From Eutreptiella sp. 'Long Island Sound 2002' (Eukaryota; Protista; Euglenida), in contig OZ038379.1 in assembly GCA_964036045.1 (NCBI GenBank), positions 75,020,001 to 75,084,000 on the forward strand: a stretch of DNA of 64,000 nt. The letters are read 5' to 3'. Position numbers and translations under genes: made by a program. Position 1 is the first letter of the stretch. Every line of letters begins with the position of its first letter. The notes below the pieces were generated by a model. The model ran no database searches, had not been told where the DNA came from, and saw only the letters and a list, made by a program, of their open reading frames with translations. Shown piece after piece: positions 1 through 64,000 of this stretch.

Positions 1-49
1 ATGGATGAATGATTTGTCGCATCCCGTGTGGAGCAGCGTAGAATGTGTG

Positions 50-2213
50 GATGCGAGGGGATGCATCCTCCAAGGAGTCATCCACTGGCATCCACTCTAG
101 ACTAGTGTACAGCCCATGCGATCAATTCTTGGAGGGTCTACACCCATCAACGATTTATCACATCCACTCCATACTAGTGTACAGCCCATGCGGTGAATCC
201 TTGGAGGGTGTACACCCTCCAAGCATTCATCGCATGCACTCTAGACTAGTGTACAGCCTAGGCGATGAATTCTTGAAGGGTCTACACCCTCCAAGGAGTC
301 ATTGCATCCACTGTAGACTCGTATACAGCCCATGCGATGACTCCTTGAAGGGCCAGAACCCTCCAAGCATTCATTGAATCCACTCTACATCAATGTACAG
401 CCCATGCGGTGAATCCTCGGAGGGTCTACACCCTCCAAAGATTTATCGCATCTACTGCAGACTAGTGTAGAACCCATGCGATGAATCCTTGAAGGGTCTA
501 CAACCTCCAAGGATTCATCCCATCCCCTGTATATTAGTGTGCAACCCATGCGGTGAATCCTTGGAGGGTCTACACCCATCAAGGATTCATTGCATCCACA
601 CTATACTAGTGTACAGCCCATGCTGTGAACGCTTGAGAAGTCCAGGCCCTCAAAGGATTCATCGCATCCACTTTAAATGAGTGCACCGCCCATGCGGTGA
701 ATCGTGGGAGGGTCTACACCCTCCAAGCATTTATGGCATCCACTGTAGACTAGTGTAAAACCCATGCGATGAATCCTTGAAGGGTCTACAACCTCCAAAG
801 ATTCATTCCATCCCGTGTAGACTAGTCATCAGTGAATGCGGTGAATCCTTGGGGTTTACGGCCTCCTAGGAGTCATCGCATCCGTCGTAGACTAGTGTAC
901 ATCGCATGCGATGAATCCTTGAAGGGTCTACACCCACCAAGTATTCATGGTACCCATTCTAGATTGGTGTAGAACCCATGCGATGCATCCTTGAAGGGTC
1001 TACACCCTCCAAAGATGCATCACTTCCACTCTAGACTGGTGTACAGCCCATGCGATCAATTCTTGGAGGGTCTACATCTATCAACGATTCATCACATCAA
1101 CTCTAGACTAGTGTACGGCCCATGCGGTGAATCCATGGAGGGTCTACATCCTCCAAGCATTTCTCGCATCCACTCCAGACTGGTGTACAATCTATGCGAT
1201 GAATCCTTGAAGGGTCTACACTCTCCATGGTTTCATCGCATCCACTCTAGAATGGTATACAGCCCATGCGATGAATCCTTCAAGGGTCTGCACCCTCCAA
1301 AGATTCATCGCATCCACTCTGGACTGGTGTGGACCCCATGCGATGGTTTCCTTGGAGGATCTACACCCATCAATGATTCATGCCATCCCCTATAGACTAG
1401 TGTACAGCCCATGCGATGAATCCTTGGAGGATCTACACCCATGAAGGTTTCACCGCAACCGATCTAGACTAGTGTACAGCCCGTTTGATGAATCCTTGCA
1501 GGGTCTATACCTTCCAAGGCTTCATCCCATCGACTCTACACTAGTGTAGAACCCATGCAATGAATCTTTGAAGGGTCTGCACCCTTCAAAAATTCATCAC
1601 ATCCACTCTACATCAGTGTACAAAGCATGTGGTGAATCCTTGGAGGGTCTACAACCCCCAAGGATTCATCGCATTCACTCTACAGTAGTGTGCCACCCGT
1701 GCGATGAATGCTTGGAGGGTGCACACCCATGAAGGATTCATCGCATCCACTCTACACTAGTGTACAACCCATGCGATGAATCATGGAAGGGTCTACACCC
1801 TCCAACGATTCATTGCATCCACTCTAGACTAGTGTACAGCCCATGCGATGAATCGTTGAAGGGAGTACACCCTCAAAGGATTCATTGAATCAACTTTAGA
1901 TTAGTGTACAGCCCATACGATGAATCATTGGAGGGTATAAACACATCAAGGATTCATGTCATGCCCTCTAGACTAGTGTACAGCCCATGCGGTGAAACCG
2001 TGAAGGGTCCACACCCTCCAAGGATTCATCGCATGCAATCTACACTACTGTAGAACCCATGCAATGAATCCTTGAAGCGTCTGAAGCCTCCAAAGATTCG
2101 TGGCCACCACTCTACATCAGTGAACAGCCCATGCGGTGAGTGCTTGGAGGGTCTACACCCATCCAGGATTCGTCGCATCCACTCTAGGCAAGTGTACGGG
2201 CCATGCGGTGAAG
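50..2213. repeat. Satellite A: ~30 tandem copies of a 72-bp unit containing a 48-bp hairpin
   Basis: TGTAC recurs at 106, 178 and 250 (period 72). Consensus is ATGCGATGAATCCTTGGAGGGT-CTAC-ACCCTCCAAGGATTCATCGCAT (22-bp arms) plus the 24-bp spacer CCACTCTAGACTAGTGTACAGCCC. Confidence 0.95.
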
Positions 2214-2612
2214 GGTGGTATAGACGCCTCGAAAAGAGGTATAGGGGCACGCGATAAAAATTGAAAGGGTGTAAAGCCCTCCAATATTCGTCGCGAGGCC
2301 TATAGACCCCTGGACAGGGGGTATGGGGGCACGTGGTGACTATTGGGGGGGTGTACACCCCTCCAACATTCATCGAGAGGGGTATAGACGCCTCGACAGG
2401 GGGTATGGGGGCACGCGATGAATATTAGAAGGGTGTCAACCTCCAATATTCATCGCACGGGATATAGACCCCTCGACAGGGGGTATGGGGGCACGCACTA
2501 AATATTGGAAGAGTGTACACCCCTGAAAGATTTATCACGACGGGTACAGACCACTGGACCGGGGGCGATGAATATTGGAACGGTGTACACCCCGCGAATA
2601 TTCATCGCGAGG
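2214..2612. repeat. Satellite B: ~5 copies of an 80-82-bp unit with a related hairpin core and a different G-rich spacer
   Basis: GGGGCACG at 2244, 2326, 2408 and 2488. Core is CGATGAATATTGGAGGGTGTACACCCTCCAATATTCATCG; spacer is approximately AGGGGTATAGACCCCTCGACAGGGGGTATGGGGGCA. Confidence 0.9.
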
Positions 2613-2619
2613 GGTATTG

Positions 2620-3262
2620 ATAGAATGGGGGGGGGGGGCTATGAAATTGACAGGGCCGGGCCTATTAAATTGATAGGCGGGGGACGTATAACATTGAATG
2701 TGGGGGGGGGGGGGTATGAAATTGATGGGGGGAGCTATGAAATCGATGTGGGGGCGGGGCTATGAAATTGATAGGGGGGGACCGATGAAATTGATCGGAG
2801 GCTATGAAATTAATGGGTGGGGGGTTATGAAATCGATGGGTCGGGGGCTATCAAATTGATAGGGCGGGGGGCTATGAAATTCAGAGGGGACGACCTATGA
2901 AATTGATGGAGGGGGGGGCTAAGAGATTGATAGGGGGGGGGGGGCTACAAAATTGATACAGGGGGCTATGAAATTGACAAGTGGGGACCTATGAACTTGA
3001 AGGGAGGGCCTATGAAATTGATGCCGGGGTTCTAGGAAATTGATATTGGGTGCCTATGAAATTTATACAAGACGAGGCTACGAAATTGATGCGGGGGGGG
3101 GGGGGGGGGGGCTAAGAAATTGATTGGGGGGGGGCTATGAAATTGATATGGTGGGCTATGAAATTGACGGGGGGGCTATGAAATTCATGGGGGGGGGAGG
3201 GTTGTTGAAATTGATCGAGGGGGCTTTTAAAATTGATAGGAGGGGATTATAAAATTGACGCA
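2620..3262. repeat. Satellite C: (G)n-CTATGAAATTGATA minisatellite, ~20-25-bp unit
   Basis: Many copies of CTATGAAATTGA separated by G-runs of variable length. Confidence 0.92.
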
Positions 3263-3319
3263 CGAGCTACAGGGACCTATGGAGGCACACTCCAACACTA
3301 CACAGCATAGCAGGGTAGA

Positions 3320-3560
3320 CCTACAATTGTGAAATGATCATTTTCATTTCTGTCATTTTTACTGCATGAAAAGCAACACTTCTGAACAACAAAAAGAGCA
3401 CCCGCCTGCACCACTGATTGAACCCCCCCCACGCAGTTCTCTCAAGCCTCCCTCCCCCGTGGTGAAGAACCTGTAAAGAAAGGAAAGGCACCCCCAACCA
3501 ACCAAAGCAAGGGCACCTCCCAGTGCCTATGCCTATGTCAAAGTGTGTGTGTGTGTGTGC
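3320..3560 (+). repeat. Dispersed repeat; diverged homologue of the foldback inner arm (61440-61700, inverted at 58335-58620)
   Basis: Shared motif order: AAAAGARCACCC, CTGATTG(C)AACCCCCCCC, GCAGTTCTC, CAGTGCCYRTGCCTA, then a (GT)n tract. Confidence 0.6.
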
Positions 3561-3984
3561 GTGTTGGGGGGGAGCACACATACCTATACATGCGCGAAAT
3601 CTGTTCGTTTATTGTGCAACGGTGTCTCTTGGCCCTACAACGCTAGGGTTGAGGCCATAGAATGAAAATCTACGCCTAGAAGAGTGCAGTGAGTGGGTGC
3701 AGTTTCTATACTTCCTACGAACAAAAACACAACAAGCGGGGGGTCTTTTCCGAATCATTTTCCACACTTCCTGATGCAGGAAATCACTCATTAGTGGGGG
3801 GGATGGAAGGACTAGGGAGAGCCAGGTGGGGGGCAACCATTGTTGAGGGGGGGGGAGGATCTTCGATTGGGGGGGGGGGTGCTACATCACAAGGGGGGCC
3901 GGGGGAGGTGGGTTTATTGTTTGGGTAATGGTGGTCCATAAAAATCTAATGTTTGATGTGTGATGGCCAGCTTGGTCGCTGTAC

Positions 3985-5250
3985 AAAATCCTGCTGCCAC
4001 ACTACCTGGGGGTGGGCAGAGGAACTCTTGCAATGCACCGCCACGCTACCTGTGGGCCGAGGCCAAGCGAACTCTTACCATTCACTGCCACACTGCCGAT
4101 GGGCAGCGGGTAGTAGAACTCCTGCAATACAGCGCCATACCGCTTGCGGGCGGAGGGCGGTGGAACTCTTGCAACGCACCTCCACACCGCCAGTGGGCGG
4201 TGGGCGGTGGAACTCTTGCAATGCACCTCCACAACGCCTGTGGGCGGTGGGCAATGGAACTCGTGCAATGCACCCGCACAGAGTCATGGGCAGTGGAAGT
4301 CCTGCCATTCACTGCCACACTCCTCGGGGATAGCTGGTAGTGGAATTCTTGCAATGGACAGCCGCACTGCATGGCGGCACTAGGAGTGGAACTTGTGCAA
4401 TGCACTGGCACACTGCGTGTGGGCAGTGGGCACTGGAAGTCCTGCAATGCACCGCCACATAGCTTGGGGGTAGTGGGCACTGGAACTCCGAAAATACACT
4501 ACCACAATGGCTGAGGGCAGTGGGTAGTGAACCTCCTGCAATGCACTACCACATTGCTTAGGAGCAGTGGGTAGTAGAACTCCTGCAATGCATTGCCATA
4601 CTTCCTAGGGGCAGTGGGCGAGGGAACTCTTGCAATGCACTGCTACAATGTTTGTGGCTGGTGCGCACCAGAACCCTTGCAATACAGTTCCACGCTGTCC
4701 GGAGGAAATAGGCCATGGAACTACTGTAATGGATTGCCACGGTGCCTGGGGGCAGTGGGCACTAGAATTCTTGCAATTCACTGCCACACTGCCTGCGGGC
4801 AGTGGGCAAGGGAACTCTTGCAATGCAGTGCCACACTGTCTATGGGCAGGGGGTAGGGAGACTCCTGCAATGCACCACCAAAATTCTTGGGGGAAGTGGG
4901 CCGTGGAACTCCTGTAATGGATTGCCACACTGCCTGAGGGAATTCTTGCAATGCACTGCCACAGTGCTTGTAAGCAGTGGGCAAGGCGTTCTTGCAATGC
5001 ATTGCCACACTGTCTATGGGCAGTGGGTACTCCTGCAACGCACCGCAACACTTCTTGGGGGAAGTGGGCCGTGGAACTCCTGTAATGGACTGCCACACTG
5101 CCTGAGGGCAGTGGGCACCGAAATTCCTGCAATGCACTGCTAAACTGCCTTTGGGCAGTTGGCGAGAGTACTCCTGCAATACACCGCCACAGTGCTTGGT
5201 GGCAATGCACATTGGAACTCCGGCAATGCGCTGCTACACTACATGTGGGC
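3985..5250. repeat. Satellite D: degenerate 47-bp tandem repeat
   Basis: GAACTC at 4022, 4069, 4115, 4163, 4210 and 4257. Consensus is approximately GTGGAACTCTTGCAATGCACCGCCACACTGCCTGTGGGCAGTGGGCA. Confidence 0.92.
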
Positions 5251-8200
5251 AGCGCGCAATCTCTTTGCAAATAAATTAGTTTCCGAAATGCCTGTACTTG
5301 AACAGCAGCGTGAGGCGTGCAGTGTGTAATGGCGACAAATAGGGGCCAAAAAAGGCGGTGCATAGTGTGACACGGTACTTGTACGGATGCCAAATCCCGA
5401 AGATGGGTGGTGTCTTTGCCAACAACAACCGCAAATCCTAGGACACGTATGTATAGCTGTAGCACATTTTCATGACATGATAATGCATAATGGATAATGG
5501 ATGTTGTCGCCCATAACCATGGGTGTGGAAAGGGGTCTTATTATGTTTCCGCGTGTGTTCAATTGTCTGCAGTAGTAATACCAAATCATCTTGTTCTCCT
5601 ATTCGTGCGTAAGTGTTCCAAAAGGGGTGCCGGGGCTGAGTACCAACCCCTAGCCTCCGCACATCCAGGGTACATCGTACATAACGCAGTCGGATAGGGT
5701 GCTGCAAGAAATTCCTCACTCCAGCGATAAGCGGATTTAACAATGTGCACAAAGCGTTGCTCACCTCCCGCATTGATGCGGGAGGCAGATTCAACTTTGG
5801 CCTCCTGGTAACAAGTGGTAGGCGGTGTGGTCAAGGCAGCGCAGCTACTACCGTATAGTTCAACCTCTTGTTTCCTTCGTGTGGAGTCGAAATGAACAGT
5901 TGTGTGTAGAAATTATCAAACTAGGCCATCCATTGTTTTCGTCCCATTCTGGACCACTGTCAACCCGCTGCAACTGCTGCCTGGGCTGAAATGGCAAGAG
6001 CATTGTACTTACAGACAACTTGACGAGCCGATTTGTGATGCACAGTGCGACTCATACCACCAGTATCATCAGGTCGTCTAAAAATACCCCATAAAAAGTG
6101 TTGATGCATGCAGCGCCACAAATTGAAGCACCTTTCGATGAACACCCCAAACTATCATTTAGTCCTATGACTAGTTTTTAGGAGTCCCAACTACCGATGA
6201 AAGTCCCGTAGATTCTTGGGTGTCCGATTGTCCGATCGTAGCCCCTATACAAAATTCACAAACCAAAGTGCATCCGAGCCAGCATTCGCTTCATTGAAGA
6301 TTACATCCTTTGAATCGTAAGTTCCACTTTGGAGGAATTTTCTCAAAGGGATTGGATCCATGCAGGCACGTCAAATAAAGTGACACTGCGAAAGATAGTC
6401 ACCGAAAGTGTGATTTATAGCTTCGGCGCGTCAGACACCCATACTCAGGTACCCAATGATGTCCGTACTCGAGAAAAGTCATCCAATGATAACAAACGGT
6501 TCACATACTCCTCCATTAAAGCACCGATGAAACCAACAGCTGGATCCGGAAGGACCAAAAGGCTACAAATGGCATTGAAAAGGAAGTAGCAATGAGTTGT
6601 TGAGCAATTGATCATGCCAAATGCCAAAGATTGCTCTGGATCTCGACAGTAGCATAGCCACAACTGAAATGAAATTCAAAGGAAAATGTGCTCAAGTACA
6701 AAAACGAAGAAAGGCCAGAGTAATCAATGCATATCAGCAAATTATCAAAAAAAAAGGTGTGCGAAATATTGCTGTAAGGTTAAAGCCGCTACATAGGTAT
6801 TCACGAGAAACAAATAATGAACTCAATAGTAATTGTGGACTCTAATGGTGAAGACAAATCAAAGGAAGCATGCACGAATGTAATGAATGGGATAATACAG
6901 AGGTACACAAATAACATGGGCATTCACAGGAACAATATTCAGGTTCATATCACAAAAAGCGCTCGAAAGATCGCCCAAGGTGTGGCCAGCATCATATGCC
7001 CAACAAAAAAAGTAAAAATGAAAAAAATGTGCAAAAGATGGCTCCAAGCTAAAAACTAGATAAATGGTATTGTATACATTCAATTTCACCCATGGGGCGA
7101 TCTTTGGCACGCTTTTGTTCACAAACTAAGTATAGAGTACGCCTATGAGCATAATTCAACCAACTACCTAGTATCACATATGTAACAAGCAATAACCATA
7201 CAATATAACATGTATGTATGTGTCCAGTTGTAGCATTTACAAGCAAAATATACACACAAATGAAGTGACCGTAAGACTGCATTAGTTTTGGTTGCATCTA
7301 ACCCAACAAAGAAACATGACAGCATTAAAACCATTTAATTGGACACAAACAAAATATACAGAAAAAAGGGAGCTGGATCGTGACTTTTGGACCCCTCCCC
7401 CCCCCCTCCTCTTGGGGGTACGAACCTGACAACGGGCACCCCGAAAATGGGCAAAAAGTTTCACTGTTGGCCTGTGTGGCCAATAGTGAAACTGACATAA
7501 AAATTCCATTTCCCAGAACTGCACTGTGGGGGCCATATTTCATAATGTGTCACTTTCAGAAGAGAAACAACAACTGACATAGAAGCATTGTGGTGTGATG
7601 GACGGCATCCCCAGCATCCCCCGCCTCCATTCCATCCCATGTGCGGCTGTGGACCATGTGCAGCCACGGACAACTTCCCCCTATGACAAAGGAGTGTATG
7701 TAAAGGAGCAACAGAAAACACAGGTAGGGCACTTGTGCACACAGTTTACCTCAATGTGTAGAAGCATATCTGTAATGAAAAATCTTGTCACTGGCAAATG
7801 ACATTAGCAAGGGAGAGAGTTTCACTGTTAACAGTGAAACAGAGTTTTATACTGCACTCCGAAGTGCAATGTGGAAACAAAACACCAGATACATGACCCT
7901 GTTGGTGAAACTGACATTGAAGATAAACAGTATGTGGCTCCCGCAGGGAAGTACTTTGCAAATACACAGGGACAGTGTCATATGTCCATGCCATCCAAAA
8001 CAGAGGCTGAAGGGTACAATTTATGCTTTATAAATGATTGTTCCTGTCTGTTGAAAAACAAAAGCACATAGTGGACTTCCGGACCAAATTGTGCAGTAAG
8101 TCAACACAAAGCAGTGCAGTGAAAGGAAAAAATCTAACACCTGTTTCCGGCATTTGAGGCACATGTGTCATTATGGCAGTGTGTTTCACAGTTGACGATA

Positions 8201-8308
8201 AAGGTACAGTGTGATAACCCAGCAAACCAGCAGACATTGTTAGGGCAGCGACGGTACAACCAGAAGCAATTCTGAAAAAAGCACAGCTGACAGGTCCTCC
8301 CATTCAGC

Positions 8309-8908
8309 CTACTGCTTTGCACTGCGGGTCCTCCGGGAAGCTTGCTCAAGCTGAGTCACACTGGGGATGGTCACGGCTTGTGCTTTGGGTTTGCGTTTGA
8401 GCGCTAGAGCTCCTCGTCCGCCAGAAGCCGCATTGTTGGCAGCCTCAATGTGCACTTGAATTGCCTGCCGCTGGGCCTTGTCAATACTCTGTACATCCAC
8501 CCTAGCCTCCACGTCCATCTGAGTGAGGGCGGTCTGCTCAGTCTGCCCCTTTGCACCTGTCTTGGCAGTGGTATTGGGCTTTGCCTTCTTGTTCGCAGGA
8601 GCTGGCTTTGCAGTTGGCTTTGCATCAGCACTGACAACATGGGAAGCAGGTTCCAGGTCAGTTGGGGGCGCATGAACCGCAAAATCGATAGCACTGGATG
8701 CGGCAGCTTCAGGACCGACACTTTCACTGTCAACACCGAAACCTCCTCGGACAGTCCGGTTTTTTGGAGTGGTGGTGGCACCGAATGGGCTATCGAGGAG
8801 CCGCTGATGCTGGCTTCCTTGCCTGTGTTCAACAACCTTTGCACATTTCTCCTTTAGTGAGTTTTTCCCCGCCGCTAGTTCATCCTTTTCACGTTGCTTC
8901 GGAACCAA
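8309..8908 (-). other. 199-aa K/A/P-rich low-complexity ORF; possible transposon tail or exon
   Basis: Open frame with AKPTAKPAPANKKAKP; no domain recognised. Confidence 0.2.
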
Positions 8909-9075
8909 CTTCCGCCTCTTGTGATCTAGTTTCTCTGCCGCTTTGACTTCATGTCAAAGGTTCTTGTCAAGCAAGGGCAGTTGCTGCGCATTCGCCGGCC
9001 TTCCGGCCTGCAACAGTCTCCTTCGAGTGGGTGACCATGTACTGGTGTGGTATGCCACAGGGTGGCTAGGATGGG

Positions 9076-9146
9076 GGATCTAGTGGGAATCCAACCCACG
9101 CCCCAGTGCTACGAGACGAGGGTTATAACCATTGGACCAGACGACA
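9076..9146 (-). mobile_element. tRNA-derived SINE-like head (Thr-CGT-like), not a functional tRNA
   Basis: Minus strand shows an A-box-like TGGTCCAATGG, a loop CTCGTAG and a perfect T-arm GTGGG-TTGGATT-CCCAC. Acceptor and D stems do not pair. Confidence 0.55.
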
Positions 9147-11099
9147 TCCGGCGATATTTCCGGTTCCGTTTTTTACAAGCCTCTTCCAAAAAATAAAATT
9201 TACTTTACCCGCTTTCCCTGTTTACCCCTGGACACCACAGTGTGGGAAATAGTTTCACTGTCAACAGTGAAAGTGCTTGATGCCTGTTACCGTTTTCTCA
9301 GTACACGCGCACACGCCACGGTATCACAACTAGTTTCACTGTCAACCATGAAGCTGTTTTCGGTCACGGAGTTCCTGCAGCTATGTGCTCCAGTCGTTGA
9401 TACTATAACCACTTGCTGCCATAACCAAGATACCTTCCTCATCTAATTTTGCACGCTCAACCCTTTCCCAAACTGTATTGCACCTTGTTCTGATTTGTGC
9501 GGCCACCCCAGCAAAAGAGCAGATCCCTAAGAGGGGCATTATGCCTTTTTGTGTCGGTACGCATTTGGTGTTCTGGCTCCAACTCAAAGGTACATGTCGG
9601 ATGACATAGGTTAAATGGCTTTGGGGTAATGAGAGCTGGGACGGCCATGGGGCACTATGGGATCACAACGTAGTGTGGTGGCCCCTGTGCAATCACAAAC
9701 ATGGCACCACATTACACAAGAGTCTCGTGCGGTGTCCAAAATGGGCTCCATCTTTTCGTACAGTATGGACACAGTCATGGGGCCCATGGTACAAATACGC
9801 GGAGGAGGGGTTTTATGACAATGCGCCCCATGAGGACTTGCACCATGCAGCATGCCTGAGAATCTCCTAGTCCTTGTGTCATCAGTTGCCAGGGGGATTT
9901 TGACCTCATTTCAGGGAACGCGTCACGCACCACCAATGTATGATGCTTCACATGATCTATCAACCAAGAAAGGAATTCACCATGCCTCCTAGGAAAGAGG
10001 CGGAAACTAAGCCTAGTCAGTCCGTCAGTGCATGGTACGGCAAACTCAAACCAAGGGTGTGTACCCCGGACCCCAGTCCGCAAGTGTTGCAGCAGCAGGT
10101 AAGGTATAATCCAAGGAAGAAAAAAAATCTAAAATATAACAACCCGTCTTGGAAACACAACTTAATACCCGGGAGTACCACAAGATTGTGAAAGGTGAAG
10201 AAACATATTGCAACCAGGTCAAGTTAGACGGCTTCTTTCGCACGTAGTTACAGCCTCCGAAACGTAGAAGGGGGGGGGGGGGGGGCTTGGGGGTACGAAC
10301 CTGACATCCAAAGGACTCCGCCTCCACCCCGGATAGGCAGTTTCACTGTTGCAGAAAAATGACCAGAAACCCCCAACAAATGTTTATATTTTCTGAAAAT
10401 ACCAATTTTCAACCAACATTGTTTTGGGGATTCCTCTTCTGCCACCCCAACCTGCCCAGGGTTTCAACGTCAACAGTGAAACCCTGGGGGTGAGGACTGT
10501 GCTGTACTACACTCTGAGCTGTATGCAACCCCTTACGCATGTCTACATACCCCCCTTGCGATGGTGGTGGTGGTTCATTTTGGGTGGGATGGATTATATG
10601 AGCACCAAAGCGTGCCTAATAGTGCAGGGTAGTTTCACTGTCAACAGTGAAACTGTGCCTTACTCCGGAGGATATGACATTAGCCAGCAAGGGTTAGTGG
10701 AAATATTGCTTTCGAAAATTTGTACTTCAACGAATCTTGCGCACGCAATATTGGGGTTATTGCCCGCCGGCCTTCCGGGCTACAGCACTGTACATACATA
10801 GTTGGCAAAAATTAGTACATTTTAGGTAAACCAAGGACCTTTACACTTGCAACCCAGTGCAACTCCAACGAAGCTATGGCCTACATGTGTCAAAATTGTG
10901 CAACATAGCACTCAAAGTTTGCACAAGATGTCCCAAAAAAATTCCCAGTGCATTGTACTTTCAAATTATTTGGAAAAGGTTAGATGTCACCCACGCTTTA
11001 GTGAATCAATGAAAAGCCCTCTGTCTATCATCCTTGACATAAGCAACAGGTCACCCCAGGACCGGCACCTGGCAAAGGCAAGGGATTTGTTGTGCCGCC

Positions 11100-11499
11100 A
11101 CCCACCGGTGCAGCGCTCGGAGCCGCTGATGGTCTTTGGTGCCACTAAGGGCATCCAGCATGGAGACGCTCTCCGCGGACCCTCGGCGACCTCGTGCTGC
11201 CGTCGGGGTGGGCGGCCGCACTAAATACCCCCACTGCATCCTTCGTGGTGCATCAAGCCATCCTTCATGTTGGGAAAGAGTCCTCATCCCTTCCTTTGGA
11301 CCTGCCCTCTATCCTGTTGATTGACAATGTATCTAGTCACAAGAATTACAAACACCTCAAAAAGGTAGCTTGCCATCCGCAGTTTGATATATGTCATGTC
11401 CTTGATGTCTCTGGGACACACATATATTTGCTATTGGGCCTTGCAAATCGGTCCCACATACCAAATTCTGGGGACCAGCTTGTAAACGAGATGCTGTGA
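11100..11499 (+). pseudogene. Degenerate pogo/Tigger-like DDE_1 transposase fragment
   Basis: LPLDLPSILLIDNVSSHK matches the LLxxDNxSSH motif; THIYLLLGLAN downstream resembles THxxQPLD; a S/D-rich tail follows at 11700-11830. Confidence 0.5.
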
Positions 11500-12482
11500 G
11501 CACAAAAGGCCAAGTTGTGGATTTTGTACCATTGCATGGACATTTGTGATGGAAAAATCCTTCGGGGACCCCCATTGATTTGTGCAAATTTACAGTCAAG
11601 CCGTTACTATGTACCATGAAGAGAGGTCTGCAAAGGACCCACCTGTAGTCGATTGCCTCTTGAGCGTCACAAACAGGCATGCAAACCTGAAAAACAGGAT
11701 CTTAGCAGTAGCGATAATACCAACGACAGTGATAGTGACGGTGTCAGTAGTAGTGCTATTGGTAGTGGTAGTGACAGCAATGGTGACAGTGCGGGTGGCA
11801 AAGGGGTGCAGGAAATGGGTGCCAAGTGACCTGTGGCCCCTGTTATTACTATTGCCAAATCAGCTGAAAGGTTGCCTACAGTAAGCAGTGCGATTGGCAT
11901 CTTCTGGGTTTGCCAACATGAATGAACTGTGCTTAATCAATTCATCAGGCCTGCAGAAATGTTGGATCTTAGATGGCCATGCATTGCGCATAATCCTGCA
12001 CCAGCACTCTCAGGTGTGGGGGCTGCAAACATCGTGCACCACTGCAAGAAACAGATGGCTCAATGACACCAAAAGGCATCGTGCACTACACTGCCGACAC
12101 CCCTAAATTTCGCCAGGGGAAATTTTTTCCACCACCCTTAAAGCCGAAATTTTCCCACCAAACTGTCCCCGCACGAAGTCCCCCCCCCCCTTAAGTTCAA
12201 CCCTTCCTTAAACGTTGTGGACGGCATTGATCTCTGCAGATCCTCGCCCTACGACTGCTGGTCCTCTTTAAACATCTTGGTGGAGCGCACAGGCTTCACT
12301 GGGGTGGGTCTTCTGCACAGGCTCCACTGGGGTGGGTCTTCTGCATGTAAATGCAAGCCATACTGTGGGGGGTGGGGGCATCGCGCATGCGGGGTGTGAC
12401 TGTAAATCACACTGGAGGCGGGATTGTGCATGCGGGTGTGACAGAGGACAGCTGGCACAGGGTGCCGTTGAATGGCTGCGAC

Positions 12483-12929
12483 CTGGTTTTTGTTGCTGAA
12501 GAGGCCATGAAACTCGTCCTCCAGCATCGCAAGCAGTGCAGGCCCCAGCTCCCTCAGGAAAGGATTGAGCATGGCCACCAGCCGCGCGTAGTACGGCAGC
12601 AGCTCAAGGCTGGTCCGTGACACACCAAACAAGGCCTTGAGCAACTTCTTGCGGCAATGCTTGTGGCTCCGCGGTGCCACAGCACTGCCCTCCGCAAAGC
12701 TGAACGTGCAAAAGTCCACTGCAAACTGGTGGATGAGGTCCTTGGTACAAGCCTTTGGGAGGCGGCAGAGCAGTTCGTCCAGCTGCGCCGCCTCTCCGGC
12801 GCCGGCTGCTGCCTTGTCCTTCTCCGCCGGTTTGCGCTCAGCTTTGGTCTTGGGGTCGCCGTCCTCCTCCTCCTCATCCTCCTCCGCCTCCCCGCGCTTC
12901 CTCCCATTGATCATGTGTTCGGGGATCAC
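12483..12929 (-). CDS. UPF2: UPF2 (NMD factor) internal exon, 149 codons, start of MIF4G domain 2
   Basis: LDELLCRLPKACTKDLIHQFAVDFC...RKKLLKALFGVSRTSLELLPYYARLVAML...LEDEFHGL matches UPF2 MIF4G-2. Acceptor TGCAG at 12930, donor GT at 12482, phase 0 on both sides. Confidence 0.93.
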
Positions 12930-13405
12930 CTGCACAATGAATGTGAGAGGCCACGGTCAATCGGTGCAGGTCTGAGCCCTCACAGCCCCGAGGGTGTGTG
13001 CACGTCCCCTTCCGGCAGACAGGGGTGCAGGAAGGCGGGCAAGACATGTGCTGGGCACAAGGACCGCACTGGGGACAGCCTGGGTTGACCTTTTGACACA
13101 CAGCGGTGGCTCATTGACAGTCACTCTTGATGACGAGTGGTTGGCAGACACCCAACACTAACCCACAGCCATTGCTTGAATGGGCGGTGTTTGGGCTGTT
13201 GCGTCCGCCGGGAGGCTTGCCTCCCAAGAAGATGCCCTTCAAGGTCGTGTCCCCTCTCGCTCTCAACCAGATTTTCCACATCTCCTCCGATGGCCATTGA
13301 CCAGCCATAGCGATTCAGAACACCAGCAGTCCGTAGTCCACAAAGATCCCCAAAAAGAGGGACCAAGCTCCTGATGCACAGACCAACATGACTTGACACA
13401 CTCAC
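12930..13405 (-). other. UPF2: Conventional 476-nt GT-AG spliceosomal intron of UPF2
   Basis: CAG|GTGAGT donor and TGCAG|GTG acceptor; splicing gives the continuous FYEDFPEDLAQ-VIPEHMI. Confidence 0.9.
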
Positions 13406-13779
13406 CTGCGCGAGGTCCTCCGGAAAGTCCTCATAGAAGGCGCGGGACTCCTCATCGTCAAACAACGGCAGGGGATTGTTGAGGTCGTAAGGCGCCTCCT
13501 CCGATGAGGCTGCCGCCATTGAGTACGACGTGAAATATATGTTCTGATTGTTGGTGTTGGTGGTCAGGGTGAGCTCAGGTATTGGCGGAATGCGGGCCTT
13601 TTGGTCCACCATCTCTGCGAGGCTCAATGCGGCCGCGTGGTACTTCTGCAGGTGCTTCTTCCTCCTCTCGAACAGGCGGCGTTGCTCTTCTGTCAGTTCG
13701 CCCCGCATACTGATCATCTTCTCGTTGTCCGAGCGGATCTCTGCTATGTCTTTGAAGGAGAGCTGCAAGACCTCCGTCA
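13406..13779 (-). CDS. UPF2: UPF2 internal exon, end of MIF4G-1 and linker
   Basis: NEKMISMRGELTEE...AAALSLAEMVD and LPLFDDEESRAFYEDFPEDL match UPF2. Likely acceptor CCTTGTACCAG at 13780; an alternative AG at 13763 cannot be excluded. Confidence 0.88.
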
Positions 13780-15249
13780 CTGGTACAAGGAAAATGGAAT
13801 ACAACGTGGCGGTGAAGGCCAAGTGCAGCCCTGTGCCACTGAGAGGCACTGTGAGGCAAACTTGCGGGCCCCAGATGAGGGTGTGGCATTGAGTTATGCA
13901 CACCCGTGGACATGTCACCGATGATTGAAACCATAGAGACACGAACCACAACTGGGTGTGCTTCAAGGGTTTTGACAAGTTTGTGAAGGACACAAAGGAG
14001 TCTGTGGTGGCAGGCCCCATTTGCATTCCATGTGCCTTGCTTGCCACCCATAAGTTGCTTGCAAATTGTATTGCCTTAGGCAATACAACTCCAAGAGCAG
14101 AGAGGAACCTGCAACTGATTGGCACATGACAATTAACCCCCCATCTTAAGGAGGCAAAACTAGCACACTTGACATTTAAGATTTGATAATCTTGAGTGGT
14201 CCTGTTTTGGAATTTTTCATATTTGAGTGTTGAGGCAGCAAACTGCTGAAGCAGTTTGTGCACCAATCCCTTGGAAAGCCCCCCCACATTCCCAATGGCC
14301 AACTACGGTGAAAAATACTTAATATGGGCCTACAACACATGTTGCATGGGACATTGGGAGTAGTCACAATATCAAAAAAATTTGTGCAAAACAGGGAGGA
14401 ATCGAAATTGACTACATAACCCCTGCCTTCTTGGGGCCCACACAACAGGGAGGGATCAAAAGTGGCTACGGAACGTTGAGCTGTTGAGGCTAAAAGCTGT
14501 CTAAGCAGCTTGTGCACCAATTCCTTGGAAATCTCGCCAAGCACCAATGGCCAAATACTGGTTAATTACCAATATTTTTAAAGCATGAATTTTGCAACAT
14601 CAAAAATGCAATTATTAATTGGCAAATAATTTGTGTTTTGGCCCCAAATATGGGAAACTTATATTTTTTGCGACTTGTTCTCACAAATTCCCCTTCTTTC
14701 GTGCACATATTGTCAATCTAGGCTTAAAAACAGTAATGGCTTTTTTTGTGATCGATCCTTACTAATTTCATTTTTGAGTGAACATCTTTTGTCCATGGCC
14801 GTACTGCTTTATTTAGGCGTCCAAGGTTCAATTCAATTCTACACCATACCGGGGGGTTATTGGGGGTGGTCACTTTGGCTACACCTATTCAGTAGGAAAT
14901 CAGTTGTTTTTAGGTGGCTTGTCAACCATAACCTCAACAGTGCGCTCACAAAACATCTGCACATCAAAGACAACATTACCACAATCAACCGGGACTGCAG
15001 TTCCTAAAATTTGCGATTTTTTCGGCACCTTTGGAACCAAATACAGCCTGATATTGAAATTTTTGACCATTTCACCCTTGCAGCCGGCACCAAATGGCCC
15101 AAAAGGGTGTACGGTACACAAAGACAGCATTAATCTTTTACTGTCCGTATGCCTATGTACAAAGGACAAAGAGCTGAGCACAGTGGCCGATCAAGTGTTC
15201 AAGCTTCCACCCCCAGCACATGCCCCACGCCTGTGGAGCACGGTGGCAT

Positions 15250-16150
15250 AGAGGGATGAGTCGGTAGGGACCAAATCTCCTCTGTGCTCGCCTGCCCATG
15301 CGACGGCTATAGCAACGCTTGCCCTCCTTTGGATTTTACATCAGGTGCCTCCGAGAACGCCTCAAGAAGGGGAGGGGGTGAACCCACGGCAGCCCCCATG
15401 AAAGCAAGGTGGCCCACCGGTCCACGTTGAAGAACAGCTGTGCAAATACCGCGAACACCGCCATGGCCTCATTGTACATGACGTACGAGCGAGACTCCAG
15501 TATTGCATGCACACGGCTCGCTAGAACACCACCTAGAAGTCACCCGAAAGTCCGTAGAGCGGGTTCCACAGGGTTAACAACTTTATTGGGCCAATCCGCG
15601 GGCCAATCGCCCCCGGGGAAGAAATACACCGCCCACCTCCGATCCCCAAGTAGCAACCGCATTATCTCCATAACCCGTTGGTTGCGCAGTGCATAAGCCT
15701 GTTAACCCATTTGGATCATGTCCTCGGCAAGGGTCTCGCCTGCGCACGGCCACTTGGCAACGGCGCTTTGCCAAGCACAAAGCGGTGCTTGAGGCCTTGG
15801 GGGACCAGTGCCGCCATCGGGACATTAGCCACTAGACTCCCTGTTCCTTCTACGAGATGAATTCCATGGCCCAATACGCGAGGGGCACGTCCCCCATAAG
15901 TTCCTCCACTCTAGCACAAAGTGCGGCAGCTACCTCCAGACTCCGCTCATAGATGGACCGCATGTGAGCAACATCCTCCTCAACACCCCCCGCAAAATAT
16001 GTAGGGCTGCGGGGGGTACTGCTAATGAGTGACCTTCTGCCACAACATCCGCATCGTATGTATGGTTGGAAGCCTGCTGTCCCTTGCCCACAAGAAGTCC
16101 CTATGTGTCGGGCTGTGAGCTACACACCGTAGGGGCAACACCTCACCAGC
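15250..16150 (-). mobile_element. Old, heavily decayed fragment of the giant-LINE family (zinc-knuckle region)
   Basis: YFAGGVEEDVAHMRSIYERSLEVAAALCARVEELMGDVPLAYWAMEFIS aligns with LINE-A CIFCGGPEDDIGHMSLLCARDEEVARLLCRRVEEFTADLPL. Confidence 0.75.
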
Positions 16151-16189
16151 GCCTTCAAGGGAGTCCCAAGCCTCCTAGCAGACCACCTA

Positions 16190-19100
16190 GGGCAGTAATG
16201 CATGCCAAATGTGGTACTACAGCGCCTTCACCATCGGCACCCACAACATAGCATGCTCTTGCGGCAACACCAAATGGGTTGGAGGGGAAGAGGATGCGCC
16301 CCCCGCAAATTTTGGCTCTTTTAGTGGAACGGCTGACAATTGAGAGCTCTAGCGTGCCACAAATTTATGTGGCCCACCAACCTTTAGTCGCAGGCGCCGC
16401 AACCCCTCTACAGCCCTATTCAAAGGTTGCGGACTCACAAAGAGATGGGCCCTTTGATGCCACAGTACAAGATCACTTGCGCCCTACGGAGGTGCGCAAA
16501 CCACCAACCCAGAGGAGCTTAGAGCACGTGCATTACTGCCCTCATGATCTCCCCGTTGAGCACTGTGCCATGACTGACGCCCGTCCCATTTGGGTTGTCG
16601 TGACCCAGAACAGCCAACTTGGGAACACCCTCCAATGCCGGCGATGCACCTGACGACGTGACACAGGAGCCAGCCAGCAGTAAGTGTGGGGCTCCATCCA
16701 CGCAACATTGGATTAGGGCTGGTCACGATCAGCCCCAATGCCGCCGTTGCAACGGACAACTTGGGGAAGAAGTGCGCCACCGGCTTGTGGAAAACATGAG
16801 CTTCCGCTCGCATGCACCAATCCCTCGCCCGTTGTTGCACATCTCCGTCGCTTCCGCCTTGGGTATTGCCTTGGGTATTGTCCACTTGTTCCTATTTGCT
16901 CATGCCCTACATCAACCTTGGTGCCATTTCCCCCCCCCATACACACCTAGTGGTCCACTCGATCATCACCTTCCGTGCCCCTCTTCAACCTGAGCTCCCC
17001 CAATCTCTGCCCGCCCACGAGCCCCACTTGACTCCCTCTTCTCCTCATCATCTACGTTTTGCCCTGCTTCCACGTCCATGGTGTCGCCCACCTCGGCCCC
17101 ACTCGCAAGCAAAGCATCGTCGGCCGTGCCTCCGGGACTCCACTTCCACCCATTCGCTGTTCCGCGTCCTTTGCCGCCCCATCCCCTTATGCCACCAACA
17201 AGCACCCCGCATCCTGCACGGTTCCCCCCTACCGCTGCGCCTCCTCCATGCCCTCTTCAACCATCACCCCGTGTCCTAGGACTGCAGCGCCACCGCCCCT
17301 CCGAGTCCCCTTGGACTCCGCAGTGTGTCCCAACAGTTACTCCTCTGTGGCCACATGCACATCAATGTCCGGAGAGCCGCCCCACTCCGGCGAGCACCCG
17401 TTGTGCGCGCATCCTTCCCCAGAGATCACCACTGCCATCGGCACCGGCGCCCCCTGCATGGGCACCGGTCCTCCCACCGCATGGAGACGATCACCAACAT
17501 ACATACATAGATACATAGATACATACATACATACATAGTCATAGTCATATTCATAACCACTTATCATGCCGTCTACTGGAGTAACCGGGCATCTCGCACC
17601 GACAGGTGGTTCCTGCCTTGCTCGATCCCGTGGGTCCCAGGGCTGCCTGAGGTGGCCCACAGCATGACGGAGGACCCAGAGGACCGGGGATATCGGCCAA
17701 CCAGGCTTTGGGGGCAGTGGCAGCTGCAAAGCTTTAGCATTAGCAACGGCGACGGACGCTGGTCCGTTTGTTCGCCGGGGGTAAAGGGGCAAGGCACAGC
17801 AACACAGCAGCATAGCAACAAGCAGAAAGCAACGGCGTCTCCTATGGGTGCAACGCAGCAACCAAGGTACAAAGCAGCACGCATGCGGCGAAGCAAGAGC
17901 GGGCCCCTTGTTGTTCGCGTACTTCCGCCACCGTGGAGACGTCCACCACCCCATGTAATCCACTGCCAGCCGCGCACACGCAAGAGCCCGTAGATACATA
18001 GCCAGGATTTCTGGGAGGCTCTAGCTTAGCCTGGCCCTCAGCTTTCATCGCCCCCTGGCCCCCATATTGTACGCCGCCTACCCATCGCAGGCCCCACCTA
18101 GTATGGTACAGAAGCATACGGTAGCAACCCCAGACTCTCCGTTGCCCATAACCGCACCCACACCCCAGATATATATACAGTGCCGGTACTCCATGTCAGG
18201 GGCCATTACCCAATCGGCTTCGAGGTACTCGTACACTCTCACGTATATTATACCAAGAGGGTCTACAGGGGGGACACCGGCCGCCCCATGGCGCGAGGGG
18301 CGCAACCCGTGAATGTCGCTGGCTGGGATTTGGGCTGGTGGGTGCCGTAGCTTGATTATCGACCCCCTGTAGGGATACCCACCAGAGGTTCGCCCCGGGC
18401 TGTGCTAACCAGGTTCACCTCATTCGGCCCACATACATTGCCCTCACGCCTACCCTTGACCCTTACCTGCATTGATTGGCCAGCTCCCGTGGTTGCGCCG
18501 CCTCCGCCACAGTAGCGACCAGGCCGCAGCTTCAGCCTCCATCAACGACGTGGCATGCCTACTTATAGCATTGGCCCGCGTGTCACCCCCTGGACCACTC
18601 CACCTTTCTTCACCAGCCGATCATTTGGCTGCTGGTAAAACCAGGTAGGTTACACGTATATAGACGCGACTGTATACTTGGTGCTACGCCGCCGTGCAGC
18701 ACCGCCGCGGGGCCATACCGCCACTCCGCCGTGATGCCGCTGCCACCTAAGAGCCGCCAACGCATGCACCACCGCGACTGCAAGGCCGAGGTCAGACAGT
18801 TAGACTATGTACATGCCCTCAGGTACTGTCCCTCTAGTTTGTTCACGGGGCCAGGGGATGCCCATGCATTCCCCCTGAGTTGTTAGAGGGGTCAGGGGGA
18901 CACCCCAGTACCGCCAAGCGACCCCGTAGTACTCCCACTGTACGGCTCCCCAGTACCGCCGCGCTTCCCCGGTACTCCCACCATACGGACCCGAGTACTG
19001 CCACACATACCCCCGTGATCCCAGTACACAGTCATCTGCGACGCCACGTACCCTTTATGACAACATCTCCCACATCGCCACGCCATCCCAAGTACACCCA

Positions 19101-19300
19101 CCATACGGTCCACCTTACCATCACGCCGTCCCTATCCCCTATCCGCACTTCGCCTCTTCCGGGGCCTTCATGCTCCTCTCCCAACTCCCTGCTCCGATCC
19201 CAGGACCAAGGGGCGTCTCATCTCACGCACTGCAGCGCTGGCGGCGCTGTCGCTCGCCCCCACGCCGACCCGTCAACCCTCGGAGTAACCCGAGGAACCA
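16190..19300. repeat. 3' module, copy 1: decayed RNase H piece, antisense relic of the LINE 5' half, (CATA)n tract, 41-bp minisatellite
   Basis: The same block recurs at 40511-43640 and 50560-53700, and partially at 36460-38122 and 46350-48000, always abutting the LINE C-terminus. Confidence 0.9.
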
Positions 19301-19399
19301 CCCTCGTGACTGCCGTAACCGGGCCGCCGGTAGAGACCCCGGTGTCATGGGAATACCCTACAGGGGTTTGGGCCTTATTACCCTGGTCGGGACGACCCA

Positions 19400-21110
19400 T
19401 GATACCTCACTGTTGTATGTGGCGACCCGGGGCAGGCGGGTGAAGCATCCCTCTCCGACCCTCGTGCACGGGGGCAGTACGGCTCACTATCAGGCCGGCA
19501 CGACCTGTCACACCGCGTTGGCCGTCATACCCCGTCTGCCATCACCGCACACTCAGGCCATGAGGACACTGCTTCCCATGAGCCACCACCGCCGCTGTGT
19601 CCAGCATAGGGACGGTGGCAAGCGTACCCATATCTCCCACACCCTGTCAAGCTGCATTACCCTTGGCCCCCACTGTGTCCGCACCACGCGGTCCGTGATG
19701 CCACAACCAAAGAATCCGCGAGTCACCATCCAGAGCTGCCCACCACAGCAGTAGGGGCAGGGCCGCTGTCGGCGCACCGGGGCATCTCACCCCTTCCACC
19801 CGGACGCTCCTCAGGTCACCCTGGATTGCCTTCCAGGCACTTGACGACAGCTGCCCAGAGTGCCGTAGCGCCCGCCTTGCTTTAGGCCACCCCCTACCGG
19901 CACGCTCCCGACGCGACCCGCAAAGTGGGGCGGAGGCACACTGATGTACCCAAACCGGCGCCGTCTCCCTGCACCCGTGGCATCGCAGCGGGAGCACCGA
20001 CCGCGACGGGACGCAGCCGCCACCACAGCACTGCGACCACAGGTCCTGCCACACATCACAGCACGCCTCCTGGAGGCAAAGCAACGCACCCGGCAGCGCT
20101 CGTGCAGTGGCACATTTGAGCAGGCTCCGTCTCGCTTCCTCCCTCGTGGACACCGGGCTGAGTATCGGCTGTCCGTTCGACGTCGTCAGCAGGCTCTCCA
20201 GCAACCGGGGCCAGCGCCCCACCTTGTGGCTGTGTGTGCCGTGCGTCTGGAGCTCCCAGCCATAGTCCTGTACGATCTCCCTGATGACATCTACCCCGTC
20301 CAGCCTCGGGCCCCTGGCGGACGCGAGAACCAAGCGTTGTCCTCCCGACCGAGCCTCGACGACCGCTGCTAGGCCTAAGGCACCAAGGGTGTGACGGGCG
20401 TCGGCAGCCACGTTGTCATCTCCCTCAGGCAGAGAGAACAGTGCCTCCGTGACGTGGCCCTATGCGTCGTCCCCCTGAATCCGTGCAAGCTGCTTGGAAC
20501 CCACTAGCACGGCCATGGACCGCCGCTCCGTCACTGCCGGAATGACCCGTCGCAATTGCTGGTCATACAGGCACAACGCTCCCACGTCTAGCACGGTGGC
20601 CACCGCCAGAACCGGGAGGCCGCACAGAGGTTGTTGGAGGACCGGCAGAACCTCGCGAGGCCAGCCCATGATGTTGCCTACAACCGGATGGTCCGCAAAC
20701 ACCCTGAGCCACGGATCACTCTGGCCATCAGGGCCCCGCACCATGGTACCACGCACCGTGGCCCAGGATTGCGCCGACACCATGCGGGACCGCTCCCGGA
20801 ATGCAGGGTAGTCCCGGGTCATCAAGAACTCGATCCACTGGCTGAAGGCCTGCGCCACTGCTGCCATCCAGTGCGGGAACCAGGACATGGCCTCCTCGTG
20901 CGCGATGTACAACCTCGGCACCAACAGCGCGTGCAGCGGTGCCCTTTGAAAGGTCGCCTGCAGGTTGTCGGGGAGGCCGTCGAACAGGTTCCACAGCGGA
21001 TGCCGCTGGACCCTCCTTGCCGGCGGACAGAAGGGGGTGTCACCCCGCAGGAACGCGTACGCGGCCCTCCTGCGATCTTGCATCGGTGGCTGCATGATCT
21101 GGGTGAACTG
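19400..21110 (-). pseudogene. LINE-A C-terminal extension of unknown function (~550-600 aa) with a C-x2-C-x16-C-x2-C motif
   Basis: ORFs 20460-22088 and 19647-20411 continue past the ARKNH/AWRNH motif. CHGC...LCGS at 19912-19982; sibling copies read CSGC...LCWSC. Confidence 0.75.
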
Positions 21111-21383
21111 ATGGTTCTTGCGGGCATACACATCTTCCCCAGCCTGGATCATGTCCTCCACAAAGAGCTTGGCTTTCGCAGGGCCCCGGGACGATGCCGC
21201 CCGTACCGCCGCGAATAGCCGCTTCACGTCCCCGGGGACGACACCCACCGTCAGGGATTCCGTCCACCTGTAGCCGTGCTCTTTCCACGCCAAGAACTCC
21301 ACCGCCCTGTCCGTCAGGGGAAGGTCCGCAGTGAACTCCTCCACACGCCTGCACAGGAGCCGTGCCACCTCCTCGTCCCGCGC

Positions 21384-21437
21384 ACACAGCAAGCTCATGT
21401 GGCCAATGTCGTCCTCCGGCCCCCCACAGAAGATACA
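21384..21437 (-). pseudogene. LINE-A CCHC zinc knuckle
   Basis: CIFCGGPEDDIGHMSLLC (C-x2-C-x8-H-x4-C). Confidence 0.9.
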
Positions 21438-21769
21438 GGGGTGGGCCGGTATCGCCACACGAGTGAGCTTGTGCCTCCACCGCCGCATGACTTGCATGGT
21501 GGACAAGCGGCCGTCACGCGCCCTTAGCAGATTCCTGTGCGTTGGGCCGTGGTGCACCGCTCCCAGGGGCACCGCCTCACAGGCGCTAGCCAGCGGCGTA
21601 TGGGCCCTGGTGCGCGCCGCCAACGAGCGCCACTCCATCTCCTTGACGTGCTGAAGAGCTTGCATGGAGGGTACACGCGGCTCGAGCTCCCCATCGTCTC
21701 CGGGCACCAAGAGGACGGCGTGTTCCTTGGGCAGGATGAGATGAACAGGCGGGGCCATTGCACGGGCTG

Positions 21770-22160
21770 CAGCAGAGTCCGGCTCTTCAAGCAGGACTGC
21801 CGCAAAATGCGAGCTCTGCCTCACCTCCCAATGGTGCGGCCCCCGACTCTGCGTGGTAGCCGCCGCAGCCCCTCCACTATCCAGTTCAACGCGTGCTGGT
21901 TGACCAGACGTGAGGTCGGTCCGGTTATGCCACAGTATAGGGCCTCCTGCGCCCTGCGCAGGTGCTCTCCAATGATGGAGGCATCCACCACGTGCACAGT
22001 GCACGCCGACGGGGGGGTGTGCAGCAGGTACGCCGCCGCGCCGACGACCTCCGCCTCCAGGACCGTGCCGCGGATGGCACCCGTCCATGTGGGGCTCCCA
22101 TCGCTTGCCACCGCCACATTGGTGGCCCCGTCCCCCTGGGGCGAAGCGTCAGACGACGTG
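21770..22160 (-). pseudogene. LINE-A RNase H-like domain
   Basis: Four acidic residues in RNase H order: SDAS (22148), EAEVVG (22049), VVDAS (21983), EEPDSAA (21777); also LVNQHAL and WEVRQSSH. Confidence 0.7.
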
Positions 22161-23289
22161 ACTTTGGTCGCCGCCGGCACCCAACAGTAGCGGTGGGGTT
22201 CCAGCCATGCCACGTCTGAGTGGGGGCTCTGTGTTACCTTTCCCAGGGACGCCGCACTGGAGGCTGTGAGTTCCGGAGAGAGGACAGCTTTCGGCCGATA
22301 CACCACATGCGGCCTCCAGGCCACGTCGCATCCGCAGACAGACTTGATGGCGTCAAGTGCCGTGGTATACTCCGCCCCCCACACCGCCGTGGAGCAGGAG
22401 GGCTGGTACACCACCACAGAGCCCTGTTCCACTGTCCCGCCATCACGCAACGAGGTGACGGCGACATGCGGATCGTGCAACACGTTGGCTATCCGGACCA
22501 CCTCTGGGACCGAGCACTCATCGGCGTCCGGGGCGGGGCCAGCTGGTAGCAGAAGGACAATTGCCCACTCGCTGCACCCACGCACCGCTGCGCACGTCCT
22601 TGAAAACGCGGGCCGCCCATGCACAACCCACAGGGGCGATGGGTCTATGCCGCTTCCGGCACGTGGTGTGAGCAGGGGGACCGACGCCGGATCCTCCTGC
22701 TGCCGGTAACCTTCGAAGACGTCCCCGAGCAAGAACAGGAGGGCGGCCAGCGGGACAAACGGCATGGATGGCCCCGGGTTCTCTGGGTCCCAGCCGTCCT
22801 CCCTGTACCCGCCCACCACATACGCGTCCCCCGTAGCGGACTGCCTAGTGCGCTTGCTTGCCTTTTTACGGCGCACCGGGTGTATCAGACGGTGAGTCAA
22901 TGGACCGGGCATCTGCCGTCGGAAGACGTCGCGGGGCCCCGTGAATCACACGTGGTCCACGTGAGTGGGCCCAACCCCCGTGTGAGGAAGGTGCAGATGG
23001 TCCTCGTGACACTCCCGGAGCTGGACGGCCCGTTGCCCAGGCTCATGACATGGGAGCCGCGCGTGCAAGAAGTCATTCGCGGGAGCCGTCAGGGACTGTA
23101 CCGCCGCGTCAGTGCGGGGTCCGGAGAGAACGCAGATGTCCCTACCCTTGAAGGTGTAGGACTGGGACGCCCACCTCCGCCCCGCCCACTGCAGCTGCGC
23201 CAGAGTGGCGTGTACGCACCAGTACACTGACGACAGCATGAGGAGTCCCACTCGCAACGTCCCCATCGCCCGGAGTACTCTGTCCACCT

Positions 23290-24800
23290 ACCTGCTTCCC
23301 GCGTGCGTGGCAAACGACGTGGAGGGCACCAAGAACTGCCAGCATACACCGTACTGCAAGTGCATGTCTCGACGCATGGCCCGCAGCTCAGTTCGGACTG
23401 TCGCCGACCGATGGTGCGTGAGCTGAGCGAGGGTCCCTACGACGGAGTCGCGGCAGATGACCTGGACATCCGCCAGTCGTAACCCATGACCAGACCGCAC
23501 CACCACGTTGGACAGGTCCTTGGGCAGTTTCTCGAATTGCAGGGCCGCAGCCTTGATGGCAGCATTCACTTTGACCACAGCCTCTGCCGGCATCAGACAG
23601 ATATGGCGCCGCATACTGCACGATGTCGCCAACCACAGCCGCCATCACCTCATGGGGCCCCGACGCCGGCCCTAGTGTGTTCTTGCACCAGCCCAGTAGA
23701 GCTTCACACCGGAGTACATGCTTCTCCTTCATGGACGCTACCCCCCTTGGATCAAGGCGTAGGCCTAGGTAGGGCACTGTGTCCTTGGCGTGCAAGCACA
23801 CCCATGGGGCTGCCGCGTTTCCCGGTTTCAGGCACACCATGATCGAAGGGATGCGAGCAGTGGTGGCATACGCGCACTTGCCGACTTTGAGGGACATGCC
23901 CATGTCCGTAAGGTACTGTGCGATTGCTGCCGCATACTATAGGAATTGCGGCAAGGAGTGCGCTATCAGCAGGAGGTCATCACAGTACGCTTGCACCCGA
24001 GGCGGCACAGCATGGCGAGCATCTCCCTGAGCCTTGCTGGCAATGCTCCTCAAGAGGGGTTCCAAGAGGAGCAGGTAGAGCACGGCACTCTCCGCACAGC
24101 CCTGCCGCAGGCCCCTGTGGAGTCGAATGCTCGGTGTGGGGCCATGCGCGGTGACGATGCGCACGGGAGACCCGCAGCTGAGGGTGTGGAAGAGCCTGAT
24201 GAGCTCCTCCGGGACCCCCATGTGGCACAGGAGGAGCGCCACCGCCCCATGCGGAGCCGTGTCGAACGCCTTGGAACCGTCAAAGGCCAGGACGTGATTC
24301 TCCTCCCGCCCACGCTGCAGCCTGCGCTGGGCCAGGAACACCGGGGCAGCCGCCGTGGAGCCTGGCATCGCCCCAAATTGCCAGTCCGCGGACAACCCAT
24401 TGCGTGCCACGACGGCCGCGAACCTCCGCATGAGGGGGGTCATGAGCATCCGCATGTTCTGTTGTCCCAACGCTATGGGCCTGTACGCGTCCAGGTTTCC
24501 TGTGGCCGTGCCTTTGGGCAGCAGCCCGATAATGGCCTCATGCCAGGACTCCGGGACGTCCGCACCTCGCAGGATGGCCCGGTACGCGTGCACCAGGAGC
24601 CCTTGCACCGGCTCAGGCAGCTGTGCTATGAGGGCGGCCGTGACCCGATTGGACGCCGGAGCCTTGTCGTCCGCCACGGCTTGCTTCACGGCATCCTTGA
24701 GATCCTGCAGGGTGTAGTCCTGCACCGACCTCCATTCCTCCGGCAGTCCCCGAGGGATGTGGGCCCTGACCAGCCGTTCGAAGGCCGGTAGGTTCACCGG
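23290..24800 (-). pseudogene. LINE-A non-LTR reverse transcriptase and thumb
   Basis: KAPASN, YRPIAL, QFGAMPG, AFDGSKAFD, RGLRQG, AYCDDL (23976-23987), SLKVGKC, YLGLRL. In-frame TAG at 23937. Confidence 0.97.
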
Positions 24801-25559
24801 CCGCTTGGCGTGCAGCGCCTCCCAGTACCTCTGGACCTCGCCGATGACGTACGAAGCCTCCAAGAGCACCTTCTCCGATTCCCGGACGCGTACTGACCAC
24901 AGGCCTGACGGGGCATAGTTCACCACGTTGATGGCCCCCCGGATCGCTGTCCATCGGAGCTGCAGATCCGGCACCCTGCCCCGCCAATAGTCCTTTATGG
25001 ACCTGCGCCCGTTGCTCCTGAGGACACCCCGCAGCTCCTCCACGCGAGTCTCGAGCTGGTGGAGCTGCCGGTCCTGGCGTGCAGGTCCTCCACGGTGGCG
25101 GGGGACAAGTCGGGGTCCACCTGTCGGAGGTGCCGCAGCAAGGCAGCCGCCTCCTGGGAGTGGAGCCCGGCCGTCGCCGCGTCCCGTTGCCACAGCTCAT
25201 GGGCGCGCCACGCTAGGGCCTGCTGATCTGAGAGGACCTGGGCCGCAGACGCCTCCGTCTCCGCCTGCCCATACGGATACTGCGGGTCCATGCCCGATGG
25301 CATGCGCACCCCCGTCACCCTGGACACGTCATCGCGGAAGGCATAGAGCAGGTCGAAGACCGCTGGCACCTCCAACGTGCCCATGGTGGCAGTGTCGTGG
25401 TCCGACGAGAGCCACGCCCGAAGCGTCCGATCCTCGCAGGCCTTCTGCAGCACTGCGGCCGCCGCCTCACGAACCCCCGGGGAGTCCGGGCGTATGGCGT
25501 GCAGCCTGCCTTGGGCGTGCGAGTAGGCCATCCTGGTGACCCTCTCTTTGTCGGCCACC

Positions 25560-26083
25560 GGCAGCGGGATGTCGAGGATCACGGGGCCATGGTCAGACCT
25601 CAGCGACGCAGGAGACCATCCCGGCGCTAGGTGCGGGTGCTCACGCACCGCCCACGGGACCAGTGGCGAGTTGAGCAGGAAGGAGGCCAGCCGATGCCCT
25701 GCTCTCGTGGGCCGCCTGTCCTCCTCCGCTACCGCTCCCGCCCTCTGGAACCCGCATTGCTCCCACGGAGCCTGGAACCTCTTCGTGGTGGGGTGTCCGG
25801 GGAACTCCGGCCACAGGTTGAAGTCCCCTCCGAGGAGCACGGCCCTCGTGCCTCCCGCGCTTTTGGCCCGCATACATGGCCACGCCAGCCCGAAAAAAAC
25901 GCCTTAGACGCCCAAGACTCACCACCACTGCCTGGACCGTGGATGTTGATGACCGTGAGGGTGCCACCCGCGGTCACCACATCAAGGGCCATGGCCTTGC
26001 CGGGCACGATGTCCAGGACGTCTCGAACCTCCTCCGCAGCGAACACGTCCGCTCGAAGGGCAATCAAGAGTCCGCCGCCCACC
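25560..26083 (-). pseudogene. LINE-A AP-like endonuclease, C-terminal half
   Basis: GGGLLIAL, INIHGP, GGDFN (25817-25831), RLASFLL (D to A) and SDHGPV (25589). Confidence 0.9.
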
Positions 26084-26399
26084 CACGGGGGGGGCCGTAG
26101 CGACGGGCCATACGCCGACTCCCTCCCACTCCCGGACCATTTTCAGGGCGGGGGGGGGGGGGGCTGGGTCTGGGGGGGCGGGGGGAGGGAGGGGGCTTGC
26201 CAAGAAAGGGGGAGGGGGGAGGCTTCATAGCCTGACAAACATGGCATAAGGTGACCGCCTCAACGCGGTATACACTTCGAAGCATGTATGTTGGAGAAAA
26301 ATTTTTGAAACAAGAGGGGGGCCTCAATTGGTCAGGTGTGGACCCGCCACTTAGCTCCAGCCGCGCCTGCCTCACGACCTTCATCGCCATCTCAGTTCC

Positions 26400-29040
26400 A
26401 TGATTGTCCGTGTCACGCAGACAGTGCTTTGCAGTTCGTCCCGTCCCTTGTCCTCGGATGGGGTAAGAGTCGGGCTGCTTCTACAGGGTTCAGGGCATTG
26501 TCGCCTTCGGACTGAGTTTGGGGCGTAGCATTTGTTGTGTCCCACTTTGGCTCTCACCGTCGCACTGGCATGCTCGCTTGCGCTGGCCCCTCTCGGCCAC
26601 ACACCTGTGTTTCCGGGTCACCTCGTCGTGGGGGGTGGGGCGGTCACAGGTCACCCTTGTGGGCCACTGCCACCGGCCCTGGGCTATTTAGGTCCTTAGG
26701 GTTTCAAAACCCCAGTGGGTACTGGCTTTTCGGGGGTCAACATACAGCCATACAGAGGGTGGGAAGGCTGGGCGGCGCCGAGGCGCCTGCATGTGTGGTG
26801 AGTGTGTTTGCGTGTGCGGTTGTTCCCTGTGCCAAGTTCCAGTACTTCTCAGAAGGCGGCCGCTGAAGTGGCAGCGCACCCGGCGTTTGCCGTGAGGGAG
26901 GTGGTTCGAGTCCCGGGATCGGTGGTCTCCCACCGATCCCTTCGAATACCGGACGGGACCTCCCATCGGCTTGTTCGAGTACAGGTGGCGGCGCGCACTG
27001 CTGCAGGTGTGTGTGGTTCCTGCATGTCTCTTTTTGGGGGTTGGGGCAAAACGGACGAGACCTCCACCCGATCCACCGGTACCGGTGGTGGCGCGGGTTG
27101 CTGTAGGGGGGGGTGGTTCCCACGACGCCGACTAGAGAGCTCTACGTGCAGGGAACCCAAGAGCACCAGCTCCCGGGATCGAACCCCCGCACTGGACGAC
27201 TGAAGACTACCGCTCTCACTACTGGGCCGTGCCGGTCTCTTGCCCTGTTTGGGGTTTGTGACGCTCTTGGAGTCTGAACCTATGGGGGTGTGGGCTCGCG
27301 TGCATTATGGCGTGCCAAACAAAGGGCGGCTGGGGTCCGGTGTTCCACACCGTGAGCCCTCCGTGCTGCACGTGATCGTGGAGGCCGTTGCTAGTGATCT
27401 AGGTGCCAGCCAGGGCTCGTTACAGCTGCCTGGGGGGGAGGGGGGGGCTGACGAGGGGAAGAGTTCCTGCCTGACGTCACGCATTGGTGTTTGCCGTGGT
27501 GAGCGGGAGACCGCCCGCGACCTCCATCCAGAGGCCGGGTCAGTACAGCCTGGTGAGTGGCGTGGTCTCTTGGAGGCTGGGGTGCAGTCCTCGACTTCCA
27601 GCAGTGGAGTAACTCCCTGTCTGCGGGGGGTCGAGGGGGGGGGTGTGCCACGAGGAGGCGGGCTGGCCGCCCGCTACTCCGGAGAAAACATGGTTTGCTC
27701 ATCCAGGTCGGACTCGTCTTCCTGATCCTGTGCCTGCCCTTCGTGCTGTGGGCGCCGGGCCGAGGTGACATACCCTCGGAGGAGGGGGGATTTGCGGCGG
27801 CCCATGTCAGCCAGTGTGTCCGCGTGTGTGTTCCCTACAATGCCAACGTGTGAGGGGACATGCAGCCAGCGTACCGCTGCCCGAGGAGTTGCTCCCACAG
27901 GTCCACGTGGCCCACCGGCCACCGCGAACCTTGCCAGTCATGGCGCCGCCATTTGCTGGCTTTGCCTGTGGCCCCCATGACCACAAGTTTTGAATCAGAG
28001 CAGATCAGTGTGCGCTTGTGCTGTGTCCTATGGCGAATGGCATGTATGGCCGCGAGGAGCTCTCCCCTGTTATTTGTTTGTTTCTGAGTGATGGGGATGC
28101 AATGTGCCGTGTCCCGGTGATCCCCGAAATATACCCCAAACGCTCCCACCATTCCCGCCTCCGGATGGACCTCCGATGAGCCGTCGGGGTAGATGGCTTC
28201 CCATCCCTCCGCTACATACTCATCAATGACTTTCTGATGCGCCTCCGCCATCGCTGGACCATACATGTCTTTTTTGCGTTTCCTGGGCCGCGGGTTGCGG
28301 AGCCTGGGGGGGGATGGGGGGGGTTGGCTGAGCCTGGGGTGCTACAAGTTTCCTATTTCCCATGAGGGATGCGATTGCTCGGTGCATGTCCCGCACTTCG
28401 GGCGTGGGGAGGGTTGGAGCTGGGTGCTCGTACCATCGCGCAAGAATGCACAGCCACTGTGTGAGGAATATGTCCCATGTTGGGGGGGTGTCTCGGAATT
28501 TGACCGCATTGCGCAGGTTCCAGGATGCCATAACCGCGGTCCACATGATCAGCCCTAGCGGGCTCTGGAGGGATAGAACTGGCATGTCCCACAGGAGGAC
28601 CTGTGGGTCTGTTTCCGTGGTATCCTCGAATATCGCTGGCCCCATGCATTGTTCCGCAATGTGATACGCGGGGGGGAGGAACCGGCACTCCAGAAGCGCA
28701 TGTCGCATGTCTTCTGGTTTGCCATCCACCAGGCAGTGTGTGTGCTGAGGGAGCCAGTTGGCGAGTCAGGTCCCCACTGGGAGTTTTTTCCACAGTGCGG
28801 TCTGTATGAAAGAGTGGTGTTTGGGCGGTATCGATAGCTTGGTCCAGGCCTGCCAGGTTTCCGGTGTTTGACGGGGGTCCGGGGGTTCCTGACGCATCAG
28901 GTACCTGAGCATGGGCCTTGTATTCCAACCCCCCCAGAAAATGGCCGATGTTTCTTGTGGTGGTGTCATCTATGGTCGGGGCCAGGCCTGTCCCAGCTGG
29001 GCCTTGTACCTCGGGGCCCATGTGGGCGGCAGTCTCTCCT
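26400..29040 (-). mobile_element. 5'-truncated L1/Tx1-like LINE fragment (zf-RVT, then RNase H1, then P/S-rich tail) nested in the TIR element; 3' boundary approximate
   Basis: WTKLSIPPKHHSFIQTALWKKLPVGT, CLVDGKPEDMRHALLEC and SWNLRNAVKF are zf-RVT-type motifs; unrelated in sequence to LINE-A. Confidence 0.8.
27800..28195 (-). pseudogene. RNase H1-like domain (cellular/eukaryotic type) of the nested L1/Tx1 fragment, frameshifted near 27880
   Basis: YPDGSS (28183), QTNNRGELLAAI (28060), SDSKLVV (27994), WRRHDW, VDLWEQL, WLHVPSHVGIVGNTHADTLA (27818). Confidence 0.92.
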
Positions 29041-29130
29041 GCAGGTCCGGGGGGGGGGGGGGGCATGGTAGGTGGTACTTTTGTTTAAGGGCATAGCACC
29101 CCCGAGTCCATTCCCGGCCACTATTTCTAG

Positions 29131-29401
29131 GCGGAAATGCTACATCACCCCTGCATTCTCGGGGATCCCCAAAGAGAGGGGGACAAAATCAAAATAGGTG
29201 GGGCCCACAAGTGGGCGGAAATGCTACATCACCCCTGCATTCTCGGGGATCCCCAAAGAGAGGGGGACAAAATGAGAATAGGTGGGGCCCACCAGTGGGC
29301 GATAATGCTACATCACCCCTGCATTCTCGGGGATCCCCAAAGAGAGGGGGACAAAATCAGAATAGGGGGGGCCCACAAGTGGGCGATAATGCTACATCAC
29401 C
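29131..29401. repeat. 84-bp tandem repeat, ~3.2 copies
   Basis: GCG(G/AT)AATGCTACATCAC at 29131, 29215, 29299 and 29383. Confidence 0.95.
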
Positions 29402-29573
29402 AAGGCGGACAAAATCAGAATTGGATGCCTAAACCCTGCCTTTCTGGGAGGCCCACAAGTGGGCAGAAATCGTGCATTCGGGGGGGTCCCAAACAAAGAG
29501 GATAAAGGCAAAAAAAAAGCAAAAAAAACCGTTCCCATGGTGTCCCTGGTCCTGCCTATGGTCTTGCAGATTG

Positions 29574-29641
29574 ACGCCACTGGGGTTTGAACCAAGGACT
29601 TTCGAGTTGCAGGGCACTGCTTTACCACTAGGGCAGGGCCC
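29574..29641 (-). mobile_element. tRNA-Cys(GCA)-derived SINE head, with the 84-bp repeats downstream
   Basis: Minus strand shows A box CTAGTGGTAAAGC, loop CTGCAAC and B box GGTTCAAACCC. Anticodon and acceptor stems are broken. Confidence 0.7.
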
Positions 29642-29904
29642 ATCTCTGACATACCTCTGCACAGGAGTGGTGTGGACATGTGGTCCAAGTTGGTTTTCAT
29701 CCACTATTGGGTTCTCCTAAAATAACTGAGTATTTTGAGTATAGACACATGGGGCAAAAACCCAATTTTTCACCCTCTACTAAGTCAAGCAAAATTTCCT
29801 TAGGGCGCCTTTGGCGCCCATGGTCCGGCACTTCCGGGCCAAAACCCGGCAGGGAGGGGGGGGGGGGTCGGCGTAAAGGGTCCGGTCCCAGCGGCCCCCC
29901 CGTG

Positions 29905-30150
29905 CGCGCACCGCCGCCGCCGACGCCGCCTGGGCATCCAACCCCGGGAATGCATGATACCGATGGTGACGCCACCGATTCTCCGAGTGCACCACGCCTT
30001 GGGGGTCCTGCAGGCCTGTCTCCTGGAAGAGGCCCAGGATGGCACCCTGAGCCTTCAAAAAGCCCGCCCTCACCGCCTCACCGTCGAGCATACCCGGGGC
30101 TACTAGTACGCCGTCCCCCCGCATCGAGCCCTGGACGTTCCAGAACACCG
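29905..30150 (-). pseudogene. LINE-A AP-like endonuclease, N-terminal half
   Basis: FWNVQGS (30127-30148), FQETGL (~30020) and HRYHAF. Confidence 0.88.
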
Positions 30151-32029
30151 CCGCCCGGGTGTCGGAGGCGGGGCCCCTTCACGGCTGTGCCGCTGGACCA
30201 GGGTCCCTCGCTGGATCCGGGTCATTGGACGGAGGTAGAACACCCGCGCCCGGCGCGGGCGGTTGGTGAGGTGACCCTGCTCCCGCCGATCACCATCTGA
30301 GGGGGCCGCCGCCGGTTGTGATCCACCAGACATAGCAGCTGATCCCGCGGCTCCACTGCCCGACGCACTTGCCCCCGTGCCTCCGTAGAAGACGCTGCTG
30401 CAGACCCGCCTGCCCCACTCTGTGCTGCCGACTGCGATGCCCCTTGCCCCCCCGCACGGGCCCTCATGGGCAACGCGAGCGTTCTGGACTTTGCTTGGGC
30501 CGATGCGAAAGGCCCCGCTTGGCCTCCGGGCATAATGCCGGCAAGCATGGCCATCGCCTGGTCCCGTTGAGCTGGGTCGGACCCATGATCCCACAGCAGG
30601 TGGTCCAGAAGGTCCCTGGGGTGGAGGTGGGCGGGCCGGCAGTGCTTGCCGGCTCGCCACGAGCGGCGACCAGCTCCATCAAGCCGGGATCAGGGACAGA
30701 CGTTGATCTCCTTCGACCCACGCTGCTCCGTGGCCAGTTGGCCGCCGAAGTGCTGCAGCACGTACCAAATGTTGGTATAGCTGCCGTACTGGTCTGGGGG
30801 GCTCTGCTTGGGAGGCGGCTTCGGCGCTGTCTTCGGAAACGGTTTTGCCACGGTGGCGAGGGGGGGGGCGGAGGCCGAACCGGTGGCACGCCGGGCGGCT
30901 GCGGTATGTGCAGCATCCTCCCCACGGGAAACTGCTCCTCCACCCAGCGGGGCCAAGCGTCGGCGAACTTCTCCCGGTCGCCCTGGACCTTCCAGTTGGA
31001 CGTGGAGAACGCCTGGAGCCACGGCCCCATGTTCTCCGCCATAACCAGGCGGAGGGCATCTCATCCGCTCTGCCTGCGGAAGCGCATCGCGGCTGAGCCC
31101 ACCACGGTCCCCTAGAGGTACAGCGCCGTGCCTCCGTCGCCACTCAGGGCACCAAGGTGCAGGGCCTCCAGCTCAGCGGGGCGGACCGTGAGCGCCGTGC
31201 CCTCCCCGCGATAGTACACACGCAGTGCCGAGGAGTGGGGCTCCAGCGCCACAACGACCCGACACCACGCCCACGACCCACTGTGCAGCAGCGCCAGCAA
31301 GGCTGCAGGCCTGTTGCTGGAGGACTGCACCGTTGGTGCCCCGGGGAGGGCCGTCGCCCGACCCGGTAGCGCCCTGCACATGGCAGCCGCATGCTCAGCC
31401 TGCCACATGTTGCTTGGGGCTACAGGCCAGACGTCCTGCCCCTGGACCTTCGGTGGTCGCGTTACCTCCACCAACACAGCCGGCGCTTGTGGGAGGTCCC
31501 CGGTCGTGCACCTGTGCGCCCTGCGCACGGGGCCCAGTGACCGGAGGCATTCCTTGAACACCCTGTAGCAGGCCGGGCCCCTTGACTGCTGCCTCCTGCG
31601 CCGGCACGCGGTGACGACGACCCATTCCAGCCCCCTTGCTTCCACCCGAACACAGGCCCAATACGCCGCCCCTTCCAACACCACCAGCTTCCCCATTGCC
31701 GCCATGCCCACCGTACGGGTGGGAGGCACGCCCTCCACGTGCAACCACCGCCTGGCATTCTCCTCCCACGGCTGGGGGGCATGCATCTGCTGCTGTTGCA
31801 TCGCATCCGTCACGTGCTGCAGGGAGACCGTCATCAGCATGGACGTACCCCCATCCGCCGCGGCCATACTGAGCAAGGCATGCTGCATGCGCGCCCCGGG
31901 CAACCCCACGTGGTGCGGGATGTCCGCCACGTTCAAGGGCGTGCGGGGCGCCGGTAGGGCCTTCTAAACCGCAGCGGGCAACTCCCCCAGCGACGGTAGA
32001 CGTGTGATGGGCCCCATGTCCCTGTTGAG

Positions 32030-32450
32030 GACCACCGCCGCCACCCACCGCCTGTCCAGCGTGGACAGGAGGTTGCCCGGCCTCGGCACCCCGAGAAGGG
32101 TACCGAGGGCGGACATGAGGGCGCCCACGCCACAGTCCTTGTCGTTGCTGGCCGGCTGCTACACCTGCGCCGCCTGGGCCGTCGCGAGCAGGTGCTGTGC
32201 ACCCGGCCACTCCGCCCTCTGGCCCCTGGGCGCCATGCGCATCGTCCGGACCGCCATGTCTGAGGTGTGCGTCCATTGGGGCGGGGCCTCTGCCATCACA
32301 GGCTGGTCCAGCGGGTTCACGGTCAACCGCATGTCGGGGGCCAGGGGGTGGTGGGCGGTCCAGTGCCGCATGCCCGGCGTTTCCAACCGGTCGCGGTACA
32401 GGACCTCCGAGCTGCCCAGCTCGACGTACCTCGCAATGAGGAGGGCAGCC
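32030..32450 (-). pseudogene. LINE-A Ulp1/SENP (C48)-like cysteine protease domain
   Basis: RHWT (His at 32363), TVNPLD (expected DPL), V*QPASNDKDCGVGAL (Cys at 32132, read through TAG at 32159) and C-terminal RRWVAAVVL. Confidence 0.65.
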
Positions 32451-33823
32451 GGGGTTTGATCATGCCTCCGGCGCTCCCACCCTTCCCTCGGGAGCTTCAT
32501 GGCGTGGGGGGCCAGTCACTGCGCCACATCGGCGACCAGCACGACCGCGTCGTCGCTGAGCTTCACTGTTGGGTCCGCGGCCACCAAGAAGTGGTGCCTA
32601 GGCCCGGGCTTGCTCCCGGCGGCGTACAAGCCTTCCACGGCGCTCCGCATCTCAACAGGCGGGGGAGAGGCGTCTCCGCAGTCCCGTAGCCAGGGGAGTG
32701 CGCCCGGGAGATGCTGTCTTGCTCCCCCTGATCAGATGGTGGCCCTAAGGACCGGCAAGTCGCGCCAGATGGCCGGAGCGACCGGATCGCGCCAGGACTG
32801 AGGCCTTTCGGTCCCCCATTGGAGGACAGCCACCACCACATGCGTGGTCAAGGGCTCCGCCGTGAGCTGCAACGCCACTCCTCCGTCCTTCTCGATCACT
32901 CTGCCCCGCGGGGCAGTGAAGATGTGGCCCCCGGTCCCACGGACGGTTACCCGTCCCAACAAGTCCGCCACGGTTTCCCCGCTGGGATGGGGGCCGGACT
33001 TCTTGGGCGGGCATCGGCTGTTGGCGGCCCATACGCGCCACTCCACTCTGACCATACGCTCATGGCCAGGAGGCCGGAAAGTCCTATGGCATGCGTCTGG
33101 GAGTTGGCGATGGACGGCGGTCCATACGTCAGCTCCCTCAGCCCGCGTGAATTGGAGCCCCTCCAGGATGTCTCTTTCCACAGGACTGGGGAGGCGGGCA
33201 GTACGAACCTCCAGTCCCTACCCCAGGTGTAGTCCTGGCCCCTCTCGATCCCCCAGCAGCCGGACCACCGTGTCCGCGGCTGCAAGCCGGGCCGCCACCG
33301 TGGGAAGGTGCAGGGAGACAGTCCATGGCTGGGCTGAGACAGGCTGGCGTGGAAGGTCAGGGCAGGCCGCCACAGCACTGCCATCCCTTGCCTAGTGGAG
33401 CGTCCTGTCCCACCATTGCGCCAAGGTACTAGGCGCCGTTGGCAGTGACCAGGACAGGTACGTCACGACGGCCTTAGCCTGCCACTCGTGCGGGTCCATG
33501 CTGGCAGGATGCGTGTGCCAGGTGCACACCCATCCCAGGTTGGCCTCCTGGATGGCGACCATGTCCCTCCAAGGGACCACCGGGAACGGCGTGAGCAGGG
33601 CCGCCATGCCACACGGCAGCGCCACCGCCCACTCGGTCCTGCCCTCGCATGCCACCGCATATCCCACCGCTGGGAGCCCCCCTCCTTGTGCCCTTTCCAC
33701 CACTTCACGCATCAGCGTCCCGTGGCTCTGGGCACGGCTCAGGCTGAGGGCCCCCACGCGGGCAATGGCCTGAAGGATCAGGAGCACATCCTGGGGTACA
33801 CCCTGCGGCACTGGCGGCTCGGG

Positions 33824-33880
33824 GTGGGCGTATCGGCAGACGTCTGCCCGCATGCACCACCCTTTGGCCCAGTGCCTGCA
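33824..33880 (-). pseudogene. LINE-A CCCH zinc finger
   Basis: CRHWAKGWCMRADVCRYAH (C-x7-C-x5-C-x3-H). Confidence 0.92.
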
Positions 33881-34816
33881 GGTTTCCATCTCCCGCGTCT
33901 TGGGCCCAGCCCTGTCCGCTACTCCCATCTCCTGTGGTCCCACGTCATGCACCTCCTTCACCCACACGATCTCCAGTTCCTCCTCTTCCTCCATGGCTTC
34001 CTGCGCTCTGCCGCTGTCCCTACGCTAGTCCTCCTCTTCCATCGCTTCCGTCGCCGGCGGCGGGCCGGCCGCAGCCATGATCGTCGCCAGGGCCGCCTCC
34101 ACATGGGCCTTCACGGCCACCTCCTCAGTCACCTCCGGCGGGCCCTATTACTGCTCCTCCTCCGCGGGCCGCTCCTCCTCTGCTACGTCAGCCTCATGGC
34201 CCGCCGCCTCATCTCCCCCCACCGGGACCGCGTGCGGTTCGGGTCCTCCGTAGCCTCCGCCCGAGTCTAGGCGCATGCCCACCACCACCAGCAGCCCGGG
34301 GTCGCCGCCACAGCTCTCAAGGCGGTAGCTGCTGGAGGTGGGGACAAGGACCGCGCTGTCAGTGGCGAGCAGCAGGCGGTCCGTGCCGTGTTCCCGGAAT
34401 ACGACCTCCACGCCCTCGGGGTGCATCGCCACCAGGAGCGCATGGGACCCTAGCGCTGGGGGCGTGAGGGGCCGCACGGTGAGCTCGCGGCGCCATGCGT
34501 CAGCCCCAACCCGCCATAGGGCCACGTACAGGCCGCTGTCCCGACGCACATCCTCCAGCCCCGCCTTGTCGAGCAGGCGCCCTACCGAAAGGCGCACCGG
34601 CGGGGGGAGGCCTTCCTACGGCTCAGCAGCCGGGACCTTACCGGGGTGGTAATCCAGGACCGCCGCATCCCCCAGTTGGATGCAGCGGACATGGGCATCG
34701 TCCGGGGACTCGGCCACCAAGCTCTTCTCCTTGGCGACCTTTCCCAGGTGCTGGTACTCGTAGCGCTCAAGAGCGCCCTCCAGCAACGCCGCCTTTCGCC
34801 TCCCCGTACCCGTGAG

Positions 34817-35884
34817 CTAGTGCCTGTGGGCACCCTCGGCCGCATGAAACCTGCAGTGCCGCTGCTCACAACTCCCCAAGGTAGGGGGCGGCACCGCGGT
34901 GGGCATGGGCAGCAGCGGCGCGTTCGCCGGGTCCACGTCCATGCCGGCGTAGACGTCGGGCCCGGTGTCATCCTCGTACATGAGGGCCAGCGGCGCCTCG
35001 CCGGGCCCGTACGCCTCTTCATCCCCCACGCTCTCCGCCTCCTGCACTCCCTCCCCTTCTCCCCCAGCCGCAATCACCGCCGGCGGCGTTTCCGGTCGCG
35101 GGGGAAAGGGCGCCAGAGGCCGCTCATCAGCGCCCCCGCCCCTCGCCGCCTCCACCGCGTCCAGCCGTGCGGGCAGGTTGTCGGGCAACCGGGCACCGCT
35201 GGTGCCTGCGTTGAGGTCCATGCTGTACACCAGCCCCGCCGGGCACGGCTCTCCGGGTGCCACCTTGCGCCATTCCCTCCACTCCCACATCCAGTCCTCC
35301 ATTCCTTCAACCTCTGCACGCTCCCCGCTTGGCTCTACGGCCCCATTGCCTGCCGCCCTCTCCTCCATCTCCGTCACTCCCCGCTTAGTACCGGACCCCT
35401 CCGAGCCGGCCTCCTGCGACCGCTCCTCTTTGGCCTCTTCCGCCCTCGGGGTGACATCGGCCAGTGCTTGCGCGATCAGCTCGCCAACGTCAGCCTCCTT
35501 CCCCGCTGCCGCCTGCACGGCCCCCTCGCCTCCCGCGACTTCCCGTCGGTACGTGTCCAGAGCGTGCGCGAGTAGCTCGCTGATGTCTGGTGGGGGGGCC
35601 GCGGCCGCATCCTGCGCCGCAGGTGCCGCCTGCACCTCCGCTGGAAGTCCCCTCATGGGGGGCGCGTCCTGCACCCCGTGCGCTGGGGGCGGACCAGCCA
35701 GTACCGGCACGGGTCCTCCCGGTACCACAAGCGCATGCGGAGCCCCTTGTGGCATGGCCGACTCAGCTCGGGGCTCCGGTGCCGGTGTCGCCCGCGGAGG
35801 TGTACACGCGGCAGCGGGTCCCGCCAAGGGCACCGTCAGGGGTGGCCCAGTCGGCGGCGCCCCCGTCGTCCGAACGGGAGCCAT
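34817..35884 (-). pseudogene. LINE-A N-terminal P/A/E-rich region containing a SIL1-N-like motif (35184-35273)
   Basis: 355-aa ORF with EWRKVAPGEPCPAGLVYSMDLNAGTSGARL. Confidence 0.6.
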
Positions 35885-36459
35885 CCCCCCTGCCGTGTCT
35901 TGGGATACTTACCATCACCATACACAACACCATGTGGCACAACAACACCCCCGGCAACAACCACAACATGCGTTCGCTCCGCCGCCACAACATGCGGTGC
36001 CGGTCCCCCCAACAGCGCAGGTGGGGGGTCCAACAGCGAGTGCACTCAGTGCGCGGGCGACGCCCGCGCCCCCGTCATCTCCTACACCGGGGCTGGGAGT
36101 GCAGCAGCCGGCGGAGTCGTACGGAGAGGCGCAGCGCGTAATGGATGCGGAATTGTGGCAAAGCAGTCGGGTGTACTTGTTGGGGTGGGAAATGATGCTG
36201 CATCAGGGGGAACCCCAAAGGGTGGTGGAAGAGGTGATGGTGATGGATTTGGTGCTGGTGATGGGCGCCAAAAGGCGGGAACAGCAGAGGCATGAGGCCT
36301 GGGGGCGGAGGCATCAGAAATAGGTGCCCTCCCGGTACCGCATACCCGGGCCAACTCGCCGCCGGCCCCATCGGGTCCGCCCGCGCTGCGCGTCCTCGAG
36401 CTGCCCGAGATCATCTTGTAGACGTCGGAGTAGTCGGTTGAGCAAGTGTACCCCGAATG

Positions 36460-38122
36460 GTTGTTGCACATCTCCGTCGCTTCCGCCTTGGGTATTGCCT
36501 TGGGTATTGTCCACTTGTTCCTATTTACTCGCGCCCTACATCAACCTTGGTGCCATCCCCCCCCCCCCTACACACCTAGTGGTCCACTCGATCATCACCT
36601 TCCGTGCCCCTCTTCAACCTGAGCTCCCCCAATCTCTGCCCGCCCACGAGCCCCACTGGACTCCCTCTTCTGCTCATCATCTACGTTTTGCCCTGCTTCC
36701 ACGTCCATGGTGTCGCCCACGTCGGTGCCACTCGGAAGCAAAGCATCGACGGACGTGCCTCCGGGACTCCACTTCCACCCGGTCGCTATTGTAGCCAGGG
36801 TTTCTAGGGAGCTCCAGCTCAGCCTGGCCCTCAGCCTTCATCGCCCCCTTGTCCGCATCCTATAGTCCATCAGTACTTGGTGCCCCCCGGGGCATCTCTT
36901 TTGGACCCCCAAACCGAGATACATCACCTCATATATGCACACAGTAATATTCCATTGCCACTAATAGCCGGCAACAGCACCCACGGTAAACCCCCTCGGT
37001 ACCCTACATATATAAGACTGTGTCCCCCACCTCAATGCAGCACCATGAGCTGACCCGTGGTAATTGTACATACCCTCTTATAATATAACACGAGGATCAA
37101 CAGGGGGGATGCCGGCCACCGCGCAGCATGAGAGGCACAACCCGTGAATATCGTTGGCTGCAATTCGGGCTTGTGGGTGCCGTAGCTTGGTTATCGACCC
37201 TCTGTAGGGATACCCCCCAGAGGTTCGCCCCGGGCTGTGCTAACCACGTTCACCTCATCTGGCCCACATACATTGCCCAGACGCCTACCCTTGACCCTTA
37301 CCTGCACTGGTTGGCCAGCTCCCGTGGTTGTGCCATCTCTGCCACAGCAGCGGTTAGGCCGCAGGCTCGGCATCCACCGACGACTTGGCATGTTACACCA
37401 TAGGCCCGTGCCTCAACCCCTAGACCTCTCATATAGGCACGCTGTACAATGGTACATCACGGGCCCGCCCATGCCATGTTCCCCCTGTGTAGCCCTGCAT
37501 GCTCGCAATCACCGCGCAGGCTATGCTTGCTGCTACTGCTAGTGTGTCGCCCCACCGCCCACTCGCACCGCCACCGGGGCATACCGCCACACCAGCGCGT
37601 TTGCCTATTACCCGCTAGTGCCTTTCCCCGTGCTCACAACCGCCATCTCCCCTGCCGCCTTGCTAGTGGCTTCGTGTGAAGAGGTCAAATGGTTAGGCTA
37701 TGTACATGCCCGCAAGCATTGGCCGTCTATCTTGTTTGTGCGGCCAGAAGATGCCCCAATACTCCCTCTGAGTTGCTTCAGGGGTTAGACGGACACGCCA
37801 GTACCTCCGTGAGTTGTTCCAGGGGTCACAGGACAACCCAGTACTCCCACCCAATCGTTTTTGGGACTTGTGGGCGGCCCCAATACCTCCGTGAGTTGGT
37901 CCTGGGCTCAGGGGACACCCCCGTACTCCCAGAGATTTGCTTCCGGGGCCCATGGGCAGCCCCAATACCTCCCTTGGTTGATCCTAGGGTCAGGGAACGC
38001 CCCAAGAATCCCACAGAATTTTTTCCGGGGACTAGTGGGCGGCCCCTATACCTCCGTGAGTTGGTCGTGAGGTCAAGGGAGACCCCCATACCCACGCAGA
38101 TTTTCTCGTGGGGCCCGTGGGT
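36460..38122. repeat. 3' module, partial copy (alpha type) with 41-bp minisatellite at 37760-38122
   Basis: 36460-36780 matches 16831-17150; 36795-38122 matches 46350-47602. Confidence 0.9.
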
Positions 38123-40510
38123 CCTCTAGGAACAGCTTGGCCTTCGTCGGGCCCCGTGATGATGCAGCCGTCATTGCCGCAAAGAGGAGCTTGAGTTATC
38201 CCGGGACCACTACTGCCATTAAGGACTCTGTCGACATGCATCCGTGCTCCTTCCAGGACATGAACTCCATGGCCTTGTCCGCGAGTGGCATGTCTGCAGT
38301 GAACTCCTCGACTTTCGCACAAAATAGCCATGCACCCGCTTCGTCCCTTTCGGACAGTATGCGCCAGTGACCCGTGTCTTCCTTCGGTCCCCCATAGAAT
38401 ATGCATTGAAGTGCAGGACTCACCGTGCGGGCGATGCTTTGCCGCCACTGATGCATGACTTGCATGGTGGCGAGGCAGCCGTCCCTTGCCCGCACCAGGT
38501 TCCGGTGTGTAGGGCCATGATGCCCCGTTCCTAGAGGCACAACTCTACAAGCACCAGCCAACGGCGTGTGGTCCCTGGAACACGCTGCCAACAAGTCCCA
38601 CACCACCTCTCTCACCTGCTAGAGGGCCCGCATGGAGGGCACATGAGGTTGTAGCACCCCACCTTGAGTAGGCACCAGGAGGGTTGCGTGCTCGTTGTGT
38701 AATATGAGGTGCACTGGCGGGGCCTTTGCGTGGGCTGCAGCGAAATCGGGTTCCTCCAGCGGGACCGCCGCCAGCTGTGAGCTCTCTGCCGTACCACCCA
38801 GTGATGGGGCCCTACAACTGTGCGTGGCAGTTGACACAGCCCCTCCACCAACCAGTTTAGTGCATGCTGATTGATGAGATTGCACGTTCGTCCTCTGATG
38901 CCGCGGTACAGGGCCTCCTGTGCCCTGCGCAGTTGCGCCCCAATGATGGAAGCATCCACGACGTGTACGATGAGGCCTGAAGCAGGTGTATGGAGTAGGT
39001 AAGCGGCTGCCCCGATGATCTGCGCCTCGGAAACCGTGCCACGGATGGCGACTGTCAACGTGGGGCTGCCGTGGGTCGCCACGGCCACATTGGTGACCCC
39101 ATCTTCGTGGGCACAGGCATCAGACGAGGTGACGTTCGCCGCCACTAGCACGCAGCAATACTTGTGGGGCTCCAGCCATGCCATACCCGAATGTGGGCTC
39201 ACCACGACTCTCCCTAGCAACGTTGCATTGGAAGGCGTCAACTCCGGGAAGAGGACGGCTTTCGGCTGATGCACTCCATGTGGCCGTCAGTGTACGTTGC
39301 ACCCGCATATGGACTTGATGGCGTCAAGCGCGGTGGTATACTCTGCTGCCCGCACGGTCGTGGATCTATGCGTCTGGCATACAACCACTGTTCCCTGCTC
39401 CACTGCCAGACCTTCGCGCAGCGAGGTGACAGCTACATGCGGGTCATGTGGCATCTTGTCGAACCTGACCACTTGCGGGACTCGGCGCGCATCGGCATTA
39501 GGGGCAGCGCCTGCGGGCAGCAGTAATACTACGGCCCAATCTGCCCCTGGTTCAACATGGAACGCTAACTTCCCGTGTACAACCCACAGAGGCGGAGGGT
39601 CAAGACCGCCTCCCGCATGTGGTGTAAGAAGGGGGACTTACGCCGGATCATCTTGTTGCCGATGACCATCAAAGACGTCTGTCCACAAGAACATCAGGGC
39701 GGCCAGGGGGACGAATGGCAGGGACGGCCGTGGACAGTCCGGATTCCAATCGTCTTCACTGTACCCGCCCACCACATATGCATCGCCCGTTGCGGACCGT
39801 CTTGTGCGCTTGGTGGCCTTCCTGTGCCGCACCGGATGAAGTAGACGATGGGTCGGGGGCCTAGGCATCCGGGACCGGAATACCGCTTGCAGACCCGTTA
39901 GCCATACGTGGTCTAGCATAGTGGGCACAACTCCCGCCTTAGGAAGGTGCAGATGGTCTTCATGACATTCCTGTAGGTGTACGGCCCAGTGTCCAGGCTC
40001 ATGGCATGGAAGCCGCGCGTGCAAGAGGTGATTTGCCGGATTCGTCAAGAACCTCACCGCCGCTTCCGTGCGGGGTCCAAACAGCACACAGACGTCTCTA
40101 CCCTTGAAGGTGTAGGACCGGGTCGCGCATTGCCGTCCGACCCATTGCACCTACGAAAGATGGGCGTGCACGCACAAGTACACCAACGACGGCATGAGGG
40201 GACGGACTCCAAGCGCTGCCAACGCTCTGAGCACTCGGTTGACCCACGTGTCTCCTACATGCAATGCGAACACCGCGGACGGAACCATGAACTGCCCGCA
40301 CACCCCAAACCGCGTGTGCACGTTGTCAAGCAGGGCTCGCAATTCACCTTTGATCACACCCGAGCGATGATGCGTGAGCTCAGCCAAAGTCACCACCAGG
40401 GAGTCATGGCAGAGGACCCGAATATCCGCCAACTTAAGCCCTTGACAACACCGGACCACCACATTGGTCGGCTCTTTGGGCAGGGCTGGGGAAGAAATAC
40501 ACCCTCGCAA
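38123..40510 (-). mobile_element. LINE copy alpha-1: thumb, RNase H and knuckle; C-terminal part deleted
   Basis: VTSSDACAHEDG, EAQIIGAA, WMDASII and CIFYGGPKEDTGH are homologous to LINE-A. Confidence 0.88.
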
Positions 40511-43500
40511 ACCACCTAAGGCACTAATGCATGCCTCCATCGGCACCCACAACATAGCATGCTCTTGTGGCAACACCAAATGGGTTGGAAGGGAAGAGGA
40601 TGCGCTCCCCGCAAATTTTGGCTCTTTTAGCAGAACGGCTGACAATTGAGAGCTCTGGCGTGCCACAAATTTATGTGGCCCACCAACCTTTAGTCGCAGG
40701 CGCCGCAACCCCTCTACAGCCCTATTCAAAGGTTGCGGACTCACAAACAGACGGGCCCTTTGATGCCACACTACAAGGTCACTTGCGCCCTACGAAGGTG
40801 CGCAAACCACCAACCCAGAGGAGCTCAGAGCACGTGCATTACTGCCCTCATGATCTCCCCGTTCAGCACTGTGCCATGATTGACGCCCGTCCCATTTGGG
40901 TTGTCGTGGACCGCAACAGCCAACTTGGGAACACCCTCCACTAGCGGCGATGCACCTGACGACGTGACACAGGAGCCAGCCAGCAGTAAGTGTGGGGCTC
41001 CATCCACGCAACATTGGATTAGGGCTGGTCACGATCAGCCCCAATGCCGCCGTTGCAACGGACAAATTGGGGAAGAAGTGCGCCACCGGCTTGTGTAAAG
41101 CATGAGCATCCGCTCGCATGCACCAATCCCTCGCCCGTTGTTGCACATCTTCGTCGCTTCTGCCTTGGGTATTGCCTTGCGTATTGTCCACTTGTTCCTA
41201 TTTACTCGTGCCCTACATCAACCTTGGTGCCATTTTCCACCCCATACACACCTAGTGGTCCACTCGATCATCACCTTCCGCGCCCACCTTCAACCTTAGC
41301 TCCCCCAATCTCTGCCCGCCCACGAGCCCCACTGGACTCCCTCTTCTCCTCATCATCTACGTTTTGCCCTGCTTCCACGTCCATGGTGTCGCACACCTCT
41401 GTGCCACTCGCAAGCAAAGCATCATCGGCCGTGCCTCCGGGATTCCACTTCCACCCATTCGCTGTTCCGCGTCCTTTGCCGCCCCATCCCCTTATGCCAC
41501 CAACAAGCACCCCGCATCCTACACGCTTCCCCCCTACCGCTGCGCCTCCTCCATGCCCTCTTCAAACATCACCCCGTGTCCTAGGATTGCAGCGCCACCG
41601 CCCCTCCGAGTCCCCTTGGACTCTGCTGTGTGTTCCATCAGCTACTCCTCCGTGGCCACATGTACATCAATGTCTGGAGAGCCGCCCCACTCCGGCGACC
41701 ACCCGTTGTGCGCGCATCCTTCCCCGTAGATAAGCAGTGCCATCGGCATCGGCGCCCCCTGCGTCGGCACCGGTCCTCCCACCGCATGGGGACGATCACC
41801 AACATAGATACATACATACACACACACATACATACATACATACATAGTCATAGTCATAGTCATAACCACTTATCATGCCGTCTACTGGAGTTACTGGCCA
41901 TCTCACACCGACACGTGGTTCCTATGTCGCTCAATCCCGTGGGTCTTAGGGCTGCCTTAGCCGGCCATTTGCATGACGCAACACCCGGAGGACCGGGGAT
42001 ACCAGCCAACCAGGGTTTGGGGGCAGTGGCAGCTGCAGGCTGTTAGCATTAGAAACGGCGACGAGCGCTGTCTCGTTGGACTGCCGGGGGTGAAGGGGCA
42101 AGGCATGCCAATGCAGGTGCATAGCAACAAGCAGAAAGCAAGGGCGCCTCCTATGGGTGCAACGCAGCAGCTAAGAAACAAAGCAGCATACACGCCGCGA
42201 AGCAAGTGCTGGCCCCATCACGGTGTCCATCCCTGGTACCCTTAGACTGCTCATCCCCTCGGACCATGTACACCCTGCAACCGGTAGCACACGTGCATAA
42301 GTCCAAAGACGCACAGCAAGGGTTTCTGGGGAGCTCCAGCCTAGCCTGGCCCTCAGCCTTCATTGCCCCCATGTCCGAATCGTACAGGCCGTCAATACTA
42401 TGAGCCCACCCCGGGCACCCCACAAACAGATATACACCATTGTATATAAGCACACGATACTACTCCATCGTCACCAGTAGCTAAGAGCCGCGCTCGTGGT
42501 GTACTCCCATCGGAGCCCACATATATAGAGGACTGGTACCCTCTCCCTGAGACCCTGACCTGAGGTGATCCGTGGTATTTGTACATACGCTCTTGTAATA
42601 TATCAGGAAGGTCCACAGGGGGGCTGCTGGCCACCCCGTAGCGTAGGCAAAACCAGTGAATATCGCTAGCTTGGATTCGGGCTAGCGGGTGCCGTAGCTT
42701 GGTTATCGACCCCCTGTAGGGGTACCCAGCAAAGGTTCGCCCCGGGCCGTGGTAAACAGGTTCACCTCATGTGGCCCACATACATTGCCCTGACGCCTAC
42801 CCTTGACCCTTACCTGCACTAATTGCCCAGTTCCCGTGGTTGTGCCATCTCCGCCACAACGGCGGCCGGACTGCAAGTTCAGCATCCACGGAAAACGTGG
42901 CATGCCTACTTATAGCACAGGCCTGTGCCTCACCCCCTAGACCTCTCGTATAGACACAGTGTACAACGATACATCAAGCGCGCTCATGGCATGTTCCCCC
43001 AATCTAGTTCTGCGTGTCCGCTGCCACGGCATAGACTATGCGTGCTGCTTCTGTCTGTGGGACGCCCCACCGCCTGTTCGCTCCGCCGCCGGGCCATACC
43101 GCCACACCACCGCATTGGTCTATTACCCGCGGGTGTCTTTCCCCGCGCTCTCAACCGCCACAACTCCCGCCGCCGTGCTACTAGTTTTACGTGTAGAGGT
43201 CAGATGGTTAGGCTATCTACACGCCCGCACCCATTGTCCCTCTAGTTTGTTTGAGGGGCCAGGGAATGCCCCAGTACTCCCTATGAGTTGTTCCGGGGGT
43301 CAACGGGACACCCCAGTAACACCATGAGTACCCCGAGAGGTTACGAAACACCCCAGTATTCCCACTGAATTGATTCTGGGGCCCGTGGGCGGCCTCTGTT
43401 CCTCCGTGACTTCGTCCCGGCGTCCGGGGACGCCCCCGTAGTCCCACTAACTTTCCTCCGGGGCCCAAGGGCGCCCCCAATGCCTCCTTGGCTCAACCAT

Positions 43501-46240
43501 TCGCGTCTTGCTTGTAGCAGCCCCACTCCATGCGGCGCCTGGCCTGCCGAGCTGCTACCCAGCTGATACATGTGGCGCGGGCACAGGGACGCTCACGTAT
43601 TCATCCAACCCCCAGAGTAACCTGACAACGAACCCCCGTGACTGCCGTAACTGGGCCGCCAGTAGAGACCCTGGTGCCATGGGAATACCCAACAGGGGTT
43701 TGGGCCTTTTTACCCTGGTCAGGGCGACCCGTGACACCTCACTTTAGTATGCGGCGAGCCGGGGCAGGCGGGTGTAGCCTCACTTCACTAGTTGAACTGC
43801 GTGTGCGGATGCGGCATAGTGCACTATCAAGCTTACACCACCTGCCACATCGCGTTGGCCGTCATATCACATCTGCCGTCGCCGCACACAAAGGCTGGTA
43901 GGGGACCACTTGTAAAATGCCACCACCACTTCCGCGTCCATCAGGTGGGCAACACCTGGCGCGTCCAGCATCTTTGCACCTGGCCACGCAGGATCACCCC
44001 CGATACCAATAGCTCCCCTACAAAATTACTCGGTGATGAGAGCCACAGTACTCGTGAGTCACCGTCTAGCGCAGCCTACCACAGCAGCAGGGGCAGTGCC
44101 GCATTCGGGTCTTTTGGGCATCGCACTCAATCCATGTGGACACCCCGCAAGTCACGCTGAATCGCCTTCCACGCACCTGACGACAGTTGTCCTCCGTGGC
44201 GTAGCGCCCATTTGGCTTTGGGCCACCCCTTACCGGCGGGCTCTGGGCATGACCAACAAAGTGGGATAGAGGCACGCTGATGCACCCGTACCGGCGCCGT
44301 TTCTCCGCACCCGCTGCACTTTAGCGGGAGCACCGACCGTGATGGGACACAGCCACCTTCACAGCATTGAGACCACAGATCCTGCCATACATCCGTGCAG
44401 GCCCCATGGTGGCGGAGAAGCGCACTTGCCAGTGCACCAGCAATGGCACTACGGAGCAGGCTCTGCTTCGACTGGTCCCACGTGGACGCCGGGACGAGAA
44501 CCGGTTGTCCATCCAATTTCCCCGAGAGGTATTGGAGTAGCCGGGGCCACCGCACTGCTTAGAGACTTGGTATGCCCCCCGCCAGGAGCCTCCACCCATA
44601 GTCATGCACAATCTCCCCGATGATGTCCATCCTGGCTTGACCGGGGCTTGGGACCAATGCGACAACCAATCGCTGTCCCGCAGACTGGGTCTCGACCACC
44701 GACCCAAGGTCCAAGGCATACAACCTATAACGGGCGTCCACAGCCACGTTGTCATCCCCTTTTGGCAATGATAACAGCACCTCCTTGACGCATTGCAGCG
44801 CGTCGTCCCCCTAGACCCGCGCAAGCTGCTTGGACCCTACCAGAACTGCCATGGACCTTTGCCCCTCCGCCACCGGAATGATCCTCTGTAGGCACCGGTC
44901 ACACAGCCACAATCGCCCCACGGCCAACACAGTGGCCAGTGCCAGAACTAGGAGGGAGCACAACGGTTGCTGGAGGACTGGTAGCAGTTCACAGGGCGAG
45001 CCCATTACGTTTCCGACTGCAGGATGGTTTGCAAACACTTGTAGCCAGGGTTCGCAATGACCATCTCCTTCGCGCACCATGGTACCACGGATGGTGGCCC
45101 AGGACTGTGCGGACACCGTACGGGACCGCTCTCCGAATGCGGGGAATTCTTGGGCTACCAAGCATTCCATCCATTGGCTAAAGGCCTGCGCCGCCGCCGC
45201 CATCCATGGCGAAACGTGGACATGGCCTCAGCGTGTGTCATGTACTACGTGGACACCAACAACGCATGCGGTTGCGCCCTCTGAAAGGCCGCATGCAGGC
45301 TGCCTGGGAGGCCATCGAAAGGGTTCCACAGCAGCAACGGCCTAACCCTTGGGGCCGGCGGACAGAAGGGGGTATCACCTCGCAGGAATGCATATGCGGC
45401 CTTCCTCCGATCGCGCAGCGGCAGTTGCATAATCTTGGTGAGCCGATGATTCATCCAGGCGTAACCATCTTCCCCAATCTGCATCATGTCCTCCGGGAAT
45501 AGCTTGGCCTTCGCGGGGCCCCGGGACAACGCAGCACTCACTTCCGCAAAGACCCGCTTGAGTTCTCCCGGAACTCCTCGTGTCATCAAGGACTCCGTCC
45601 ACCTGCATCCGTGGTCTTTCCAAGACATGATCTCCTGGGCTTTGTCCGGCAGTGGTAGATCCGGAGTGAACTCCTGAACCTTCGCACACAAGAGTCGCGC
45701 CACCGCTTCGTCCCTTTCACACAGTATGCGCCTGTGGCCGGTGTCATGTTCGGGCCCTCCACAGAAGATGCAGGGAAGCGCCGGAATCACCGTACAGGTG
45801 ACTTTCTGCCGCCACCGTTGCATGACTTGCTTGGTGCGGAGGCGGCTGTCCCGTGCGCGAAGCAGGTCTCGGTGTGTAGGGCCATGATGCAACGCTCCCA
45901 AAGGCACCGCCTCACAAGCACTAGCAAAGGGCGTGTGGGCCCTGCTGCGCGCCGCCACTGCGATCCACACCGCCTCCCTAACCTTCTAGAGGGCTTGCAT
46001 GGAGGGCGCATGTGGTTTTAGCACTCCATCTTCCTTACGCACCAGGAGGGTTGCATTTTCCTTTGGCAACAGGAGGTGCACGGGCGGGGCCTTCGCGCAG
46101 GCCGCAGCGAAGTCCGTTTACTCAAGTGCGAGCTATGGGGCCCTACAACTCTGCATGGCAGTTAGCGCAGCACCTCCACGATCCAATTCAACGCGTGTTG
46201 GTTGACTAAATGGGAGGTTGGTCCTTTGACGCCGCGGTCC
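40511..46240 (-). mobile_element. LINE copy beta-1 with full 3' module (40511-43640), truncated within RNase H at ~46240
   Basis: CIFCGGPEHDTGHRRILC, AWMNHRL and the C-terminal extension; near-duplicate of 50560-56865. Confidence 0.9.
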
Positions 46241-46349
46241 AACGCGCCGCGTCCCGGTGTCTCTCCTGAATGTCCTATCCGGTGTCATCCCCTCGGCCTG
46301 CATGCACCCCATAACCGGTAACACACGTGCAAAAATCCATGGACGTGTA

Positions 46350-49300
46350 TCCAGGGTTTCTAGGGAGCTCCAGCTCAGCCTAGCCCTCAGCCTTCATCGC
46401 CCCCTTGTCCGCATCCTATAGTCCATCAGTACTTGGTGCCCCCCGGGGCATCTCTTTTGGACCCCCAAACCGAGATACATCACCTCATATATGCACACAG
46501 TAATATTCCATTGCCACTAATAGCCGGCAACAGCACCCACGGTGAACCCCCTCGGTACCCTACATATATAAGACTGTGTCCCGCACCTCAATGGAGCACC
46601 ATGAGCTGACCCGTGGTAATTGTACATACCCTCTTATAATATAACACGAGGGCTTGTGCGTCCCGTAGCTTGGTTATCGACCCCCTGTAGGGATACCCAC
46701 CAGAGGTTCGCCCCGCACTGTGCTAACCAGGTTCACCTCATCTGGCCCACATACATTGCCCAGACACCTACCCTTGACCCTTACCTGCACTGGTTGGCCA
46801 GCTCCCGCGGTGGTGCCATCTCCGCCACAACAGCGGTTAGGCTGCAGGTTCGGCATCCAGCGACGACGTGGCATGTTACACCATAGGCCCGTGCCTCGCC
46901 CCCTAGACCCCCATATAGGCACGGTGTACAATGGTACATCACGGGCCGCCCATGCCATGTTCCCCCTGTGTAGCCCTGCATGCTCGCAACCACCGCGCAG
47001 GCTATGCTTGCTGCTACTGCCAGTGTGTCGCCCCACCGCCCACTCGCACCGCCACCGGGGCATACCGCCACACCACCGCGTTTGCCTATTACCCGCTAGT
47101 GCCTTTCCCCGCGCTCACAACCGCCATCTCCTCTGCCGCCCTGCTAGTGGCTTCGTGTGAAGAGGTCAAATGGTTAGGCTATGTACATGCCCGCAGGCAT
47201 TGGCCGTCTATCTTGTTTGTGCGGCCAGAAGATGCCCCAATACTCCCTCTGAGTTGCTTCAGGGGTTAGACGGACACGCCAGTACCTCCGTGAGTTGTTC
47301 CAGGGGTCACAGGACAACCCAGTACTCCCACCCAATTGTTTTTGGGACCCGTGGGCGGCCCCAATACCTCCGTGAGTTGGTCTTGGGCTCAGGGGACACC
47401 CCCGTACTCCCAGAGATTTGCTTCCGGGGCCCATGGGCGGCCCCAATACCTCCCTGGGTTGATCCTAGGGTAAGGGAACGCCCCAAGACTCCCACAGAAT
47501 TGTTTCTGGGACTAGTGGGCGACCACTATACCTCCGTGAGTTGGTCCTCAGGTCAAGGGAGACCCCCATACCCACGCAGATTTTCTCGTGGGGCCCGTGG
47601 GTAGCCCAAATACCTCCCCGAGTTGGTCTTGGGGTCAGGGGACACCCTTATACCCCCACTGAGTTTCTTCCGGGGCGTGTGGGCCACCCCAGTACCTGCT
47701 TGAGTTGTTCCCGGGGTCTAGGGGCACCCCCATAGTGGCATCCCCCCGCTGCTAGGCCGGACACAGGTACACCTGTCCAACCCTCAACGCCGGCCTCCGA
47801 CGTCCAGACCCATGTCCTTCTCCAGCCACCATTCGTCTCTAACTTGTAGCACCCTCACATAACGCATGCCGCCACCCATGCGGTTGTGACTCCATGCGCC
47901 GCCCGACCTATCGAGCTGCTACCCGCAGCCCATGCTCAACACCAGTGCGCAAGCAGAGGGACATGTGTGTATCCACTTAACCCCCAAGAGTAACTTGAGG
48001 ATGAACGCCCGTGACTGCCGTAACCGGGCTGCCAGTACAAGCCCCGGTGCCATGGGAATACCCTACAGGGGTTTGGGCCTTATTAGCTAGGTTGGGACGA
48101 CCCATGACTCCTCACTATTGTATGCGGCAACCCGGGGCAGGCCGGCGTAGCCATACTTCATCACTCGAACCGCGCGTGCGGAGGCGGTACTGTGCACTCT
48201 GAGGCCGGCACGAACTGCAACGTCGGTGTGGCCGTCGTTTCACGCCCGCCGTTGCCGCACGAACAGGCTGGTAGGAGGCCACGTCTCATATGCTATCTCC
48301 ACCTCTGCGTGCACGAGACGGACAAGAGTCGGCATACCTCCTACTGTTGTGCCTGGTCATACATCATCACCCATGAAACCTGTGATTCCCCTACAAAACC
48401 CCTGTGTGATGCCAGAGCCACATAACTCGGGAGTCAGCGTCCAACGCAGCCCACCATAACTGCAAGGGAAGTGCCGCAGTCACATCAGCTGGGCATGGCA
48501 CTTCATCCACGTGTATACCCCGCAAGTCGCGCTCAATCGCCCTCCACGCAATCGACGACAGGTGTCCTAAGTGCCGAAGCGCCCACCTGGCTTTGGGCCA
48601 CCCTGTGCCAGCGCGCTCTCAGCATGGCACACATAGTGGGATAGAGGCACACTGGTGCACCCATACCGGCGCCGTATCGCCGCACCTGCTGCACAATAGC
48701 GGAAGAACGGACTGAGATGGGACACAGCCGCCTTCGCAGCGTTGAGACCACAAGTCCTGCCCTACATCATTGAAGCCCTCGTAGTGGCGGAGAAGTGCAC
48801 CCGCCAATGCCGAGCGGTAGCACTACCGAGTAGGCTCTACTTCACCCGGTCCCATTTGAAGCTGTGGCTAGAACCGGCGGTCCGTCCTATCCTCTCGAGA
48901 GGTATTGGAGCAGCCGGGGCCACAACACTGCCCGGAGACTCGGTTTGTCCCCCGCCAATAGCCTCGATCCATAGTCTTGCGCTATCTCCACGATGACTTC
49001 TACCCTTGCTGGACGGGGACTCTGAGACGACACGGTCGCGAATCGCTGCCCCCAAAACTGGGCCCGGACCACCGGCTCAAGGTCGAAGGTATCCAACGTG
49101 TGATGGGCGTTTGCTAACGCGTTGTCATCCCCATCCGGCACCGACAGCAGCACCTCCGTGATGTGACCAGGCACGTTGTCTCCCTGGATCCGCGCAAGTT
49201 ATTTGGATCCCACTAGGACCGCCATGCACGTTTGCCCCTTCGCCACCAGGACAACCCTCCGTAGCTGCGAGTCATACAGCCACAGTTCCCCACGTCCAAC

Positions 49301-50560
49301 ACGGTGGCTACCGCTAGAACCGGGAGTGAGCACAACGGTTGTTGGAAGATGGGCAGTACTTCACGGGGCCAACTCATGATGCTCCCGACTGCAAGATGGC
49401 CGACGAAAACCTTACGCCACGGTTCGTTATGGCCATGTGAGTCGCGTACCATGGTACCGCGGATGATGGCCCAGGACTGCGCGGACACTTCACGGGACCG
49501 CGCCCGAAAAGTGCGGAAGCCTTGGGCTACCGAGGATTCGATCCATGGGCTAAAGGTCTGCGCCGCCGCTGCCATCCACTGAGGGAATGTGGACATGGCC
49601 TCGGTGTGAGTAATGTACCACTTGGACACGAGTAACGCGTGCAGCGGTGCCCGCTGAAATGCTGCCCGAAGGCTGCCTGGGAGGCCATCGAAATGGTTCC
49701 ACAGCGGCAGGTGCCTAACCCTTCCAGCCGGCGGACAGAAGGGCGTATCACCTCACGGGAATGCATATGCAGCCTTGCTCCAATCTTCCAGCGGCAGTTG
49801 CATGATCTTGGTGAGTCGATGATTTCTCCGGGCGTAACCATCCGCCAATTTGGATGGTGTCCTCTAGGAACAGTTTGGCCTTCGTCGGGTCCCTGTGATG
49901 ATGCGGCCGTCACTGCCGCAAAGAGGACTACCGCTTGCAGACCCGTTAGCCATACGTGGTCTAGCATAGTGGGCACAACTCCCGCCTTAGGAAGGTGCAG
50001 ATGGTCTTCATGACATTCGTGTAGGTGTACGGCCCAGTGTCCAGGCTCATGGCATGGTCGCCGCGCGTGCAAGAGGTGATTCGCCGGATTCGTCAAGAAC
50101 CTCACCGCCGCTTCGGTGCGGGGTCCAAACAGCACACAGACGTCTCTACCCTTGAAGTTGTAGGACCGGGTCGCGCATTGCCGTCCGACCCATTGCACCT
50201 ACGAAAGATGGGCGTGCACGCACAAGTACACCAACGACGGCATGAGCAGACGGACTCCAAGCGCTCCCAACGCTCAGAGCACTCGGTTGACCCACGTGTC
50301 TCCTACATGCAATGCGAACACCGCGGACGGAACCATGAACTGCCCGCACACCCCAAACCGCGTGTGCAGGTCGTCAAGCATGGCTCGCAATTCACCTTTG
50401 ATCACACCCGAGCAATGATGCGTGAGCTCAGCCAAAGTCACCACCAGGGAGTCACGACAGAGGACCCAAATATCCGCCAACTTAAGCCCTTGACCACACC
50501 GGACCACCACATTGGTCGGCTCTTTGGGCAGGGCTGGGGAAGAAATACACCCTCGCAGAC
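46350..50560 (-). mobile_element. LINE copy alpha-2 with partial 3' module; RNase H and knuckle deleted
   Basis: 46350-47602 matches 36795-38122; 49929-50560 matches 39881-40510; 48000-49860 is the C-terminal extension. Confidence 0.88.
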
Positions 50561-53500
50561 CACCTAAGGCACTAATGCATGCCAAATGTGGCACTATAGC
50601 GCCTTCATCAATCGGCACCCACAACATAGCACGCTCTTGCGGCAACACCAAATGGGTTGGAAGGGAAGAGGATGCGCCCCCCGCAAATTTTGGCTCTTTT
50701 AGTGAAACGGCTGACAATTGAGAGCTCTGGCGTGCCACAAATTTATGTGGCCCACCAACCTTTAGTCGCAGGCGCCGCAACCCCTCTACAGCCCTATTCA
50801 AAGGTTGCGGACTCACAAAGAGACGGGCCCTTTGATGCCACAGTACAAGGTCACTTGCGCCCTACGGAGGTGCGCAAACCACCAACCCAGAGGAGCTTAG
50901 AGCACGTGCATTACTGCCCTCATGATCTCCCTGTTGAGCACTGTGCCATGATTGACGCCCGTCCCATTTGGGTTGCTGTGACCCACAACAGCCAACTTGG
51001 GAACACCCTCCACTAGCGGCGATGCACCTGACGACGTGACACAGGAGCCAGCCAGCAGTAAGTGTGGGGCTCCATCCACGCAACATTGGATTAGGGCTGG
51101 TCACGATCAGCCCCAATGCCGCCGTTGCAACGGACAACTTGGGGAAGAAGTGCGCCACCGGCTTGTGGAAAACATGAGCTTCCGCTCGCATGCACCAATC
51201 CCTCGCCCGTTATTGCACATCTTCGTCGCTTCTGCCTTGGGTATTGCCTTGCGTATTGATCACTTGTTCCTATTTACTCGTGCCCTACATCAACCTTGGT
51301 GCCATTTTCCCCCCCATACACACCTAGTGGTCCACTCGATCATCACCTTCCGTGCCCCTCTTCAACCTGAGCTCCCCCAATCTCTGCCCGCCCACAAGCC
51401 CCACTGGACTTCCTCTTCTCCTCATCCCCTACGTTTTGCCCTGCTTCCACGTCCATGGTGTCGCACACCTCGGTGCCACTCGCAAGCAAAGCATCGACGG
51501 ACGTGCCTCCGGGACTCCACTTCCACCCATTCGTTGTTCCACGTCCTTTGCCGCCCCATCCCCTTATGCCACCTCGCATCCTACACGCTTCCCCCCTACC
51601 GCTGCGCCTCCTCCATGCCCTCTTCAAACATCACCCCGTGTCCTAGGATTGCAGCGCCGCCGCCCCTCCGAGTCCCCTCGGACTCTGCAGTGTGTTCCAA
51701 CAGCTACCCCTCCGTGGCCACATGTGCATCAATGTCCGGAGAGCCGCCCCACTCCGGCGAGCACCCGTTGTGCGGGCATCCTTCCCCGCAGATAAGCAGT
51801 ACAATCGGCACCGGTGCCGCCTACATCAGCACCGGTCGTCCCACCGCATGGAGACGATCACCAACATACATACATACATACATACACACATACATACATA
51901 CATACATAGTCATAGTCATAGTCATAACCACTTATCATGCCGTCTACTGGAGTTACTGGCCATCTCACACCGACACGTGGTTCCTATGTCGCTCAATCCC
52001 GTGGGTCTTAGGGCTGCCTGAGCGGGCCCATGGCATGACGCAAGACCCGGAGGACCGGGGATACCAGCCAACCAGGCTTTGGGGTAGTGGCAGCTACAGA
52101 CTGTTAGCATTAGAAACGGCAACGAGTGCTGTCTCGTTGGACTGCCGGGGGTGAAGGGGCAAGGCATGCCAATGCAGGTGCATAGCAACAAGCAGAAAGC
52201 AAGGGCGCCTCCTATGGGTGCAACGCGGCAGCTAAGAAACAAAGCAGCATACACGCCGCGAAGCAATGGCTGGCCCCGTCACGGTGTCCATCCCTGGTAC
52301 CCTTAGACTGCTCATCCCCTCGGACCATGTACACCCTACAACCGGTAGCGCACGTGCATAAGTCCAAAGACGCACAGCAAGGGTTTCTGGGGAGCTCCAG
52401 CCTCGCCTGGCCCTCAGCCTTCATTGCCCCCTTGTCCGAATCGTACAGGCCGTCAATACTATGAGCCCACCCCGGGCAACCCCCAAACAGATATACACCA
52501 TTGTATATAAGCACACGATACTACTCCATCGTCACTAGTAGCTAAGAGCCGTGCTCGTGGTGTACTCCCGTCGGAGCCCAAATATATAGAGGACTGGTAC
52601 CCTCTCCCTGAGACCGTGACCTGAGGTGACCCGTGGTATTTGTACATACGCTCTTGTAATATATCACGAAGGTCCACAGGGGGGCTGCTGGCCACCCCGT
52701 AGCGTAGGCAAAACCAGTGAATATCGCTAGCTTGGATTCGGGCTTGCGGGTGCCGTAGCTTGGTTATCGACCCCTTGTAGGGGTACCCAGCAGAGGTTCG
52801 CCCCGGGCCGTGGTAAACAAGTTCACCTCATGTGGCCAACATACATTGCCTCGACGCCTACCCTTGACCCTTACCTGCACTAATTGCCCAATTCCCGTGG
52901 TTGTGCCATCTCCGCCACAACGGCGGCCGGACTGCACGTTCGGCATCCACCGAAAACGTGGCATGCCTACTTATAGCACAGGCTTGTGCCTCACCCCCTA
53001 GACCTCTCGTATAGACACAGTGTGCAACGATACATCACGGGCCGCTCATGGCATGTTCCCCCAATCTAGTTCTGCGTGTCCGCTGCCACGGCATAGACTA
53101 TGCGTGCCGCTTCTGTCTGTGCGACGCCCCACCGCCTGTTCGCTCCGCCGCCGGGCCATACCGCCACACCACCGCATTGGTCTATTACCCGCCGGTGTCT
53201 TTCCCCGCGCTCACAACCGCCACAACTCCCGCCGCCGTGCTACTAGTTTTACGTGCAGAGGTCAGATGGTTAGGCTATCTACACGCCCGCAGCCATTGTC
53301 CCTCTAGTTTGTTTGAGGGGCCAGGGAAGGCCCCAGTACTCCCTCCGAGTTGTTCCGGGGTTCAAAGGGACACCCTAGTAACACCATGAGTACCCCGAGG
53401 GGTTACGAAACACCCCAGTACTCCCACTGAATCGATTCTGGGGCCCGTGGGCGGCCTCTCTTCCTCCGTGATTTGGTCCCGGCGTCCGGGGATGCCCCCG

Positions 53501-54892
53501 TAGTCCCACTAACTTTCCTCCGGGGCCCAAGGGCGGCCCCAATGCCTCCTTGGCTCAACCATTCGCGTCATGCTTGTAGCAGCCCCACTCCATGCGGCGC
53601 CTGGCCTGCCGAGCTGCTACCCAGCCAATACATGTGGCGCGGGCACAGGGACACTGACATATTCATCCAACCACCAGAGTAACCTGACAACGAACCCCCG
53701 TGACTGCCGTAACTGGGCCGCCAGTAGAGACCCTGGTGCCATGGGAATACCCAACAGGGGTTCGGGCCTTTTTACCCTGGTCGGGGCGACCCATGACACC
53801 TCACTTCAGTATGCGGCGAGCCGGGGCAGGCGGGTGTAGCCTCACTTCACTAGTTGAACCGCGTGTGCGGATGCGGCATAGTGCACTATCAAGCTTCCAC
53901 CACCTGCCACATCGCGTTGGCCGTCATATCAGATCTGCCGTCGCCGCACACAAAGGCTGGTATGAGACCACTTGTAAAATGCCACCACCACTTCCGCGTC
54001 CATTAGATGGGCAACACATGGCCCGTCCACCATCTTTGCACCTGGCCACGCAGGATCACCCCCGATACCAATAGCTCCCCTACAAAATTCCTCGGTGATG
54101 AGAGCCACAGTACTCGTGAGTCACCGTCCAGCGCAGCCTACCACAGCAGCAGGGGCAGTGCCGCATTCGGGTCTTTTGGGCATCGCACTCAATCCATGTG
54201 GACACCCCGCAAGTCACGCTGAATCGCCTTCCACGCACCTGACGACAATTGTCCTCCGTGGCGTAGCGCCCATCTGGCTTTGGGCCACCCCTTACTGGCG
54301 GGCTTTGGGCATGACCAACAAAGTGGGATAGAGGCACGCTGATGCACCCGTACCGGCGCCGTTTCTCCGCACCCGCGGCACTTTAGCGGGAGCACCGACC
54401 GTGATGAGACACACCCACCTTCACAGCATTGAGACCACAGATCCTGCCATACATCAGTGCAGGCCTCATGGTGGCGGAGAAGCGCACCTGCCAATGCACC
54501 AGCAATGGCACTACGGAGCAGGCTCTGCTTCGACTGGTCCCACGTGGACGCCGGGGCGAGAACCGGTTGTCCATCCAATTTCCCCGAGAGGTATTGGAGT
54601 AGCCGGGGCCACCGCACTACTTGGAGACTCGGTATGCCCCCCGCCAGGAGCCTCCACCCATAGTCATGCACAATCTCCCCGATCATGTCCATCCTGGCTT
54701 GACCGGGGCTTGGGACCAATGCGACAACCAATCGCTGTTCCGCAGACTGTGTCTCGACCACCAGCCCAAGGTCCAAGGCATACAACCTGTGACGGGCGAC
54801 CGCAGCCACGTTGTCATCCCCTTTTGGCAATGATAACAGCACCTCCTTGACGCATTGCAGCGCGTCGTCCCCCTAGATCCGCGCAAGCTGCT

Positions 54893-56014
54893 TGAAACCT
54901 ATCAGAACTGCCATGGACCTTTGCCCCTCCGCCACCGGAATGATCCTCCGTAGGCACCGGTCATAAAGCCACAATCGCCCCACGGCCAACACAGTGGCCA
55001 GTGCCAGAACTAGGAGGGAGCACAACGGTTGCTGGAGGACTGGTAGCAGTTCACGGGGCGAGCCCATTATGTTTCCGACTGCAGGATGGTTTGCAAACAC
55101 TTGTAGCCAGGGTTCGCAATGACCATCTCCTTCGCGCACCATGGTACCACGGATGGTGGCCCAGGACGGTGCGGACACCGTACGGGACCGCTCTCGGAAT
55201 GCGGCGAAGTCTTGGGCTACCAAGCATTCCATCCATTGGCTAAAGGCCTGCGCCGCCGCTGCCATCCATGGGCAAACGTGGACATGGCCTCAATGTGTGT
55301 CATGTACTACGTGGACACCAACAACGCATGCGGTTGCGCCCTCTGAAAGGCCGCATGCAGGCTACTTGGTAGACCATCGAAAGGGGTCCACAGCAGCAAC
55401 TGCCTAACCCTTGGGGCCGGCGGACAGAAGGGGGTATCACCTCGCAGGAATGCTGAACCCTACCAGAACTGCCATGGACCTTTGCCCCTAAGCCACCGGA
55501 ATGATCCTCTGTAGGCACCGGTCATACAGCCACAATCGCCCCACGGCTAACACAGTGGCCACTGCCAGAACTACGAGGGACCACAACGGTTGCTGGAGGT
55601 ATGGTAGAAGTTCACGGGGCGAGCCCATTATGTTTCCGACTGCAGGATGGTTTGCAAACACTTGTAGCCATGGTTCGCAATGACCATCTCGTTCGCGCAC
55701 CATGGTACCACGGATGGTGGCCCAGGACGGTGCGGACACCGTACGGGACCGCTCTCGGAATGCGGCGAAGTCTTGGGCTACCAAGCATTCCATCCATTTG
55801 CTAAAGGCCTGCGCCGCCGCCGCCATCCATGGGGAAACGTGGACATGGCCTCAGCGTGTGTCATGTACTACGTGGACACCAACAACGCATGCGGTTGCAA
55901 CCTCTGAAAGGCCGCATGCAGGCTGCCTGGGAGGCCATCGAAAGGGTTCCACAGCAGCAACGGCCTAACCCTTGGGGCCGGCGGACAGAAGGGGGTATCA
56001 CCTCGCAGGAATGC
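54893..56014. repeat. 561-bp tandem duplication within beta-2
   Basis: CAGAACTGCCATGG at 54903 and 55464; copies span 54893-55453 and 55454-56014. Confidence 0.92.
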
Positions 56015-57931
56015 ATATGCGGCCTTCCTCCGATCGCGCAGCGGCGGTTGCATGATCTTGGTGAGCCGATGATTCCTCCACGCGTGACCATCTTCCCCAA
56101 TCTGCATCATGTCCTCTGGGAGATAGCTTGGCCTTCGCGGGGCTCCGGGACAACGCAGCACTCACTTCCGCGAAGACCCGCTTGAGTCTCCGGAAACTAC
56201 TCCTATCATCAAGGACTCCGTCCACCTGCATCCGTGCTCTTTCCAGGACGTGATCTCAACGGCTTTGTCCGCCAGTGGTAGATCCGTAGTGAACTCCTGA
56301 ACCTTCGCACACAAGAGGCGCGCCACCGCTTCGTCCCTTTCACACAGTATGCGCCTGTGGCCGGTGTCATCTTCGGGCCCTCCGCAGAAGATGCAGGGAA
56401 GCGCCGGAATCACCGTACAGGTGACTTTCTGCCGCCACCGTCGCATGACTTGCTTGGTGGGGAGGCGGCCGTCCCGTGCGCGAAGCAGGTCTCGGTCTGT
56501 AGGGCCATGATGCAACGCTCCCAAAGGCACCGCCTCACAAGCACTAGCAAAGGGCGTGTGGGCCTTAGTGCGCGCCGCCACTGCGATCCACACCGCCTCC
56601 CTAACCTCCTAGAGGGCTTGCATGCGGGGCGCATGTGGTTCTAGCACCACATCTTTCTTAGGCAGCAGGAGGGTTGCATGTTCCTTTGGCAACAGGAGGT
56701 GCACTGGCGGGGCCTTCGCGCGGGCCGCAGCGAAGTCCGTTTCCTCAGGCGGGACCGCTGCAAAGTGCGAGCTATGGGGCCCTACAACTCTGCATGGCAG
56801 CTAGCGCAGCCCCTCCGCGTGTTGGTTGACTAAATGGGAGGTTGGTCCTTTGACGCCGCGGTCCAGGGTCTCCTGAGCCCTGCACAGGTGCACCCCTATG
56901 ATGGAGGCATCCACAACGTGAACCGTACGGCTAGACGGACGGGTGTGGAGCACGTATGCGGCTGTCCAGATGATCTCCGCCTCGGGGACCGTGCCGCGGA
57001 TGGCACCTGTCGTGGGGCTGCCATGGGTCGCCACTGCCACGTTGTGGACCCGTCTTCCTCAGGAGACGCATATGATGGCGTGACCTTTGCAACCACTGGC
57101 ACCCAACAGTACCTCTGGGGTTGCAGCCATGCCACGTATGAATGTGGCCTCATCACGACTTTTCCCAGCGACGCCGCATTGGAAGCCGTGAGCTCCGGTG
57201 AGAGAACAGCTTTCGGGCGATACACTCCCTTCAGCCGCCAGTGTATGTCGCATCCGCAAATGGACTTGATGCCGGCGAGGTCTGTGGTATACTCCACTCC
57301 CCGCACGGCCGTGAGCGGCTGATATACCACCACCGTTCCCTGCCCCACCGCCCCACCTTCGCGCAGCGAAGTGACAGCGACGTGCGGATCATGTGGTACT
57401 TTGTCCAGCCTGAAGCACCTCCGGGGCCGGGCTTTCATCAAAATCATAAACAGGGCCTGACGGCAGTATTAGGACTATAGCACACTCCTCCCGTCCCCAC
57501 ACCGCGTTGCATGCCCTGTCAAACGCCGACCTCCCGTGTACAACCCACAGAGGCGGAGGGCTAAGACCGCCCCCGGCATGTGGGGTAAGAAGGGAGATTG
57601 ACGCCGGATCATCATGTTGCCAATGACCGTCGAAGACAACCCCCCATAAGAACATCAGGGCGTCTAGCGTAACGACTGGCATGGACGGCCATGGACAGTC
57701 CGGGTTCCAGTTGTCGTCCCTATACCCTCCAACCACATACGCATCGCTCGTGGTAGACTGCCTTGTGCGCTTGGTGGCTTTTTTGTGTCGCACCGGGTGA
57801 AGGGGACGATGAGTGAGGGGACTGGGCATCTGGGACTCGAGGACCGCTTGGAGACGCGTTGGCTGCACATGGTCTAGCTGAGTGGGCGCAACTCCCGCAT
57901 TGGGAAGGTGTAGGTGGTCCTCGTGACACTC

Positions 57932-60900
57932 GCCCTTGGTACGCGCTCCACGACCCAATCTTGTTCTAGCCTAGACGCCGCTAAAGTGGCTAGAACGAAA
58001 ATAAGTAGTGGTTGCCCCGACCCATGGGCATAGGGGGGCGCGGGTATGAAGGGTGCAAATGGGACCCGTATTACCATACTAGAAGGTCCGTACCTGGTTT
58101 TTCAGAAAAACACATTTTTGACGTGAAATTAAACACGTAGAAAAAACCGTTCTAGGAACATTCTAGCGCCATTCTAGTGCCGCCCCGCCAGAACGGTGCT
58201 AGAACGACGTTAGAACGCTTCGCTACAACAAGGCCAGAACAAAAACATGCACAAACATATGGCAAGTAAAAGACACCAATGTGGGAGGGGGGGGGGTTCC
58301 ATGACACATAGACACACGAAAACCATCACATTTGGTACATGTCTAGTCATATGCACACACACACACACACACCCATGCACGCACACATTCTTACATAGGC
58401 ACGGGCACTGTGGGGCTGCCCTCCCTTCTAGCGTTCGTTGGGGGGGGGGGGGCGTCTTTGCTTTTGTCACACATTTTTTGTGGGGGGGCTTGGGAACTAT
58501 CTTGGGGGGGGGGGGGTTGAAATCAGGGGTCTGGGAGGGTGTTCTTTTCTTTGTTTCACAAGTGGTTTTTTATTGGATTTTTGTGGTATTGGACTGCCGA
58601 ACTGCAATTGCAAGTTGCAGGTATGACATGCAATGTTGTGCAGTGTTGTGGTGTGTTGTGGTCTGGTAAGGTGTAAAGTGCTGTCATGTAGTGTGGTGTG
58701 TTGTGGTGTGCTGCGGCCTGCTGTAGTGTGTGATCTGCTGTGGTGTGTTGTACTGTGCGGGGGGGGGGGGGGGGGTAGTGTGTTGTGGTCACATGACGTC
58801 CCCTGTGGTGTGCTGTGTTGTCATGTGGTGCCGTCGGGTGTCACGTGGTGTGGTCTGGTGTGCTGGGGTATCGTGTGATAGGATTGCCTGTCTGGTTGGT
58901 TGAAGGGTGTGTTGGTTGCCTGGCAGGTTGGGTTGTTTCAGTGTTTGGCAGCCTGGGTTCTTTGTTGGGTGTTTGGCTGGTTAGGGCATGTGGTGTGGTG
59001 TCTGCACCCTGTGGTGTTAGGTGCCGTATGCCGCTGTATGCTCTGTGATGTCATGCCTGTGGGTACCCATGCAATTACTCCCATTCCAAGGACGGGGGGC
59101 GGGTTAATTGGAAGTTACCACTTTTGCTGTAGCGGCGTTCTAGGGGTTCATTCTAGCGGCACTCTAGCGGCTGCTAGAGCGCCGCTAGAGCAGTTCCCTC
59201 GAACGGCGCTAGAACAAAAATAGTAACTGCTTATAAGCCGCCCTCCCCTCCCTTGGAATGGCAGTAATTACATGGGTACCCACAGACATGACATCACAGA
59301 GCATACAACAGCATAAAGCACCACACACCACAGGGTGCGGACACCATACAGCATGCCCCGATCAGCCAAACATGCAACAATTAACCAAAGCGGCCAAACA
59401 ACCCAACCTGCCAAGCAACCAACACACCATTCAACCAACCAAACACGCAACCCTATCACACGATATCCCATCACACCACACCACACCACATGACACCAGA
59501 CCACATGACATGACACCCGACCGCACCACATGACAACACACCACACCACATGACACTGTGTCGTAGTCTATTGTGGTGTGTGATCTGCTGTGGTGTGCTG
59601 TCCTGTGCGGTGGCGTGGTGTGTTGTGGTCACATGACGTGCCCTGTGGTGTGCTGTGTTGTCATGTGGTGTGGTCGGGTGTCACATGGTGTGGTCTGGTG
59701 TGCTGGGGTATCGTGTGATAGGATTGCCTGTCTGGTTGGTTGAAGGGTGTGTTGGTTGCCTGGCACGTTGGGTTGTTTGGCAGCCTGGGTTCTTTGTTGG
59801 GTGTTTGGCTGGTTAGGGCATGTGGTGTGGTGTCTGCACCCTGTGGTGTTAGGTGCCGTATGCCGCTGCATGCTCTGTGATGTCATGTCTGTGAGTACCC
59901 ATGCAATTACTCCCATTCCAAGGGAGGGGGGGGGCTAATTTGAAGTTACTATTTTTGCTGTAGCGGCGTTCCAGGGAGGCGCTCTAGCGGCCGCTAGAGT
60001 GCTGCTAGAACAGTTCCCGCGAACGCCGCTAGAACAAAAATAGTAACTGCTTATAAGACCCCCTCCCCTCCCTTGGAATGGCAGTAATTACATGGGTACC
60101 CACAGACATGACATCACAGAGCATACAACAGCATACAACACCACACACCACAGGGTGTGGACACCACACAGCATGCCCCAACCAGCCAAACACCCAACAA
60201 TTAACCAAAGCTGCCAAACAACCCAACCTGCCAAGCAACCAACACACCATTCAACCAACCAAACACGCAACCCTATCGCACAATATCCCACCACACCACA
60301 CCACACCACATGACACCAGACCACATGACATGACACCCGACCGCACCACATGACAACACACCACACCACATGACACGGTGTCGTAGTCTGTTGTGGTGTG
60401 TGATCTGCTACCGTGTGATGTACTGTGCAGTGGCGTAGTGTGTTGTGGTCAGATGTGCCCTGTGGTGTGTTGTGTTGTCAGGCGGTGTGGTCGGGTTGGT
60501 TGTCTGCTTGGTTGTATAGTGTGTTGGTTGCTTGTTTGCTTTGGTTTGTAGCTACGTTGAGTCGTTTGGCAGCTTGGGCTATTTGATGGGTGTTTAGCCG
60601 TTTGGGGCATGCTGTGTGGTGTAGGCACCTTGTGGTGTGTGCTGTGGTATGTTGTTGTATGCTCTGTGACGTCATGCCTATCGGTACACATGTATTTGCT
60701 GCCATTCCAAGGGAGGGGTGGGGGAGGGTAAGCATTTACTATTTTTGTTGTAGCGGCGTTCGCAGCAACTGTTCTAGCGGCGTTCTAGCGGCGCTCTAGC
60801 GGGCTGCTAGGGCGCCGCTAGAATGCCGCTAGAACAGTTCCCTAGAACGCCGCTGGAAGAAAAATATTAAATGCTTACCAGCCCCCCGCCCCCCCCTCTC

Positions 60901-61674
60901 CCTTGCAATGGCAGCAAATACATGTTCACCCACAAACATGACATCACAGAGCATACAAAAGCATACGGCAGCACACACCACACGGTGCACACACCACACA
61001 GCATGCCCCAAGCTGCCAAACAACCCGACCTGCGAAGTAACCAACACACCATTCAACCAACCACACCAACCACACCACATGAAAACACAGCACACCACAG
61101 GGCTCGTCATGTGACCAGAACACACTACCCCCCCACAAAGTACAACACACCACAGCCAATCACACACTACAGCAGACCGCAGCGCAACACACCACACCAC
61201 AGCACACCACACCACATGACAAGAGGCCAAACCAGATGACACCAGACCACACCACATGACAACACAGCACACCACAAGGCACCTCATCTGACCACAACAC
61301 AACACAGCACGCCACGACACTGCACAACACACCATAGCAGATCACACACCACAACAGACTATACACAGCACACCACACCACTTTACACCTTACGAGACCA
61401 TAACACACCACAACACTGCACAACATTGCATGGCATACATGCAACTTGAAATTGCATTTCGCCAATCCAAAATCATAAAAATCCAATGAAAAACCACATG
61501 TGAAACAAAGAAAAGAACACCCTCCCAGACCCCTGATTGCAACCCCCCCCAAGGCAGTTCTCAAGCCCGCCACTTGAAAAATGTGTGACAAGAGCAAAGA
61601 CGCCCCCCCCCCCACCAACTCTTGAAGGGAGGGCAGCCCCACAGTGCCCGTGCCTACGTCAAAATGTGTGCGTG

Positions 61675-61717
<43 letters not shown>

Positions 61718-61845
61718 TAATTTGTTTTTTGTGTTCTACCCAGGCTATTATATCGTTCTAGTATTGATCTTTTCTAGGCTAGAACATCTAGGCTAGAGTG
61801 TTCTAGCCTAGAACGAGATTGGGTCTTCTAGCGTGTACCAAGGGC
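57932..61845. mobile_element. 3914-bp foldback-like element: 44-bp TIRs, long inverted arms and three tandem ~820-bp palindromes
   Basis: TIR GCCCTTGGTAC... matches at 38 of 44 positions. AGAACAAAAA at 59211 and 60031 with a variant at ~60855. Flanks ACACTC and CCGAAGC rejoin to match LINE-A ACACTCCCGGAGC. Confidence 0.9.
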
Positions 61846-63067
61846 CCGAAGCTGCACGGCCCAATGTCCGGGCTCATGGTATGGAAGCTGCGCGTGCAGG
61901 AGGTCATTCGCGAGATCCGTCAAGGACCTCACCGCCGCGTCCGTACGGGGCCCAGACAGCACACAGATGTCTCTACCCTTGAAAGTGTAGGACCGGGTCG
62001 CCCATTGCCGTCCAACCGATTGCACCCGCGGCACGTAGGCGTGCACGCACGAGTACACTGATCTGGCATGAGGACTCCTAGCCCCAGCGTAAGCATCGCT
62101 CTGAGCACTCCGTCGACCCGCGTGTCCCCTACATGCGACGCGAACGACGTGGAGGGAACCATGAATTGACCGCACACTCCAAACTGCCTGTGCAGGTCGT
62201 CAACCATGGCTCTCAATGCACCTTTGATCGCAGCCGAGCAATGATGTGTGAGTTGCGCCAAGGTTACTACCAGGGAGTCACGTCACAGGACCCGAATATC
62301 CACCAACTTAAGCCCTTGATCAGACCGCACCGCCACGTTGGACAGGTCTTTGGGCAGATTTTGAAGCTGCAAGGCGGCAGTCTTGATGGCAGCATTCAAC
62401 CTCACCACTTCCTCCGCAGTGTCCGACAAGTAGGGCACCGCGTACCGCACAATGTCACCCACCACCGCTCCCATCACCTCATGGGGTATTGACGCCGGCC
62501 CCCGGGTGTTCTTGCACCAGCCTAGGAGACCTTCGCAGCGGAGTACATGCTTCTCCGTCATGGATGACATTCCTTTCGGATCCAGTCGGAGCCCCAGGTA
62601 CGGCACAGTACTCTTGGCCACGAGACAGATCCACGCAGCTACCGCGTTGCTAGGGCTCATGTGCACCATGATCGAGGGCATGCGAGCGGTAGTGGCGTAC
62701 GCACACTTGCCAACGTTGAGGGACATGCCCATGTCCGCCAGGTACTGCGCAATTGCCGTTGCATACTCTAGGAACTGCGGTAAGGAGTGCGCTATTAGCA
62801 AGACGAGGTCACAATATACTTGCTCCAGGGGAGGCACAACGTGGCAAGTATCCCCTTGGGCTTTGCGGGCAAGGCTCCGCAAGAGGGGTTCCAAGAGGAG
62901 GAAGTGGAGCACGGTGCTTTCTGCGCTGCCTTGCGGCAGGCCTCGATGGAGGCGGATGCTCGGGGTGGGACCATGCGCTTTGGCAATGCGCACTGTGGAG
63001 CCGCAGCTAACGAGATGGAAGAGCTTTATAAGCTCCTCCGGGACCCCCATGTGGCGCAGGAGGAGAG

Positions 63068-63656
63068 CCAGCGTCGGAAGGCGCTATATGCCAAAAGGCT
63101 AGTGAGCCTACCGGCCTTTGAGAGGCTGTCCGGGCCCACATCCATCGAGGTGTACCTGACGAGTGGAAGTCGGTATAGGACTACACCCTGCGGGACCTCA
63201 AGGACGCCATGAAGCAGGCCGTGGCGAACGACAAGGCGCCGGGGTCCAATAGAGTCACGGCGGCCCTCATCGTGGAGATGCCCGAGCCGGTGCAACGGCT
63301 TCTAGTACACGCCTCCCGGGCCATACTCCGTGGTGCGGAAGTCCTGCAATTGTGGCATGAGGCCATCATCGGGCTTATGCTCAAGGGCACGGCCACGGGG
63401 AACTCGGATGCCACATGCCCATAGCGTTGAAACAACAGGACATGAGAATGCTTATGACACCCCTCATGAGGAGGTTCACAACAGTCCTCGCTCCTAAGGG
63501 ACTGGCTGCAGACTGGCGGTTTGGGGCCATGGCGGGCTCAACGGCGGCAGCCCTGGAGTTTTTCGCACATCGCAGACTGCAGCAAGGACAGGAGGAGAAT
63601 CATGTCCTGGCCTTTGACGTCTCCAAGGCCTTCGACACCGCCCCGCATGGGGCGGT
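63068..63656 (+). pseudogene. Inverted ~590-bp RT segment of beta-2
   Basis: KAPGSN, IALKQQ and AFDVSKAFDTAPHG read on the plus strand while both flanks read on the minus strand. Confidence 0.92.
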
Positions 63657-64000
63657 ACCTCTAGACCTCCCCAATGACCTTTGGGGCCTCCATGAGCACT
63701 TTCTCGGACTCCCGGATGCGCACCGACCATAAGCCGGAGGGAGCGTAGGTGACCAGGTTGATGGCCCCATGGATCGCCGTCCACCGGAGTTGGAAATCCG
63801 GCACCTTGCCCCGCCGGCAGTGCTTGATGGACTTGCGCTGGTTGCACTTGAGGACACCCCTACGCCCTTCCACGCGATTGTCCAATTGCTCAAGCTGCCC
63901 GTCTAAAGCAGCACGCAAGTCCTCCATGGTGGCGAGGGACAAATCGGGGTCCAGCTGCCGGAGGTGCTGTAGCAGGGCAGTTGCTTCTCTGGAGGCAAGC

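Follow-up and report, generated by a model that had tools for sequence, protein, structure and literature searches.

A giant two-ORF non-LTR retrotransposon with a spliced-leader start and a probable Ulp1-like protease in a Euglena gracilis-type genome

The ingi and L1Tc elements of trypanosomatids, which belong to the I group, are single-ORF elements of about 5 kb that have a C2H2 motif, a 2A peptide and a poly(A) tail. Their Pr77 internal promoter is reported to yield unspliced transcripts (PMC1874656), and elements of the I group typically have an RNase H (PMC4640811). The Dualen/RandI elements of green algae are large and carry APE, RT and RNase H in this order, plus extra C-terminal sequence (PMC4640811, PMC9977147); Dualen is defined by the presence of both an APE and a restriction-like endonuclease. 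A Ulp1-like cysteine protease is found within the protein of the nematode elements NeSL and Utopia-1_TSP (PMC4640811), in which a single ORF has the protease at its N terminus and a restriction-like endonuclease, and the targets are spliced-leader (SL) or U2 genes. Microsatellite targets are also listed for LINEs (PMC4640811). In dinoflagellates, retro-copies carry a relic of the SL at their 5' end, in the DNA itself (PMC6050394, PMC12014239).

In the window, the stretch of 64,000 nucleotides analysed here, we recognize an old, broken copy, cut at its 5' end, of a giant non-LTR retrotransposon with an APE-type endonuclease, the genome being of the Euglena gracilis type. We are fairly confident of this explanation taken as a whole. 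The element resembles Dualen/RandI in its large size, its APE-RT-RNase H order and its further C-terminal sequence, but it differs by its two ORFs, its SL start and its (TA)n tail, and its C-terminal extension has neither the PD-(D/E)xK motif of a restriction-like endonuclease nor any Pfam or PDB match. With NeSL and Utopia-1_TSP it shares a putative Ulp1-like protease domain; its endonuclease, however, is of the APE type, and the protease is located far inside a separate ORF1. It is comparable to ingi and L1Tc by its Euglenozoa host and its APE-RT-RNase H order, and a motif scan found no NPGP motif of a 2A peptide. As in microsatellite-targeting LINEs, a simple-repeat tail is associated with insertion into the same repeat, target and tail being here (TA)n, often over more than 100 bp. 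As in dinoflagellate retrogenes, a leader normally confined to RNA has become part of the genome, at the 5' end of retro-copies. The dinoflagellate tag, however, marks host retrogenes and ends in AG, which allows re-splicing, whereas here the SL heads an autonomous LINE family and ends in CG. What is new is the existence of at least 214 SL-headed copies, of one chimera with host exons that uses the same splice site, and of copies placed in (TA)n tracts.

Full-length, near-identical relatives measure 21,516 bp, so that the very large size proposed in a preliminary description of the window, made from its sequence, is supported. Intact copies consist, in order, of an SL relic, a 5.4-kb leader, ORF1 (2374 aa), an in-frame TGA, ORF2 (2234 aa) and a 2.3-kb 3' region that contains no long conserved ORF; the two ORFs add up to 4608 codons, and the earlier figure of over 4000 was therefore right. 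The leader contains monomers of about 700 bp, which in their tandem arrangement recall mouse L1 promoters. It also contains 45 ATGs ahead of ORF1, which is poorly compatible with scanning and counts against our explanation. Young copies end in GGTTA(TGACTA)3(TA)n. The intact 21.5-kb members have spread recently. Two full-length copies share 99.1% identity over 20 kb, a head-to-tail pair has a spacing of 21,561 bp, and in 51 of the 100 RT matches scored the frame stays open for 2233 aa or more.

The copy in the window lies on the minus strand, as do all its features given below, and alignment to an intact reference copy (cC, G000:C12:38057487-38077486) places it at 17497-36460, decayed and missing its 5' end. 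Its coding remnants, from about 19647 to 36460, are 79 to 84% identical in DNA to cC in three aligned blocks (cC 3868-4163, 5149-11002 and 10995-18114, corresponding to window 36460-36154, 35677-29905 and 26083-18934, respectively). The truncation point, 36460, falls 264 nt inside ORF1, and the 5.4-kb leader is absent. Downstream of the coding part, the non-coding 3' region (17556-19646) is 78 to 84% identical to cC 17431-19736, cC 19736 mapping to window 17496, and the 3' terminus (17497-17555) reads as degenerate (TGACTA)n units and then (TATG)n, a derivative of the (TA)n tail. The alignment gap relative to cC at 26084-29904 (no strand assigned) corresponds to a later arrival foreign to the LINE, namely a terminal-inverted-repeat element with arms of about 40 bp (26088-26127 and 29859-29901) and, in its interior, a 2.7-kb high-copy repeat 95 to 98% identical to many loci. 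The preliminary description had rightly noted this 3.8-kb interruption and the cut at 36460, but it placed the other end at 19300, short of the 3' region that runs on to 17497, and it missed that region, the (TA)n tail and, at the 5' end, the leader and the SL at its start. Its observations are thus confirmed in part, with boundaries and layout corrected, and its interpretation is partly supported.

When the window copy is compared with the young family, dN/dS is 0.11 to 0.55 in frame (ORF2, 0.11 to 0.33; ORF1, 0.24 to 0.55), against 0.8 to 2.7 in the wrong frame, and the coding remnants are therefore not due to chance. Purifying selection, by these ratios, acts along the entire length of ORF1 and ORF2. 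We also considered whether the region upstream of the APE-RT part could be a separate element or a host gene. It belongs to the same element: the linkage is the same across the near-identical full-length copies, and the ORF1 core directly precedes ORF2 in another family (L062) whose ORF2 is only 39% identical.

ORF2 evidently has the arrangement APE-RT-RNase H-CCHC, followed by a conserved extension, as had been proposed for all these parts. Its start (29905-30178, mapped from the intact copy) includes the endonuclease N-terminal motif SWNVQG, and the C-terminal part of the APE domain lies below the insertion (25589-26083; Pfam Exo_endo_phos, aa 11-254 of intact ORF2). The RT domain (23757-24494) matches Pfam RVT_1 with E-values of 1e-12 for the window piece and 6e-19 for the intact copy, and its PDB matches are R2 and LINE-1 ORF2p. 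The RNase H-like domain (21752-22186) has no match by Pfam or BLAST, which counts against our explanation, and its probable assignment rests on the conserved D-E-D-H-D spacing. These residues (D1402, E1435, D1457, H1516 and D1526 in the intact copy) are all kept in three families only 30 to 33% identical in this region, their spacing is 33/22/59/10, that of E. coli RNase HI being 38/22/54/10, and the language-model neighbours are RNase_H at 0.88. A motif scan places the CCHC zinc knuckle at 21384-21437 (CIFCGGPEEDIGHMRLLC in the intact copy, aa 1640-1657); it is conserved in family P0208, while P0186 keeps the Cys residues with a Glu at the His position. The C-terminal extension of about 530 aa (aa ~1700-2234; 19647-21257) has a dN/dS of 0.30 to 0.33 and closes on a zinc-ribbon-like motif, CxxC...C...CxxC (~19904-19982); P0186 conserves both the extension and its Cys motif at about 33% identity.

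The ORF1 remnant (30182-36460; aa 89-2374 of the intact protein) is interrupted by stops and frameshifts. ORF1 evidently encodes repeats rich in His and Pro as well as a CCCH finger. Within its conserved core are a C-terminal Cys/His motif and a domain that is probably an Ulp1-like cysteine protease. The CCCH finger, also noticed earlier, is intact in the window copy (33824-33880) and matches Pfam zf-CCCH families with E-values of 2e-4 for the window piece and 1e-5 for the intact copy. A Trp-rich motif of 31 aa (EWRQVAPGVPCPAGLAYSMDLHAGTSWARLP, 35183-35275) had been labelled 'SIL1-like'; it is conserved, with 48% identity over 31 aa to the second family, on L062, but neither Pfam nor PDB gives any match in favour of a SIL1 relationship.

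The protease domain (31865-32587) had likewise been proposed, and its motifs, HW..x16..D and QQPxGxxKDCG, are indeed conserved across families. That ORF1 carries an Ulp1-like (CE-clan) cysteine protease is probable from these motifs. It is improbable that the segment is instead a coincidental motif match or a degenerate binding module, a reading suggested by the silence of Pfam Peptidase_C48 (on the protein and in a whole-genome scan) and of PDB sequence and profile searches. Fold matches to SENP, Ulp1 and NEDP1 are also weak and within noise (E of at least 0.08, Z of at most 3.8), the quality of the structure models is low (pLDDT 35 and 52), and the language-model recognition value, 2216, is below the line of 2300. 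However, the intact ORF1 has His1634, Asp1650, Gln1703 and Cys1711 in the Ulp1 order, with His-16-Asp and QQPxGxxKDCG where Ulp1 has His-17-Asp and QQPNGYDCG; these residues are kept in L062 at 31% identity, and the Cys is invariant in 10 sequences. In the window copy they map to 32365, 32317 (now Asn), 32158 and 32134, and the Gln preceding that at 32158 has become a stop codon. Peptidase_C48 accounts for 67 of 100 language-model neighbours (top score 0.94, 175 shared features), and the ten best named ones are all C48 or CE clan. Structure also gives soft support: the top Foldseek rows are SENP5, eight of the nine top chains in the VIA comparison are named CE-clan proteases (the ninth is an uncharacterised Legionella protein), whole-domain matches in an unbiased search are exclusively CE-clan chains (ranks 28, 29, 36 and 42), and a predicted helix begins immediately after the Cys in the poor model. 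The role of a Ulp1-like protease is the weakest step of our scheme: it may cut the ORF1 or ORF1-ORF2 product, or strip SUMO or ubiquitin-like modifiers. CE-clan proteases cut polyproteins in adenoviruses, poxviruses and ASFV, a viral precedent for the earlier proposal of a self-processed polyprotein. As first written, with the endonuclease in mid-protein, this proposal is not supported, because intact copies have two ORFs split by the in-frame TGA (30179-30181), and the endonuclease stands first in ORF2, its usual place in LINEs. In a corrected form, UGA read-through would give a polyprotein of about 4,600 aa, self-cut by the protease, which we consider possible but doubtful. Codon and frame of the stop agree between the window copy, seven copies about 10% diverged from it and three young copies, and the TGA stays in frame in all families examined, including the distant L062; the catalytic residues are conserved, and in the focal family no ATG lies between the TGA and SWNVQG. 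Since this essential motif precedes the first AUG, ORF2 would be translated either by read-through or, as has been described for ORF2 of human L1, by re-initiation at a non-AUG codon. A GTG just ahead of the motif makes re-initiation possible, and the ATG of the L062 family, 8 codons past the stop and just before the endonuclease, makes it as plausible as read-through. Moreover, no unusually stable RNA structure lies 3' of the TGA (z = -0.29), and no conserved Gly-Gly or Ala-Gly site is found near the junction across the subfamilies compared.

The SL, whose 3' end is TATTTTTTTTCG (PMC4778363), is joined to the element at 214 junctions, against none in a reversed control; the genome contains 1358 occurrences of the SL exon with GT after it. 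The 5' end of the RNA template was evidently made by splicing, so that complete DNA copies start with the SL joined to ATGTCTTGCAG. LINE reverse transcriptases can switch templates onto small RNAs, and a leader acquired by such switching onto SL RNA would require no trans-splicing. Neither would insertion into SL RNA genes, as for SLACS, CZAR and NeSL, SL-gene-specific LINEs being known in trypanosomatids and nematodes (PMC4640811). Both routes are very improbable here. The leader, kept whole in one copy (L054), is shortened from its 5' side only; it always stops exactly at the splice donor (CG, where the gene continues with GT) and is always joined to the same element base; and the DNA flanking it upstream is (TA)n or unique, with no SL-gene sequence. 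In the chimera (L060), host exons are joined at that same acceptor base, and the matching exon elsewhere in the genome ends GAG|GTATGT. Against the splicing scheme, daughter copies have CG and not AG before the splice site, which makes their re-splicing hard to explain.

Integration would proceed by target-primed reverse transcription in (TA)n tracts, a (UA)n RNA tail pairing with the nicked TA repeat, and the 5' junction may form through microhomology of the leader UCUAU with the TA repeat. TA repeats are present at 14 of the 16 full-length 5' junctions, and at all readable tails.

With a GC content of 62 to 70%, the region carries long open frames on both strands and in all frames, so that ORF length on its own is no proof of coding. 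Some 2,000 sequences in the 2.28-Gb genome resemble the RT region at the DNA level, and a protein search led to a closely related young family: in 51 of the 100 scored matches the frame stays open over 2233 aa or more. Four young copies were fetched, and the proteins analysed are those of natural copies. The intact reference copy, cC, is 21,516 bp long; copy cB is 99.1% identical to it across 20,049 bp, and cA, a 5'-truncated copy, 99.6%. From 5' to 3', cC comprises a relic of the Euglena spliced leader (SL) and a 5,384-nt leader with 45 ATGs, ORF1 (2374 aa), a TGA stop, ORF2 (2234 aa) and a 3' region of 2.3 kb that ends in GGTTA(TGACTA)3(TA)n. Some three monomers of ~700 bp, arranged in tandem and diverged from one another, lie in the 5' part of the element, and no Pfam domain was found in the five longest ORFs of the leader. 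A head-to-tail pair of copies has a spacing of 21,561 bp.

The element has no LTRs, its 3' end is constant and carries a simple-repeat tail ((TGACTA)3(TA)n at all seven loci where the end was located, among nine fetched), and its 5' ends are variable, with cA, the loci L033 and L034 and the window copy all truncated: this is the organization of a non-LTR retrotransposon. In a codon-wise comparison with the young family, the window copy gave in-frame dN/dS values of 0.11 to 0.18 for ORF2 up to aa 1700, 0.30 to 0.33 for the C-terminal extension of ORF2 and 0.24 to 0.55 for ORF1, against 0.8 to 2.7 when the reading frame of these segments was shifted by one base. The low in-frame values indicate purifying selection on both ORFs, including the long C-terminal extension, which the preliminary description had pointed out. 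The codons under selection number 4,608 in the family, and there are dozens of intact copies.

ORF2 is that of an APE-type LINE, with an endonuclease (PF03372, Exo_endo_phos, aa 11-254) N-terminal to the reverse transcriptase (PF00078, aa 621-866) in one ORF. The closest solved relatives of the RT are R2 (1e-16) and LINE-1 ORF2p (5e-14), so that it is of non-LTR type. The APE and RT domains recognized from the sequence alone were thus both recovered by Pfam, and the CCHC motif proposed there is present at aa 1640; the terminal CxxC...C...CxxC zinc ribbon is common to P0186, a protein of a related family. The RNase H fared less evenly. Residues D1402, E1435, D1457, H1516 and D1526 are kept in P0186 and P0208 (another such protein), have a spacing resembling that of RNase HI, and match the D-E-D-H/R-D set given in the literature for the RNase H domains of LINEs (PMC4640811), the catalytic set of a type 1 RNase H. 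On the other hand, neither PF00075 nor PF13456 matched ORF2 at E up to 10, a BLAST comparison of the region with the RNase H of protein P0235 found nothing, and its language-model neighbours scored 0.88 at most. RNase H activity is suggested by the conserved motifs. In the C-terminal half of ORF2, PDB sequence and profile searches gave nothing usable, and NCBIfam added nothing.

In ORF1, Pfam detects the expected CCCH finger at aa 1126-1144. The 'SIL1-like' motif is a genuine conserved motif of 31 aa, but its name does not hold: no SIL1/Fes1 family model of Pfam matched aa 501-1100 at E up to 10, and a PDB search of the Trp-rich motif region (aa 631-710) returned only a designed Kelch-repeat artefact. 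Near the start of ORF1 we also observed about four tandem His/Pro/Gln-rich repeats of ~75 aa (HxHHHHHH...VEYPHPLPQQ...; L024:300-1500, aa ~100-500 of the intact copy). The window copy is ~500 nt shorter at 35677-36154, which indicates that the number of these repeats varies between subfamilies.

A further ORF1 domain of the preliminary description is the Ulp1-like protease. Ulp1 has the motif QQPNGYDCG and a His-17-Asp spacing. The ORF1 candidate shows His1634 (HW), Asp1650 (VDPLG), and Gln1703 and Cys1711 (QQPAGNNKDCG), that is, the catalytic order His, Asp, Cys with an oxyanion Gln ahead of the Cys that is typical of Peptidase C48 and the CE clan, but with a His-16-Asp spacing. All four residues are retained in the distant family of locus L062, only 31% identical in this region, and the Cys is invariant in 10 of 10 sequences. 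In a language-model search, Peptidase_C48 clusters made up 67 of the 100 neighbours (top score 0.94, 175 shared features), with a recognition value under the tool's line. Against these signs, PF02902 did not match the ORF1 protein at E up to 10, and PDB sequence and profile searches gave nothing usable. A genome-wide PF02902 scan listed 46 matches, in ORFs whose sizes do not fit this ORF1, judging by size. Two structural models were built, of 400 aa from 27 sequences (pLDDT 35) and of 241 aa from 10 sequences including the L062 homologue (pLDDT 52); in the latter, still a weak model, His and Asp lie on neighbouring strands and Cys at a helix start. SENP, Ulp1 and NEDP1 head the lists of the fold searches with this second model, at values that are not significant (E at least 0.08, Z at most 3.8): the top Foldseek match was SENP5 (E = 0.08). 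In a second look with VIA, named CE-clan proteases were 8 of the 9 best chains (Z 3.4 to 3.8), and in the unbiased fold search only CE-clan chains spanned the whole domain, at noise level. We consider it very probable that this predicted domain belongs to the CE clan, and its motifs suggest that it may be an active protease. Repeated open frames of 1182 aa with a Pfam-detectable Peptidase_C48 were seen elsewhere in the genome (for example, at C1:197535377, C1:84247907 and C11:30342262), so that Ulp1-like proteases occur in at least one other of its multi-copy elements.

The preliminary description had envisaged a self-processed polyprotein and asked whether intact copies carry one ORF or two. 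They carry two, divided by an in-frame TGA. The window copy shares this stop with three young copies and with seven others that are ~10% diverged from it, and the L062 family has it in frame as well. At the ORF junction, 'AGG' was considered as a conserved protease cleavage site and rejected, being found in young copies and not kept in older ones. The question arises as to how ORF2 is reached past this stop. In the focal family there is no ATG from the TGA to the SWNVQG motif, whose Asn is the counterpart of the essential Asn14 of the L1 endonuclease. A start at the first ATG would lose this residue, so that either read-through or non-AUG re-initiation is needed. In the L062 family an ATG stands eight codons past the stop. 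Past the TGA, the RNA forms no stabilized structure when compared with shuffled sequences, and a motif scan found no 2A 'StopGo' motif. We consider read-through somewhat probable, and re-initiation a less probable but serious alternative. A much broader scenario, that of an RNA-virus-like euglenid LINE lineage outside every described non-LTR clade, in which ribosomes reading through the UGA of an SL-capped RNA of 21.5 kb would make an ORF1-ORF2 polyprotein of ~4,600 aa, to be cut by its own Ulp1-like protease, appears unlikely as a whole.

Translation of ORF1 behind a 5.4-kb leader raises a question of its own. Just upstream of the ORF1 ATG, the stretch L023:3840-3902 is pyrimidine-rich and has three AGs (CCTTAG, CACAG, GTTAG) within 35 nt of the start. 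It could serve as an acceptor for trans-splicing inside the element and so give a shorter mRNA for ORF1. Retro-copies of such an SL-ORF1 mRNA were not found, a result that is uninformative on the RNA itself. The sequence of the element is present in contig runs of unrecorded library type, and as 5 small pieces in an estuary metatranscriptome. The longest contig of a published E. gracilis transcriptome, whose identity is unstated, measures 21,550 nt (PMC4778363, Table 1), close to the 21,516 bp of the element and to the tandem spacing of 21,561.

The 5' end of the element is defined by splicing. The Euglena SL exon followed by GT occurs at 1358 places in the genome, and its 3' end agrees with the published text (PMC4778363). 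The junction of TATTTTTTTTCG with ATGTCTTGCAGATATTTG is found at 214 places, against 0 in the reversed control, and nine additional 5' junctions show that the element truly begins at the SL. The leader retained ranges from 4-14 nt up to the complete ACACTTTCTGGGTGTCTATTTTTTTTCG (locus L054), and its end is always its splice donor. At L060 (G000:C8:74638331-74639154), processed host exons are joined to the same first base of the element; these pieces match, in the order of its exons, a multi-exon locus at C1:26.689-26.697 Mb, and the last exon, at C8:63820975-63821152, ends in GAG|GTATGT. We had considered L060 as a master copy whose AG acceptor would be native, but it is a host-LINE chimera, produced by cis-splicing and later copied back into DNA. 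Since SL and host exons join at one base, a genuine 3' splice site lies directly ahead of the first base of the element and serves trans- as well as cis-splicing. An alternative acceptor CAG, 11 nt downstream, is unused (0 genomic copies with SL-ATATTTG). Daughter copies have CG, not AG, ahead of the splice site at ATGTCTTGCAG; only 5 exact-match copies are without C at position -2, and at L059, which may be a source, TGCAG lies directly upstream of the element. The simplest reading is that few source loci supply the copies. This organization raises the question of how an element whose template is set by trans-splicing is re-activated, given that the splice signals upstream are missing from its copies. 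Leader relics as tags of retro-copies have been published for dinoflagellate retrogenes (PMC6050394, PMC12014239).

A (TA)n repeat adjoins 14 of the 16 full-length 5' junctions, and the (TA)n tails often exceed 100 bp. At L038 and L039, a single (TA)n tract is shared tail-to-tail by two inverted copies; other tracts join copies head-to-tail. The commonest 5' junction falls within the TCTAT of the leader, which fits microhomology with the TA repeat, and as both flanks are usually (TA)n, a target-site duplication is unreadable.

LINEs are usually 4 to 8 kb long with a small RNA-binding ORF1, and this family widens what non-LTR elements can carry. Word-index and exhaustive HMMER searches with the RT returned almost only fragments from the same species and unnamed metagenome proteins; outside euglenids, the matches were such metagenome proteins, one Artemia protein (25% identity) and one Tx1-named thrips protein. 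A language-model search with the RT gave no clade information. Dualen/RandI elements differ in having a single ORF, instead of two with a conserved TGA between them. They also have a restriction-like endonuclease besides the APE, for which ORF2 aa 1201-2234 had no Pfam, NCBIfam or PDB-profile match and no PD-(D/E)xK by eye. In the searchable literature, Ulp1-like proteases of non-LTR elements appear only in the restriction-endonuclease NeSL/Utopia elements, and an RNase H is described in the I group, plant L1, Proto1 and Dualen (PMC4640811). No paper on this Euglena family was found in the literature searched. In E. gracilis, roughly one third of the genome is listed under unclassified repeats and only 1.5% under LINEs (PMC11252322); families like this one probably explain part of that gap.

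The window copy aligns to cC from 264 nt within ORF1 (window 36460) to the tail (17497). Stops and frameshifts break it: in its protease, for example, Asn stands in place of the Asp, and the QQP motif has a stop where its first Gln should be. On minus-strand pieces, Pfam recognizes the RT at about 23.9-24.5 kb and the CCCH finger at about 33.8 kb. A single foreign insertion of 3.8 kb (26084-29904) splits the endonuclease. It is nested, with an inner high-copy repeat of 2.7 kb inside an outer element that has inverted ends of ~40 bp. Many loci, among 7,980 first-look candidates, are 95-98% identical to the inner repeat. The outer element also carries a tandem repeat of 84 bp at 29130-29480.

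On the minus strand at 36793-57931, a related LINE family has left several ORF2 fragments, each truncated at its 5' end. They follow each other head to tail, with 67-72% DNA identity to the young family ORF2 and a similar 3' module after each. Three LINE 3' ends in the window (17300-17560, 41680-41860 and 51740-51920, the latter two on the minus strand) have the tail in common, together with ~130 bp beyond it (TGGTGATCGTC...GGGGCGGCT). Either a block containing a LINE end was duplicated (the last two ends are ~10 kb apart), or the elements landed in the same repeat.
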